Notes: generated by a model from the sequence alone, not told the origin. A stretch of 52,426 bases of DNA from a virus (IMGVR_UViG_3300030099_001111:1-52426); one strand, 5' to 3'; counted from the stretch's first letter, positions 1 to 52,426 are shown. Translations and numbers: made by a program.

Positions 1-190
1 CTTTAACCTCTTGAGCTATCAAACCTTCATCAGACTTGCCATCTGCTTTCCAGTCGTAAGCAACTGGGTTGAGTTTGTTGATAACTTCTAAACCTCTGGC
101 AGACCCTGTGATGTCTTTTAATCTAGCATCGGATGATGTGTTGTAAGTTGTGGCTGAACCTGTGATTGAAATAGTACCTACTGTTGTGCC
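1..190. repeat. Diverged direct copy of 49714-49903 (S74 chaperone region of the fibre)
   Basis: ctttaacctcttgagctatcaaacc... aligns without gaps from 49714, with scattered, mostly synonymous substitutions. Confidence 0.9.
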
Positions 191-3100
191 ATCTTTAGCA
201 AATATTGCAATGTCTCCATTATTATTTAAACGATTAAGTGCTAATGGTGGACCTTGATAACGAGCAGCAGCTATATAACCTTTGATACCTGCTACACCAA
301 TGTTAATGCCCGGATTATTTCCTGAATTATTTGTAACATTGTTATCAGTAGTACCAACCAATAAGTTACCTGAACTGTCTATACGCATACGTTCTGAAGC
401 ACCAGTAAATGTTGCCACATACTCTTCGTTTGAATGATACCTATGTCCAGCATCAACATTATTTGAAGCTGTAGCGGCAGCAAAAACATACTCACTACCA
501 GTAGTTTCTAGTTTTATATTTCCATTTACTTGTAGCTCTTGAGTAGGCGAAGTAGTTCCTATACCAACGTTGCCTTCTTGAGTGATACGCATTTTCTCAG
601 CAACACTACCACTATTAGCAGTATGGAATGATAAGTCACCACCTTGTCCTGAATCTGTGTTTGTCTCTACGTCTGCTCTTATTTTTGCATAAACTGCTTC
701 AGTGCCATTAGCTGTATTAAAACTAAAATCTAAAGCAGAAGCCGCAGAAACAGATGAATTAGGTCTATGTAAATTTAATAAACCAAATTGGTCAACTCTG
801 ACATCAAGTGCTGAAGCTGGTGAGGTTGTGCCTATACCAACGTTGCCTGTTGGGTTTAACACGATGTCTGTGTCTGCTGTAGTAGTTTCTAAAGTTAGTC
901 CTTCTCTACCGTCAATGACAAAACCACTTGTTGCATAGGAATGTATTTTATCTTCTTCATAGAAGCTTACATTTGAACCATTTTCAACTCTTACTATACC
1001 ACCATTAACATGAAGCTTCTCACTAGGCGAACTCGTGCCGATGCCTACGTTGCCTGAACTGTCTATTCTGGCTTTTTCAGTGCCATCTACATTAAATCCT
1101 AATATACTTCCTGCTGATTCGTTATTGATGTCTGCACTTATAAATAAACTACCAGCACCCGAACCTGCTGAAATGTGACTATCAGCATTTGTATCTGTAT
1201 CTGTTAAAAGTATTCTTGGAAAAGTACTTGCTATATGCAGATTAGCACTTGGCGAACTAGTTCCTATACCAACGTTGCCAGAAGTATCTATTCTGAATCT
1301 TTCTGCATAATTTGTACTAAGAGTTAAAGCAGTTCCGTTAGAACCTACTCGTATTTGGTCAGCAGTAGAGCTTGTATTACCAAATGTAATAAATGAAGAT
1401 GTCCCACCAGTATTTTTAAAATTACTAAGAATTGTAGTACCACTTGCATTTACGTCTAATTTTCTAGTTGGCGAAATAGTTCCTATGCCAACATTGCCAT
1501 TTGTACCAGTAATATACATTCTAGTATTTCCTGTGCTTGAAAGAGATGTTGCGTTGGTGTTGAAATATAAATCATTAGCAGAGCCTAGTAATAAGTTTTC
1601 ACCACTTGATGAGATTAAAGCTAGATTATCGAAACCATCATCACCAATTTTATGACTATCGCCAACTTCTATTTCACCAGTAACATCTATACCTGATGAC
1701 TTTATTTTTAATACATTAGCTGTTGTATTATTACCAAAAATGAACTCTCCCTCAACTGAAGCAATTTTAAAATTGTGACCTGCGTTTGCAGAAGAACCAG
1801 CAGTAGAAGTAAAAACATTTAAAAGTCTTAAATTAGCTGTACCACCTGTAAAATATGTATCGCCTTCTGCTGCTCCTTGAACAGTTAATCTACCTGAAGG
1901 CGAAGTAGTGCCTATGCCGACATTGCCATCTTGTTTTACAGTCATCTTTTGACTTTCAGAACCACTTGTTCCAGTCCAGAAGGTGACATCACCATACTCA
2001 TTAATAATGTCGAACTGACCAGCATTTTGATATCTTAAAAATGCTCTTCTTGTCGTGTCTTGGTCAAATCTTAAATTTGGTGAACCTGTAGAACCTGCTT
2101 GTATTTTTATGTAAGGGTTTTGCTCTGTAGCTACAATATTTCCAGCTACATCTAGCTTTTCGTCTGGCGAACTCGTTCCGATGCCAACGTTGCCTGAAAA
2201 GTCTTGGACAAAAGAACTTGGGTGAGAAGATGAGCCTATATTTAATTTACCATTGGAGTCTTTCCAAATTCTATGACTTACAGCATTACTACTTGTTATA
2301 GCAATACCATCATTTAATGTGTCACCTTTTTGTTTTACTATTACTGTACCACCTGTTGTTGCTGCACCAGTTCCACCATTAACTTCAAGTAAACTAGCTG
2401 GTGAAGTAGTACCTATGCCAAGACCTGTTGAAGTAAATCTAGCTCTTTCTGTGCTTTCTGTTTGAAAACTTAAAGCTGTACTAGTTGTTAAAATACTTGC
2501 AAAACCAGTACCTTGTTTTAAATCTAAGTTTTTAGAAGCAGTAGTATTTGTAATTCTTAATGGGTGGTTAAAAGTATCGTGTCCGCTTACTGTTAAGGGT
2601 GAGCCACTTGTAGTAGTAATAGCTACTGAACCACTAGATGTTAAACCATCAACAACTGCTGTACCTGTAACATCTATACCTGTTGAGGTTGTGGCTAGTT
2701 TTTGTGAACCTGAGTGTTTTAGATTTATTGCACCGCCAGTACGAGCAGTAAGCATTGTTTGGCTATTAGCTGTGTCAAAGAAATTAATTTCATCACCATT
2801 AGTTCTTAAAGATAAGTTTCCTGTACCTGTATCTTGTATAAAACTAGCATTACCATTGTGATATATTTGTAAATCTTGACTTGCACCTAGTCTGATTCTG
2901 TCGTTGTCGCCAAAGTCAAGACCATGTGAAAATTCAAAAACATCATTACTAGCGTTCCAAAGTAAAGTGGCATCAGTAGAAGCATCAACCGCATCTTGGA
3001 TAGTAATTCCAGCACCATCGGCTGTTGAGCTTGAATCGCCTGTGGAGTAATTGATTGTTATGTTTTTGTCTTCGACATTTAGATTGGTTGTGTCGATTGT

Positions 3101-5482
3101 TGTTGTGGTTCCAGAGACTGTGAGATTACCATCTATATTAGCATTACCAGAAAGGTGAAGGTCTTTGAATCTTGCACCACTAGCACCTAAATCTATTGCA
3201 GCATCTCTATCACCTGATGAACCTGATTGTGCTGGTAATATAGAATCACCACCATCACTAAATCTTAAACCAGTATCACCTGTTCCTATTGTTATGTCGC
3301 CTATTCTTGTACCAATAGTACCGACAACAGTGTCATCTTTAGCAAATTTTTGGATGATACCATCAGATGTTTTTCTGTTAAGGTATAAAGGTTCTCCACC
3401 ATCTCTAGCAATAGAAGCAAAACCTGAAGCACCATCAAATCTAAAACCAACTGTAGCATTATCAACTGCTGTTTTACCTATTAATAGTCTGCCTGAACTG
3501 TCTATTCTCATGCGTTCAGTATTGCCACCAGTAGCAAAAAGCATATTAGTTTGTGACCTAATAGCTAAATCATCTACTGCTGAGCCACTTATCATATCTC
3601 CTGTTGATGTAGGAACTTGTATGCCACCTTTGAATGTGCCACCATTTAAAAACCTAAGTCTTAAATCATCTGTTCCATTAATGTCATTACTACCTGAAGA
3701 AGTAATAGCACCAGTAACATCTATACCTGATGAGGTTGTTTCAAACTTTTTACTGTTGTCGTGATAAAGTTCTACAGCACCATTAGCTGTGCCATGTAAA
3801 AAACTTTCACCACTAGCTGCTTGTAGTCTTAATTGTGTAGCTCTTATTAATAAGCTGCCAGAACCTTTTTCATCTATAAAAGAATTTGCACCATCAGAAT
3901 ATATTTCTAAATCTTGACTAGCACCTAGTCTAATCTTTTCGTTGTCGCCTAGGTCTATTTGGTCGGCATATATCACACCATCTATGTATAAGTCTTTCCA
4001 TTCCTGTGAAGAACTGCCGAGGTCATAAGTATTGTCATCGTCTGGAATAATGTTTGAATCAATATCAGCTCCGAAAGAAACTGTGTCGGTTGCTGCGTTA
4101 CCAAAGGTTAGATTACCGTTGACTGTCAAGTTGCCTGTAACTAAAGCATCTCCTGCAACGTGTAGTAATGAACTAGGAGAACTTGTACCGATGCCTATGT
4201 TGCCTGATGAGTCTATTCTAAATCTTTCAACACCAGCAGTATTAAATATCATACTATCAACACCATGTGCATAGCGAATAAGACCTACATCATTATCAGC
4301 ACTATCACCAAATGCAATACGACCATCTGCACCAAGAATACTTAAACCTACATTAAATGGGTGTTCTAAAACAAGTTCTTGAGCAAGGTCTGAACGTGTA
4401 GCTCCAGATGAACTACGAACAATATTTAAATTACCTTGAGGCGAAGCAGTACCTATACCTACTCTATTATTACTAGAATCTACTTTAAGTGTTGAAGTAT
4501 CTACAGTTAAATCACCAGAGACTGCTAAGCTTGATAGGGTACCAAGACTTGTAATATTTGTTTGGGCTGCAGTTAGAACAGAGCCTGTTAGATTTCCTGC
4601 GACATTACCAGTTACATCGCCTGTCAAGTCTCCTGTCACATTTCCTGTCACATTACCGGTGACATTACCTGTAACGTTTCCTGTCAAATCTCCTGTAACA
4701 TCACCAGTCACATTACCAGTCACATTACCTGTAACATTACCAGTCACGTTTCCTGTTAGAGCTGCTTCAACTGTACCAGCTACAAAAGTTTCTGAACCTA
4801 CTGTCCATTTATCTGTGGTTTCATTCCATATTAAAGTCTTGTTAGTGCTTGTGCCTCGTTCTATTTCAATCCCACCGTTCTGTGATGGTGTTCCTGTCTC
4901 ATCTGAATTAAGGACAATGATGTTATCACCGATATTAACTTCATTACTGTTGACTGTGGTTGTTGTCCCGGAAACGGTTAGATTACCACCTATAATAACA
5001 TTGCCAGATGTATCAACTGTGGTAAATGTAGCTGCTGCTGCTGTAGTGCCACCAATAGTTACGTTATCTAGTGTGCCACCATTAATATCTGCAGTGTCGG
5101 CTACTAAGCTATCTATGTTAGCTGTGCCATCTATAAATAAATCTTTAAACTCTAAAGAGCTTGAGCCGAGGTCAATATCGTTGTCTGTAACTGGTAGGAT
5201 AGCTCCATCGGCTATGTAGAGTTGTTGGACAGGATTACTACTAACTTCTATATAGAACTCAATGTGATTATTAGCACTATCTATTAAGACTTTATTGTTC
5301 GGTGTTGTTTCTCCAGCATCACCTATTAGTCCTATAACTGGACCTTCACTAGCTGTACCATCGTGTTTGTGACCAGTAGCATTACTAAAAACTGCTAATA
5401 AATGGTCATACTCATTGTTAAATAATGCTGCGGTGATGGTATCGCCATCAGTAAATGTACTTTGTCGGGTATATCCTGCCAT
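2..5482 (-). CDS. Giant modular tail fibre, N-terminal part plus distal version A; runs off the left edge
   Basis: Not in the ORF track, presumably because it has no stop in the window. ATG at 5482 gives MAGYTRQSTFTDGDTITAALFNNEYDHLL. Spot-checked GNVGIGTxSP repeats (546, 1026, 1251, 1470, 1899, 2166, 4440) are all in this frame. It ends in SDARLKD...YDWKADGKSDEGLIAQEVK, a peptidase S74 intramolecular chaperone motif. Confidence 0.9.
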   Translation of the reverse strand, partial: MAGYTRQSTFTDGDTITAALFNNEYDHLLAVFSNATGHKHDGTASEGPVIGLIGDAGETTPNNKVLIDSANNHIEFYIEVSSNPVQQLYIADGAILPVTDNDIDLGSSSLEFKDLFIDGTANIDSLVADTADINGGTLDNVTIGGTTAAAATFTTVDTSGNVIIGGNLTVSGTTTTVNSNEVNIGDNIIVLNSDETGTPSQNGGIEIERGTSTNKTLIWNETTDKWTVGSETFVAGTVEAALTGNVTGNVTGNVTGNVTGDVTGDLTGNVTGNVTGNVTGNVTGDLTGDVTGNVAGNLTGSVLTAAQTNITSLGTLSSLAVSGDLTVDTSTLKVDSSNNRVGIGTASPQGNLNIVRSSSGATRSDLAQELVLEHPFNVGLSILGADGRIAFGDSADNDVGLIRYAHGVDSMIFNTAGVERFRIDSSGNIGIGTSSPSSLLHVAGDALVTGNLTVNGNLTFGNAATDTVSFGADIDSNIIPDDDNTYDLGSSSQEWKDLYIDGVIYADQIDLGDNEKIRLGASQDLEIYSDGANSFIDEKGSGSLLIRATQLRLQAASGESFLHGTANGAVELYHDNSKKFETTSSGIDVTGAITSSGSNDINGTDDLRLRFLNGGTFKGGIQVPTSTGDMISGSAVDDLAIRSQTNMLFATGGNTERMRIDSSGRLLIGKTAVDNATVGFRFDGASGFASIARDGGEPLYLNRKTSDGIIQKFAKDDTVVGTIGTRIGDITIGTGDTGLRFSDGGDSILPAQSGSSGDRDAAIDLGASGARFKDLHLSGNANIDGNLTVSGTTTTIDTTNLNVEDKNITINYSTGDSSSTADGAGITIQDAVDASTDATLLWNASNDVFEFSHGLDFGDNDRIRLGASQDLQIYHNGNASFIQDTGTGNLSLRTNGDEINFFDTANSQTMLTARTGGAINLKHSGSQKLATTSTGIDVTGTAVVDGLTSSGSVAITTTSGSPLTVSGHDTFNHPLRITNTTASKNLDLKQGTGFASILTTSTALSFQTESTERARFTSTGLGIGTTSPASLLEVNGGTGAATTGGTVIVKQKGDTLNDGIAITSSNAVSHRIWKDSNGKLNIGSSSHPSSFVQDFSGNVGIGTSSPDEKLDVAGNIVATEQNPYIKIQAGSTGSPNLRFDQDTTRRAFLRYQNAGQFDIINEYGDVTFWTGTSGSESQKMTVKQDGNVGIGTTSPSGRLTVQGAAEGDTYFTGGTANLRLLNVFTSTAGSSANAGHNFKIASVEGEFIFGNNTTANVLKIKSSGIDVTGEIEVGDSHKIGDDGFDNLALISSSGENLLLGSANDLYFNTNATSLSSTGNTRMYITGTNGNVGIGTISPTRKLDVNASGTTILSNFKNTGGTSSFITFGNTSSTADQIRVGSNGTALTLSTNYAERFRIDTSGNVGIGTSSPSANLHIASTFPRILLTDTDTNADSHISAGSGAGSLFISADINNESAGSILGFNVDGTEKARIDSSGNVGIGTSSPSEKLHVNGGIVRVENGSNVSFYEEDKIHSYATSGFVIDGREGLTLETTTADTDIVLNPTGNVGIGTTSPASALDVRVDQFGLLNLHRPNSSVSAASALDFSFNTANGTEAVYAKIRADVETNTDSGQGGDLSFHTANSGSVAEKMRITQEGNVGIGTTSPTQELQVNGNIKLETTGSEYVFAAATASNNVDAGHRYHSNEEYVATFTGASERMRIDSSGNLLVGTTDNNVTNNSGNNPGINIGVAGIKGYIAAARYQGPPLALNRLNNNGDIAIFAKDGTTVGTISITGSATTYNTSSDARLKDITGSARGLEVINKLNPVAYDWKADGKSDEGLIAQEVK
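546..4445 (-). repeat. Dispersed GIGTxSP module-junction repeats (10 copies) in the tail fibre
   Basis: Junctions at 546, 819, 1026, 1251, 1470, 1899, 2166, 2400, 4176, 4440; + strand consensus ggcgaagtagttcctataccaacgttgcc. Confidence 0.9.
1497..1570. repeat. 74-nt exact copy of the window end (52353-52426)
   Basis: ccatttgtaccagtaatatac...ggtgttgaaatataa is identical at both places and in the same reading frame. Confidence 0.95.
4584..4759 (-). repeat. Degenerate 12-nt tandem repeat encoding (G-N/D-V/L-T)n in the tail fibre
   Basis: acattaccagtc/tcctgtcaca units translate to TGNVTGNVTGNVTGDVTGDLTGNVT... Confidence 0.9.
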
Positions 5483-5485
5483 GTC

Positions 5486-7090
5486 TTATCTCCTGCCTGA
5501 AGGTATATAATCTACATAAAAACCATTTATAATGTAGGGTGAATTTGAATCATTACTTGAGAATCTAAAATTGTTACTATGTCCGCTACCTACTAGTGAT
5601 TCTCTAACTAGTGGTTGCTCGGCTGCTCCAAATATTGCTTGACCAAATACAGATTGACCAAAAAGTGAGGGAGCAGGTACTGAATCTAATACTATATCAT
5701 CTGGCTGTGGTATATCAGAGCTACTATAATCATATCTGACTCTAAGTGTTGGTTGTATATTACTCTCTGGTGTTATAGATATTTTAATATAATGCAAAGT
5801 TTTTAATGTACCAAAGTCTCCATAATCATAATCTGGTGTTTCATAAATAGCATTTATGTTAGTTCCATCAAAACTATGTCCAACATCATGGGTATAAACA
5901 AAACCATTAGTATCGCCATGATAGTAAACTTCAACACCATTGTTATCAAAGTTTGAGTTGACACTAGTTACTTCTAAACCTAATAATTCTGACCATTGAA
6001 AACCATTTGGTCTTAAGGTACCTACTATGCCCTTTTGAGCTGAGTTAGCTAGTACTACATTAGTGTAATAAAGTCTGTATTGTGATTTTTCTCTAATAAC
6101 TAAACTATTAATAACAAAGTCATCTATGTTTCTAGCTAGTTCACTAACAATAGGTTGTATTTGTTTTGAAACTGTACCTAACTCAACGTCACCAATTCTT
6201 GCTGTTCCGGCAACTGTTCTAAAACCATCAGCTGCTAAAAATAATAAATCACCACCAATCTCTTGAATACTATAACCACTTAAACAACCTACGTTATCAG
6301 TAATTGGGTCTATCCTAACTGTATCAGAGTTATGAAGATTAATAAGTTTATGAATACTATTTTCACAAAATATAATTAAATCTTCACGGAAACCTTTAAT
6401 ACCTACAACTTGGTCTGATAAAGTAAAACTACCACCAGCTGCAAAGTTATCAAAATCATTAACTTGACTATGAAAAACAGTATTTAAGTTACCTGCCACC
6501 CCTGCTGCTATTAAATGATTATCGTGAATAGTTATAAACTTAACTCCATTACTACCACTAACAGTTATTTCAGCAGAAAAAAATGTTCTAGTATTTAAAG
6601 CTCCTGTACCTTCCATACGAAAGCTATAAATTTTATTAGCTCCATCAGCTATAAAAACTTCACCATAGTCAAAGGTAGCACCTTCAGCTAAAGCAAAAGT
6701 ACATTGACCTTGATTAGTTCTATTTAAAATACTACGACCTGTAAAAGTTGTATGATTATCTCCACTGCCTGAAACTGAACTTCGATTTATTTGTAACCAA
6801 GTAGCTCCATCATTAGTAAAATATATATCATCACTAACACAAGCTATAACTCCATCAGCATAAGGAAAAACTCCTAAAATAGTAGCAGTACTTCCAGCTG
6901 GTTGAGCTGCAGTTACATCACCTACTTTATATTTAGCATAACCATTTACTCTACGATAACCACCTTCAATAGAAACTTCAAAGTTTTGTAGTTTAGTTGC
7001 TACTCCGGGAGTTTTTAATAAATCAATAGCATTAGATGAGGTTAGTAAACCACCATCACATGCTACTGTATAGGGTTGAGAACGTGCCAT
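5486..7090 (-). CDS. Tail nozzle / tail tubular protein B-like (P22 gp10 or T7 gp12 position)
   Basis: 534 aa, beta-propeller-like, GCLSGYSIQEIGGDLLFLAADG motif, lies between adaptor and fibre. Confidence 0.75.
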   Translation of the reverse strand: MARSQPYTVACDGGLLTSSNAIDLLKTPGVATKLQNFEVSIEGGYRRVNGYAKYKVGDVTAAQPAGSTATILGVFPYADGVIACVSDDIYFTNDGATWLQINRSSVSGSGDNHTTFTGRSILNRTNQGQCTFALAEGATFDYGEVFIADGANKIYSFRMEGTGALNTRTFFSAEITVSGSNGVKFITIHDNHLIAAGVAGNLNTVFHSQVNDFDNFAAGGSFTLSDQVVGIKGFREDLIIFCENSIHKLINLHNSDTVRIDPITDNVGCLSGYSIQEIGGDLLFLAADGFRTVAGTARIGDVELGTVSKQIQPIVSELARNIDDFVINSLVIREKSQYRLYYTNVVLANSAQKGIVGTLRPNGFQWSELLGLEVTSVNSNFDNNGVEVYYHGDTNGFVYTHDVGHSFDGTNINAIYETPDYDYGDFGTLKTLHYIKISITPESNIQPTLRVRYDYSSSDIPQPDDIVLDSVPAPSLFGQSVFGQAIFGAAEQPLVRESLVGSGHSNNFRFSSNDSNSPYIINGFYVDYIPSGRR

Positions 7091-7093
7091 TAA

Positions 7094-7861
7094 TTAAAAG
7101 TATCTTCTGTCGTCTGTCATTACTCTTGGTGTTGGATTAATTAAATTAGATTTCATACTTTTCATAGCTTTTCTAAAGTCTTCTAAAGCAAAAGCTGCTT
7201 GTTGAGGTGACTCTTTAAACTGCCATACATAATATCTAACCCTAGAGGTAATAACATTTGTATATTGTTCTGGAAGGACTACTGTATCACTATGAGCTGA
7301 TAAAGCTGTTGGTTTAACAAAAGCATAAAAATGCACGTTATAAGTTTTATCAGGTATAGGACTTAATCCAAATTTTCTATTATCTGGAGATTTAATTACG
7401 AATTTAGGCTCTCCATAGCCTTGTGTATCAGCATCATCAGCATTTTCACTATCTCTATAATATCTTCTCCAATCAGCAAGATTTAAAAACTTTAAACCTC
7501 TAGAAACAAAAGGAGCTGATTCTCCTCCTACTCCAATAGTAGTAATATAAAAATCATCCCAATCTATTGAAGCAAAATCAGTTGCAATACTAGAACTACC
7601 TGATTTTAAAATATACCATCTAGTTCCTGCTGTAGTTGCCACTGTTACATTACCATAAAATGGGTCTGAAGTACCACTAAGATTGTTAGCAAAAAAAGGT
7701 AACTGTGGTTCAGCATTAGCAATATCAAAAATTGCTTTGTTTACCATGTCTTTTACAAAAGCTTGTAAGCCTTTAGCGTTACCAAAATTTGATGAAGTTA
7801 AAGGAACTTCATTAAGCTCTCTTAATACTTCATTAGTAATATCAAGATAAGTTGTAGCCAT
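7094..7861 (-). CDS. Head-tail adaptor / tail tubular protein A-like
   Basis: TYLDITNEVLRELNE N-terminus and LSPIPDKTY motif; downstream of the capsid gene. Confidence 0.75.
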   Translation of the reverse strand: MATTYLDITNEVLRELNEVPLTSSNFGNAKGLQAFVKDMVNKAIFDIANAEPQLPFFANNLSGTSDPFYGNVTVATTAGTRWYILKSGSSSIATDFASIDWDDFYITTIGVGGESAPFVSRGLKFLNLADWRRYYRDSENADDADTQGYGEPKFVIKSPDNRKFGLSPIPDKTYNVHFYAFVKPTALSAHSDTVVLPEQYTNVITSRVRYYVWQFKESPQQAAFALEDFRKAMKSMKSNLINPTPRVMTDDRRYF

Positions 7862-8082
7862 TATTTACCTACTTTTTTCTGTGCTGCTTTATGTGCTTGT
7901 GTAAAAGTTTTACCTCTTTTCATCATAGCTGTCATAGCTTTCATGTGTTTGCCAGTATGATGAACTGAATGTTTTTTCATAGTTGCTTGTTGTCTAGTAG
8001 TTAAAGCAGACACATCAGCACCTTTTATCATAACTTTTTTAACTTTTTTACCTGTAGCCATTTTTTTACGTTTACCGTACAT
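7861..8082 (-). CDS. Small basic protein (LKKHSxHHxxKHM...GxTFxxAHKxA type)
   Basis: K/H-rich 73 aa ORF, translationally coupled to both neighbours. Confidence 0.7.
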   Translation of the reverse strand: MYGKRKKMATGKKVKKVMIKGADVSALTTRQQATMKKHSVHHTGKHMKAMTAMMKRGKTFTQAHKAAQKKVGK

Positions 8083-8288
8083 TATTTTTCTCCTGATATT
8101 TTCATTGTATTATATCCTACCATTTCAACACACTTTTTTTCTTTTTCATAAATATCAGCGTACCTTGAAACAGAACCACCGTCAGCATAATTCATACGAC
8201 CACCGCCCATTTTATTATTTCTAGGCTTCATGTCATACATCATACCACCACCCATCTTTTTCTTTCTTTTTTTATCTTCGTAATACAT
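8082..8288 (-). CDS. Small basic protein with MGGG/YADGG motifs
   Basis: Start revised to ATG 8288 (AAGGAG RBS); the longer ORF-track version runs through the capsid terminator. Confidence 0.65.
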   Translation of the reverse strand: MYYEDKKRKKKMGGGMMYDMKPRNNKMGGGRMNYADGGSVSRYADIYEKEKKCVEMVGYNTMKISGEK

Positions 8289-8302
8289 TTTTCTCCTTAT
8301 AT

Positions 8303-8330
8303 AAAAATGGAAGGCTCCGAAGAGCCTCCC
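8303..8330 (-). terminator. Intrinsic terminator after the major capsid gene
   Basis: GGGAGGCTC-TTCG-GAGCCTTCC-ATTTTT, a C(UUCG)G hairpin at the T7 T-phi-like position. Confidence 0.8.
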
Positions 8331-8338
8331 GAATATCA

Positions 8339-9301
8339 TTAGTCTACAACGTAGAAAGCTGATACTAGTGCTTTTGGTCTTAGAACTTTTGCTCCGTAGA
8401 CATGCAACCCTCTAACAATATCACCAAATGAACTTGGGTCTCTTAAGACTTCAGTTGAAGTGATTGTTTGAGCAGTTGAAACGGAAGAAATGTGTCCAGC
8501 AAGGACTTTACCAGTAGCATTAGAAGTTGCAGCAATATTATTTGATTTGTACATATTGAAGCCTCTTAACTTACCACTTGATACTAGTCCATTTCTAATT
8601 GAACCTTGTCCTGCGTTAAAGTCTACTGAAAGCAGTTTTGAACCAGACTGTGCTAACTCTTCATAAAATGAAGGAGGAGCAACAAACCATCTACCTTCTT
8701 CAGGTACATTTTGGTCGTCTAGTAATCTTGCCATTCTAGCCATTAAGTCAATCGCATCTACACCAGTTCCATCAGAACCTAATAGGTCAACAGAATTAGT
8801 TGCGTGTGTCATTGATGAATCTGCAGTTGCACTGTCTGAACCAATAATATGGTCTGGTGAACTTGCAGATACACCTGAAAACATCTTAGCCATAACACCT
8901 GCATCGAATGCATCTCTTAAGGCATAAGCAGCAGATGAACTTGCTACTTCTTTGAAGTTTACATGTGACATTTGACTCTCAATATCATCTACGATGAATT
9001 TGAAAGCATTAGCAGTGTCAACAATTAATGTTGTTTCTGCATCAGTTAGTGCTGTTTTAGTTACATCAGCACCTCTTTCGTATTGAAAGACTGTGATTTC
9101 TGGTTCGTTAATTATTTTAACAGTATCGCCAAATCCTGAAATCTCACCTGCGTAGTCTGTGTTTGTTATTGCTTCGACAACAGAGGCTTTCCTAAAAAAG
9201 TTTAAGACCTTCTTGGAATAAATTTCAGGTAGAAAGGCATTGTTACTAAAGTTCGAACCAGAACTTTGTGCGAAATTTTGGTCGCTTACGTTAAAAGCCA
9301 T
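8339..9301 (-). CDS. Major capsid protein
   Basis: 320 aa; FLPEIYSKKVL...ITNTDYAGEI..FGDTVKI and FGDIVRGLHVYGAKVLRP motifs; follows the scaffold gene. Confidence 0.9.
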   Translation of the reverse strand: MAFNVSDQNFAQSSGSNFSNNAFLPEIYSKKVLNFFRKASVVEAITNTDYAGEISGFGDTVKIINEPEITVFQYERGADVTKTALTDAETTLIVDTANAFKFIVDDIESQMSHVNFKEVASSSAAYALRDAFDAGVMAKMFSGVSASSPDHIIGSDSATADSSMTHATNSVDLLGSDGTGVDAIDLMARMARLLDDQNVPEEGRWFVAPPSFYEELAQSGSKLLSVDFNAGQGSIRNGLVSSGKLRGFNMYKSNNIAATSNATGKVLAGHISSVSTAQTITSTEVLRDPSSFGDIVRGLHVYGAKVLRPKALVSAFYVVD

Positions 9302-9329
9302 TTTATTTTCTCCTTAAAATAAAAATAAT

Positions 9330-10196
9330 TTATCTTTGAACTCTTCCTTCAAACATGGCTTGACTAATTTCGTCTTCGTATTTGTCAAATTCATCCATGC
9401 TCATGGAAGAAATCTCCTTAGTAGTCCAGACTTTCTCTTGCTTAGGCTCAACACTTGTTGTTTTAGTTGAGACCATATCAGCAGCAGAAGTCTTAGATTT
9501 TTTAGAATTTGACTTCTTTGGTTTTGAATCTATACCAATATCTCTTTTAAATAAATCAATAGCTCTTGAAGCTAGGTCAGCATCATCAGCATTTTTGTAT
9601 ATCCAATCTTGAATAGACTTAGGCTGAGACTTTGCCCAATCGTGAAAGTCATCACTGTTTCTGATATCTTCAAAATCAGGATGTCTGTCATTCAATCGTT
9701 TTTCAGCATCTTTACGAACAAGTTCTTTTTCTCGTTGTTGAAGAGCTTCTAATCTTTCTTCTAAAACTTTAGATTTCTCTGAAGCTTGAAGATGTGAAAC
9801 TGTTTCAACGACTTCATAAACATCTGGATATTGTTTCTTAAATTCTTCAAGTTCTTCTTGAGATTTAGGAGCTTTATAGGTTTGTCTATTTTTAGTAGCT
9901 TCTTCTAACAGCTCTTGTTCTCTTGACTTAAATTCATTAAGTTTAGCATCATAATGTTTTTTTAAATCATCGTATCGCTTTTTGTAGTTTGGTCGCTTGT
10001 AAGGTTGGTCTTTAGGACTTTCCTCAGCAGCTTCTTGTTCTACAGGTTGCTCTACATTATCATTTGATTTTGCTTTATCAGGGTCGCTAAAAAACATCCC
10101 ATCAGCAGCTTCAAATGCTTTATCTTCTTCGTCACTATGCCATGATTTTTTTTCGTTATAAGGATTGGCAGTTTCCTTTTTTACTTCAGTAGTCAT
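9330..10196 (-). CDS. Capsid scaffolding protein
   Basis: Acidic coiled coil, YKKRYDDLKKHYD and HPDF..I..S..F..W motifs, C-terminal ..EGRV; directly upstream of the capsid gene. Confidence 0.85.
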   Translation of the reverse strand: MTTEVKKETANPYNEKKSWHSDEEDKAFEAADGMFFSDPDKAKSNDNVEQPVEQEAAEESPKDQPYKRPNYKKRYDDLKKHYDAKLNEFKSREQELLEEATKNRQTYKAPKSQEELEEFKKQYPDVYEVVETVSHLQASEKSKVLEERLEALQQREKELVRKDAEKRLNDRHPDFEDIRNSDDFHDWAKSQPKSIQDWIYKNADDADLASRAIDLFKRDIGIDSKPKKSNSKKSKTSAADMVSTKTTSVEPKQEKVWTTKEISSMSMDEFDKYEDEISQAMFEGRVQR

Positions 10197-10211
10197 ATTC
10201 TTTCTCCTACT

Positions 10212-10325
10212 CAGGGCTTCATTTAAAGGTAGCTGCGTGTGTCGACTGTGCAGTGCTTTACTTGTAAAGGTAGCCTTTCGGTTAATATAATGATAAGGTG
10301 CTTATGACAATAAGGTAGCCTTATC
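10212..10325 (-). promoter_or_regulatory. Three repeated stem-loops in the 5' leader of the scaffold gene (candidate cis-regulatory RNA)
   Basis: Units 10292-10325, 10252-10275 and 10212-10235 each read stem-CUAC-CUU..tetraloop..AAG-CA/CC-stem. Confidence 0.7.
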
Positions 10326-10331
10326 TCCTAT

Positions 10332-11009
10332 TTAGCTTACGGGTGAAGGCTTACCTGTCATCATTTTACGAGTTCGTATTTCTTCGACTAACTCTTCTTC
10401 CTCTTGCTGAGTTGCTTGAGGTCCTAAAGTTTCTCGTTGCACACGAATCTCTTGTTTGACAGGCTCTGGTTCAGTTGGTTCAACCATAAAAGTTTCACCT
10501 TCTTCCAGTTCGCCTCCATAAACTAACTGTTGTCTTTCATCTGCCTTAGCTTCAGCTTCTTTCATCATTGACATTAAATTGTCAGCTCCGATTTCTTCCA
10601 CAGCTTTGGCAGTGAAGACAAATTCTCCGTCAGATAACCTTGCGGGTATACTGTCAGAGACTCCTGAACCCGGACCTTCAACAGGACCAGACCCAGCAAA
10701 TTCTTGAGCAACATCTACAACTTTGTCAAATAACATAGCTAATTGCTCATCTTGTTCTAGTTTTTCTTGAAGCATATTTTCTTCTTCATCAGTTAATGCT
10801 TCATCTAAAATAAAGTCTAAATAATCTTCTTCCATTTCTTCGTCAGAGACCATTTCTACTTTTTCTTTTGGTTTCATTAAAATAGCCATTTGACTATCAA
10901 CATCACCACCTATTTGTTTTTTTAATCTTAATATTTTAAAATCTTCAGCAGATATCTTGCCATCATCATTGACATCTATTTTCTTTTGATTACCTACTAA
11001 TTCTTTCAT
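10332..11009 (-). CDS. Acidic virion-associated protein
   Basis: EF-hand-like DVNDDGKISAEDF and GPGSGVSDSIPARLSDGEFV motif typical of phage virion proteins. Confidence 0.7.
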   Translation of the reverse strand: MKELVGNQKKIDVNDDGKISAEDFKILRLKKQIGGDVDSQMAILMKPKEKVEMVSDEEMEEDYLDFILDEALTDEEENMLQEKLEQDEQLAMLFDKVVDVAQEFAGSGPVEGPGSGVSDSIPARLSDGEFVFTAKAVEEIGADNLMSMMKEAEAKADERQQLVYGGELEEGETFMVEPTEPEPVKQEIRVQRETLGPQATQQEEEELVEEIRTRKMMTGKPSPVS

Positions 11010-11185
11010 TATTTCTCCTTTGCTCTTCCTATATTAAGGGCAAACCAATCAATAACTTTGTAAGCTTTACTTACTAAATTATCATCATGTGGAGTTGGGG
11101 TTAAAGCAGCTATCATTGAACAGATTGAAACTATCCAAGGTACTACTCCTACTATTTTTAATATTGTATCTAATAAATCTAACAT
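11009..11185 (-). CDS. Small membrane protein, holin-like (58 aa)
   Basis: Not in the ORF track; MLDLLDTILKIVGVVPWIVSICSMIAALTPTPHDDNLVSKAYKVIDWFALNIGRAKEK; RBS upstream. Confidence 0.7.
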   Translation of the reverse strand: MLDLLDTILKIVGVVPWIVSICSMIAALTPTPHDDNLVSKAYKVIDWFALNIGRAKEK

Positions 11186-11422
11186 TTATTTCTCCTCTTC
11201 TTTTCTATTTAAAGCCTCTTCAACTTGAAGGGGTAATTGCTCTATTCGTACCAGAGAATTCACTTTCCCCTGCAACCGGAACATTTCCGATTCCGATGTT
11301 GCCACCACCAGTCCCTGTAGGTCCAAGGTCTTGAGGTTTTGCAGGTGTTCCAGCAAGGCTTCCCATAGGACCTTGTCCTTCACCAGCAAGTTCAGCTTCC
11401 GAGCTAACGTTTTGTCCAGCAT
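11186..11422 (-). CDS. Small helical protein overlapping the 3' end of the portal gene
   Basis: ATAGGA RBS; EMFRLQGKVNSL motif typical of the small post-portal gene of podoviruses. Confidence 0.65.
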   Translation of the reverse strand: MLDKTLARKLNLLVKDKVLWEALLEHLQNLKTLDLQGLVVATSESEMFRLQGKVNSLVRIEQLPLQVEEALNRKEEEK

Positions 11423-13406
11423 TTTGCATTCCTATTATTTGTGCCATCATAGCTGCTTCTTCAGGGTCATTCAGAATTTCATCTGGGTCTAAATCCAAGC
11501 TATAGGCAAGTTCACTAACCAATTTAGAAATCTTAACAAAAGGAGCAATAGCTGGACTTTGTGCAGTTTGTAAGAACATAGTAAGTCTTTGACTTCTGAC
11601 TTCTTTTTGCATCAAGCTATTAGTACCCGTTGCTTTAACTTCTAAATCACCTTTCACATCTAACGAGCCTTCAAAGAACTGCATGTTCCATTGAAAGAAA
11701 GCTTCGCCTAATGGTCTTAATAAAAAGTCATCTAAGTTTTTAACGACTGTTTTAATATTTAAACTAGAAGCACCTAGTAACATTGACATACCAGAAGCAG
11801 TCCTTGTCATACTTTGCACACCAGTTTGACCATGTGAATATGATGGTATACCGGTCTGTTCGTCAGCAAGTTGTCTAAACTTATCGAACATCATCATATT
11901 CTCTGGAGCAGTGTTTGGAAACTTTAAACCATGTATGGCTTGTCCCGGCATTCCAGCTTGTCGCCTGAATATTTTACCCGGATATATTTCCATAGACTGT
12001 CCGCCAACTAAAGCTGATTCATCTACATCAAAGACGAGAGAACCAGCCATTGCTAGATTATCAACAGCCATCCTTGCATGACCATTCATAATCTGTTGAG
12101 AATCATCCATGTTTTCTGCTACTCCAATACCAAAGAAATTATATGGATTTCTTTCATAAGGAAAAGCATGATAAGGTATTCTGTATGGAGTAAATGGGTT
12201 TATTACAGCTCTTAAGAGTTGATTACCACAAATCCATGCATTAATTTGCACCTCATCTAAATCATCTATACTATCATCTAACTCAATACCAACTTCTCTG
12301 GCATACTCGGCATCCATAATACCCCAGTACTCCATGACTTCAAAGTTAGTTTGGTAGTCATCTTGTCTAGCATCATCTTTTAATTGACTTTCAAAATCTT
12401 TTTCTTCGTAGTTAGGACCTTCCATTAAACATGCTCTAATAGCATCTTCATCAAAGTAAGGCATATTACGAAGTTGTCTTAATTGTGATTTGTTCATTTT
12501 ATGTCTATGAACAATGTATTCACATTCTTCTATGCTAGTAGCTGAAGGGTCTGGATAAAAGTCCCAGCAACTAACAAATTCTATTCTTGGTACTCTAACT
12601 TCTAAAGGATTATAAGTTCTTTCACCCTCATCTGACATGTCCCATTTATTAAGTTTTTTATTAAAGTTAAAAGGACCTTTAACGATACCGGTACCTAATA
12701 AAGCAGATTCTAATAAAGAACTTCTTATTTCTGATGAACCTTTAGATTCATCTATTTGGTCATGGATAAGTTTTTCCATTCTTCTCGCAGCTTTCTGAGC
12801 TGGTGAGATTTCTAAAACTTGTGGATTTGGATTATAACCTTCAACTAAGTTATCTTCTACTTGGTCTTCTAAAGACTCGCTGAACATACCTTTACCAAAA
12901 GTAGCTCCAGCTTTTAAAACTTTTCCATCACCTTCATAACCAACATCATAAGGGTTATCTATTCTATTGCCAATATCATCAGGGATAGAAGTTTCAAGAC
13001 CAACAGAAGGATTATTAATATCTAAATGAGCTGCATCTAACTCACCTTCTGGTACTTTAGTTTCTTGAATACCAATAGGAAATTTACCTGTGCCAAAAAT
13101 AACATCAACTAATTGTCCATAGGCAGCTAGGACTTTAGTTTTAGTAATTTTAACAAAGATACGAGATTTTTCTGAATCTCTAAACTTGACTGATTTACTA
13201 TAAAGACCTCTATAGTTTTCGTAAGCTTTAAGCCATCTTCTTTCATCAGTGTTACGAGCATCTTCAGCTTGATAAAAACGACTTTGAATGATACCGACTA
13301 AGTTTTGTTTTTGATTTAATTCTAAATCTAAGGTTTTACCAGCTTCGCCCTCAACATCATTATATAGATTGTTAGCTGTTAAAAATGTATTTTCGTTATC
13401 TGCCAT
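11220..13406 (-). CDS. Portal protein
   Basis: 728 aa; DFYPDP, FFGIGVAENMDDSQ, RTASGMSML motifs; directly after TerL. Confidence 0.9.
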   Translation of the reverse strand: MADNENTFLTANNLYNDVEGEAGKTLDLELNQKQNLVGIIQSRFYQAEDARNTDERRWLKAYENYRGLYSKSVKFRDSEKSRIFVKITKTKVLAAYGQLVDVIFGTGKFPIGIQETKVPEGELDAAHLDINNPSVGLETSIPDDIGNRIDNPYDVGYEGDGKVLKAGATFGKGMFSESLEDQVEDNLVEGYNPNPQVLEISPAQKAARRMEKLIHDQIDESKGSSEIRSSLLESALLGTGIVKGPFNFNKKLNKWDMSDEGERTYNPLEVRVPRIEFVSCWDFYPDPSATSIEECEYIVHRHKMNKSQLRQLRNMPYFDEDAIRACLMEGPNYEEKDFESQLKDDARQDDYQTNFEVMEYWGIMDAEYAREVGIELDDSIDDLDEVQINAWICGNQLLRAVINPFTPYRIPYHAFPYERNPYNFFGIGVAENMDDSQQIMNGHARMAVDNLAMAGSLVFDVDESALVGGQSMEIYPGKIFRRQAGMPGQAIHGLKFPNTAPENMMMFDKFRQLADEQTGIPSYSHGQTGVQSMTRTASGMSMLLGASSLNIKTVVKNLDDFLLRPLGEAFFQWNMQFFEGSLDVKGDLEVKATGTNSLMQKEVRSQRLTMFLQTAQSPAIAPFVKISKLVSELAYSLDLDPDEILNDPEEAAMMAQIIGMQNAGQNVSSEAELAGEGQGPMGSLAGTPAKPQDLGPTGTGGGNIGIGNVPVAGESEFSGTNRAITPSS

Positions 13407-13410
13407 TTAT

Positions 13411-15186
13411 TTAATATCCAAAAGTAGAATCAGAAGGTTGATGCATTTCTTTTTTAAGACCTCTAATTCTTTCTAATGGGCTGTCCACTCTTGGACGACT
13501 CATTATCATATACCGCAAAGCATCGTATGCGTGGTCAGAGGCATGGGTATCTACATCCTCTGGGTTGGTTTTTGATAGTGGTATACTTTGTAACTCTCGT
13601 ATTAAATTTGGGCAAGTGTTAAATATTTGCAGTTTTGGTCTACCGTTTTCTCTAACCTTTAGGAACTCGTGTATTTGAATTTTACCTTGAATCCTATTCT
13701 TATCAGCTCGTCTTAATTTATGACCAGCTCTAATTAAAGCTTCCCCGACAGTGGGACCAGTAGTACCTGTTCTAGCCCATGCTGCTGTATCTAACACACC
13801 TGAGACCGAAAAAGGGTCTTCAAGCTCCATATTTCCTATTATAGCTCCTAATTCTTCTCCTGTCAAGCCTTTACGGTATAATTCACGGTATATTATGAGG
13901 GTGCCATCATTCATGTCTATAGCTCCCCACAGGCAGCAGGATTCAGATGCATAACCATAGTCAATACCCTTAACTCTTTCCCAGTGTACTGGAATCTGAA
14001 ATGGAGTTACTATATGTTTAGTATTATCAAATTCAACAAAGGCTGCACCTTCGGCAACTTCCCAGTTTCCTTCTAATAGTTGTCTTCTTTGGATAGGCGG
14101 TAAAGACTTTAGCATTTGTTCATAAACACCATCTTTAGCTAAATAAGGGTTATCTTGTAATTTAGCAGGAATAAATTTTCTAGTTAAACCATCTGTACCT
14201 AAAAAGGAGTTATTAGCTTCGTGTGGTTCTATATATCTTTTTTTAACCCAACTAGCACCAGCTCCTCCGGGGTTAGCAGTGCAACGTAGATAAGTCTTTA
14301 TTTCAGGGTCAGTAGTTCTTAGACGAGATGCTAGGTAATTCCAACTAAACTCAGTAGGGAGATGTGTGATTTCATCAAAGCCAATCCAAGAATAAGCTTG
14401 ACCTTGGTATCGGTACACATCAGCATCTCGTTCCAAGAAACCAAATTCTATTTTAGCACCACTAGGAAAATTCCACAACTTTTCTACTTCTCTAAACTTA
14501 GCACCCGGGAATGCTTGTGGATAAAGTTCCCGAGACTTGTCTATCATTTCTCTAAGTTCCGGCATAGACCTTCTAAGTATTAAAGCTCTATGGGCTTTTT
14601 TATGAGCATACCTTAAGGGGTCAACTAACATAGCATAAGATTTACCACCACCTGCTGCACCGCCATAAAGCACATCTTTTTCATCGGCAGCTAAAAAATC
14701 TGTTTGTGGTCCTTCATTAGCTGAAAAGATTACTTTAGCATCTTTGAGTTGTGCTTGAACATCAACTGGCACTTTTGCTAGTTCTGTTTCAGTAACAACA
14801 TGCGAAGTAGTCTGCTCAGTAGCTTTTTTCATAACTTGCTCTTGAGCTTTAACCGCTTGTTCTTTTTTATAAAGGGATTTTTTTTGTCGAGCTAGTTTGC
14901 GTTTTTTAGCCGCTATTTTCTTTTTATGTTGTTCGGCTAGAGAAGGGTCAGAGTCTAAATAGTTCTTTAGGGTAACGTGAGAAACACTACGACCTGCTTC
15001 TTGGGTAATAAGTTTAGCTGCTTCTCGTAGAGAATACTTTTGTTCCGTAACACCTTTTAGGTATTTCTGTAGAGCTTCTAGTTCTTTGGGGATGGGTTTG
15101 AGATAACCCTCAATGTCACTAAGTTCATAACCAAAAGGAATGGTATGACTTTTTTTAGGTAAATAATCTGCTGGTATCTTTGTCAT
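13411..15186 (-). CDS. terL: Terminase large subunit with an N-terminal PFGY/HTH-like extension
   Basis: Walker A YGGAAGGGKS, Walker B WIGFDE, TANPGG, RNase H-fold GIDYG...DHAYDALRY. Confidence 0.93.
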   Translation of the reverse strand: MTKIPADYLPKKSHTIPFGYELSDIEGYLKPIPKELEALQKYLKGVTEQKYSLREAAKLITQEAGRSVSHVTLKNYLDSDPSLAEQHKKKIAAKKRKLARQKKSLYKKEQAVKAQEQVMKKATEQTTSHVVTETELAKVPVDVQAQLKDAKVIFSANEGPQTDFLAADEKDVLYGGAAGGGKSYAMLVDPLRYAHKKAHRALILRRSMPELREMIDKSRELYPQAFPGAKFREVEKLWNFPSGAKIEFGFLERDADVYRYQGQAYSWIGFDEITHLPTEFSWNYLASRLRTTDPEIKTYLRCTANPGGAGASWVKKRYIEPHEANNSFLGTDGLTRKFIPAKLQDNPYLAKDGVYEQMLKSLPPIQRRQLLEGNWEVAEGAAFVEFDNTKHIVTPFQIPVHWERVKGIDYGYASESCCLWGAIDMNDGTLIIYRELYRKGLTGEELGAIIGNMELEDPFSVSGVLDTAAWARTGTTGPTVGEALIRAGHKLRRADKNRIQGKIQIHEFLKVRENGRPKLQIFNTCPNLIRELQSIPLSKTNPEDVDTHASDHAYDALRYMIMSRPRVDSPLERIRGLKKEMHQPSDSTFGY

Positions 15187-15197
15187 AACTAAAGCTG

Positions 15198-15237
15198 GAC
15201 TTTCCAGATATTAAGATGGAAAAACATCCGGAAAGCC
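15198..15237 (-). promoter_or_regulatory. 15-bp RNA hairpin just upstream of the terL start
   Basis: GGCUUUCCGGAUGUU pairs with AAUAUCUGGAAAGUC; three G-U pairs work only on the - strand. Confidence 0.55.
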
Positions 15238-15249
15238 TCTTACGCTGAC

Positions 15250-15411
15250 TCAGTCTTTCGACTTCGTACTCTGATTAAAAATAGCATCCCAGTTTTTAGC
15301 AAACTGTACTTTGTCTGGAATAGGTCTAGGTCTAGAACCTTTACCTACTCGACCACCATTTTTTTTGTTAGTCATTAAAATTGGTTTTTCGTTGCTACCT
15401 AATTGAGACAT
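15250..15411 (-). CDS. Small basic protein (GKGSRPRP...NWDAIF type), 53 aa
   Basis: Not in the ORF track; MSQLGSNEKP...GKGSRPRPIPDKVQFAKNWDAIFNQSTKSKD. Confidence 0.65.
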   Translation of the reverse strand: MSQLGSNEKPILMTNKKNGGRVGKGSRPRPIPDKVQFAKNWDAIFNQSTKSKD

Positions 15412-15412
15412 T

Positions 15413-15700
15413 TTACCATTTAACTTTGTCAGCCCAATAAGCTGCGGACATTTTTCCTTTGTTAATATTTCTTCTATGACGAGCTTTAAAAGATTTACGT
15501 TTAGCTGTCATTCGAGCTGATTCACCTTCTTTTCTTTTACCTGCAGTCTTAGCACCTTGTTGACCAAAACGAATAGTTTTAATTTTATCGCCTTCTTTAG
15601 CTACCACGATATGTGATTTCTTAGGATGATTAGGAGTTCTTTTAGGTTTATTAAAACCACTAACTCCGGCTCGGGCTAATCTAGGGTCTTTTTTACTCAT
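15413..15700 (-). CDS. Small basic phage protein (KxIRFGQ...RKSFKARH...SAAYW type)
   Basis: Lys/Arg-rich with a recurrent phage motif; in the packaging operon. Confidence 0.75.
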   Translation of the reverse strand: MSKKDPRLARAGVSGFNKPKRTPNHPKKSHIVVAKEGDKIKTIRFGQQGAKTAGKRKEGESARMTAKRKSFKARHRRNINKGKMSAAYWADKVKW

Positions 15701-15948
15701 TAGGATGTTTTTCTATAACTTCTAGTTTTTCTAGCTATTTTTTTAGGTTGTTTAGAATGTTGTTTACCTTTTTTAGTATCTTTACGTTTTTTTCTAGAAG
15801 TAGCTGCATACTCTGCTGGGGTTAAAGCTGCAATAGCAGCTGAAGGTAGATAACGTTCACCTGTTTCACTAGACTTTTTACCTGATTTAGTTCGCCACTT
15901 CTGTTTAGTCCAATTTCTAAGACTTCTTTGTGACTTTTTTAGTGCCAT
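15700..15948 (-). CDS. Small basic protein, DUF5872-like C-terminal half
   Basis: SLRNWTKQKWRTKSGK...ERYLPSAAI..LTPAEYAAT..KK....KGKQ. Confidence 0.7.
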   Translation of the reverse strand: MALKKSQRSLRNWTKQKWRTKSGKKSSETGERYLPSAAIAALTPAEYAATSRKKRKDTKKGKQHSKQPKKIARKTRSYRKTS

Positions 15949-16225
15949 GTTTCTTCCTTATTGCTACTTTGCCTTGCTGGGCGATTTTCGCCTGTTGCGT
16001 TTTACCGGCAACTTTCGCCCTTTGTTCGAGGACCGTGAGGATTTGGATTTTTCTTGCGAAGGGCTTGTTAATTTTTTTAACTTTTGCCACAGTTCTTCGA
16101 GCATCTGCTGGGGTTTTAAAAGCAATACTGACAGTATCTTTGGGGTTTTCATCTGTATATAATCTCCTGCTACTTCCTTTAGGTTTTTTACCCGTGCCAA
16201 CTTTCGGGTCTCTTTTTTTTGGCAT
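15917..16225 (-). CDS. Small basic protein (LYTDENP type)
   Basis: RRLYTDENPKDTV...KIQILTVLEQRAK; coupled to the upstream gene. Confidence 0.7.
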   Translation of the reverse strand: MPKKRDPKVGTGKKPKGSSRRLYTDENPKDTVSIAFKTPADARRTVAKVKKINKPFARKIQILTVLEQRAKVAGKTQQAKIAQQGKVAIRKKHGTKKVTKKS

Positions 16226-16422
16226 TATTTATAACCACCACCTTTAGCTTTATACTGCTTAGCTAACATCTGAGCCTTTCGAGCTGACCACTGACCGGGC
16301 TTACCCCCTTTAGAACCAGCTTTAATCTTATTAAAAAGATTTTTACGCATAGTAGGCTTAGTATAGTTACCAGCTTTATTAACGGTTGATTTACGTTTCG
16401 ATTTACGTTTCTTGGTTGTCAT
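16225..16422 (-). CDS. Small basic protein, DUF5872-like N-terminal half
   Basis: NYTKPTMRK...KGGKPGQWSARKAQMLAKQYKAKGGGY. Confidence 0.75.
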   Translation of the reverse strand: MTTKKRKSKRKSTVNKAGNYTKPTMRKNLFNKIKAGSKGGKPGQWSARKAQMLAKQYKAKGGGYK

Positions 16423-16807
16423 ATTCTACATCTATAGTTTGTTTTTCAGGCAGAATAAAAATCCCACCTTGCACATTATGGTTGACATCTACTCGTTCTG
16501 TTTTACCTAATCCGACTCTATCAAGCACTGTTTGAGCAGCTTGAAGCTTGACACTGGCTTGAGGTATTGCATCTGCAGCTGACATGACTTCAACGAGCTT
16601 AAAAGCTGCTTTAGGTGCTTCCCTTGCTAGTACATTCGAGGCTAATTCGACTATTTCTTCTTTTAAACTCTTTATAACTTGGTAGTGATTTCCTGAGTAT
16701 CCGGCAAGTTCGGCAGATAGTTTTAAATCTCCTTGGGTTGTAAGGATATTATCTAAAAATAATTGCTGTTTATCGGTTAATTTTCTTACTGTAGGTAAAC
16801 TACTCAT
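16403..16807 (-). CDS. terS: Terminase small subunit
   Basis: LTDKQQLFLD...SAELAGYS HTH, KLQAAQTVLDRVG, GGIFILPEK; start revised to ATG 16807. Confidence 0.8.
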   Translation of the reverse strand: MSSLPTVRKLTDKQQLFLDNILTTQGDLKLSAELAGYSGNHYQVIKSLKEEIVELASNVLAREAPKAAFKLVEVMSAADAIPQASVKLQAAQTVLDRVGLGKTERVDVNHNVQGGIFILPEKQTIDVEYDNQET

Positions 16808-16814
16808 ACATCTT

Positions 16815-16842
16815 ATTATAAAGTTTGTCAGGCTTTTGTCAA
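16815..16842 (-). promoter_or_regulatory. Sigma70 promoter for terS and the structural operon
   Basis: TTGACA-16 nt-TATAAT, with 7 nt between the -10 box and the terS ATG. Confidence 0.8.
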
Positions 16843-16867
16843 GTTTTGTGATAAAATACCTAAAGAC

Positions 16868-16896
16868 TTGACAAAGTGCTAATCTGGGTGTATAAT
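16868..16896 (+). promoter_or_regulatory. Consensus sigma70 promoter divergent from terS, firing into non-coding DNA
   Basis: TTGACA-17 nt-TATAAT. Confidence 0.8.
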
Positions 16897-17039
16897 GACA
16901 TTGTAGGTCGCCCGGGTTGAATAGTAAGGAACCAAAAACAACACTTGCTAGACTAAATAGAACTAGATAGACCTGTATAGACCTGTGTAGCCGAGCAGTG
17001 TAGGGGTCTAGCCTCTGTCTTAACACTGTAAAACCTGTA

Positions 17040-17565
17040 AAAATGTAGAAGCACTAGTATATATACAGGGGACTGGGGGGGTGTCTCCTGCCCGTGGGTA
17101 CTCAAAAGACTTCACAAGCCTATAAATAGAGACTTCACAAGCTTTTTAGACTTCAAAGGTCTTCAAAGTGCCATGAGGTAAGCTTTAACAAGCATACAGA
17201 GGCACTAAAGAGCCTTTAAATTAACCCTTTAGCTCCTCAAAGAACTTCACAGAACCTCACAAACTCAACAAAACTAGCAAGGGGTAAACCCTAGGCTCAA
17301 AGCATTTCAGAGCCTTACAAAGCCTTTCAGAGCCTCATAGATTTAAAATTATTAGAAGCATTAACAATTTATAGCTTTTCAGTCCGTTAAGTTAAAAAAA
17401 TAGTATTTATTAAAGTAAAAACATTGATTAGAAGCTTTATTTGCTCTTCTAAGACCTTTAAATATTTTTCAGCTATATAACCATGCCTTTTTATAAAAGC
17501 TCTTAAATTTAAAATTATAAAGCCTCAAGCCTATATAAACAGGTGAGGGGGGGTAGTAAATGAGG
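17040..17565. repeat. Non-coding region with short direct repeats and G-runs; candidate genome terminus/packaging region
   Basis: agacttcacaagc x2 (17107, 17130), agacttcaaag, tttcagagcct x2 (17305, 17325), G-runs near 17095 and 17547; next to terS. Confidence 0.55.
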
Positions 17566-17567
17566 GC

Positions 17568-17614
17568 AAAAAAAACCCCTCAATTAAGAGGGGCTACTTT
17601 GGGGATTAGTTAAA
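17568..17614 (-). terminator. Cassette hairpin terminator 1
   Basis: CCCCTC-AATTAA-GAGGGG hairpin with a U-tract on the - strand; shares ctactttggggattagttaaa with 17923-17943. Confidence 0.75.
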
Positions 17615-17616
17615 CT

Positions 17617-17838
17617 TTAAACTACTTCTATCTGGTTAATATTTTTATAACCTTGAACACTCACAATATCTTGTACCGCTTCCGTCCAATTATTGAAAGG
17701 TCTTTTTTCATCAGCTAACCAATTTTCGAAAACTCCCTCTGTGCAGTCCTCAAAACCTACTAATAAATTTGCCTCGTCATCTAATGAGCCGAAGCAGTCT
17801 ACTACTAAGCCTTGATATTTTATCGTTACTTTTTCCAT
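17617..17838 (-). CDS. Early hypothetical protein (73 aa)
   Basis: AAGGAG RBS, flanked by cassette repeats. Confidence 0.75.
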   Translation of the reverse strand: MEKVTIKYQGLVVDCFGSLDDEANLLVGFEDCTEGVFENWLADEKRPFNNWTEAVQDIVSVQGYKNINQIEVV

Positions 17839-17894
17839 TTTTATTTACTCCTTAAGTAATAATTAATATATGAGTATTGAAGCACAACTTATAT

Positions 17895-17943
17895 AAAAAA
17901 GAAACCCCCAAATTAATGGGGGCTACTTTGGGGATTAGTTAAA
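17895..17943 (-). terminator. Cassette hairpin terminator 2 (mosaic of copies 1 and 3/4)
   Basis: CCCCC-AAATTAAT-GGGGG hairpin with a U-tract on the - strand. Confidence 0.75.
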
Positions 17944-17945
17944 GC

Positions 17946-18299
17946 TTAAGATATTTTATTATAAATAGCTTCATTATAGCCAATAACAAAGCCTAGCATT
18001 TCATCTTTACTGTTGAACCTTTTTAGGTCATGTCCGTAATAATGACCTAGAGTAATACTATATTTATTAAAGTATAAGCCCTCACTAGCTACGGCTTTTT
18101 TTGTAGCATAAGAATCATAACCATATTTAATAATATTCTTTTCAAACTTTGCACATTGAAAAGCATAATAATATTTATTATCCCCTCTTAATTGAAAGGT
18201 AATATTTTTTTTAGCTTCTTTAAACTCAAGTTCTCTTTCTTTATGAAATCTTTTAGTCATTTTAGCTGAAGCTAATTTAAATACTTCTAAATTATCCAT
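17946..18299 (-). CDS. Early hypothetical protein (117 aa)
   Basis: TAGGAG RBS inside the 90-nt cassette repeat. Confidence 0.75.
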   Translation of the reverse strand: MDNLEVFKLASAKMTKRFHKERELEFKEAKKNITFQLRGDNKYYYAFQCAKFEKNIIKYGYDSYATKKAVASEGLYFNKYSITLGHYYGHDLKRFNSKDEMLGFVIGYNEAIYNKIS

Positions 18300-18386
18300 T
18301 TTTAATTACTCCTAAATAGTTAATAAATTATTATAAACATATTTTATAGTAAAAAGAAACCCCCAAATTAATGGGGGTTCTTCAAG
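18297..18386 (-). repeat. 90-nt terminator/TATAAT/RBS/ATG cassette, copy A
   Basis: Identical to 18643-18732. Confidence 0.9.
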
Positions 18387-18399
18387 GGGATTATTAAGT

Positions 18400-18645
18400 T
18401 TATTTATCTGAATAAATATAAGCACTTACTAAGCTTTTTTGATTGGCATAGTAAAACTCAACAGCATTAGTAACCCTGTTAGTAATATTATAGCCTTGAG
18501 TGCTAAGGGTTTTTTTGTCGTTACTCAGAAACAAGTTATTGACAAATTGAATAAAGCCTAGGTCTTGGAAATCCCTAGGCATAAGAGCTGAGTTATAGTT
18601 AAAGTTTTTAACCCAGTAATTTAGTTTAGTATTTGAATCAATCAT
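18400..18645 (-). CDS. Early hypothetical protein (81 aa)
   Basis: Lies exactly between the two 90-nt repeats. Confidence 0.7.
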   Translation of the reverse strand: MIDSNTKLNYWVKNFNYNSALMPRDFQDLGFIQFVNNLFLSNDKKTLSTQGYNITNRVTNAVEFYYANQKSLVSAYIYSDK

Positions 18646-18732
18646 TTTTAATTACTCCTAAATAGTTAATAAATTATTATAAACATATTTTATAGTAAAA
18701 AGAAACCCCCAAATTAATGGGGGTTCTTCAAG
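18643..18732 (-). repeat. 90-nt terminator/TATAAT/RBS/ATG cassette, copy B
   Basis: Identical to 18297-18386. Confidence 0.9.
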
Positions 18733-18748
18733 TAGTAATGGTTACTTA

Positions 18749-19288
18749 CTAACCATAATATTCTGTTAATTCTTCTTGAGTTGCCTCCCGTTCCCACTCA
18801 TACTCACCTATTTTAAATATTTTAGATACTTTTTCAATGTCTAACCCGTGGTCAGTAGTATTCTTCAGATAGTATGTAAGGCTATCAGGGTCAAGATATT
18901 GCCCCTCATCCCAGCTCTTCTCCCATCTACCATACTCAGGCTCACTTACAGCTTTTAGAGGATTATTTTTAAAATCTTTTTGTGCCTGAAAAGGACACAT
19001 ATTGCTTGTCACAATATCATCCATATTACCAGTATATTTATCATAGCTTAAAGAAAATGAAAACATTTCCTCAATTAAATCAGCTACATATTCTGCTATG
19101 GTGTAATGAACCATATTAAAACTTGCAACATGTCCTGCATTAATATCATGCTTAGTAAGATAATTATTTTCTTCTTCACAGTCTATCCAGTATCTACATT
19201 CATTTAATCCTAATGCAATACCATATACTTTCATAATTATATTCCTGTCTTTAACAGACCTATCTTCATATTTTATATCGTTCTTCAT
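18749..19288 (-). CDS. Early hypothetical acidic protein (179 aa)
   Basis: TAGGAG RBS and its own promoter upstream. Confidence 0.75.
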   Translation of the reverse strand: MKNDIKYEDRSVKDRNIIMKVYGIALGLNECRYWIDCEEENNYLTKHDINAGHVASFNMVHYTIAEYVADLIEEMFSFSLSYDKYTGNMDDIVTSNMCPFQAQKDFKNNPLKAVSEPEYGRWEKSWDEGQYLDPDSLTYYLKNTTDHGLDIEKVSKIFKIGEYEWEREATQEELTEYYG

Positions 19289-19322
19289 TTTTATTTACTC
19301 CTAAATAGTTAAATTAATATAA

Positions 19323-19351
19323 AGTCTAAACAGACTTTTTAAACTTTGCAA
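19323..19351 (-). promoter_or_regulatory. Sigma70-like promoter for the leftward early genes
   Basis: TTGCAA-17 nt-TAGACT. Confidence 0.6.
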
Positions 19352-19599
19352 GAATTATTTTTCAAAAATCCCTAGCAGTTAAACTCTATTCTGTCAACAA
19401 ATATGACAAAATGCTTTATTTGCTGTTTTAATACTAGGACATCACTTAATTATTCCCTTTGTTTGTGTGTAAATCTGAGACATTGCATAACTAATATTTA
19501 TAGTCTTAGTGTTATACTATAACTAATAATTATATAAAGCTAAACAGTAAAACATAGTAAAGAATATCAAGATAATAAGATAAAAAGTTAAATAGATAC

Positions 19600-19627
19600 T
19601 TGACAAGACTATAAAACTATATAGACT
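19600..19627 (+). promoter_or_regulatory. Sigma70-like promoter
   Basis: TTGACA-16 nt-TAGACT. Confidence 0.55.
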
Positions 19628-19633
19628 TTATAG

Positions 19634-19728
19634 CTATGTAGTAGGGATAGAGTTTTGTCTATCCATCTTACTTTGTTCCTTACTACTGTTAATCTAAATT
19701 TTAAGGGCTACTTCGGTAGCCTTTTTTT
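19634..19728 (+). ncRNA. Candidate ~95-nt small RNA
   Basis: Bounded by the 19600 promoter and a UUCG terminator; stems GGAUAGA/UCUAUCC and GUAGUAG/CUUACUAC. Confidence 0.45.
19703..19728 (+). terminator. Intrinsic terminator
   Basis: AAGGGCTAC-TTCG-GTAGCCTTT followed by a T-run. Confidence 0.85.
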
Positions 19729-19750
19729 ATTTCTGCCCAAAACAAAGGGG

Positions 19751-19779
19751 TTGCAATTCCTCTAAGAGTGTGTTATAAT
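19751..19779 (+). promoter_or_regulatory. Strong sigma70 promoter with extended -10
   Basis: TTGCAA-17 nt-TATAAT, with TGnTATAAT. Confidence 0.8.
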
Positions 19780-19839
19780 ATAGGTTCTAGCCGATAGAGC
19801 TAGTTGTTTTTTTAAACTTAATTTAAGGATATATGAAAA

Positions 19840-20160
19840 ATGAATGTTGATGAAACAGTTCTTATTCGTTTAACAATATCTGATAGAACCATTGAGTATC
19901 TTAGACAAAATGGTGAATTCGATATTGAATTAGTGCCTTATCAAATGAATGGTAAAGAATTTACTGTTGTTTGTATAGGAAAATTAGAAGATGATTCTAC
20001 TATTATTAACCATTGTAAAGATAGCTATGCTCATTCATGGTTTACTAGTGGACATGAGAACACTCCAAAGTTTAAAGCTTGGGAAGAAGTTATTGCTTAT
20101 GCTTCTTCTCCGGAAGATGGTCTTTGTCCTCACTTTTTAGTAGTTAATAGAGAAGAGTAA
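19840..20160 (+). CDS. Early hypothetical protein (106 aa)
   Basis: Has its own promoter, RBS and terminator. Confidence 0.75.
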   Translation: MNVDETVLIRLTISDRTIEYLRQNGEFDIELVPYQMNGKEFTVVCIGKLEDDSTIINHCKDSYAHSWFTSGHENTPKFKAWEEVIAYASSPEDGLCPHFLVVNREE

Positions 20161-20165
20161 AAATT

Positions 20166-20194
20166 AAAGGGCTATTTAGGTAGCCCTTTTTTTT
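20166..20194 (+). terminator. Intrinsic terminator
   Basis: AAAGGGCTA-loop-TAGCCCTTT plus T-run; related to 19703-19728. Confidence 0.8.
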
Positions 20195-20220
20195 CGCCTA
20201 AAAAAAACTAAAAATATTGC

Positions 20221-20249
20221 TTGACATACTTGACAGCATGGCTTAAGTT
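20221..20249 (+). promoter_or_regulatory. Sigma70-like promoter of the rightward early operon
   Basis: TTGACA-17 nt-TAAGTT; a second TTGACA at 20230. Confidence 0.55.
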
Positions 20250-20280
20250 GTAAGAGTTAATTATTTTAAGGAGTAACTAA

Positions 20281-20463
20281 ATGAAAACTTACAGAGTAAA
20301 AAGCATAACTGACCAAATAGAAGTTATAGAAGTTAAAGCTAAAACTGCTGAGGAAGCCGAAGAACTTGTTTTGGGTGGTGACTATGTATTAGACCCTGCT
20401 TTTAAAGTAGTGTCAGAAACTTATGAGAATCAAGAGATTGTTTCAGTACAGGAGAGTGCATGA
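20281..20463 (+). CDS. Small early protein, MKTYxV...EVxAxxxEEA type (DpnD/PcfM-like)
   Basis: AAGGAG RBS; motif shared with 22687-22860. Confidence 0.7.
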   Translation: MKTYRVKSITDQIEVIEVKAKTAEEAEELVLGGDYVLDPAFKVVSETYENQEIVSVQESA

Positions 20464-20606
20464 TGGAAAAACTAACTGAACACGAATTATTTAAAAGACT
20501 TGATAACGAGTTTTATGATGTGGACTTTAGTGTGCGAGACTGTGCGACTAAAGGTGTAGTAGCTATGGTTTATTTTTATGAAGATAAATTTGAGGAGAGT
20601 GCATGA
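20463..20606 (+). CDS. Small early protein (47 aa)
   Basis: MEKLTEHELFKRLDNEFYDVDF...KFEESA, fills the gap between two junction repeats. Confidence 0.6.
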   Translation: MEKLTEHELFKRLDNEFYDVDFSVRDCATKGVVAMVYFYEDKFEESA

Positions 20607-20965
20607 TGTCTAATTTATCAAATATAACAGCAAATGGTAATGTAGAAAGTAAAAATGGGGAGCATTTTGCTAATGAACTTCATAAAGTGGCTGATATGTT
20701 AAGACTAGAAGAAAAAGAATTTTTACAGTCTTATTCTTACTTATCAGAAAAAGATTATTATTTAACAATTAAATTTATTCTTAACTTAATTAAAGAACAT
20801 TATCGAACTCAATACCCAAATGAACCTATTAATAAAGTTATTGATACTGATACTTTCGATGAAATGTGGGGAAAAGAAATATATGAAACTTGGGGTAAAG
20901 AATTTTATGAACTAATAGAAGATAAAGATGTTTTAAATTATTACCAAACAAGGGAGAGTGCATGA
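20603..20965 (+). CDS. Early protein with FLxSYSYL motif
   Basis: GGAG RBS, translationally coupled. Confidence 0.7.
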   Translation: MMSNLSNITANGNVESKNGEHFANELHKVADMLRLEEKEFLQSYSYLSEKDYYLTIKFILNLIKEHYRTQYPNEPINKVIDTDTFDEMWGKEIYETWGKEFYELIEDKDVLNYYQTRESA

Positions 20966-21138
20966 TGAAAAGTTGGACTAGCACAATAACATATTCTGTA
21001 TTCGATATGGGTAGAGAGTGTAAAACAGAAGAAGAATATAAAGAATGGGTTAAACAGTCTTTTAGAGAAGAACATAATATTGAGCTTGAGGATAGAGACA
21101 TAACCGATATTGAATTTGAGGATGTGAATGATGAGTAA
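20965..21138 (+). CDS. Small acidic early protein (57 aa)
   Basis: MKSWTSTITYSVFDMGRECKTEEEYKEWVKQSF...; starts at a junction repeat. Confidence 0.6.
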   Translation: MKSWTSTITYSVFDMGRECKTEEEYKEWVKQSFREEHNIELEDRDITDIEFEDVNDE

Positions 21139-21343
21139 AGAGTTCAAAGATTTTTATAAATGGTCGTCTGATAAGTTAAATGAATTAAATTGTTTAGATG
21201 ATACAAGCAAAGAAGCAGAAAAAATAAAAATAGAAATGGGATATTCTGCTGATGCTGACTATTGGGATATAAGCCATGATGTAGTAAAGATAAGAGACTT
21301 TGTTGATTGGTATGAAGAATGGAAACAAAAGGAGACTGTATGA
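21128..21343 (+). CDS. Small early protein
   Basis: GAGG RBS, tight operon packing. Confidence 0.65.
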   Translation: MMSKEFKDFYKWSSDKLNELNCLDDTSKEAEKIKIEMGYSADADYWDISHDVVKIRDFVDWYEEWKQKETV

Positions 21344-21495
21344 AAATAACTGGCTATAAATTAGTAATCTATTATGAGGACGGAGCTACGGAAGATATTG
21401 TAGATATCCCTCACCATATAGAAAAAAGAATTGAATCGCATTTAGACGAACTAGAAGCAGAAATGGAATATGAGGAGATTGAAGATGAATTATAA
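21340..21495 (+). CDS. Small acidic early protein (51 aa)
   Basis: GGAG RBS, ATGA overlap; MKITGYKLVIYYEDG... Confidence 0.6.
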   Translation: MKITGYKLVIYYEDGATEDIVDIPHHIEKRIESHLDELEAEMEYEEIEDEL

Positions 21496-21631
21496 AGACT
21501 TTACAGACGATAAAGAAAAGATGATAGATTTTAAACTCTTATCTAAAACAAAGTTTCTCTCTTCTTATTCTTATTTGACTGAAGAAGAATACAACTTGAC
21601 TAAACAAAATGTGGAGAATGATAATGAGTGA
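21485..21631 (+). CDS. Small early protein with FLSSYSYLTEEEY motif (48 aa)
   Basis: GAGGAG RBS; motif shared with 20603-20965. Confidence 0.65.
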   Translation: MNYKDFTDDKEKMIDFKLLSKTKFLSSYSYLTEEEYNLTKQNVENDNE

Positions 21632-21812
21632 AGTAAAAGTTGATAGAAGAACACCAAATGCAATATATGTTGAGGTTGGTGATATGACTGTGTATATTGA
21701 CAACTCTACACTAGAGCAGATTGTTGATATATTTTTTGATGATGATGTCCCTTACTTACAACAAAGAGAATATAGAAAAGCAATGATTACTAAACTGATG
21801 GACGAATTATGA
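21624..21812 (+). CDS. Small early protein
   Basis: GGAG RBS before ATG 21624, same frame as ORF-track 21609. Confidence 0.6.
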   Translation: MSEVKVDRRTPNAIYVEVGDMTVYIDNSTLEQIVDIFFDDDVPYLQQREYRKAMITKLMDEL

Positions 21813-22066
21813 GTGATGAAGAGAATACTAAAATACTAGAACATATTAGTTTTGTGATAACAGGACTGAATGTGTTTCGTGACCGAGAGGATTTACTAAC
21901 TGATTTGTTTAACCATGTGGAAGCAGAACTATTGAGTAATCCTATACCCATTACAGATGAAAATATTGTAAAGTCTGTGATAAGCTTTATGGAGAGCCTG
22001 TGTATTGATGCAGTTTCTTCAAAAGATTTAGAAGAAATGGCAGAACAAGCGAGGACTACCCTTTAA
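21809..22066 (+). CDS. Early hypothetical protein (85 aa)
   Basis: ATGA overlap with the upstream gene. Confidence 0.65.
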   Translation: MSDEENTKILEHISFVITGLNVFRDREDLLTDLFNHVEAELLSNPIPITDENIVKSVISFMESLCIDAVSSKDLEEMAEQARTTL

Positions 22067-22113
22067 ATTAACTAACTCATTCGATACTATAAGGGTAGTT
22101 TTTGTTTAAAAGT

Positions 22114-22230
22114 TTACGACTGGGGTGTAACAGGAAGCAAATATTTAATTATTTATTTCATATACTCCTAAGTTACCCTAGTCGTAATTTAATAGTCTCT
22201 TGCTAGTTTAGACTTGAAACCGAACTAGCA
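22114..22230 (+). ncRNA. Candidate structured RNA: long stem with an anti-RBS loop plus a second hairpin
   Basis: TTACGACTGGGG..GTAAC pairs with GTTACCCTAGTCGTAA; the loop has CATATACTCCTAA; TGCTAGTT/AACTAGCA hairpin at 22201-22230. Confidence 0.5.
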
Positions 22231-22251
22231 CTTAGTTAAACGGAGGTAATT

Positions 22252-22497
22252 ATGACTAAGACTGAAATATATATTAAACTTACGGACTTACAGACCGGAG
22301 CATTAAAACATCTAACTGAAAAGCTTAGAAGTTTTAATAGACATTGTATTGATAGAGAGCTAGAAAGACCTGAAGGTGATGAAGATTATTCTTATGTTGC
22401 TAGTTGTGCTATTGACCTAGACTATCTAGAAACTATCAATAATGAAGTATCAGAAATCTTAGAACAGTTGGAGAAACATAAGCTTTATGATAGGTGA
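22252..22497 (+). CDS. Hypothetical protein (81 aa)
   Basis: GGAGG RBS. Confidence 0.7.
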   Translation: MTKTEIYIKLTDLQTGALKHLTEKLRSFNRHCIDRELERPEGDEDYSYVASCAIDLDYLETINNEVSEILEQLEKHKLYDR

Positions 22498-22678
22498 GCT
22501 GATTTCACAATACGGTAGACCGCAAAGCCGAGAAGCTTTTATCTTTAAAAACCGAAAAGGGTTTTTTGTTGAGCTTTATCGTGAAACTATGCTAGTTAGG
22601 GTGGTCGAATGCTTTAACCATTCCGAAAGCTATGCTGAAGATGTCGCAGAGAATTGGGTACAAAAAATTTTAAACTGA
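22487..22678 (+). CDS. Small phage protein (HSExYAEDxAENWV type)
   Basis: Motif recurrent in marine phages. Confidence 0.7.
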   Translation: MIGELISQYGRPQSREAFIFKNRKGFFVELYRETMLVRVVECFNHSESYAEDVAENWVQKILN

Positions 22679-22686
22679 GGTGACTT

Positions 22687-22860
22687 ATGAAAACTTATGT
22701 CGTTCATGCTATACAACCAACACACTACAAACTAGAAGTACAAGCTAAGTCTATTAAAGAAGCTTTAAAAGTTGCTGAAGAGACTGGAGCTAGTGATTGG
22801 TCTTTCATTGAATACGGAGCATGGGAGTATGACCATATTGGTGAGGTTTTTAATGAGTAA
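22687..22860 (+). CDS. Small protein, paralogue of 20281-20463
   Basis: GAGGT RBS; MKTYVVHAIQPTHYKLEVQAKSIKEALKVAE. Confidence 0.65.
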   Translation: MKTYVVHAIQPTHYKLEVQAKSIKEALKVAEETGASDWSFIEYGAWEYDHIGEVFNE

Positions 22861-22960
22861 TTTAATAGAATTACTACTTGCCCTTATATTCTTTTTTGTG
22901 TTAGGCTTTTTTGTGTGGGAATCAACTAAGTTGGTTGATGACAAGAAGAGGAAGAAGTAA
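22853..22960 (+). CDS. Small single-pass membrane protein (35 aa)
   Basis: GAGGT RBS before ATG 22853; hydrophobic helix and basic tail. Confidence 0.6.
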   Translation: MSNLIELLLALIFFFVLGFFVWESTKLVDDKKRKK

Positions 22961-23100
22961 TGGATTTATTTTTAAAACTTTGTACTGATATAGTTAAAGA
23001 ATTAACGGAAGACTTACCAGCTGAGCAAAACCTTGAGTATTGTGAGGACTGTGGTGACCCTGTTGATAAGTGTTCTGGTTACAAGTGTTGGATAAGATGA
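22960..23100 (+). CDS. Small Cys-rich, putative Zn-binding protein (46 aa)
   Basis: ...EYCEDCGDPVDKCSGYKCWIR; TAATG coupling. Confidence 0.6.
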   Translation: MDLFLKLCTDIVKELTEDLPAEQNLEYCEDCGDPVDKCSGYKCWIR

Positions 23101-23288
23101 GAACTAGACCGATAGATGTTTTCTTTATGAAAAAATTTAATGAGTATTGTAACGAACAATTATATTTTAATACTTTAACAAAACAAAAAAACTTTGAAGA
23201 CTTTATAACTACTAATAAAAGTTTTTTAGTAGCTTTGTATGTGAAACAAAGGAGAATGAATAAATTAATTATAAAGATGGAGGAATAA
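23097..23288 (+). CDS. Hypothetical protein
   Basis: ATGA overlap; same frame as ORF-track 23070. Confidence 0.55.
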   Translation: MRTRPIDVFFMKKFNEYCNEQLYFNTLTKQKNFEDFITTNKSFLVALYVKQRRMNKLIIKMEE

Positions 23289-24026
23289 ATGAAAAATTTA
23301 GTAATATCAACTTTAATAACTTTAGTGTTGGTAACTGCTACTTATGTATTGCTTGGTAATTATGTCAAGCAAACTGTGAGTGACACACCAGCTTATGTCG
23401 AAGAATTTAATAAGACTAAACAAGTTTTATTAGCTAGGCTTGATAGTTTAGAAACAGAGAATGCCGAATTAAAATTAGAAAATGATGGTATCTTTCAAAC
23501 TGTATTGATAGCAGAACGAAATTTAAAAACTTTAGAAAACTTTACTAGACAGGTCGAAGCAGACTATCTTAGTTTACAAGATGAGTTTTTAATTATGCAA
23601 GGAGATTTAATACTGATAAAACAAGACGGTGTTATTTTAAAAACCCAAACAAACAGCAGTATTGCTGAATTAAAAGCAATGTTAGCCTTGTTACAAACGA
23701 AGCCCTCAGAGGCGATAGTAGAGCCTGTAAAAGCAGAGCCTTATGTTGTCTCTAATGAGGTAGAAAAAGTTGTAGCAGAGCCTGTGGCTTGTCCTAAGCC
23801 TATAAAAAATAGAAGTTTCTCTTATTATATTAAGAATGTTAGTTTAAGTAGGTCTGTGGCTTTTAGAATTGTGTATGATTTAGAGTTGGGAGAGCCTACT
23901 AATATAGAGTTTGAAGCGAATCCACCTGTCAGTTTACGAAGAGCTACTATTAGATATTTAAATAGTTTAGATTTTGGGGAGGCTACTGCTGAAAACTGTT
24001 CAATTCCCTTTAAGGTTAATGTTTGA
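23289..24026 (+). CDS. Membrane-anchored coiled-coil protein with possible TonB C-terminal-like domain
   Basis: N-terminal TM helix, long coiled coil, EPV-rich linker, ~80-aa C-terminal domain. Confidence 0.7.
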   Translation: MKNLVISTLITLVLVTATYVLLGNYVKQTVSDTPAYVEEFNKTKQVLLARLDSLETENAELKLENDGIFQTVLIAERNLKTLENFTRQVEADYLSLQDEFLIMQGDLILIKQDGVILKTQTNSSIAELKAMLALLQTKPSEAIVEPVKAEPYVVSNEVEKVVAEPVACPKPIKNRSFSYYIKNVSLSRSVAFRIVYDLELGEPTNIEFEANPPVSLRRATIRYLNSLDFGEATAENCSIPFKVNV

Positions 24027-24226
24027 TTATGACTGAAAGTATTGTTTTAAATAAAGAATTATTTAGAAAATTTGATAATTTTGTTATTAAAAATTATGAA
24101 AATATTTTTAATAAAGATAAAGTAGTTTATGAGGTTGAATTTTTAGGTAATGAAAACTTTAGAATTACTTTACACAACAATAAAGCTATGTCTTTAGGTA
24201 AAATAATTGCAGAAATTGCTGTTTAG
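24023..24226 (+). CDS. Hypothetical protein
   Basis: AAGG RBS, likely ATG 24029. Confidence 0.6.
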   Translation: MIMTESIVLNKELFRKFDNFVIKNYENIFNKDKVVYEVEFLGNENFRITLHNNKAMSLGKIIAEIAV

Positions 24227-24229
24227 CTA

Positions 24230-24257
24230 TTGACAAGGTTTTTAAATTTTCTATAAT
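24230..24257 (+). promoter_or_regulatory. Sigma70 promoter of the replication operon
   Basis: TTGACA-16 nt-TATAAT. Confidence 0.8.
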
Positions 24258-24290
24258 ATTCTATGAAATTGTGCCGAAACGGAGGAATCT

Positions 24291-24728
24291 ATGGCAATAC
24301 AAGAAGGAATAGCTTATTGGGCTAGTGTTACGACTCCAAATACTAAGTTTGAACCTGTTTATACAGTAGACTTAGTAGTGAGTGACGATGTCGCCAAAGA
24401 CTTTGAAAGTCGTGGTTTTAAAGTAAAAGAGATTACCATGAATGACGAAGTTGTTGGAAAAGCAATTACATTTAAGAGAAAGGTTAATGGACCAAATGGT
24501 TTGGTTCGTCAACCTCCTAAACTTTTAGATGCAAATAAAGTACCTTTAGATGAGTTGGTTGGTAATGGCTCTAAAGTCAAAGTCCAGTATAATGAGTGGG
24601 AGACATCTAATAAGTATGGAGACTTTAAAGGCTTGGATTTTCAAGCCATGCAAGTAATTGATTTAGTTCAATATAAATCTAGTGATGGTTCAGAGTTTGA
24701 TGTCATCGAAGGAGGAGAAGAGTTCTAA
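24291..24728 (+). CDS. Single-stranded DNA-binding protein, T7 gp2.5-like
   Basis: GIAYWASV..PNTKF, VGNGSKVKV, QAMQVIDLV, acidic tail ending in Phe. Confidence 0.85.
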   Translation: MAIQEGIAYWASVTTPNTKFEPVYTVDLVVSDDVAKDFESRGFKVKEITMNDEVVGKAITFKRKVNGPNGLVRQPPKLLDANKVPLDELVGNGSKVKVQYNEWETSNKYGDFKGLDFQAMQVIDLVQYKSSDGSEFDVIEGGEEF

Positions 24729-24979
24729 TGATTATTAGTATCAAAAACGAAGAAGGTGAAGTTACTAACTTTGATGTTAGTGCAATAGCTGATGAGCAAA
24801 AGAAAAATGATGCTACTGTTATGGTAAATAAGGTAGGTAATCTTTCTGTTATTATCGAAGCTTTAGACTTTGCTAGTCGTACACACAGAGCAAACTTAGA
24901 AGAGCTATTAAAAGGCTGTCCTGAGTCGCAAGTGGAAGAGGATGCTGAAGAATCTACTGAAGATTCTGAGGAAACCTAA
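24728..24979 (+). CDS. Small acidic hypothetical protein
   Basis: Coupled to SSB, followed by a terminator. Confidence 0.7.
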   Translation: MIISIKNEEGEVTNFDVSAIADEQKKNDATVMVNKVGNLSVIIEALDFASRTHRANLEELLKGCPESQVEEDAEESTEDSEET

Positions 24980-25003
24980 CCACACTTTTTATCATAAATT
25001 TAG

Positions 25004-25033
25004 ATAGGGTGTCTTCGGATGCCCTATTTTTTT
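25004..25033 (+). terminator. Intrinsic terminator/attenuator before primase
   Basis: ATAGGGTGTC-TTCG-GATGCCCTAT plus T-run. Confidence 0.85.
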
Positions 25034-25043
25034 GAGGTCAAAG

Positions 25044-26714
25044 ATGGAAAACACATTAAAATTTAAGAAGTATCACTTGCCTTGTCCGGCTTGTGGTAGT
25101 AGTGATGCTCTTTCGGTTAATGAGAATGGTTCAGCTAAGTGTTTTAGTTGTGATGAGTTTTTTCCGAAAGGAGTGGACAAGCCAACAGATATAATACATA
25201 GTAAAACTAATATGACAGAAACAGTTAGAGAACTAAATGCTCATGGTGGAGTCTTCGCTAAGTTAGCAGATAGAAATATCTCAAGAGAGACTGCGGAAAA
25301 GTATGGAGTTAAAACTGTTTATGATAGTGCCGGTCAAATAGCCCAACATATTTATCCTCTATATATCAACAACGAACTAACATCAAATAAGATTAGATAT
25401 GTTCGAGACAAAAAGTTTAGCTACGATGTCAGTCCTCAAGGGGTTGGCTTGTTTGGTCAACAACTATTCAAAGAAGGTGGGAAGTATTTAACCATAACTG
25501 AGGGTGAGTGTGATGCTATGTCGGCTTACGAATTATTAGGCAGTAAGTGGGCAGTAGTTTCTATTATCAGAGGAGCTTCCGGAGCAGTTAAAGATATTAA
25601 AGAGAACTTAGAATACATAGAAAGCTTTGATAATATTGTCATTTGTTTTGATAAAGATAGACAAGGCATTGAGTCAGCTAAGAAAGTTGCTAGTATTCTT
25701 AAACCCGGCAAGGCTAAGATAGTCACTCTACCTAATGGTTACAAAGATGCTAATGATATGCTTCTTAAAGGCAAATACAAAGAGTTTGTTAGTGCTTGGT
25801 GGGATGCTAAACTTTATACTCCTAGTGGTATCATTAGAGTATCAGAGAAGAAAGATGCTTTTTTAGATAGGGAAAAGAAAGAATCCGTGCCTTATCCTTG
25901 GGCGGGACTAAATGAAAAGCTTTATGGTATGCGACAGGGTGAGCTGGTAACTCTTACTGGGGGTACAGGACTTGGTAAATCAAGTGTAACTAGAGAGTTA
26001 GAACACTGGTTAGTGCAACAGACAAATGATAATGTAGGTATTATAGCCTTGGAAGAAGATTGGCGAAGAACAGTTGATGGTATACTTTCTATCGAAGCCA
26101 ATGCCCGATTATACATTGACCAAGAAAGAGAGAGGTTTGATGAGTCAACTTTGATGTCTATGTTTGATAAGGTTTTTAAAGATGACAAGGTATTTATACA
26201 TGCTCATTTTGGTACTAATCAAATAGATGATATTTTTGCTAAGCTTAGATACTTAATAGTTGGTTGTGATTGTCGTTGGGTGGTGGTAGACCACTTACAC
26301 ATGCTTGTCAGTGCCTTAGAAGAGGGTGACGAAAGACGAGCCATAGATAATATTATGACTAGACTTAGAAGTTTAGTTGAGGAGACAGGAGCTGGAGTGT
26401 TTTTAGTTTCACACCTGAGAAGGGTTGATGGCAACAAAGGACATGAGAATGGTATTGAAGTTTCTTTATCACACTTGAGAGGGTCTAATAGCATTGGACA
26501 ATTAAGTGATTGTGTGATAGCATTAGAAAGGAATCAACAGTCCGATGACCCAGAAGAGGCAAGGACTACTAGACTTAGAATCTTGAAGTCTAGATATACA
26601 GGGGATGTCGGTATGGCAACTGCTTTAATTTATGATAAAGAAACCGGAAGGTTATCAGAAACTTATGACACAGATTTTGACATACAAGATAATCAAACTT
26701 CAATAGCTTTTTAA
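25044..26714 (+). CDS. DNA primase-helicase, T7 gp4-like
   Basis: CPAC...CFSC zinc finger, TOPRIM ITEGECDA, Walker A GGTGLGKS, LRGS..IGQLSD; start revised to ATG 25044. Confidence 0.95.
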   Translation: MENTLKFKKYHLPCPACGSSDALSVNENGSAKCFSCDEFFPKGVDKPTDIIHSKTNMTETVRELNAHGGVFAKLADRNISRETAEKYGVKTVYDSAGQIAQHIYPLYINNELTSNKIRYVRDKKFSYDVSPQGVGLFGQQLFKEGGKYLTITEGECDAMSAYELLGSKWAVVSIIRGASGAVKDIKENLEYIESFDNIVICFDKDRQGIESAKKVASILKPGKAKIVTLPNGYKDANDMLLKGKYKEFVSAWWDAKLYTPSGIIRVSEKKDAFLDREKKESVPYPWAGLNEKLYGMRQGELVTLTGGTGLGKSSVTRELEHWLVQQTNDNVGIIALEEDWRRTVDGILSIEANARLYIDQERERFDESTLMSMFDKVFKDDKVFIHAHFGTNQIDDIFAKLRYLIVGCDCRWVVVDHLHMLVSALEEGDERRAIDNIMTRLRSLVEETGAGVFLVSHLRRVDGNKGHENGIEVSLSHLRGSNSIGQLSDCVIALERNQQSDDPEEARTTRLRILKSRYTGDVGMATALIYDKETGRLSETYDTDFDIQDNQTSIAF

Positions 26715-28498
26715 TGGAACTTGTCTTTGATATAGAAACAAATGGATTACTTTGGGCATCATCATTAAAAGATAAAGAAACAGGCGAGGTAATTAATTTA
26801 CCACCTGCTTCAACTATTTGGTGTATTGTTGCTGTTGATAGTTCAGACAAGATATATAGTTTTAAACCAGACAGAATTGACGAGGGCATTGAGTTTTTAA
26901 AGTCTGCTGATAATTTAGTTGGGCATAATATTTTAGGCTTTGATATTCCGGCTATAAATAGGATAAAGCAGGTAAACTTATGTGACCATGCTAATATTAT
27001 TGATACTTTGACCTTATCAAGATTATTACATCCTACTAGAGAAGGGGGACATAGCCTAGAAAAGTGGGGTTGGAAACTCAACTGCCCTAAGTCAACTGCA
27101 CCGGTTTTTACAGAATACAGTGATGAAATGTTAGATTATTGTATTCAAGATGTTAAATTAAATAAAAAAGTTTTAGAAAAACTTAGACAAGATAGTAAGG
27201 GTTTTTCTAAAGAGTCTGTTAGTTTAGAACACAATACCACCAACATATTAATAGAACAAGAACTAAATGGTTTTCTGTTTGATGAGAGAAGAGCAATAGA
27301 TTTATTAAGTTGTTTAAATCAAAGAAAAAAAGAAGTAGAAGATGAAGTTCATGCTACTTTTAAGCCTAAGTGGATTCCTGTTAAGGAAGTTATACCCAAG
27401 CTTAAAAAAGATGGCACTTTATCAAAATCTGGACTTACCTCCGTTGAGTATCAGGAAAGAGTTGAAACTAATGACACTACTCCTTTTATGAGAAAAGAAC
27501 TTAGAGAATTTAATCTCGGCTCTCGTCAACAGATTGGCGAGTATCTTATTGATTTTGGTTGGCAACCTAAAAGGTTTACCCCTACCGGACAACCAATAGT
27601 TGATGAAGGAACTTTAAGCAAGATTGCACATATTAAAGAAGCTCAGTTAATAGCTGAATATTTATTAATACAAAAAAGGGTTGGTCAAATAGAGTCTTGG
27701 ATAGATAATATTAAAGACGATGGTAGGGTGCATGGTGCTGTTATTTCTACTGGCACAATTACTGGTAGAATGTCGCATCGAAATCCTAACATGGCTCAAG
27801 TACCGGCAGTATACAGTCCTTATGGTAAAGAGTGTCGTGCTTGTTGGACAGTGCCAAAAGGTTATAAGTTAGTAGGTATAGATGCTTCAGGGCTAGAACT
27901 AAGGATGTTAGCTCACTATATGTCAGACGAGGAATATATAAATGAAATTATCAATGGAGACATTCACACAACTAATCAAGAGTTTGCTGGACTTAAATCA
28001 AGAGACGAGGCTAAAACTTTCATCTATGCACTTATATACGGAGCAGGAGATGAAAAAATTGGAAGCATCGTTGCAGGAAATAGAGCAGATGGTAAACAAC
28101 TGCGAGAACAGTTTCTTGCTAGTTTACCAGCACTTAAATCTCTTAAGACAAGAGTTGAAACAGCGGCTCAAAGAAATTTCCTCAAAGGATTAGACGGTAG
28201 AAAGATATTTTTAAGACACAAACATGCTGCTTTGAACTCTTTATTACAAGGAGGAGGAGCCATAGTAATGAAAAAAGCTTTAATTTTATTGCATAACAAA
28301 CTAAAAGAAGCTAAGATTAATTTTAAGTTTGTTGCAAACATTCACGATGAATGGCAACTTGAGGTCAAAGAAAGCCAAGCAGAACGAGCAGGACAATTAG
28401 CTGTTCAGAGTATTCAAGATGCCGGTGAGTACTTTAATATGCGATGTCCTCTCGATGGCGAATACAAAGTCGGAGACAACTGGAGTGAAACCCACTAA
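26714..28498 (+). CDS. Family A DNA polymerase, T7 gp5-like, with 3'-5' exonuclease
   Basis: FDIET exo I, DASGLELR motif A, RDEAKTFIY motif B (Tyr at the 762-equivalent site), NIHDE motif C. Confidence 0.95.
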   Translation: MELVFDIETNGLLWASSLKDKETGEVINLPPASTIWCIVAVDSSDKIYSFKPDRIDEGIEFLKSADNLVGHNILGFDIPAINRIKQVNLCDHANIIDTLTLSRLLHPTREGGHSLEKWGWKLNCPKSTAPVFTEYSDEMLDYCIQDVKLNKKVLEKLRQDSKGFSKESVSLEHNTTNILIEQELNGFLFDERRAIDLLSCLNQRKKEVEDEVHATFKPKWIPVKEVIPKLKKDGTLSKSGLTSVEYQERVETNDTTPFMRKELREFNLGSRQQIGEYLIDFGWQPKRFTPTGQPIVDEGTLSKIAHIKEAQLIAEYLLIQKRVGQIESWIDNIKDDGRVHGAVISTGTITGRMSHRNPNMAQVPAVYSPYGKECRACWTVPKGYKLVGIDASGLELRMLAHYMSDEEYINEIINGDIHTTNQEFAGLKSRDEAKTFIYALIYGAGDEKIGSIVAGNRADGKQLREQFLASLPALKSLKTRVETAAQRNFLKGLDGRKIFLRHKHAALNSLLQGGGAIVMKKALILLHNKLKEAKINFKFVANIHDEWQLEVKESQAERAGQLAVQSIQDAGEYFNMRCPLDGEYKVGDNWSETH

Positions 28499-28913
28499 AA
28501 AAGACCGAAAGAAATTTGATATTGACCTTGAATATGGCAGTATCAGAGAAGATAAAGTAGCTGAGATGCTTTTCAATAAAAAGATTGAAGTTAAATCTGA
28601 GAGAGGCATGTGGATGAAAACAGGAAATATAGCTATTGAGTATGAAAGCTATGGTAAGCCCTCTGGTATAAAAGCTACTGAATCAGATTACTGGTTTCAT
28701 AATCTCTGTGTTGGAGATAAAGAGTTCTGTACTTTAGTTTTCAGCACTGAAGTCCTTAAATCTATCGTTGAAAAGTTAGATTACTTTAAAACAGTTTGTG
28801 GTGGCGACCATAATGCTAGTAGGATGTATTTAATAAATCTTCAAAAACTATTTTCATCTGATGTTATTAAAGCTTTCAAGAAAGAAATAGAAAAAAATGA
28901 CAAACAAAAATAA
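28485..28913 (+). CDS. PD-(D/E)XK-like endonuclease
   Basis: FDIDL..G..RE...IEVKSER...TGNIAIE...PSGI.AT.SDYW; start revised to GTG 28485. Confidence 0.65.
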   Translation: MKPTKKDRKKFDIDLEYGSIREDKVAEMLFNKKIEVKSERGMWMKTGNIAIEYESYGKPSGIKATESDYWFHNLCVGDKEFCTLVFSTEVLKSIVEKLDYFKTVCGGDHNASRMYLINLQKLFSSDVIKAFKKEIEKNDKQK

Positions 28914-29709
28914 AGATATAGTGGACACTTCTAAATCTGAAGTGTATAATATTAATAAGTTCACATCGGAAGCCGGACACTGGTATGACAGAGAAGGCTT
29001 ACCTGCCTACACCATAGTAGGAGCAAACGGTAAAGAACGAAACACTACCCTCAGAGATGCTAAGAAAGAAGGACTAGTTCCTTCTGTTACTACTATTTTA
29101 AATCTAGTAGCAAAACCATCACTAGAAAACTGGAAGATAAACAAAGCTTTAGAAGCTTCTGTTGCTTTAAAGAAAACAGAAGAAGAGTCAGTAGAAGAGT
29201 TTATTTACAGATGTAAAACTGCTCAGAGAGAGATAGGGCAAACTGCCGCTAGTCAAGGTACTAAAATACATGCTCTCATTGAAAAAGGTTTTGAGGGTAA
29301 ATCTAAAAACAAATCTTATTTTGCTGTTAAAGCATTTTTAGACCAGCACTTTCCTAATGAAAAATGGATTGCTGAGGATTCTTTTTGTTCTGAAAAAGGC
29401 TATGGAGGTAAAATAGATTTATATTCTAAGTCTGGTATTTTTGTAGACTTTAAAACAAAAGATAATTTAGTAGATAAGGAACCTGCTAAATTAGTCTATG
29501 ATGAACATGGTATGCAATTATCTGCTTATGCTGAAGGCTGTGGGTTTTCTAAACCTGAAAGGGTTTCAATCTTCGTAGATAGACAACAAACTGATTTGGT
29601 TTTAGGTCATATCTGGGATAAAGAATCTCATATCAAGCATATTAAAATGTTTGAAAGCTTACTAACTTATTGGAAATTAGTAAAAAACTATGACTCTGCT
29701 GTATTATGA
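28897..29709 (+). CDS. PD-(D/E)XK exonuclease
   Basis: PSVTTIL, GTKIH, YGGKIDL, VDFKT, QLSAY motifs. Confidence 0.8.
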   Translation: MTNKNKDIVDTSKSEVYNINKFTSEAGHWYDREGLPAYTIVGANGKERNTTLRDAKKEGLVPSVTTILNLVAKPSLENWKINKALEASVALKKTEEESVEEFIYRCKTAQREIGQTAASQGTKIHALIEKGFEGKSKNKSYFAVKAFLDQHFPNEKWIAEDSFCSEKGYGGKIDLYSKSGIFVDFKTKDNLVDKEPAKLVYDEHGMQLSAYAEGCGFSKPERVSIFVDRQQTDLVLGHIWDKESHIKHIKMFESLLTYWKLVKNYDSAVL

Positions 29710-29954
29710 ATGGTAAGAAAGCAAAAAGATTAAGACGAAGAAGTAAAGAATTGTTAATAGAGTGGTTGAAAACTATGGTGCCTGAAGGTGAAGATAGTGA
29801 AAAAATAACTGTCAACAACTTGAACAATTTTTTACCGACACAAACACATGTGTATGCTAATAATAAAATGATGGTTAGTGCTTATTCTTTACGTTGGTTT
29901 TACAAGCAGGTCAAGAAAAATCCAGATATAACTTTAAAAGATATACTAAAATGA
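29706..29954 (+). CDS. Hypothetical protein (MNGKKAKRLRR type)
   Basis: ATGA coupling; recurrent phage N-terminus. Confidence 0.7.
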   Translation: MNGKKAKRLRRRSKELLIEWLKTMVPEGEDSEKITVNNLNNFLPTQTHVYANNKMMVSAYSLRWFYKQVKKNPDITLKDILK

Positions 29955-30241
29955 ATATAAAATATAAACTTAACGAAGATAAACTAATAAAAGAAATAAA
30001 AGATTATGTTGATTCTACTTATAGACAACACTATTCGGCTGGTAAGTATCAAGCAGCAGATGTAATTATAGAGTCCGGACATGGTGAGGGTTTTTGTATT
30101 GGTAATATAATTAAGTATGCTATGAGATATGGTAAAAAAGGAGGTAGAAACAGAGAAGACCTTTTAAAGATTATTCACTACGGTATAATCATGTTATATG
30201 TCCATGACAGACTAAAGAAATTTTTTGCTACAGGAGAATGA
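29951..30241 (+). CDS. DUF3310 protein (T7 gp1.7 nucleotide kinase-like)
   Basis: HY...GFCIGNIIKYAMRYGKK...DLLKIIHY; start revised to ATG 29951. Confidence 0.8.
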   Translation: MNIKYKLNEDKLIKEIKDYVDSTYRQHYSAGKYQAADVIIESGHGEGFCIGNIIKYAMRYGKKGGRNREDLLKIIHYGIIMLYVHDRLKKFFATGE

Positions 30242-32130
30242 TGGAAGATAAAGTAGGAGCAAAAGAATATCTAGGCATCAAGATTAATTATGATAATGAA
30301 AAGCTTTTAGATAAATTTAGTTTAGATACTCTAAAAGATAGATATTTTACAGGAGAAGAAACACATGCCCAAGAAGCATTCGCAAGAGCCTCCGTCTTCG
30401 GAGCAACATTCAAAGGAGTTACGGATTTTAAACTGGCTCAACGACTGTACAACTACAGTTCCCGTTGTTGGTTCATGTTTAGCACTCCTATACTTAGTAA
30501 CGGGGGAACAAGTCGTGGGCTACCTATTAGTTGTTTCCTTAATTATGTTCCTGACAGCCGAATTGGTTTGTCATCTCATTATGATGAGAATATATGGTTG
30601 GCTAGTTCAGGCGGAGGTATTGGTGGATATTGGGGAGATGTGCGTAGTAACGGTGTATCTACTGCTCACGGTAGTAAGTCTACTGGTTCAATCCCCTTCA
30701 TGCATGTTGTAGATTCACAGATGTTAGCCTTTAATCAAGGTGTAACAAGAAGAGGTAGTTATGCTGCTTACATGAATATTTGGCACCCAGAGATTGAAGA
30801 GTTTATTAATATGAGGAAAGAGTCAGGTGGTGATATTAATAGAAAGTGCTTGAACTTACACAATGGAGTCAATATTAATAATGAATTTTTACGAGCTATT
30901 GAAAACGATGAAGAATGGCGATTGATTGACCCTAAATCAAACGAAGCTGTCAAAACTATTAATGCAAGGGATTTATGGTGGCAATTATTAAATGCTCGAG
31001 CAGAAACTGGAGAGCCTTACATAGTCAACTTAGATACTTGTAATGAAGCTTTACCACAAAAACAAAAAGATTTGGGTTTAGAGATTAAACAAAGTAACTT
31101 ATGCTCTGAAATTACTCTACCTACTGATGAAGAAAGAACAGCTGTTTGTTGTTTGTCTTCGGTAAACTTAGAACATTTTGATAAGTGGTCTAAAAAGAAA
31201 AACTTTATTAATGATTTAGTTACTATGCTAGACAATGTACTGCAACACTTTATAGATAATGCAGTAGATACTACACAGCTAGGAGAATACAATGCTAATT
31301 TTAAAAGATTTAAAAAATATATACGAGCAGGTAAAGAGGGTTTTACGAGAGCAGCTTATTCAGCTTACAGAGAAAGGTCGATTGGCTTGGGAGCAATGGG
31401 TTTCCATGCTTACTTACAATCTAAACAAATACCTTTTGAAAGCATCTTTGCTTCTGGCTTCAACCATAAAGCATTTAGCCACATCAAAGCAAAAGCTTTC
31501 GAGGCTTCTCAAAGACTTGCTGATACAAGGGGAGAAGCTCCTGATATCTCTGGTAGTGGGGTTCGGAATGCTCATCTTCTTGCTGTTGCTCCTAATGCTT
31601 CTTCTAGTATTATATGTGGCGGGACTTCTCCTTCGATTGAGCCTTACAGGGCTAACGTTTATACACACAAAACTCTTTCGGGGAGCTACCAAGTAAAGAA
31701 TAAGTATTTAGAAAAACTTCTTAGGTCTAAAGGTTTAAAAGGACAAGAGTTAATAGAGACTTGGAAAGACATTGCTGGACATGATGGTTCGGTACAACAC
31801 TTAAAATTTTTAACAGCAGAAGAAAAAGAGTTATTTAAAACTGCTAATGAAATAAATCAGATATGGTTAGTTGAACATGCTTACAAACGACAAGAGTTTA
31901 TTTGTCAATCTCAATCAGTAAATTTATTTTTTGTCTTACCTAAAGCCACTGAGTCTCAAGAAGTACATGATGATTACATGCAGTATGTTAATGATGTGCA
32001 TTGGTATGGTGCTTGTAAGTTAAAATCTTTGTATTATTTTAGGTCGAATGCTGCAAGGAATGCAGAGAATGTTAATATTAAAATACCTCGTATTAAACTA
32101 GACGAGGGTTGTATAGCTTGTGAGGGATAG
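30238..32130 (+). CDS. nrdA: Ribonucleotide reductase class I alpha subunit, no apparent ATP cone
   Basis: PISCFL, QSNLCSEI, AVAPNASSS, KSLYY, C-terminal CIACEG. Confidence 0.95.
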   Translation: MMEDKVGAKEYLGIKINYDNEKLLDKFSLDTLKDRYFTGEETHAQEAFARASVFGATFKGVTDFKLAQRLYNYSSRCWFMFSTPILSNGGTSRGLPISCFLNYVPDSRIGLSSHYDENIWLASSGGGIGGYWGDVRSNGVSTAHGSKSTGSIPFMHVVDSQMLAFNQGVTRRGSYAAYMNIWHPEIEEFINMRKESGGDINRKCLNLHNGVNINNEFLRAIENDEEWRLIDPKSNEAVKTINARDLWWQLLNARAETGEPYIVNLDTCNEALPQKQKDLGLEIKQSNLCSEITLPTDEERTAVCCLSSVNLEHFDKWSKKKNFINDLVTMLDNVLQHFIDNAVDTTQLGEYNANFKRFKKYIRAGKEGFTRAAYSAYRERSIGLGAMGFHAYLQSKQIPFESIFASGFNHKAFSHIKAKAFEASQRLADTRGEAPDISGSGVRNAHLLAVAPNASSSIICGGTSPSIEPYRANVYTHKTLSGSYQVKNKYLEKLLRSKGLKGQELIETWKDIAGHDGSVQHLKFLTAEEKELFKTANEINQIWLVEHAYKRQEFICQSQSVNLFFVLPKATESQEVHDDYMQYVNDVHWYGACKLKSLYYFRSNAARNAENVNIKIPRIKLDEGCIACEG

Positions 32131-32285
32131 TGCCGAAGAAATCAAAGAGTCAGTTTTCTACCGCACATAAACCAGTTGCAGGAGTAAACGGTAAAAAAAC
32201 TTCGCAAGGGCAAGGTAACTTAGCAACATCTACGATGAACAAACATAAAAGAAGAAGCTTTAAAAAATATAGAGGACAAGGATGA
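32130..32285 (+). CDS. Small basic protein ending KKYRGQG (51 aa)
   Basis: GTG start; KKTSQGQG...STMNKHKRRSFKKYRGQG motif recurrent in marine phages. Confidence 0.65.
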   Translation: MPKKSKSQFSTAHKPVAGVNGKKTSQGQGNLATSTMNKHKRRSFKKYRGQG

Positions 32286-32602
32286 AAAAAAAATTATTAG
32301 AAACAATATATTGGATAGACAGTTGTTGGAAATTAGTTATGGACAATAGATATAATCCTCTTAAGTATATACCAGACCCATCTATACAGGCTTACTTTAC
32401 TTTAGTTTTGTTTACAGTTTGGAGTTTCTTTTTTGGTTTACTTGCTACTTACTACATGGGTTGGTATGGTTATAACTCTGTTGTCTCTTTTGCAGTGCAT
32501 TGTAGTGTTATTATACCTTTACTTTTCACTAGAGCAGTATTCTTAGATGCTGAACGAGATGGTGCTAAATGGTTAAAAAAAATTAAAAGGAGTAAAAAAT
32601 AA
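32282..32602 (+). CDS. Two-TM membrane protein (NPLKYIPD type)
   Basis: Two hydrophobic helices after MDNRYNPLKYIPD. Confidence 0.7.
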   Translation: MKKKLLETIYWIDSCWKLVMDNRYNPLKYIPDPSIQAYFTLVLFTVWSFFFGLLATYYMGWYGYNSVVSFAVHCSVIIPLLFTRAVFLDAERDGAKWLKKIKRSKK

Positions 32603-32603
32603 A

Positions 32604-32822
32604 ATGTTTACTAATGAATTATTTGAAGCTTTGTATGAAAAATACTCAGCACAACAAAAAATAGCTAAAACTAATTTAAGGTTGTATATTACTAATCCAG
32701 TTGCAGTAGCCGACCACCCTGATATGGTGGCTACTTTTGATAAGCTGTTTAAAAAATATGTAGAAGCAACTGAAAATATTAAAAGATTAAGGGAGTTAGA
32801 TTATGAGTTTACTAGCAAATAG
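32604..32822 (+). CDS. Small helical phage protein (NPVxxxxHPD type)
   Basis: AAGGAG RBS; NPVAVADHPD motif. Confidence 0.7.
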   Translation: MFTNELFEALYEKYSAQQKIAKTNLRLYITNPVAVADHPDMVATFDKLFKKYVEATENIKRLRELDYEFTSK

Positions 32823-33786
32823 AGAATATTATAAACCTTTTGATGATGCATGGATGTTTGATTACTATGTCCTGCAAAATCAAATGCATTGGATGCCGGA
32901 GTCTGTGCCACTACATACAGATGTTAAGGATTGGCAAGACCTTTCGGATGTTGAAAAGAATTTACTAACACAAATATTTAGATTGTTTACTCAATCAGAT
33001 GTTGATGTTGGTGCTGGTTATATAGACAGATATATGAGAATATTTAAAAAACCAGAGGCTCGTATGATGATGGGTTCGTTTGCTAATATGGAATCTATTC
33101 ATCAACATGCTTACAGTTTATTACTTGATACTGTTGGTATGCCTGATAATGAGTATAAAGCTTTTGCTGAGTATGAAGAGATGTCCGACAAACATGAATA
33201 TATCAATGATATTAAGACTACTAGACAAGATAAAAGAAGTATAGCTAAAACTTTAGCAGTCTACTCAGCCTTTACTGAAGGACTACAGTTGTTCTCAAGT
33301 TTTGCAATCTTATTAAACTTTCCAAGGTTCGGCAAGATGAAAGGCATGGGACAGATAGTTACTTACTCTATTCGTGATGAGTCCATGCATGTCGAAGCTA
33401 TGACTAAACTGTTTAGACAATTCATTCAAGAGAACATAGATATTTGGACAGATGAATTTAAAAAAGAGATATACGATATCTGTAGACAAATGGTTGAACT
33501 AGAAGATAAATTTTTAGATTTAGTTTTTGAAATGGGTAATATTCAAGGCTTAACTAAAGAAGATATGTACAAGTACAATCGTTATATTGCTGATAGAAGA
33601 CTTTTACAACTAGGTCTTAAACCTAATTACAATCAAAAAGAAAATCCTCTTACTTGGCTAGATGAAGTTATGGGTGTTGAACATCAAAACTTTTTTGAAG
33701 GTAGGGCTACTACTTACATGAAGGCAGGTTTAAGAGGTAGACAAGATAAAGTTACTTTTAGTAACTTAGAAAATATAAATGAATAA
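32803..33786 (+). CDS. nrdB: Ribonucleotide reductase class Ia beta subunit
   Basis: WMPE, FTQSDVDV, ESIHQHAY (radical Tyr), EGLQLFSSF, RDESMH, NFFE. Confidence 0.95.
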   Translation: MSLLANREYYKPFDDAWMFDYYVLQNQMHWMPESVPLHTDVKDWQDLSDVEKNLLTQIFRLFTQSDVDVGAGYIDRYMRIFKKPEARMMMGSFANMESIHQHAYSLLLDTVGMPDNEYKAFAEYEEMSDKHEYINDIKTTRQDKRSIAKTLAVYSAFTEGLQLFSSFAILLNFPRFGKMKGMGQIVTYSIRDESMHVEAMTKLFRQFIQENIDIWTDEFKKEIYDICRQMVELEDKFLDLVFEMGNIQGLTKEDMYKYNRYIADRRLLQLGLKPNYNQKENPLTWLDEVMGVEHQNFFEGRATTYMKAGLRGRQDKVTFSNLENINE

Positions 33787-33997
33787 TAAAGAAGCAAACT
33801 TAATTAGCTTTAAAGTTTTATTAACTAGAGAAAATAAAATTGTAACAGAGCTTAGCATGTTACCAGAAAATAAAATCGATACTGTGTTTCCTCTCCATGA
33901 AAGAGAGATGATTAAAAGTATTGTTAGAAATGGTAAAGTTAAACTCGAACCACTACATAAGTTTCTAGAAAAAGAAGTTAATGCACTAAAAAACTAA
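33779..33997 (+). CDS. Hypothetical protein
   Basis: Last gene of the + strand operon. Confidence 0.65.
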   Translation: MNNKEANLISFKVLLTRENKIVTELSMLPENKIDTVFPLHEREMIKSIVRNGKVKLEPLHKFLEKEVNALKN

Positions 33998-34013
33998 ATC
34001 TGTGAAAAAATGA

Positions 34014-34114
34014 CCTCACAGAATCGCTTGTATTGAACGTAAAGCATTCAAGTAATACTATATGTCCAAAAACTAACAAAATTGCTTAGAAGCGATATCT
34101 GAGGCTCTCAGAGC
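34014..34114. other. Imperfect inverted repeat at the convergence of the two transcription units
   Basis: CCTCACAGAATCGCTT (34014) and AAGCGATATCTGAGG (34090), plus a GCTCT-C-AGAGC inverted repeat. Confidence 0.45.
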
Positions 34115-34121
34115 ATTTAGC

Positions 34122-35852
34122 TTAAATTGTGTAGATTTTTACCGGTTTTTCCTTACCTTTGACAAAAATAGACTCTAACTCTGTTACTTTACCTTTATAT
34201 TTGCTAATGGTTGCCTCACCAATAACTAAATTTTTACCAACAGATTTACATGAAGATTCTAACCGAGCTGCAAGATTACATGCATCGCCCAAAACACTAT
34301 ATTCAAAACGAGATTCACTTCCCATATTTCCTGCAACAACTTCTCCAGAGTTTATTCCTATACCAATCTCAATATCTAACTGTGCTTCTTGCATTGCGTG
34401 TGTTATTTGAAGAGCTGTCTTAATAGCTTTTTGCTCATGGTTCTCAACATCTACTGGAGCATTCCAAACAGCCATCATAGCATCACCGATATATTTATCT
34501 ACCATTCCTTCATTAGCTTTGACTGCATCTGCTTGAATAGTTAAAGCTTTGTTCATTATCTCAATAACTTCTTCTGGTTCTAGTTTCTCTGACATAGAAG
34601 TAAAACCCCTGACATCTGTAAACATTATCGTACAGTTTCTTCTTTCACCGCCCAATCTTAATAACTCTGGATTCTTTTGTAGTCTAGCCACTTGTCGAGG
34701 GTCAAGATAAGTAGAGAACTGCTTCTTGATTTGTTGTCTAAGTTTAAACTGAGTTCTAAAGTTTAGATAGAACTGTTGAGCAGAAATTAAAAATAAACTT
34801 ATTAGAGTCCATGTGACATCTATCAAAAGATTCTGCTGTATGAAAGACCAACCAAGATAAGCTACCCCACTAAAGATACTTAAGGCTGAGACTAAACCTG
34901 TAGTAATACCTAAGAAACCAGTTAAAATACCTACGAGTAAACCAGCTACTACTAAGATACTTAGTTCAGCAAACAAACGATAGTCTGGTATGCTAGGTGT
35001 CTCCAGTAAAATAGACTCAGCTAAGGCTGCTTGAATTTTATGTGGCTCTAATAAACCCACAGGAGTTGCTAGTTGTCTCTGTATTCCAGAAGCAGTAAAA
35101 CCAACAAAAACAAACTTACCCTGCACATCCATTTCAGTTAGGTTAGTCTCTGGTGTCTTGACCCAACTAATCCATTTTTTACCTGCTGAGTCTGTAGAGA
35201 TAGGTGGTATACCTTTTACTCTTATCATCTCTATACCGTTCTCGTTGGTTTTTATTTGATAAGTATTGCCACCGCCAAGTATCTTAAGAACTTCTGTACC
35301 AAAAGAAGCTACCCAGCCCTCTGGGGTTTGTTGGATGAGGGGTATCTGTCTAACTAGATTATCTATATCAACCGGCACTGACACAGCTCCTTGAGCTGCA
35401 GAGGCTTTTAAGACTGGAATGTTTTCTAAGAAACCTTGAGCTTGAGTTAAACTAATATCAGGTCCTAAGATAACTGTTCCGTGTGTCTGTGGATATTTAT
35501 TATTATTTACTTCGGGCATTGCTATGACACTAGGAGCTAAACCAAGCATCTCAGCAAAGGCTTCATCGCCTCCTAGTCTATCAGGATGAGGAAAGAGTAT
35601 TGTCCAGCCAACCCCCAAGGCTCCTTGTTGTAATAACTTAAGTTGTATGTCTGCTAGGGTCTGACGAGGTAAAGGATAACCACCTTGCTGGTCTATAAAC
35701 TCTTCATCAATGTTGAGGATAGTAAAGTAACCAGTAGGCTCTGGAGTCTTGACAAGGGCATCAAAGGTTTTGAGTCTTAGTATCTCCAAAGGCGGAGCAT
35801 TGAACACTAAGGGAAGTGTCAATAAAAAAAGTAAAAGACTAGCCCACTTCAT
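34122..35852 (-). CDS. CHASE2-domain class III adenylate cyclase
   Basis: Periplasmic ILNIDE...GGYPLPR...D.DNLVR CHASE2-like region, three TM helices, FTDVRGFT, DKYIGDAMM, EYSVLGDACNLAARLE. Confidence 0.9.
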   Translation of the reverse strand: MKWASLLLFLLTLPLVFNAPPLEILRLKTFDALVKTPEPTGYFTILNIDEEFIDQQGGYPLPRQTLADIQLKLLQQGALGVGWTILFPHPDRLGGDEAFAEMLGLAPSVIAMPEVNNNKYPQTHGTVILGPDISLTQAQGFLENIPVLKASAAQGAVSVPVDIDNLVRQIPLIQQTPEGWVASFGTEVLKILGGGNTYQIKTNENGIEMIRVKGIPPISTDSAGKKWISWVKTPETNLTEMDVQGKFVFVGFTASGIQRQLATPVGLLEPHKIQAALAESILLETPSIPDYRLFAELSILVVAGLLVGILTGFLGITTGLVSALSIFSGVAYLGWSFIQQNLLIDVTWTLISLFLISAQQFYLNFRTQFKLRQQIKKQFSTYLDPRQVARLQKNPELLRLGGERRNCTIMFTDVRGFTSMSEKLEPEEVIEIMNKALTIQADAVKANEGMVDKYIGDAMMAVWNAPVDVENHEQKAIKTALQITHAMQEAQLDIEIGIGINSGEVVAGNMGSESRFEYSVLGDACNLAARLESSCKSVGKNLVIGEATISKYKGKVTELESIFVKGKEKPVKIYTI

Positions 35853-36961
35853 CCGGAAGACTGCTTGATAGTAATGGAAGAGTTACTACCGCCATTAAGA
35901 GTAATAGTAATTGCTTTGCCATCTTGTATAATTAAAACCTTATAACTGTTGTTAGTATCTAAATCTAATCTTACTGTGTCTTCTACTTGTCTTAAGAAAG
36001 TTATAACTGTGTCAGTAATAAAAGTATTTACTTGAGTGTTAGAGTCAAAACCAAAAGCTGTGCCTTGAACACTAATATCACCAGTGTTCAAAACATTTTG
36101 TTCTAACTCATCAACTTCTTCTATAATACTTAGAAGGTCTTCTAAGAAATTTACATCTAAATAGTTGATATCAAGTTCGGTGAACTCTAAGTTATCTTCT
36201 GCTAAGTAGTCTTGTTCTAGTTCGTCAAACTCTAAATAGTCTATGTCTAGAATATTGTCCGAGCCATCTGTTTGTTTTTCTTCATTAACAAAATCTGAGT
36301 CTTGTTTTGGTGGATTGACAATCAACATGTTGTCAATAATATCTAGAGTCAAGTCTAAAATAACAGGACTACTAGGTGTTGTTTCAAGCAACTCAACTGT
36401 AGTAGCTTGATAGGGTTTGTTGAGAACTACTTGTCCTGCTAAAGTAGAAACAACTATTTCACCAGAAGCAATTCCCTGTTCATTTGGTAATAGTATTATT
36501 AAAGACCTGCCGAGTTCATCAACAGTAACAGTAAAGTCTGTTCCCCTAATACCGATAGTAGCACTTGGAGTCTTGATAGAGATGTTTTCTTTATTGATAG
36601 AGGCTAATTTGCCGGTAATAAACCTAGCTGTACCACTAGCAAACTGTAGAGCCATCTTAGATTTAGATGGGTCAGGGTCATAGATAAACTCATCTATAAC
36701 TAACTGTGAGTGTTCGGTAAGTCGAACCTGCGAGTCGTCTAGAAAAGTTATACCTATTCGACCATTAGAAGTTTCGACATTATCAAAACTATTAATAGTA
36801 AAAGCGAGAGCAGCAGTAAAGGGGTCTTGCTCCCTTACTACTCTCCCTATACCTTTTAATTCTGTTATGCTTCCTATACTAGCAACTTGTGCTGCCTGAA
36901 TCTGATTGTATGATACAGACAGTGCCATTATTGCCAGTAGAAATAATCTTAAGCCAATCAC
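35849..36961 (-). CDS. Secreted FecR-domain protein with acidic C-terminal region
   Basis: Signal peptide; D.VET..GRI.ITF.DDS.VRL.EHS.L.I...KTPSATIGIRGTDF. Confidence 0.85.
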   Translation of the reverse strand: MIGLRLFLLAIMALSVSYNQIQAAQVASIGSITELKGIGRVVREQDPFTAALAFTINSFDNVETSNGRIGITFLDDSQVRLTEHSQLVIDEFIYDPDPSKSKMALQFASGTARFITGKLASINKENISIKTPSATIGIRGTDFTVTVDELGRSLIILLPNEQGIASGEIVVSTLAGQVVLNKPYQATTVELLETTPSSPVILDLTLDIIDNMLIVNPPKQDSDFVNEEKQTDGSDNILDIDYLEFDELEQDYLAEDNLEFTELDINYLDVNFLEDLLSIIEEVDELEQNVLNTGDISVQGTAFGFDSNTQVNTFITDTVITFLRQVEDTVRLDLDTNNSYKVLIIQDGKAITITLNGGSNSSITIKQSSG

Positions 36962-37580
36962 TTGCTAAAGTTGAACTCTGTGTAATATTAAATGCTCGAC
37001 TGCTACCTGTTTGGTCTAGATAAAAATAACCATCAGCATAACCACTACCATTATAGACCACACTGTTTGAGTCACCATCTATATCTAAATAAGATGTGGC
37101 TCCATCAATATCTACTGTGTAATCTATGGTATTTAAATCACCATTGATAATCCAGTCGAGGTCTAAGTATTCTGCTAAAGCATTTGTTGCAACATTTAAC
37201 TCAAAGTCATTACTTGAGCCTGTAACATCAACATAGTAATTACCACCATCAGCACTATAAGTATCTGTTGGGTCTACTTGAATTTCAAAAGTATTACTAT
37301 CACCATCAAATTCAAAAAAACCTACTAGTGAATCTAAGATAATGTCTCCAATAAATTTGTTGGAATCCCCAAGTTGATTGATGTCTAAAGTCATAGAACC
37401 ACCAGTTAATTCTAGTGCAGTCATTTGACCTGAAACAGCATCAAGACCACCAATAAGGTTGGAACCGCCTAGTTGTTCAACATCTAGGTTTAAGTCTGAA
37501 CCAACTTGATTGATGTATATTTCATTGTCGGCTTTGGCTATAAAGCCTAAGAAAGCTAATAATATAATTATTCTATTCAT
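36879..37580 (-). CDS. Secreted curlin-like beta-solenoid protein
   Basis: Signal peptide ending AKA; repeated x-I-x-Q-x-G-x-x-N turns; acidic, N/G/S-rich. Confidence 0.65.
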   Translation of the reverse strand: MNRIIILLAFLGFIAKADNEIYINQVGSDLNLDVEQLGGSNLIGGLDAVSGQMTALELTGGSMTLDINQLGDSNKFIGDIILDSLVGFFEFDGDSNTFEIQVDPTDTYSADGGNYYVDVTGSSNDFELNVATNALAEYLDLDWIINGDLNTIDYTVDIDGATSYLDIDGDSNSVVYNGSGYADGYFYLDQTGSSRAFNITQSSTLASDWLKIISTGNNGTVCIIQSDSGSTSC

Positions 37581-38391
37581 AACTCCAAAATCTCCTCTCT
37601 ATTCCTTGTTGTACTATTTCTAGTACACTTGTCTCTATCGCTTTTTGGAGAGCAATAGATACACTTTCGTTTTGTGTAACACCAGATTCTATTTCTACTA
37701 ACTCTGTCCCAGCTTCAATGAATCTAAAGATATCATTAGAAACTCCTACAGATAGGATAGTCTTTGATGTTAGTACTTCTATTAATATTTCTCCGGTATT
37801 AACAGAAACTAGTCGTAAAGAAACTGTCACAGTGTCTTCACGATATTGGCGGCTCATGCCGATGCCTAGATATCTAGCACCATTACCACCACTTTTTAGG
37901 TTCGTGTCATACGAAATGACTCCGCCCTGAACCAGTAGACCTGCGAAGATAAGAGGGTTTAACTCTGTATTATCTTCAAAGTCTTTGCGGGTTGTTCTAA
38001 TTATTTGTCGTTCTTTAGTTAAGTTATCTAGACCTACTCTTTCGACAACTGTAAAGAATTGACCATCTGCAGCATGTTTAAAAGCCCTGATAAGTAAAGC
38101 ATCAGGTGATTGAGTTATAGCAGAACTAAATAAAGCAAAGGTACTGTTACTCTTTCTTTGCCCTGTTAGGTCTGTGAAGCTATTAGGATAAATAGCAATA
38201 GTCGGCTTAATTCTAGCCGGTCTTAAGTTTTTTAACTCTTCTGACTGTAACTCTAATACGGTACTTGGTCTTTTCTTTGAATAAGCTCCTATGACATTCT
38301 CATCTAATAGAGAACTGTGTCTAAGGCTTGAACAACTAGAAAGTAAAAGAACCGATAGGAACAGTAATCTCTGTAACATTCCCCTCTGCAT
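37573..38391 (-). CDS. csgG: Curli secretion channel CsgG-like lipoprotein
   Basis: Lipobox LLSSC; F.DLTGQRK...FSSAITQ, F.VVER.GLDNLTKERQIIR, GG.ISYDTN..SGG.GARYLGIG. Confidence 0.92.
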   Translation of the reverse strand: MQRGMLQRLLFLSVLLLSSCSSLRHSSLLDENVIGAYSKKRPSTVLELQSEELKNLRPARIKPTIAIYPNSFTDLTGQRKSNSTFALFSSAITQSPDALLIRAFKHAADGQFFTVVERVGLDNLTKERQIIRTTRKDFEDNTELNPLIFAGLLVQGGVISYDTNLKSGGNGARYLGIGMSRQYREDTVTVSLRLVSVNTGEILIEVLTSKTILSVGVSNDIFRFIEAGTELVEIESGVTQNESVSIALQKAIETSVLEIVQQGIERRFWSYE

Positions 38392-38845
38392 CTGTAATCT
38401 TTAATGTAATCATAGTACCGTCTGGACTAACGGTATATTCAATAGTATTACCCATTAACTCTAACACTCCAGCTGTGCTTGGGTCTTCACCAAACAAAGC
38501 ATCTACTAACTGTCGTGATAATTGAGCATATATTCTTGATTCTAAGTTTCTGATAAATCTTGCTAGAGTTGTATTATCTGCTTCTCTTTCTAGCTCTTCT
38601 CGATAAGCTTTTATTTCAGCTTTAATAGCTGCCTTTCTATTAAACTCTTGATTCTCAATAGTAAGATAGTGAGCTGAAGTATTTAGCCCACTAAAAGAAG
38701 GCGACTTAAATTTGTGTACTAATTCATCGGCAAATATATTACCGCTGACACCAGCAGTCATAACTAAAAACCCTGCAATTAATAGGGTTAGTTCTAAGCT
38801 TTTTAACATAATTTCCTCAATCTTTTCGTTGGTCTTTTTTTCCAT
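38336..38845 (-). CDS. csgF: Curli assembly protein CsgF-like
   Basis: Signal peptide then ELVHKFKSPSFSG; ARFIRNLESRIYAQLS; G..TEITVP; adjacent to csgG. Confidence 0.85.
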   Translation of the reverse strand: MEKKTNEKIEEIMLKSLELTLLIAGFLVMTAGVSGNIFADELVHKFKSPSFSGLNTSAHYLTIENQEFNRKAAIKAEIKAYREELEREADNTTLARFIRNLESRIYAQLSRQLVDALFGEDPSTAGVLELMGNTIEYTVSPDGTMITLKITDAEGNVTEITVPIGSFTF

Positions 38846-39104
38846 CTGCCCTTGCTAATCTATCTACATCTACAGGCACTCCCATAGCTGTCCGACACAT
38901 TGTGTCTATTCTTATTATATCGTTGTCTATTTGTCTTATCCTATCTATTAAAGCTACTATCATGCTATGTTGAGTATCTAGTTTTTTATGGACATCTGCT
39001 ATCAAATGATTAAATAGTTTCCAAACCATCCACCCAGCTGCTACAGCAAAAGCCGCAGGAATTCCTACAGTTTCTAAAATGTCCATCCATGTTTTTGTAT
39101 TCAT
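38817..39104 (-). CDS. Small membrane protein, holin-like
   Basis: One TM helix (VGIPAAFAVAAGWMVWKL) then coiled coil. Confidence 0.6.
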   Translation of the reverse strand: MNTKTWMDILETVGIPAAFAVAAGWMVWKLFNHLIADVHKKLDTQHSMIVALIDRIRQIDNDIIRIDTMCRTAMGVPVDVDRLARADGKKDQRKD

Positions 39105-39547
39105 TATCTACCTTTAACTAAACTACCACCAAAGTACATACCTATAATTGCTGAGACTAAATTAGTATCTAATTGTGTAATTACCAAGCCCTGAAATGTA
39201 ACCCATTCAAATATTTCTCTACCTTCTTTCAAGAACCAAAAGCCCGGATTCCAATTAGTGTAACCAACAGTCACGGAAACATCTGGATAGTAGACTGCTA
39301 CTAGTTTAGGTAGTAACACAATAGCAAAAACTGAAGTCAAAGCTATGATTCTTCTAGTCCAAGCAAAGCCTTTATCTTTTAAACCATGGTCTAAAGACTG
39401 TTGCCTTTCTTTCATGCCAAACTCACCACGGGTTATTAAAAGTTTTTGTTGCTCTGCCTTAGCTTTTCTACTCTCAGCCCAAACACTCATTAAACCACCA
39501 AGAACTGTGGAGGCTAACATAGTTATTATTTCAAAAGGAAAACCCAC
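39104..39547 (-). CDS. Three-TM holin-like membrane protein
   Basis: Three hydrophobic segments, WTRRIIAL, IIGMYFGG C-terminus. Confidence 0.65.
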   Translation of the reverse strand: MGFPFEIITMLASTVLGGLMSVWAESRKAKAEQQKLLITRGEFGMKERQQSLDHGLKDKGFAWTRRIIALTSVFAIVLLPKLVAVYYPDVSVTVGYTNWNPGFWFLKEGREIFEWVTFQGLVITQLDTNLVSAIIGMYFGGSLVKGR

Positions 39548-39699
39548 TATTCAAATTCTCCTAACATAAATTTTTCCATTTCTTTTTCATACAAAGGTCT
39601 ATAATCTTCAATAGTTACCCAAGGTAAATTAAGACCTGCTCTAGCTTTGCAATTATCTCGCCAAGCTTCCTCTAGTTGTTGTTCTGTGTAGAGTATCAT
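39547..39699 (-). CDS. Small hypothetical protein (MILYTEQQLEEAW type, 50 aa)
   Basis: Not in the ORF track; fills the gap with coupled start and stop. Confidence 0.65.
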   Translation of the reverse strand: MILYTEQQLEEAWRDNCKARAGLNLPWVTIEDYRPLYEKEMEKFMLGEFE

Positions 39700-42600
39700 T
39701 AATTTTCTGTATATAAATATTTATACATTGTTTCCTTCATTAAATTTTTATTTAAAACTCCGGGTGCTTCTTCAGTATTTTTAGCTACTTTATTTATATA
39801 ATTATCTAAATGAGCTTCTAGTTTTTTAGGATTGTTATATTTTTTGAAACCTTTATCACGATATTTTCTTATTAGATTTGTTTCAGTAATAATGCCTGTT
39901 AAAATTTCTTTATTAATATAATTATCTTTCATGCCAAAATTTATACGAGCATCTTTGACTGTAGGTATATTTAAATACTCACCAACTGAAAAAGTAGGTT
40001 CAAACTGTTCAATTTTTAAAGCCTCTTTTACAACATCTTTACTACCCTCAGCAAAACCTAGCCTACTCATCTGTTCTTGATAAGGTTCACCAGTCAAAGG
40101 ATTGATACGGTCTGCTGGGTTTTCTTGGGTAAAAGGTACTTCTGGTCCTGAGACTAAACCACCTGTTGCAAATCTTATTACTTCATCTTCAACACGTCTA
40201 ATAGGCTCTCCAGCTTTATCTATTTCTCTGACTTTATCAAGTGCCTGTTTATATGTTTCTGGGAACTGACTTCTTAATACTGTAATAAAAGGAGCCTTTC
40301 TAAACAAAGCCTCAGCAGTTGCTCCTCTGTATTGAGAAGCTCTAATATAATCGACAATGTCTCCTACAGCTGGTCCAGTAACAGTAGTTAAAGCAGCTGT
40401 AATATTATTTTGAAATTTTCTAGCTTGTTCATATCTAACATAGTATTCAAATGGTCCGTATAATCCTGACCTAATTAAAGCATCATTTAATATTCCAGTA
40501 TTTTCTAAACCAGTTGCACTTGGGTCAGAGTTCCATAATGGTTTTTTACCTTCATTAAATAATTCTAAATTACGACCTCTTGTTCTAATAGTGTTACCAA
40601 TTATACCAGCAGACATCATAACCAGAATACCTGATAAGACTTTTGGAGTTGCTAGTCTAGAAGTTTTACCATTTTTTATATCTTTAGTTATTTCTCTAAC
40701 TGCGTTTTTAATAGCAGTATTAGAAAATGCTGTTGGGAATCCTAGTAAGCCAAAAGCCCATTTAGTTAAAGGATGAGAATGCACTAAAGGTTTTTGATTA
40801 GCAGCAGTAGTAGGGTTCATTACAACTTCATCAGTATATCTTCCGGCTCCTTTTCTAACTTGCTTTAAATAAAAATCATCTGTATGTTCGGCTCCATTTC
40901 TTACCCATTTTAATCCAGCTTCTATATCTATACCTAATTCGTTTAATTCTCCTGCTAATCTTTGTCGGGTTGTCCTGTCTAAACCACCTTTAGATAAATC
41001 TTCTAAATTTCTAATTATCATACCTTTACCAGTATCATAACCTACTAATTGTACAAACCTTGTCCAGTCATGTAAAAAAACACTTTTAAAAAAAGTATTT
41101 TGAATTTTAGTAGAGTTTCTTCCTAAAGCTTGTCCATAAATAGCCATAGCTCTATCTTCTTTTGCCATGTCTACAGACCTATTAAAAGCATTAAGTTCTC
41201 TTCTATTTAAACTACGAGTTTCCGGTCCAATATCTTTACCCGTTGATACTTGTACTCCTTTCCACCATTCATCAGCTGAATCTGCTATTCCACCCAAAAA
41301 TGATTTAGCCCAAGGTTGGAACTCAGCTCCTCGTAATAAAGGCACTCCAATTTCTGCAAAACTTGTAATAGTTGCAAAAGGTAATAAAGCTGTTTGAGTG
41401 CTTACTTGAATAAAGTCAGACAAGAATCTAAGTGTTGGACTGTTTATGTAACCTTTTTGTCCAGTAGTAAATTCATAAATACTAACTAGCTTATTAATTT
41501 CTCTTTCACTAAAATTACCTTTAAGTTCATTAATAATTTTATTTATGTATCTTTCTTTAAACTCTTCAGGTGTTTCTCCAAATAATTCTTTTCTAGTAAT
41601 AAGTTTACCAGCTTGAAAAATATAATCTTGTAAAACATTTTCAACATTATTATCTAAAAATTCACTATATTTACTATCGTCAATCTTCAAAAGTTTTCTA
41701 GAGGCTTTTATTGAAGATATAGGAGCAGCACTAGTTCCATCAATCATATCAAGATTTGTCATATTTTTCCAAGTTTCTCTAGCTTTAGCAACATCACCGT
41801 TAAACTCATCTTTAGCTAATTTATTAATAAACTTAGCTCCTCCTCCTTCTGTTAAAGCTCCTTGTAACCAAACACGGGGAAAAAAGTTTTGCATTTCTCC
41901 AATGTTAAGACCAGTTTTTTGCCCTGACTCTAATATTTCTGCAAGTAAGGCTCTTATTTCATCTCCAGCTTTAACTAAGTTATCGTCTAATCCTTCTCGA
42001 TTACCAGTTCTAATATAATTTGCTAGGTCTAGGTTTGTTTGCTCATTAAGTCTGTAAGATTTTAAAATAGATTTTCTAGTTCTTCTTTTTTTACTTCTAA
42101 ATGGATTTATAACAGCTCCTTGTGAAAAAGGCATAACTTCGTCTTTACTGCCTAGTTCATATAAATCATATTTTATAAATATTTCTTTTAGTTTTTCTAA
42201 ACGAGTACCTATAAAATCTCCTAGTTTTTCACTATAAGCATCATTCATTTTAGGAGTTTGACCAGCTCCTTCAGCTATTAAACTTTTCTCAGCATCATAT
42301 CTAAATAATTTAATTAGTTTACTTAGAGTTGGAGATTTTTTTGCTTTAATTAAAAAAGAACTAGTAGGTTTGGTTAGAAGATTTAATGCATCTAAAGCAA
42401 TTTGACTTGCTTGTTCTAGTTTAGTAGATTTATAATCATCATTTAAATCTATTTTTGCTAATCTTTTTTCTTCGATAGACCTAAGATAACTTGGAGTTTG
42501 AGCTAAGTGTCTAAGACCAAAAGAAGCTCCATAGCCTAAAGCACCACCCAAAGCTCCAGTAGTTAAAGTTTCTGCTAAATTATAATCTTCTTTTTGACCA

Positions 42601-43256
42601 ACATTAATTTCTCTATTTTGTCTTAAAAAGTCATAAGAAGAACCATAAACCATGCCTTCAGTTCCAACAAGAGCATGAGTTTGTACAGGTGTTAAAGGTT
42701 TATTAAGAACTTGACCCGGTAAAGCTGCAAAACCTTTTTTAGTGCCTTCTTGCACAGCTTTATTAGCTGCTACTTTTAAACCAGTTTGCACAGCTTTACC
42801 AGCTGATAAACGAGCTGCTAAAGAAGTACCCCCAGTCCAAGGAATAAATAAAGCACTAGCTATTAGTGTAGGGTCTGTTAATATTTCTTGACCAATATCA
42901 GCAGAAGTTCTAGCCCACTCTATCCAATCACCAACTTTAGCATTATCAAATTTATTTTTTAAATATAAATAATCCTCTTTTTGTTGGTCATCAAACTTTT
43001 TAGTTTGAAACATAGCTTGAGTAGCATCGCCAAGATTATATTCCATACCTCTAAAAAACCCAAATAAATCATCAGCAGATTTACCTTCGCCAATAGACTG
43101 TAAGAATCTTGTAGTTCTTTGATTAAACTCATCATCGTTTCTTAAGTCATTAAGGGTATAGGTTTCTACTGGAGGTTGTAAAGAAATATTTTTATTAATA
43201 TTAATGTTATTACTAATTGGCAAAATTAATCCTCTTCTATAACTTCGTAATCCCAA
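39699..43256 (-). CDS. Large internal virion (ejection) protein
   Basis: 1185 aa, helical, last of the internal-protein cluster; true start may be TTG 43223. Confidence 0.75.
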   Translation of the reverse strand: MGLRSYRRGLILPISNNININKNISLQPPVETYTLNDLRNDDEFNQRTTRFLQSIGEGKSADDLFGFFRGMEYNLGDATQAMFQTKKFDDQQKEDYLYLKNKFDNAKVGDWIEWARTSADIGQEILTDPTLIASALFIPWTGGTSLAARLSAGKAVQTGLKVAANKAVQEGTKKGFAALPGQVLNKPLTPVQTHALVGTEGMVYGSSYDFLRQNREINVGQKEDYNLAETLTTGALGGALGYGASFGLRHLAQTPSYLRSIEEKRLAKIDLNDDYKSTKLEQASQIALDALNLLTKPTSSFLIKAKKSPTLSKLIKLFRYDAEKSLIAEGAGQTPKMNDAYSEKLGDFIGTRLEKLKEIFIKYDLYELGSKDEVMPFSQGAVINPFRSKKRRTRKSILKSYRLNEQTNLDLANYIRTGNREGLDDNLVKAGDEIRALLAEILESGQKTGLNIGEMQNFFPRVWLQGALTEGGGAKFINKLAKDEFNGDVAKARETWKNMTNLDMIDGTSAAPISSIKASRKLLKIDDSKYSEFLDNNVENVLQDYIFQAGKLITRKELFGETPEEFKERYINKIINELKGNFSEREINKLVSIYEFTTGQKGYINSPTLRFLSDFIQVSTQTALLPFATITSFAEIGVPLLRGAEFQPWAKSFLGGIADSADEWWKGVQVSTGKDIGPETRSLNRRELNAFNRSVDMAKEDRAMAIYGQALGRNSTKIQNTFFKSVFLHDWTRFVQLVGYDTGKGMIIRNLEDLSKGGLDRTTRQRLAGELNELGIDIEAGLKWVRNGAEHTDDFYLKQVRKGAGRYTDEVVMNPTTAANQKPLVHSHPLTKWAFGLLGFPTAFSNTAIKNAVREITKDIKNGKTSRLATPKVLSGILVMMSAGIIGNTIRTRGRNLELFNEGKKPLWNSDPSATGLENTGILNDALIRSGLYGPFEYYVRYEQARKFQNNITAALTTVTGPAVGDIVDYIRASQYRGATAEALFRKAPFITVLRSQFPETYKQALDKVREIDKAGEPIRRVEDEVIRFATGGLVSGPEVPFTQENPADRINPLTGEPYQEQMSRLGFAEGSKDVVKEALKIEQFEPTFSVGEYLNIPTVKDARINFGMKDNYINKEILTGIITETNLIRKYRDKGFKKYNNPKKLEAHLDNYINKVAKNTEEAPGVLNKNLMKETMYKYLYTEN

Positions 43257-44893
43257 ACATTATCATTTCTGACATTATCATTTTTGACAAAGAATCTGTA
43301 TGGTCCTGCGTTAAATTCATTACCCATTATTTTTTTAAAACTAGAACTATATCTAGAAGCATATTCATAGTTATTTAATCCTTTAACAAAATATTCAGCA
43401 TCATTTAAACTTAACTCTGGTTTTTCTATTAATTTAAACCAATTAACATCAACAGGATTATATTTAAATTCTTGACCAAATCCAAAGAAACCTTTTGATG
43501 TTTTTTCTAAACCAAACATTTGTATTTTTATTGCTTGACGATAAGCTTTTTGTCTTCCGGTTGGACCAGAAAATTGAGGAAATCTTTGTAGTTCTTGAGC
43601 AGTTCTAATAGCTGTACTAATAAAGTAACTTTCTAAACTATCACCTCTTTCATTTGTTAATTCAGATAATTGAAAATCTATTTCGTTACCTTCTTCTTCA
43701 ATTAATATTTTAAAGTCGTCTCTTAGTTTTGTATTAAGAACTTCTTCTTCTTCTTGATTTATAGTTCTTTTAAAACTAGGTTGTTTTGCACTTTTTAAGT
43801 TTAACTTAGACAATTCAAAGTCCATTTTATTTGTATCATAAGCCATAGCAGTTGTGCCTATAGCTATAGCATAAACATCCCTTTCTCTACCAATTAAAAC
43901 GTCAAGTGGATTTTGACCATCTTGTATTGCCTTTTGAGCTTTAACAAAAGCAGATTGTAATACTGGTCTTTCACCAGCTATAATGTCATTAAAGCCCGGT
44001 AAGCCCGGTATCTCGACTCCTAGAACAGCAGCTCTATCTAAATCTTCTAAAGTTAATTTATAACCAGATTGATTTACTTTATTTAAGAAACTATTCTTAT
44101 CTAGTTTTAATCTTTCAGCTGAAGTATAAAGCATAGGCATCTCAACTTCTTGAGCTGCTTTATTAATATTATCTACACTTGCTTGATTATCTTCTTGTTC
44201 TTGTTGTTCGAGAGGCTTGACATAATTTAAGCTCATTCTATCTTGAGCTTTCTTATTAGCCTCGGCATTCTCAACAGCGACTTCATATTGACCTCTTTCA
44301 GCTGCAAACATATTAGGAAATATTTTAGCAAAAGCAGCATTTAATAAGTTCTGTTTAGCTGGGTCATTACTTAAAGCAGCATACTTAGCTTTATAAGAAT
44401 CCATAGCTGCTTTGTTATACATTTCATAAGTAGCCATAGAAACCTCTGGAGCTTTACCTAGTTTTTGAATATCTTTTTCTGCTTCATCTTGATATTTATT
44501 GTAGAGTTCTAAAGCATACTTTCTACTGTCAGGGTCTAACTGATTTATTTGTGTGTAGTTTTTACCTGAAGCTAAAACTGAAGGGTCGCTATTAAATAGC
44601 TCAATAGCTTTTAATCTTTTAAACTCTTCAGGGTCTTTGAGGTAACTTTGATAGTCAGCTCTATCATCTTTTGATAATTCATATTTAGCTTGATTATTTC
44701 TAAAAATACTATCGTACTCCATTTGTAAATTATTGTAAGCATCATTCAAACCTTGCTTTAATCTTCTTTGTTGTCCTTTCAAGAACCCACCGAGCAAACT
44801 GTAAACAAAGTCTCTACGTTTTGCTTTTTTTCCTTGACCTAATAAACTAGTGGCTACTTGACCAAATTTAGAATCTTTTAAATAATCACTCAT
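43226..44893 (-). CDS. Putative internal virion protein
   Basis: 555 aa, helical, in the cluster. Confidence 0.65.
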   Translation of the reverse strand: MSDYLKDSKFGQVATSLLGQGKKAKRRDFVYSLLGGFLKGQQRRLKQGLNDAYNNLQMEYDSIFRNNQAKYELSKDDRADYQSYLKDPEEFKRLKAIELFNSDPSVLASGKNYTQINQLDPDSRKYALELYNKYQDEAEKDIQKLGKAPEVSMATYEMYNKAAMDSYKAKYAALSNDPAKQNLLNAAFAKIFPNMFAAERGQYEVAVENAEANKKAQDRMSLNYVKPLEQQEQEDNQASVDNINKAAQEVEMPMLYTSAERLKLDKNSFLNKVNQSGYKLTLEDLDRAAVLGVEIPGLPGFNDIIAGERPVLQSAFVKAQKAIQDGQNPLDVLIGRERDVYAIAIGTTAMAYDTNKMDFELSKLNLKSAKQPSFKRTINQEEEEVLNTKLRDDFKILIEEEGNEIDFQLSELTNERGDSLESYFISTAIRTAQELQRFPQFSGPTGRQKAYRQAIKIQMFGLEKTSKGFFGFGQEFKYNPVDVNWFKLIEKPELSLNDAEYFVKGLNNYEYASRYSSSFKKIMGNEFNAGPYRFFVKNDNVRNDNVWDYEVIEED

Positions 44894-45602
44894 CTTTTTC
44901 CCTCGCTAATAAACTTTGTCTAATTTCTGGACCAGCCTCTTTAACTCTGTCGAGTAATGATTTCTCTACTACTCCTTCAGTTAAATTTTCTGGTTTAATT
45001 TCTTTATCCATAGCACCTGCTTGTATTTGTTCAAAAACATTTTCAAACTCTTGTAATTTTTCTGCTATTTCTTCTTCGTCTTCTTCATCAATATCATCGT
45101 TATCAATGTTGTACTGTATGTTTGCTTCCTCACCTATGCTCATAATTAAATACATAATAGGCTCCATGACTAGAAGCATAGTATCTGGGTTAATTTTACC
45201 TTCAGTAAATTTAGCATAAGTAATTGCCATAGCTAAATCACCAACACTAGCTCCGTTTGATAAAGCATTAATAATTTCTTTTACTGCTTCTGGTTGTAGT
45301 ATTTGAGTTAAGATAGCATCAATAGCATCTCTAGGGTTAGCAAACTCTGCTGGTTGTTCCCATGGATAAGGTTGGTCAGGACTGTTTGTTAAAGATTGTC
45401 CGGGTATAGCAGCACCTTGAGATTTTAAAGCTACTAGTTTATCTAAACCTTCTTGACTATCTCTAAGCTGACCTCTAACTTTTGGTTTATCTTCAATATC
45501 ATCTAAGTCAACACCAGCCGCTTGAGCATCTAAAATAACCTGCTCAACAGCATCTGTTAAATTATTAGATACTACAGGTCTTAATTCTCTTTGTTGTGCC
45601 AT
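44886..45602 (-). CDS. Conserved virion-module protein (IPGQSLT...PWEQP type)
   Basis: Motif typical of marine podovirus structural modules. Confidence 0.7.
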   Translation of the reverse strand: MAQQRELRPVVSNNLTDAVEQVILDAQAAGVDLDDIEDKPKVRGQLRDSQEGLDKLVALKSQGAAIPGQSLTNSPDQPYPWEQPAEFANPRDAIDAILTQILQPEAVKEIINALSNGASVGDLAMAITYAKFTEGKINPDTMLLVMEPIMYLIMSIGEEANIQYNIDNDDIDEEDEEEIAEKLQEFENVFEQIQAGAMDKEIKPENLTEGVVEKSLLDRVKEAGPEIRQSLLAREKDE

Positions 45603-46411
45603 TATACCATACCTCCTACAGTTTCTTGTCTATATAAATCACTAGCTAAGTAACCAACATCTCCTGTTCCAAACTGTAAATTATTATAAGCATCATTTAA
45701 ATTGACAGCTGGTTGAGCAAAAGACACTTGTAATGGGTCTAACATACTTTGTTCATCGCCTCCATAGCCTACATATTGACCCGGTATTTCTGGGTCTGGT
45801 TGTAGCTTTGATTCAGCATAACTCATACCTACATCTCTAACAAATTGACCTGCAGTAGTATCAAAGAATCCTGTTTGTTTTACTGTTTCAACTTTATCCC
45901 CTGCTCTTACAATTTTACCACTAGCATCTAAATAAGAACCAGATACTTGTGCTGTATCTTTAAAAGAAGCAGGTAAATTAGATATTTCAGATTGAGTTAA
46001 AGGTTGTCCTGTTTCAATATTTAAATATGAATTATTAACAGGGTCAAAAGCTATTTTATCTAAATTTAATCTTCCTGCTTCACTTGTAAAACCTAAAAAG
46101 TCTGTAACTTTACCAGCTCCTGTACCCACAGCAGCTCCTAAAAACTCAAATGGTTTAGCCACTGTGCCTACTACAGGTAGACCAGTAATAAAGTTTTTAG
46201 CTCCAATTAATGCTTTACCTACTGCTGAAGTTGCAAACTGACCTCCAAAAGCTCCTACCGCTGCTCCTCCCGTGACTAAAGCTGCTCCTACAAGTGCTAT
46301 AGTTTTAAGGATTTTACTTTTGCTAATTTTCTTAACAACTTTCTTAACTCCTCTGACTACTTTTTTAATGCCTTTTTTTACTTTTTTAAAGACTTTTCTT
46401 AAAAATCCCAT
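45602..46411 (-). CDS. Putative ejection protein with cationic amphipathic N-terminus
   Basis: MGFLRKVFKKVKKGIKKVV... followed by a G/A-rich hydrophobic segment. Confidence 0.65.
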   Translation of the reverse strand: MGFLRKVFKKVKKGIKKVVRGVKKVVKKISKSKILKTIALVGAALVTGGAAVGAFGGQFATSAVGKALIGAKNFITGLPVVGTVAKPFEFLGAAVGTGAGKVTDFLGFTSEAGRLNLDKIAFDPVNNSYLNIETGQPLTQSEISNLPASFKDTAQVSGSYLDASGKIVRAGDKVETVKQTGFFDTTAGQFVRDVGMSYAESKLQPDPEIPGQYVGYGGDEQSMLDPLQVSFAQPAVNLNDAYNNLQFGTGDVGYLASDLYRQETVGGMV

Positions 46412-46412
46412 T

Positions 46413-48752
46413 TTATATATCCTCTGTTATTATTCCTATTAAGTTTTCTATTGCTGCTAAACCACTACCATACCTTTCAGGGTCAGAAGCTAGTGCTGTA
46501 CTAACTAATTGAGCTATTCTATTTTTTTCATTTTCTCCAGCTCTAAAATCATAATCAGCATTATCCCGTAACTCTTGCCACATAAAAGATAAAGCAGTTT
46601 GTGACATATTAAAAGCATTCATAGCATTCTGCATATTGATAGCATTTTGTGCTGCTGTGTTAGCAGTATTAGCTTGTCTTCGCCATTGAACATTAGAAGC
46701 TTCGACAACTGCTCTGTTTTGTGAATTCCATTGATTTCTAGCAAAGTCTTGATTAGCATTAAACTCAGCTACTTGAGTTTTTAATTGCGTATTAAATTTA
46801 TTTACATCGGCTTGTCTTTGAGCATCTCGAGCTGCTGCTGCGTTCTGTTGTGTATTATTAAATTGATTAACTGCATTAGTTTGTTGAGTATTAAACTGGT
46901 CAACTTGAACTGCTAAACTATTATTAAATTGTTCTACTTGCATTTCTGAAGTAGCATTAAATTGTCTTCTAGCATTCTCAGCTGATTGATTAGATAATAT
47001 TCTTTGTTGTTCTTGCTGAGCTTCTATCATGTAACTTTGTTGTTCAGCATTTAAATTAGCTAAATCCATACTTAAAAAGTTTTTAGCATTTTGAATTTGT
47101 GATTGTTGAGCAAAGTTAGCTTCTGCTAAGTTAGCTTGTGAAGTTAATATAGCATTTTGGATTGCTACTTGTTGTCTATTCTTAGCTTCAGTTAAACTTA
47201 CAGTTTGTAAAAATCTGCTATTACTTAAATTAGCTTGTTGTTCATTACTAAGATTAGCCAAATCCATTTTAAAAACATTACCAGCATTAAATAAAGCTGC
47301 TTGTTGTCTTCTTTGAGCATCTGCTTCAGCTGCTTGAGCTTCTATACCTCTTTGTTGAGCTACTGATTGTTGAATAGCTTGAGCATTAGATTGAGCTATT
47401 GGTAAAGATGCTTGAATAATAGTATTAACTAAAGTATCTCGACCAACTGTTGAAGCTGACATACCTCTAGCAGCTAACATTTTTTCAACACTAGTTACAG
47501 CAGGTCTAGCCCACATTGGTATTTCTCCTGCTTCTAGTCCAGCTAACAAACTATCAATTTGATTAGAAACTAAAGCTTCTTCTGGTAAACCCTCAATAAT
47601 ACCTCGTTGTTCTTCAGTAAAGTCTGTCAATCTATCTTCAAGAGCTTCAGGGTCATTACCAAGCTCTGTGATATCTTCTTCAGATAAACCAGCATTTCTT
47701 AATTGTTTTTTAGCTCTAGTAACTCTAGCTAAAGTTAGTCCAGCATTTTTAGCTGCTTCAGCTTTAGCTTCAGGACTTAGTTCTCCTTGAGCTGCTGCCA
47801 TTAAAGCACCTTCTTCTATTGCTACAGTAGCTGCTGGAATAGCTTCAACTCTAGCAACTTTAATAGCCTCTGCTAAGTTTTCTGGTCTGATTTGTCCTTG
47901 AGCTATCTTAACTGCAACATCTTCAGGCACTTTTAAAATTTCTTGTATAGTAGAAACTTTAGCTTCTTCTGGACCTTGAGCCTGTGCTATTTGATTAATA
48001 ATACTAACAGTTTCTGCTGGTACTCCTTCAGCTTCTTCAAAGTTTACTGAAGTAGGTTCTGGCATAACTGTAACATTTTGAGCTATACTATCATCTATTT
48101 GTAAGGCATCAGGAATAGTAATTGTTTCTGGCATTTCACCACGAGCTTGAGCTTCTATTTGACTTCTTAAAGCATCTTCTTCTGGAGAAGGAGTCGGTGC
48201 TGGAGTCGGTGCTGGTGCTGGTGTTGGTGCTGGTGTTGGTGCTGGTGTTGGTGCTGGTGTTCCTCCACCCGGGTCAGGCTCAGGTTCAAAATCTCTAGGT
48301 GGCTGGTCTCTGTCATAATCGCCAAAACCTCCAAAGTCTCCAAATCTTGGAGTGCCTGATAAATCTGGTTGAGCTATAGGAGCAGGACTAGGGGTAGTTG
48401 TCGGTGTTACAGGAGTTACATTAACAGGAGGTGTTATAGGTTGTCCGACATCAGGTGATGGTGGTTCTGTTTTTTCACTAGGAGTAGGACTTGGTGTTAT
48501 ACCAATATCAGGTCTACCTGTTTTAGCTCCTTTCGGCACTGCACCAAAAGTAGGTTCTGTTTCTATAGGCTCTATAGGTTTATTAAGCTCATCTATTTTT
48601 TGTTGATTTTGTTTATTAACACGATTCATAGCTCCTAGAGCTACAGTATTAAAACCACCTGTAAACTTTTTAGCTCTTTCAACTTTACCACCTTTTCTGT
48701 AATCTTGACGTACAGATACTGTTCTTGTTCTTTTGTTTTTACTTTTTGCCAT
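46413..48752 (-). CDS. Putative internal virion protein, Pro-rich N-terminus and Q/N/A-rich helical repeats
   Basis: PAPT repeats; ANLxNxQQ and QFNA repeats. Confidence 0.7.
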   Translation of the reverse strand: MAKSKNKRTRTVSVRQDYRKGGKVERAKKFTGGFNTVALGAMNRVNKQNQQKIDELNKPIEPIETEPTFGAVPKGAKTGRPDIGITPSPTPSEKTEPPSPDVGQPITPPVNVTPVTPTTTPSPAPIAQPDLSGTPRFGDFGGFGDYDRDQPPRDFEPEPDPGGGTPAPTPAPTPAPTPAPAPTPAPTPSPEEDALRSQIEAQARGEMPETITIPDALQIDDSIAQNVTVMPEPTSVNFEEAEGVPAETVSIINQIAQAQGPEEAKVSTIQEILKVPEDVAVKIAQGQIRPENLAEAIKVARVEAIPAATVAIEEGALMAAAQGELSPEAKAEAAKNAGLTLARVTRAKKQLRNAGLSEEDITELGNDPEALEDRLTDFTEEQRGIIEGLPEEALVSNQIDSLLAGLEAGEIPMWARPAVTSVEKMLAARGMSASTVGRDTLVNTIIQASLPIAQSNAQAIQQSVAQQRGIEAQAAEADAQRRQQAALFNAGNVFKMDLANLSNEQQANLSNSRFLQTVSLTEAKNRQQVAIQNAILTSQANLAEANFAQQSQIQNAKNFLSMDLANLNAEQQSYMIEAQQEQQRILSNQSAENARRQFNATSEMQVEQFNNSLAVQVDQFNTQQTNAVNQFNNTQQNAAAARDAQRQADVNKFNTQLKTQVAEFNANQDFARNQWNSQNRAVVEASNVQWRRQANTANTAAQNAINMQNAMNAFNMSQTALSFMWQELRDNADYDFRAGENEKNRIAQLVSTALASDPERYGSGLAAIENLIGIITEDI
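48184..48260 (-). repeat. 12-nt tandem repeat encoding (PAPT)n
   Basis: ggtgttggtgct units. Confidence 0.9.
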
Positions 48753-48867
48753 TGTTCTTTTTCCTACTTCTCAGAGTTGTTAAAAGCTTTGAAGGTATAG
48801 TAGATATAGATACGACTAATGTTGAAACAGGAAGTTTCTTAGTCTTTTTAGTTTTTTTAGTATTCAT
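48739..48867 (-). CDS. Possible small basic protein (42 aa)
   Basis: MNTKKTKKTKKLPVSTLVVSI...; fills the gap on the coding strand. Confidence 0.35.
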   Translation of the reverse strand: MNTKKTKKTKKLPVSTLVVSISTIPSKLLTTLRSRKKNNGKK

Positions 48868-48877
48868 TTATATTTTA

Positions 48878-49117
48878 CTATCTTTCAAAGAGTTTGTCAA
48901 TCTTCTCATCTAATTTTTCTAATCTATCAATCAGGACACTCATATCATCTTTGACTTCAGACTTTGTTATATAATCTTTTGCTATTTCTTCTCTGGTTTT
49001 ATTTAATAATATATCTAATCTTTTTAACTCTGACCCATTCTGTCTAATACTATACAGCACTGGAGCTAAGACCAGAGTTATAAAGATATTCCAAAACATT
49101 AAGCTGGATATTTCCAT
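48878..49117 (-). CDS. Small membrane-anchored coiled-coil protein
   Basis: N-terminal TM helix, LLNKTREEIAKDY motif. Confidence 0.7.
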   Translation of the reverse strand: MEISSLMFWNIFITLVLAPVLYSIRQNGSELKRLDILLNKTREEIAKDYITKSEVKDDMSVLIDRLEKLDEKIDKLFER

Positions 49118-49119
49118 AC

Positions 49120-49479
49120 CTAGCTTATAATTTTATTAACGGATGTTGGGGTAACTTTCTCAGCTATCTGAGCATCAATCCCAGCTTTAAGAGCTGTAAC
49201 TTCATCAGACCCCATAGCTGCTTCGACCCAGCCTTGGACATCTGATAACTTTACACTAGCAAAAGCTGTGAAGCTTGATAAATCTGAAACATCTAATGAT
49301 TGACTACCATAAACTTCTCCAGTTTGTGGGTTACCATCAGCATCGTTGTTAGCATCGTCAGACCCTTTTAGTCTCCAATGCACGTTATAAATTACATCAG
49401 ACTCAGTGTTTGAACTGCTATCTGTATGTGAAGGGTAAGTATCAACGTTTGATACATCCCAAGTATATGATATAGCCAT
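49120..49479 (-). CDS. Tail-fibre-associated protein
   Basis: YTW.V...DVIYNVHW...V.GWV motif; directly downstream of the fibre; GGAGG RBS. Confidence 0.7.
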   Translation of the reverse strand: MAISYTWDVSNVDTYPSHTDSSSNTESDVIYNVHWRLKGSDDANNDADGNPQTGEVYGSQSLDVSDLSSFTAFASVKLSDVQGWVEAAMGSDEVTALKAGIDAQIAEKVTPTSVNKIIS

Positions 49480-49480
49480 T

Positions 49481-52426
49481 TTAGTTTCCTCCTTTAAATA
49501 GCTTTAATTCAGCCTTAAGAGTCTCAATAGTTTCTATTAAGCTCTCGTAGCCTTCCATGTCCTCAAGACCTTTCGGGCTATGAGAATGTTTCTTAAGTTC
49601 TTTAATTTCTTTTTGTTGTTCTTTCATACCAGCAACTAAATGTACTACCAACTTAGAGTAATCCATTTGATAATAACCATCTTCGGTTTCTGACACTGCG
49701 TTAGGTACTAGCTCTTTAACCTCTTGAGCTATCAAACCCTCATCAGACTTGCCATCTGCTTTCCAGTCGTAAGAAACTGGATTAAGTTCGTTAATAACTT
49801 CTAAACCTCTAGCAGAACCTGTAATGTCTTTTAGTCTGGCATCTGAAGAAGTGTTGTAAGTTGTGGCTGAACCTGTGACTGAGATAGTACCTACTGTTGT
49901 GCTATCTTTTTGAAATAAAGCTACATTACCATCTGTTGATAATCTATTTAATAGTAATGAAAAGTCAGTTCTAGTTGATTTGACAATACCAATACTTGAA
50001 ATAGTTGTACCTGCTACAGCATTATTATCAGAGGTCTTACCAATCATCAAGTTACCTGAACCATCTATTCTGGCACGTTCACTCCCACCAGTTGATAGGG
50101 TCATAAAGCCATCGTTTAGAACGATTTTTGCTTGTTCTGAGAAACCTGATAAATCTATTACTTGGTCGTTATCATCTCTATCACCAAAGAAAATAGTGTT
50201 TGATTGTTTTTCTAGTGTATTTAGACCTTCTAGTTTTAAATTACCATTTAATCTTAAATTGCCCTCTACATGTAGCTTCTCACTTGGCGAAGTAGTGCCT
50301 ATGCCTAGACCTGTGTTGGTTAATCTAATTTTTTCTGTCGGTGCTGTATTAGAAGTAGAAAGTCCTATTGCTAGTGCATGGTCATTACCTGCTGCATTTG
50401 TAGATAAAGTTTGTAGATATGACCTTACTCCTGCACCACCCGAAGAACCATCATTACCATAAAACTCAATTTTACCAACAGAGCCTCCTGATGTTTGTGG
50501 GTCTGTAGTATCTTCTAATCTTATAACTGGACTAGCACTACTAACATGTAACTTCTCACTCGGCGAATCAGTTCCTATACCAACGTTGCCTGAACTGTCT
50601 ATTCTCATGGCTTCAGATGAGCCTTGTATAAATCTTAAATCTCTGCCTGTTGATGAGTTGACACCTCTTGAGTATATTGAGTTCTGTGAAGAATCAATAG
50701 CTAATAATAAACTAGCTGCTGTGCCTGTGTTTCTAACTTGTATACTTGAGCCTGATGAAGCTGCTACATCTAACTTAGCACTTGGCGAAGTCGTTCCTAT
50801 GCCGAGGTTGCCGACAGAATCAAGACGCATTTTTTCAGCATCTCTAGTTTTCCAGATATGTTTACTTGAAGTATCGTCTCTGTAATCTGTGTAAATTAAA
50901 CCAGATTCACCACCTATATTACCGCCCGGATTGTATCTAATTTCTCCATAAGCTCCAGTATTTCTATATAGTTGGATTGCTGGGTCTGGTAGAGCAGTAC
51001 CATCAGTAGATACTCTTAAAGTAGTGTTTACACCTGAACCACCTTTTACTTCTAGATTTGTATCTGGCGAAGTCGTGCCTATACCTACGTTGCCACCATA
51101 CGGGTTTAATGCTAGTTCATCGGTTGTGCCATTTGACCTACCTGACTGTATTGCATTTGTATCTGTCGTTGCATTAGCATAGCCCATATATAGACCATAT
51201 TCGTTAGCATGGTTAACTACAGACCTAAATGTAGAATTAGATATAAAGTTGCTAAATGTAGATTGTGTCGTTGTGCTACCACCTTTAACATGAAGTTTTG
51301 ACTGTGGCGAAGTAGTTCCTATACCAACATGTCCTGAACTGTCTATTCTCATGGCTTCTGAGCCTTGTGGCTTAAATGTCATACCTCTATCAACTTTTTG
51401 AAAAGCAAAATAATCACTGCTTCCATCTATTATTAGGAATGTTGGTTCTGCTGTACTACTGGTAGTAGCAAGTCTAATTTGTGTTTGCGCACTAGAACTT
51501 ACATGTAATGGCGAAACTGGCGAAGTAGTTCCTATGCCTACGTTGCCTGAGGTGTCTATTCTAAGTCTTTCAGTAGTACCCCCAGTCTTGAATAGCAAGT
51601 TTCCACCAGTTCCTTGAATTTGCGACTGCCATGCTTGGTCGATGAAGTTAATATTACCACCAGTAGTGTTATTGCTGTAAATTCTAAATTCAGGAGCAGA
51701 ATCTTGTATATGTAATAAAGCATTTGGCGAAGTAGTTCCTATACCAAGGTTGCCTGAGGGGTCAATAGATAAACGAGTATTTGTTCCAAGAACATCATTA
51801 TCTGCAATTTCAAAATTACTACTATGTACACCTATAGCAAAAGTGTTTGCAGGTTTTACAAACTTAATTTGTGGTCTTGCACTTGCACCATTGACACTAA
51901 CTGATACACCAGAAGTTCCAACATCTCTGATGAACTCTGCTATATTTGCACCACCACCACCACCTGTTACTTTAAAAGCTACAGTATTGTCATCATGGTC
52001 TACTCTTAATTTTACATCTGGCGAAGTCGTTCCTATGCCGACATTGCCTGAACTGTCTATTCTCATACGTTCAGCAGGATTAGAACCTGATGTTCTTGTA
52101 GAAAAAATCATTGATGATGATGTGTTTCCGCTTGTTGCGTTTTCTTTAATAGCATGTATGCCACCAAAGGCTGTATTAGAATCAGATTGACCAGTAGCAG
52201 CTTTACCTGTGAATGTAACACCACCACCTACACCAGCTGCCATTGCTGTATCATCACCAAGTTGTAGGACTGATTGTGTGCTTCCAAATGTTTGTGAAGT
52301 AGCGTGTACTGTAACAGGTCTATTTGGCGAAGTAGTTCCTATGCCAACATTTCCATTTGTACCAGTAATATACATTCTAGTATTTCCTGTGCTTGAAAGA
52401 GATGTTGCGTTGGTGTTGAAATATAA
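49481..52426 (-). CDS. Tail fibre distal version B with peptidase S74 chaperone; 5'-partial, continues from position 1571
   Basis: Nine GIGTxSP modules then SDARLKD...GLIAQEV...MDYSKLV; in frame with ATG 5482 through the 74-nt overlap. Confidence 0.9.
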   Translation of the reverse strand, partial: LYFNTNATSLSSTGNTRMYITGTNGNVGIGTTSPNRPVTVHATSQTFGSTQSVLQLGDDTAMAAGVGGGVTFTGKAATGQSDSNTAFGGIHAIKENATSGNTSSSMIFSTRTSGSNPAERMRIDSSGNVGIGTTSPDVKLRVDHDDNTVAFKVTGGGGGANIAEFIRDVGTSGVSVSVNGASARPQIKFVKPANTFAIGVHSSNFEIADNDVLGTNTRLSIDPSGNLGIGTTSPNALLHIQDSAPEFRIYSNNTTGGNINFIDQAWQSQIQGTGGNLLFKTGGTTERLRIDTSGNVGIGTTSPVSPLHVSSSAQTQIRLATTSSTAEPTFLIIDGSSDYFAFQKVDRGMTFKPQGSEAMRIDSSGHVGIGTTSPQSKLHVKGGSTTTQSTFSNFISNSTFRSVVNHANEYGLYMGYANATTDTNAIQSGRSNGTTDELALNPYGGNVGIGTTSPDTNLEVKGGSGVNTTLRVSTDGTALPDPAIQLYRNTGAYGEIRYNPGGNIGGESGLIYTDYRDDTSSKHIWKTRDAEKMRLDSVGNLGIGTTSPSAKLDVAASSGSSIQVRNTGTAASLLLAIDSSQNSIYSRGVNSSTGRDLRFIQGSSEAMRIDSSGNVGIGTDSPSEKLHVSSASPVIRLEDTTDPQTSGGSVGKIEFYGNDGSSGGAGVRSYLQTLSTNAAGNDHALAIGLSTSNTAPTEKIRLTNTGLGIGTTSPSEKLHVEGNLRLNGNLKLEGLNTLEKQSNTIFFGDRDDNDQVIDLSGFSEQAKIVLNDGFMTLSTGGSERARIDGSGNLMIGKTSDNNAVAGTTISSIGIVKSTRTDFSLLLNRLSTDGNVALFQKDSTTVGTISVTGSATTYNTSSDARLKDITGSARGLEVINELNPVSYDWKADGKSDEGLIAQEVKELVPNAVSETEDGYYQMDYSKLVVHLVAGMKEQQKEIKELKKHSHSPKGLEDMEGYESLIETIETLKAELKLFKGGN
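50286..52331 (-). repeat. Nine GIGTxSP module-junction repeats, all with TTCGCC
   Basis: ggcgaa on + at 50286, 50562, 50784, 51066, 51306, 51519, 51726, 52020, 52326. Confidence 0.9.
52353..52426. repeat. 74-nt exact copy of 1497-1570
   Basis: Direct comparison. Confidence 0.95.

Follow-up and report, generated by a model that had tools for sequence, protein, structure and literature searches.

Codon dialects and junction-bounded mosaicism in the modular tail fibre gene of a marine phage

Introduction

The most abundant bacteria of the sea, SAR11, are the hosts of pelagiphages, and fibres of the kind described here determine which hosts these phages can infect. The window analysed in this study is a 52,426-nucleotide stretch of DNA from a marine, SAR11-type phage, whose tail fibre repeats a short motif, GIGTxSP, in which the serine and proline are mostly written TCG-CC, after a codon with T in third position. 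The question raised by this locus is whether the resulting hexamer, TTCGCC, is selected as DNA in its own right, or is the edge of a longer tract kept alike by recombination. The original prediction, made from the sequence of the window, favoured the former, describing the gene as an integron-like array of exchangeable receptor-binding modules with the hexamer as a crossover, nicking or Chi-like site, and named gene conversion among repeats as the mundane alternative.

Results

The gene product is predicted from its database matches to be a phage tail fibre of MAT-like type with a C-terminal Peptidase_S74 chaperone. It is present as two ORFs, variants A and B (Table 1). The Peptidase_S74 family (PF13884) matched variant B at aa 861–911 with 44.1 bits (2.5e-11, cut-off 22) and variant A at aa 1784–1827 with 32.3 bits, the domain there being cut by the contig end. 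Variant A matched the tail-fibre families phrog_9942 (6.7e-73) and phrog_18345, variant B matched phrog_18345 (1.1e-76) and, in the PDB, the Bdellovibrio MAT fibre Bd2133 (8OND, E 1.1e-10), and tblastn searches found annotated tail fibres in pelagiphages, roseophages and cyanophages. An AlphaFold2 single-sequence model of a three-module piece (variant B aa 215–460) reached a mean pLDDT of only 36.5, too low for judging whether the fold is a trimeric beta-helix or beta-prism. The syntenic regions of HTVC115P, HTVC103P and HTVC104P, the nearest isolates by backbone, carry other, smaller structural genes.

Both contig ends fall inside the fibre gene, as do the ends of many related contigs. When variants A and B are aligned, 74 identical bases are followed by GGC/GGA and ATT/ACT mismatches, and similarity is gone after TTCGCCA; the predicted divergence of the two versions at the hexamer therefore holds for the loss of similarity, whereas the first difference lies 28 nt earlier and the next at the x codon. 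The two paths rejoin at a second point (1..204 against 49714–49917), and the two versions most likely represent alternative paths within a single assembly.

Table 1. Features of the tail fibre locus and of the candidate recombination gene (positions in the window).
Feature	Position	Strand	Remarks
Tail-fibre ORF, variant A	2..5482	-	1827 aa; start at 5482, runs off contig start within C-terminal chaperone domain
N-terminal anchor, conserved	4440..5482	-	gene nt 1-1043
Junction hexamer TTCGCC	4440..4445	-	GIGTASP, aa 342; junction tract in full: -1 to +28 from hexamer start
Non-TCG junction	4176..4181	-	AGT TCT CC, aa 430
Non-TCG junction	2400..2405	-	ACT TCA CC, aa 1022
Junction hexamer TTCGCC	2166..2171	-	aa 1100
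Junction hexamer TTCGCC	1899..1904	-	aa 1189; X9 and X11 contig pieces start at 1899
Junction hexamer TTCGCC	1470..1475	-	aa 1332; parting point of variants A and B
Junction hexamer TTCGCC	1251..1256	-	aa 1405
Junction hexamer TTCGCC	1026..1031	-	aa 1480
Non-TCG junction	819..824	-	ACC TCA CC, aa 1549
Junction hexamer TTCGCC	546..551	-	aa 1640; X1 contig piece starts at 546
Variant A end	1..204	-	90% identical to variant B 49714-49917, start of S74 chaperone region
Variant B, distal part of same fibre	49481..52426	-	981 aa + stop; runs off contig end
Overlap stretch, 74 nt	52353..52426	-	identical to 1497-1570; ties variant B to shared proximal part
Junction hexamer	52326..52331	-	variant B aa 28; same junction as 1470-1475
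Junction hexamer	52020..52025	-	variant B aa 130
Junction hexamer	51726..51731	-	variant B aa 228
Junction hexamer	51519..51524	-	variant B aa 297; second TTCGCC (Val-Ser-Pro) at 51510-51515
Junction hexamer	51306..51311	-	variant B aa 368
Junction hexamer	51066..51071	-	variant B aa 448
Junction hexamer	50784..50789	-	variant B aa 542
Junction hexamer	50562..50567	-	variant B aa 616, GAT TCG CCG
Junction hexamer	50286..50291	-	variant B aa 708
Peptidase_S74 intramolecular chaperone domain, variant B	49694..49846	-	Pfam, aa 861-911
Exonuclease-like ORF	28897..29709	+	phrog_298 'exonuclease' 2.4e-14, phrog_1706 1.1e-5

The recount agreed with the earlier figures of 19 GIGTxSP junctions (ten in ORF 5482..2 and nine in ORF 52426..49481), with T-TCG-CC at 16 of them and exceptions at 819, 2400 and 4176; the junctions at 1470 and 52326 are one, doubled by the contig overlap, leaving 18 independent junctions. 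Module interiors are unlike each other, as had been claimed (median amino acid identity 19%, maximum 30%, 16 modules), but the claimed spacing of 207–306 nt applies to 15 of the 17 intervals, the remaining two measuring 429 and 1776 nt, and a spacing that is always a multiple of three, whilst true, is trivial for in-frame motifs within one ORF. The window holds 28 copies of TTCGCC against an expected 5.22 ± 2.36, a count reached in 0/100 shuffles. The 17 copies in the fibre are all on the minus strand, making them direct repeats, and the 11 outside it (nine on the plus strand, two on the minus strand) lie mostly opposite to the fibre orientation. Once Ser-Pro is fixed, only two or three bases of the hexamer are free.

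Among the 25 non-fibre ORFs, TCG makes up 23 of 709 serine codons (3%) and TCG-CCN one of 25 Ser-Pro pairs, so TCG-CCN is not simply the favoured Ser-Pro pair of this genome, and the use of TCG at 16/19 junction serines is far from background (binomial p 1e-21). The preceding x codon ends in T at 18/19 junctions whatever its amino acid, and on both points the original prediction was right. The claim of variable Gly, Ile and Val codons next to the hexamer was only partly right, since Ile is ATA in 16/19 junctions, the first Gly is GGC in 14/16 (p 1e-11) and TCA stands at -4 in 9/10, as uniform as TCG; GAC is used in 8/10, AAC in 11/15, and GGC for the later Gly in 11/19. By these counts the hexamer is hardly set apart from other synonymous sites, and the synonymous bias spans columns -6 to +6, some 12 codons, extending beyond it. 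The junctions of variant B are more uniform than those of variant A. Overall, these counts support conservation of the junction DNA beyond what amino acids and codon usage require.

Similarity between related fibres is bounded by the junctions. From a total of 218 incidences of an HSP with a junction, 108 stop at most 12 nt after the hexamer, 86 begin fewer than 60 nt upstream of it, 18 end 13–44 nt after it and only six run through. Unique 3' HSP ends within 150 nt of a junction fall at -3..+10 in 26 of 40 cases (null about 5%), with only one lying 40–150 nt away. HSPs covering the N-terminal anchor span 1-1043/1044 at 87–91% identity in four contigs (L009, L012, L013 and L014) and end at 1043–1048 in three more (L017, L018 and L021), and in several related contigs anchor similarity ends exactly at the first hexamer; contigs of runs X9 and X11, with the low-cover parts of these two runs set aside, match from 4440 upward and carry unlike sequence below. 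Contigs L020, L028 and L031 carry modules in a different order from the window, Logan unitigs break at hexamers, and the same module pieces were found again in runs from three studies, 2014 and 2025. A higher proportion of TCG junctions than of other junctions coincided with mosaic boundaries (47:3 vs 23:10), a comparison confounded by lineage and sampling, and AGT, TCT and TCA junctions serve as boundaries too. Junction-to-junction joints in the Logan data (for example 574->1260, 575->1026 and 568->3492) were rejected as recombinants, their sides being only about 20–33 letters long. These comparisons support the view that modules are exchanged as units with breakpoints clustered at junctions, as was proposed originally; they were made on metagenome assemblies throughout, recombination being read from comparison rather than from observed events.

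Of 149 junctions, 82 have 20 nt or more of exact sequence in common with a partner whose downstream module is unrelated, and this shared stretch usually covers about -18 to +2 relative to the hexamer. Longer exact tracts are shared at 34/149 (at least 25 nt), 16/149 (at least 30 nt) and 0/149 (at least 40 nt). For the five junctions with both parents, crossover intervals relative to the hexamer end were -11..+1, about -46, -22..-2, -20..-6 and -20..+3, a spread from about -46 to +3 that extends beyond the hexamer. Within the window, pairs of junctions match exactly over short lengths only (median 9 nt, vs 7.7 in codon-randomised controls, with 13/153 pairs reaching 20 nt), making them a poor substrate for RecA-type recombination.

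Codon choice at the junctions is specific to each gene. Related contigs have TCG at 57% of their 133 junctions. Across 37 viral fibre ORFs with 167 junctions, compared at six sites outside the hexamer where the amino acid is fixed and with between-ORF pairs matched for GC, third-position identity was 0.560 within ORFs and 0.419 between them (0/500 permutations reached the observed value), and the Ser codon was identical in 0.60 of within-ORF pairs vs 0.28 between ORFs. The dominant Ser codon was TCG in 14 ORFs, AGT in 13, TCT in five, TCA in three, and TCC and AGC in one each, so that each fibre gene carries its own junction codon 'dialect'. The genomes of isolates have the same modular architecture and dialects as the contigs: S-CRES2 uses AGT, with junction DNA nearly identical across its junctions, Ran and HTVC168P use TCT, none of these three has a TCG junction, roseophage CRP-7 has AGT-TCG and Kolga A-TCG. 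Linkage between neighbouring third positions decays with distance (Cramer V 0.51, 0.38 and 0.33 for near neighbours), as expected for haplotypes. Only two orthologous junction pairs, too few for a substitution rate at S3, lay inside a similarity tract (60 nt upstream, 45 nt downstream). In cellular homologues (149 junctions, 80/120 cellular loci) there was no TCG excess, with TCG vs background by GC bin being 0/19, 14% vs 11%, 16% vs 15% and 24% vs 27%; the protein therefore does not require TCG.

Pfam or PHROGs scans covered the 30 ORFs of 150 aa or longer that are not, as three others are, nested within larger opposite-strand ORFs (both fibre ORFs and 28 others), and also three smaller ORFs. 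No recombinase, invertase or reverse transcriptase family was matched in the scanned ORFs, the same outcome as in the original prediction, which saw no integrase, invertase or reverse transcriptase. The product of the exonuclease-like ORF is the sole candidate recombination enzyme found, and any role of it at the fibre would be hypothetical; this ORF has no Pfam match and no PDB sequence match. ORF 28419–28913 matched only a PHROG family without a name, and the gp2.5-like SSB/annealase suggested earlier was not identified, ORF 23289–24026 having no Pfam, PHROG or PDB match.

Several known systems were considered and are not supported. The integron-like array, part of the original prediction, finds no tyrosine-recombinase integrase in the scanned ORFs and no stable attC-type hairpins; an invertible segment or shufflon does not fit 17 in-fibre hexamers all on the minus strand and no invertase in the scanned ORFs; and a diversity-generating retroelement does not fit the absence of an RT domain from those ORFs, or the replacement of whole modules rather than adenine-specific substitution. 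A Chi-like hotspot, which host RecBCD/AddAB would have to recognise, finds no support in the 11 copies outside the fibre, mostly in opposite orientation, with 5.2 expected in the whole window.

Discussion

The conserved junction DNA, the dialects and the junction-bounded mosaicism described above point to recombination within the junction tract as their probable cause, perhaps acting through host RecA-type or phage functions. Their explanation is probably short-homology recombination together with concerted evolution at a tract of about 20 nt, of which the hexamer is the 3' edge. The fibre would be long and trimeric, of the S74-chaperone or MAT kind, with modules of about 70–100 aa that each end in the structural motif (R-I-D-S-S)-G-N-V-G-I-G-T-x-S-P. 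Recombination of the ordinary homologous or short-homology kind, joining junctions within one gene and between co-infecting phages, would swap, duplicate or delete whole modules in frame, whilst gene conversion, unequal crossing-over and tandem duplication would homogenise junction DNA inside a gene and junction haplotypes would travel along with the modules. Each fibre gene would thereby gain its dialect, a gene-specific synonymous set that here would comprise GGC, AAC, ATA, NNT and TCG, which is rare elsewhere. The shared tract (typically ATA-GGA-ACT-ACT-TCG-CCA) would simply close with the hexamer, beyond which the downstream protein may vary freely. What had been put forward as the mundane alternative, gene conversion among repeats, is directly supported.

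Recombination could instead be random or illegitimate, with selection keeping the chimeras that fold and the uniform codons being leftovers of recent tandem duplication. The junction does match the structural motif of solved MAT fibres, with the capping-loop motif described in PMC10769870, the pairwise exact matches in the window are hardly above random, and the greater uniformity of variant B is as in a recently duplicated array. However, interiors with a median identity of 19% imply old duplications, despite which the third positions at junctions are still uniform, and both the dialects in 37 ORFs and the tracts of at least 20 nt common to junctions with unrelated downstream modules argue against foldability as the sole filter, leaving this explanation unlikely.

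That T-TCG-CC is itself a selected DNA signal, such as a crossover, nicking or Chi-like core, and the gene a cassette array, draws on the excess of TCG over its background, the T at x3 whatever the residue, similarity tracts that end at the last C, and the confounded excess of TCG junctions among mosaic boundaries. It also draws on observations from other genomes. The coupling of T with a following NCG holds across lineages (72/79 vs 13/34 in relatives; 31/36 vs 13/34 at mid-GC loci, p 5e-5), and TCG at the junction Ser stands at 3–5 times background in 96 unrelated viral clusters sampled arbitrarily, a state far wider than a single-gene dialect. Among four-fold sites of TCG-dialect genes, S3 (0.70–0.73) and the first Gly (0.69–0.88) exceed V, G0, G2, T and P (0.35–0.57) in uniformity, and GGC uniformity is high in TCG-dialect genes only. 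Simple conversion tracts would not yield such a site-specific pattern, and some extra conservation of TCG and the upstream GGC goes beyond what the recombination reading accounts for.

Against such a signal, other junction codons equal TCG in uniformity, AGT is nearly as common a dominant state (13 vs 14 of 37 ORFs), and AGT, TCT and TCA boundaries occur. HTVC168P, Ran and S-CRES2 lack T-TCG-CC and Kolga has A-TCG; crossover intervals fall outside the hexamer, one of them at about -46; the 30 scanned ORFs offered no integrase, invertase or RT; the hexamer is modest in number outside the fibre and there mostly in opposite orientation; and few of its bases are free with Ser-Pro fixed. The scatter of crossovers, the gene dialects and the lack of TCG excess in cells together tell against a discrete recognition, nicking or Chi-like site, making this reading distinctly unlikely. 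The same small probability is given to its wider form, in which T-TCG-CC and the co-conserved upstream GGC are a selected crossover core common to the fibres of many unrelated marine phages. Such a core would account for TCG at 57% of 133 junctions vs 3% of Ser elsewhere, for the TCG excess in viral clusters and its absence from cellular homologues, for the preceding T, and for S3 and GGC standing out. If real, it would be a linker for the in-frame trade of receptor-binding modules among pelagiphages, roseophages and cyanophages, possibly recognised by some phage or host enzyme. A true DNA signal behind TCG and GGC is unlikely; were there one, coding sequence would contain a recombination guide of a new kind.

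Translational selection, in which rare codons slow the ribosome at module boundaries for folding, or serve as accuracy codons, is very improbable. No Ser codon of this genome is rarer than TCG (3%) and no Thr codon rarer than ACG (2%), yet the junction is enriched in both, and no tRNA gene is present in the window, hence none reading TCG. However, the cellular motif shows no TCG excess, the rare codons TCC, AGC and GGG are unused at junctions, related isolates use the common TCT or AGT, and the T of the preceding codon would have no role. S74-chaperone fibres fold from the C-terminus after synthesis, which also counts against pausing.

Mis-joining of contigs at the repeated junction, mimicking shuffling, is at most remotely likely. 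It would fit the fibre location of both window ends, the two variant paths, the many related contigs ending in the fibre and the Logan breaks at hexamers; however, the shared exact tracts are short (at least 30 nt at few junctions and at least 40 nt at none), probably below the k-mers of final assemblies, module pieces recur across the three studies, the codon bias belongs to each junction independently of joins, and isolate genomes share the architecture and dialects.

An RNA or single-stranded DNA hairpin resembling integron attC, in which the upstream GGC-AAC pairs with (G)TT-C-GCC across one bulged C, would explain the co-conservation of GGC and TCG, and is in keeping with pairing in some minimum-energy folds, with GGC uniformity confined to TCG-dialect genes and with a paired fraction of 0.66 vs 0.585 in global shuffles, but its probability is close to negligible and it is largely refuted by fold z-scores of -1.95 to +1.09 at 12 junctions (11/12 above -0.5), no Rfam family in the window at the gathering threshold, an association of S3 with the third position of the first Gly (V 0.23) not above that with unpaired neighbours (T3 0.28, x3 0.24), and within-ORF shuffles (0.687 vs 0.696 observed, P 0.415) with no junction-level covariation.

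The data show this type of fibre to evolve by trading 70–100-aa modules at one conserved joint, with similarity between the genomes sampled breaking off at almost all joints. Junction-bounded shuffling explains assembly breaks within such genes, the dialects offer a simple marker for phages sharing a module pool, and the junctions are natural in-frame splice points of possible use in fibre engineering with laboratory phage-host pairs. A synonymous-codon dialect and a rare-codon marker are demonstrated here, and a search of the full-text literature, outside which most subscription journals lie, found no earlier report of either in fibres.

Receptor-binding segments that alternate in frame, at DNA sites both short and conserved, are also a feature of Mu Gin and P1 Cin inversion, the R64 shufflon, integrons and diversity-generating retroelements, from which the fibre differs in its direct repeats, in having no invertase, integrase or RT match in the scanned ORFs, and in having no hairpin. 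Concerted evolution and silent-cassette gene conversion are known from repeat-bearing bacterial surface proteins and from pilin or vls cassettes. The resemblance lies in within-gene repeats that are closer to one another at synonymous sites than to the repeats of other genes, and in variable segments flanked by short conserved stretches; unlike in silent-cassette systems, exchange also appears to occur between genomes of the phage population, besides within the gene.

The repeats also resemble Bdellovibrio MAT and phage S74 fibres (8OND, 8OML, 8OL4 and 8OJN) in their sequence match, which covers R-I-D-T-S-G-N-[VL]-G-[IL]-G-T-x-x-P-x-x-x-L-H-V (E 1.1e-10), and in the C-terminal Peptidase_S74 domain. 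MAT fibres have chimeric modular tips and a conserved capping-loop motif, according to PMC10769870; there the proteins are cellular and diversify in their tip domains, and the cellular homologues sampled here have no TCG excess.

A further likeness is to the His boxes of T-even gp37 and the glycine-rich motifs that set off hypervariable segments in gp38, where short conserved motifs alternate with variable segments. In T-even adhesins, the recombination that makes chimeras falls within or near conserved motifs, and the chimeric adhesins have altered host recognition, as described in PMC3157838. Here too, motifs alternate with variable segments and breakpoints lie within or beside the motifs. 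Unlike in gp37 and gp38, the motif is GNVGIGTxSP in an S74-type fibre, another protein family, there are far more units per gene (at least 18), and T-even recombinants were made experimentally whereas the present fibre is known from comparison alone. By analogy with these adhesins, module shuffling at conserved motifs would be a familiar phage route to host-range change.

Fibre Gene and Its Two Variants

The record is a complete, linear IMG/VR virus record of 52,426 bases with 35% G+C and a CheckV completeness estimate of 73. Its structural genes share ∼70% DNA identity with Pelagibacter phages HTVC115P, HTVC103P and HTVC104P, and it encodes a DnaB/primase-like protein, a family A polymerase, ribonucleotide reductase, terminase and an SU10-type portal and adaptor. 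A host-like envelope and signalling gene block also lies within the phage (window 34122–38845, minus strand), in which the sensor cyclase is uncommon cargo for a pelagiphage.

Coordinates of the fibre gene and of other genes discussed
Feature	Position	Strand	Details
Fibre ORF, variant A	starts 5482, runs off contig start	minus	1827 aa
Fibre ORF, variant B	enters from contig end, stops at 49481	minus	981 aa
ORF directly upstream of fibre	5486–7090	minus	phrog_5107 "amidase", 6e-83, full length
CHASE2 and adenylate/guanylate cyclase protein	34122–35852	minus	envelope/signalling block
FecR-domain protein	35849–36961	minus	envelope/signalling block
CsgG curli-secretion homologue	37573–38391	minus	9.4e-50
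CsgF curli-secretion homologue	38336–38845	minus	envelope/signalling block

The junction hexamers (TTCGCC) sit within a single, very large minus-strand fibre gene, present as two ORFs at the contig ends. Both match PHROG tail-fibre families (E-values down to 1e-76) and carry a Peptidase_S74 chaperone domain at the C-terminus, and the solved Bdellovibrio MAT fibre Bd2133 (PDB 8OND) is also matched (E 1.1e-10); by sequence similarity, both ORFs are tail fibres. The upstream ORF has weaker matches to virion structural and internal virion protein families, and may encode a virion-associated lysin.

At the contig end, 74 bases (52353–52426) are identical to 1497–1570, beyond which two synonymous or near-synonymous differences are followed by a complete loss of similarity just past TTCGCCA, while the first 204 bases share 90% identity with 49714–49917. 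The contig therefore reads as a single circuit of a genome that takes in variants A and B as alternative distal halves of one fibre gene, not as two genes. The record is probably an assembly walk across two co-occurring variants, in which case the true genome would be ∼1.5–3 kb shorter. Judging from the ORF coordinates, joining the contig ends directly would be out of frame and would interrupt the S74 domain. A related 48.5-kb contig (L016 and L039) is also broken within its fibre.

The proximal fibre contains a run of ∼14 copies of the tetrapeptide N/D-V/L-T-G (aa ∼243–300, window ∼4570–4760). Environmental contigs have a joint here that goes back 49 bases (4746 to 4698) as well as loose ends at 4744, and their summed depth over 4576–4758 is very high; this suggests variation in repeat number or sharing with many other phages. 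A 25-kb IMG/VR contig (L023, identical to L045) carries a full-length fibre gene followed immediately by a second fibre-like gene, whose identity to the window fibre is 30% over aa 340–1826, so that this phage group does include fibre genes in tandem.

Codon Bias at the Junctions

The original prediction described 19 GIGTxSP junctions, 16 of them reading T-TCG-CC, and this was reproduced with the three exceptions at exactly the positions named (819, 2400 and 4176), 18 junctions being independent because one is seen twice through the contig overlap. The window holds 28 copies of TTCGCC where 5.2 would be expected, and 17 of them are in the fibre. Three of the 11 copies outside it fall within 130 nt (window 15891–16019, plus strand), antisense to small minus-strand ORFs, and no repeat structure was evident on reading the sequence of this cluster. 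Across 25 other ORFs (10,624 codons), TCG makes up 23 of 709 Ser codons and the common Ser-Pro pair is AGT-CCT; in the fibre, 19 of 304 Ser codons are TCG, 15 of them at junctions (counting the shared junction once). The bias is real and codon usage is not its explanation: the idea that TCG-CCN is merely the preferred Ser-Pro pair genome-wide is refuted by its use in one of 25 such pairs outside the fibre.

Per-column tests revealed bias beyond the hexamer (GAC 8/10, TCA 9/10 and AAC 11/15, with GGC at 14/16 in the first-Gly column, p 1e-11, and at 11/19 in another Gly column, p 2e-6) as well as in ATA (16/19), the codon before Ser ending in T (18/19) and TCG (16/19, p 1e-21). The claim that the hexamer is special within the junction holds only in part, as TCG and the Ser third base do stand out, but GGC, ATA and TCA are equally uniform as proportions, and TCG is conspicuous because it is so rare elsewhere. 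A given Ser-Pro pair leaves room for variation only in the third base of the codon before it, in the choice of Ser codon family and in the third base of Ser, and two uniform third positions therefore suffice to make six bases identical. When only strictly four-fold sites are compared, however, the third bases of Ser and of the first Gly are clearly more uniform than those of Val, Thr, Pro and the other two Gly.

Module Exchange and Crossover Placement

Compared with related contigs, the window fibre breaks into module-sized pieces of 200–300 nt with 85–98% identity in varied orders and spacings. In related contig L020, for example, gene nt 4701–4937 sits between the N-terminal region and the 1277–1601 piece, and pieces 1770–2007 and 3559–3806 are 1552 nt apart in the window and 205 nt apart in related contig L031. 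The fibre is a modular array. Across 120 fibre ORFs, 40 unique 3′ tract ends lay within 150 nt of a junction. Counted from the hexamer's last C, 26 of these fell at −3 to +10 and a single one at 40–150 nt, where random placement would put ∼5% and nearly half, respectively. The 5′ tract starts concentrate at −60 to −10, and only 6 of 218 tract-junction incidences run through a junction. With these counts, a failure of breakpoints to cluster at the junctions is refuted. Contigs from public runs of three studies (2014 and 2025) also contain window-matching pieces that begin at hexamer edges (546, 1469, 1899 and 4440), some going on into unlike sequence; as k=31 unitigs, a kind of assembly that repeats interrupt too, they establish the end of the shared tract at the hexamer and do not prove individual crossovers.

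Five junctions had both an upstream and a downstream parent, with switch intervals relative to the hexamer end of −11 to +1, about −46, −22 to −2, −20 to −6 and −20 to +3, the patterns being sometimes patchy. Switches occur within the conserved tract, yet they are not confined to the hexamer, which does not bear out its proposed role as a crossover site. The homology usable for recombination is short. Exact matches between window junction pairs have a median of 9 nt, against 7.7 in codon-randomised controls, and reach at least 20 nt in 13 of 153 pairs, against 0.5%. Among 149 junctions of the window and its relatives, 82 share at least 20 exact bases with a partner whose downstream module is unrelated, and in none does the shared block reach 40. 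It usually begins ∼18 nt upstream of the hexamer and ends ∼2 nt beyond it, a typical form being ATA-GGA-ACT-ACT-TCG-CCA.

Pfam or PHROGs scans of both fibre ORFs and 28 others, together the 30 non-nested ORFs of 150 aa or longer, and of three smaller ORFs brought up no integrase, invertase, transposase or reverse transcriptase; they left aside three opposite-strand ORFs of at least 150 aa inside the fibre ORFs and one inside the helicase/polymerase genes. Of the nucleases and gp2.5-like protein put forward as candidate machinery, ORF 28897–29709 matches an exonuclease PHROG (2.4e-14), its neighbour matches an unnamed family only, and the presence of the gp2.5-like protein was not confirmed in the window.

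Junction Codons in Other Viruses and in Cells

Retrieval with the fibre protein yielded 79 IMG/VR loci with 133 unique junctions, where Ser is encoded by TCG (76), AGT (34), TCT (14), TCA (7) or AGC (2), and TTCGCC is present in 69. Scanning the viral contigs as a whole with a degenerate DNA pattern that encodes G-N-V-G-I-G-T-x-(S)-P gave a further, arbitrary sample of at least 120 viral stretches, chosen without regard to similarity to the window. Among the matches listed, at least 253 unique junctions in 106 of 119 new loci use TCG at 14–19% below 0.42 G+C (background ∼4%) and at 41–52% at 0.42–0.55 G+C (background 8–13%); the loci form 96 clusters, and the excess persists when taken per cluster. 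Enrichment extends to GGC at the first Gly, to ACG at Thr and to AGT at x. The same pattern in at least 120 cellular stretches from many phyla gave 149 junctions from 80 of them, and among the matches listed these have no TCG excess (0/19, 14 vs 11%, 16 vs 15% and 24 vs 27%), favouring AGY instead, with GGC enriched at the first Gly as in phages. Neither the protein nor translation of the motif therefore requires TCG, which these sequences mark as a property of a phage gene pool. The motif is widespread in the cellular contigs (L207–L326), often in several copies per gene, and carriers among the matches listed include Patescibacteria/CPR, Bacteroidota, Planctomycetota, Bdellovibrionota and some archaea.

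Isolates differ in their junction codons: CRP-7 and CRP-1 have T-TCG-CC, Kolga has TCG preceded by A, HTVC168P and Ran have TCT, and S-CRES2 has AGT with junction DNA almost identical throughout. In this last, a Synechococcus phage (L336, fibre gene 511–4464), six of 12 junctions are identical across eight codons (GGC AAC GTT GGT ATC GGT ACG AGT), with AGT or AAT replacing TCG, which is extreme within-gene homogenisation.

Such dialects are gene-specific. In the 37 viral fibre ORFs that have three or more unique junctions each (167 junctions), third-position identity at six amino-acid-fixed sites outside the hexamer is 0.56 within ORFs, against 0.42 when different ORFs of similar G+C are compared, a within-ORF value matched by none of 500 permutations. 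The Ser codon is shared in 60% of within-ORF pairs against 28% of between-ORF pairs, the dominant codon being TCG in 14 ORFs, AGT in 13 and another in 10, and linkage among third positions weakens with distance. Dialects and linkage are taken as the signature of concerted evolution, in which haplotypes would spread by descent and recombination, and they match gene conversion among repeats, which the original prediction had named as the mundane alternative.

Mechanism and Comparison With Known Systems

The modules change places at a conserved structural joint, most likely through ordinary short-homology recombination, which would, along with intragenic duplication and conversion, keep the joint DNA uniform. 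TCG is then a frozen codon of the local dialect, and at junctions it usefully marks a module pool that is widely shared among phages. A dedicated DNA signal, as originally predicted, would accommodate the unusual uniformity of the two four-fold sites, the T that precedes NCG across lineages and the more frequently mosaic appearance of TCG junctions, a comparison that is confounded; it is nevertheless considered improbable. Translational pausing is disfavoured, given that the cellular control lacks a TCG excess, that one specific rare codon is used instead of any rare codon, and that some isolates have common codons at their junctions. Pairing of GGC-AAC with TT-C-GCC in a hairpin would tie together the two four-fold sites of unusual conservation, but this fails on unremarkable fold z-scores, no Rfam match, an association of the Ser third base with the first-Gly site no stronger than with unpaired neighbours, and a paired fraction unchanged by within-ORF shuffling (0.696 vs 0.687, P 0.415). 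An inversion switch is excluded, as all in-fibre hexamers are direct repeats.

For module exchange by short homology, the "relaxed" recombination described for phage Rad52-like recombinases (PMC3945230) is a possible mechanism. Structural variants of marine phage tail fibres have already been reported in general terms (PMC12379486). The window fibre belongs to the S74/MAT fibres (PMC10769870), and the closest known case is the shuffling at conserved motifs in T-even fibre and adhesin genes (PMC3157838).
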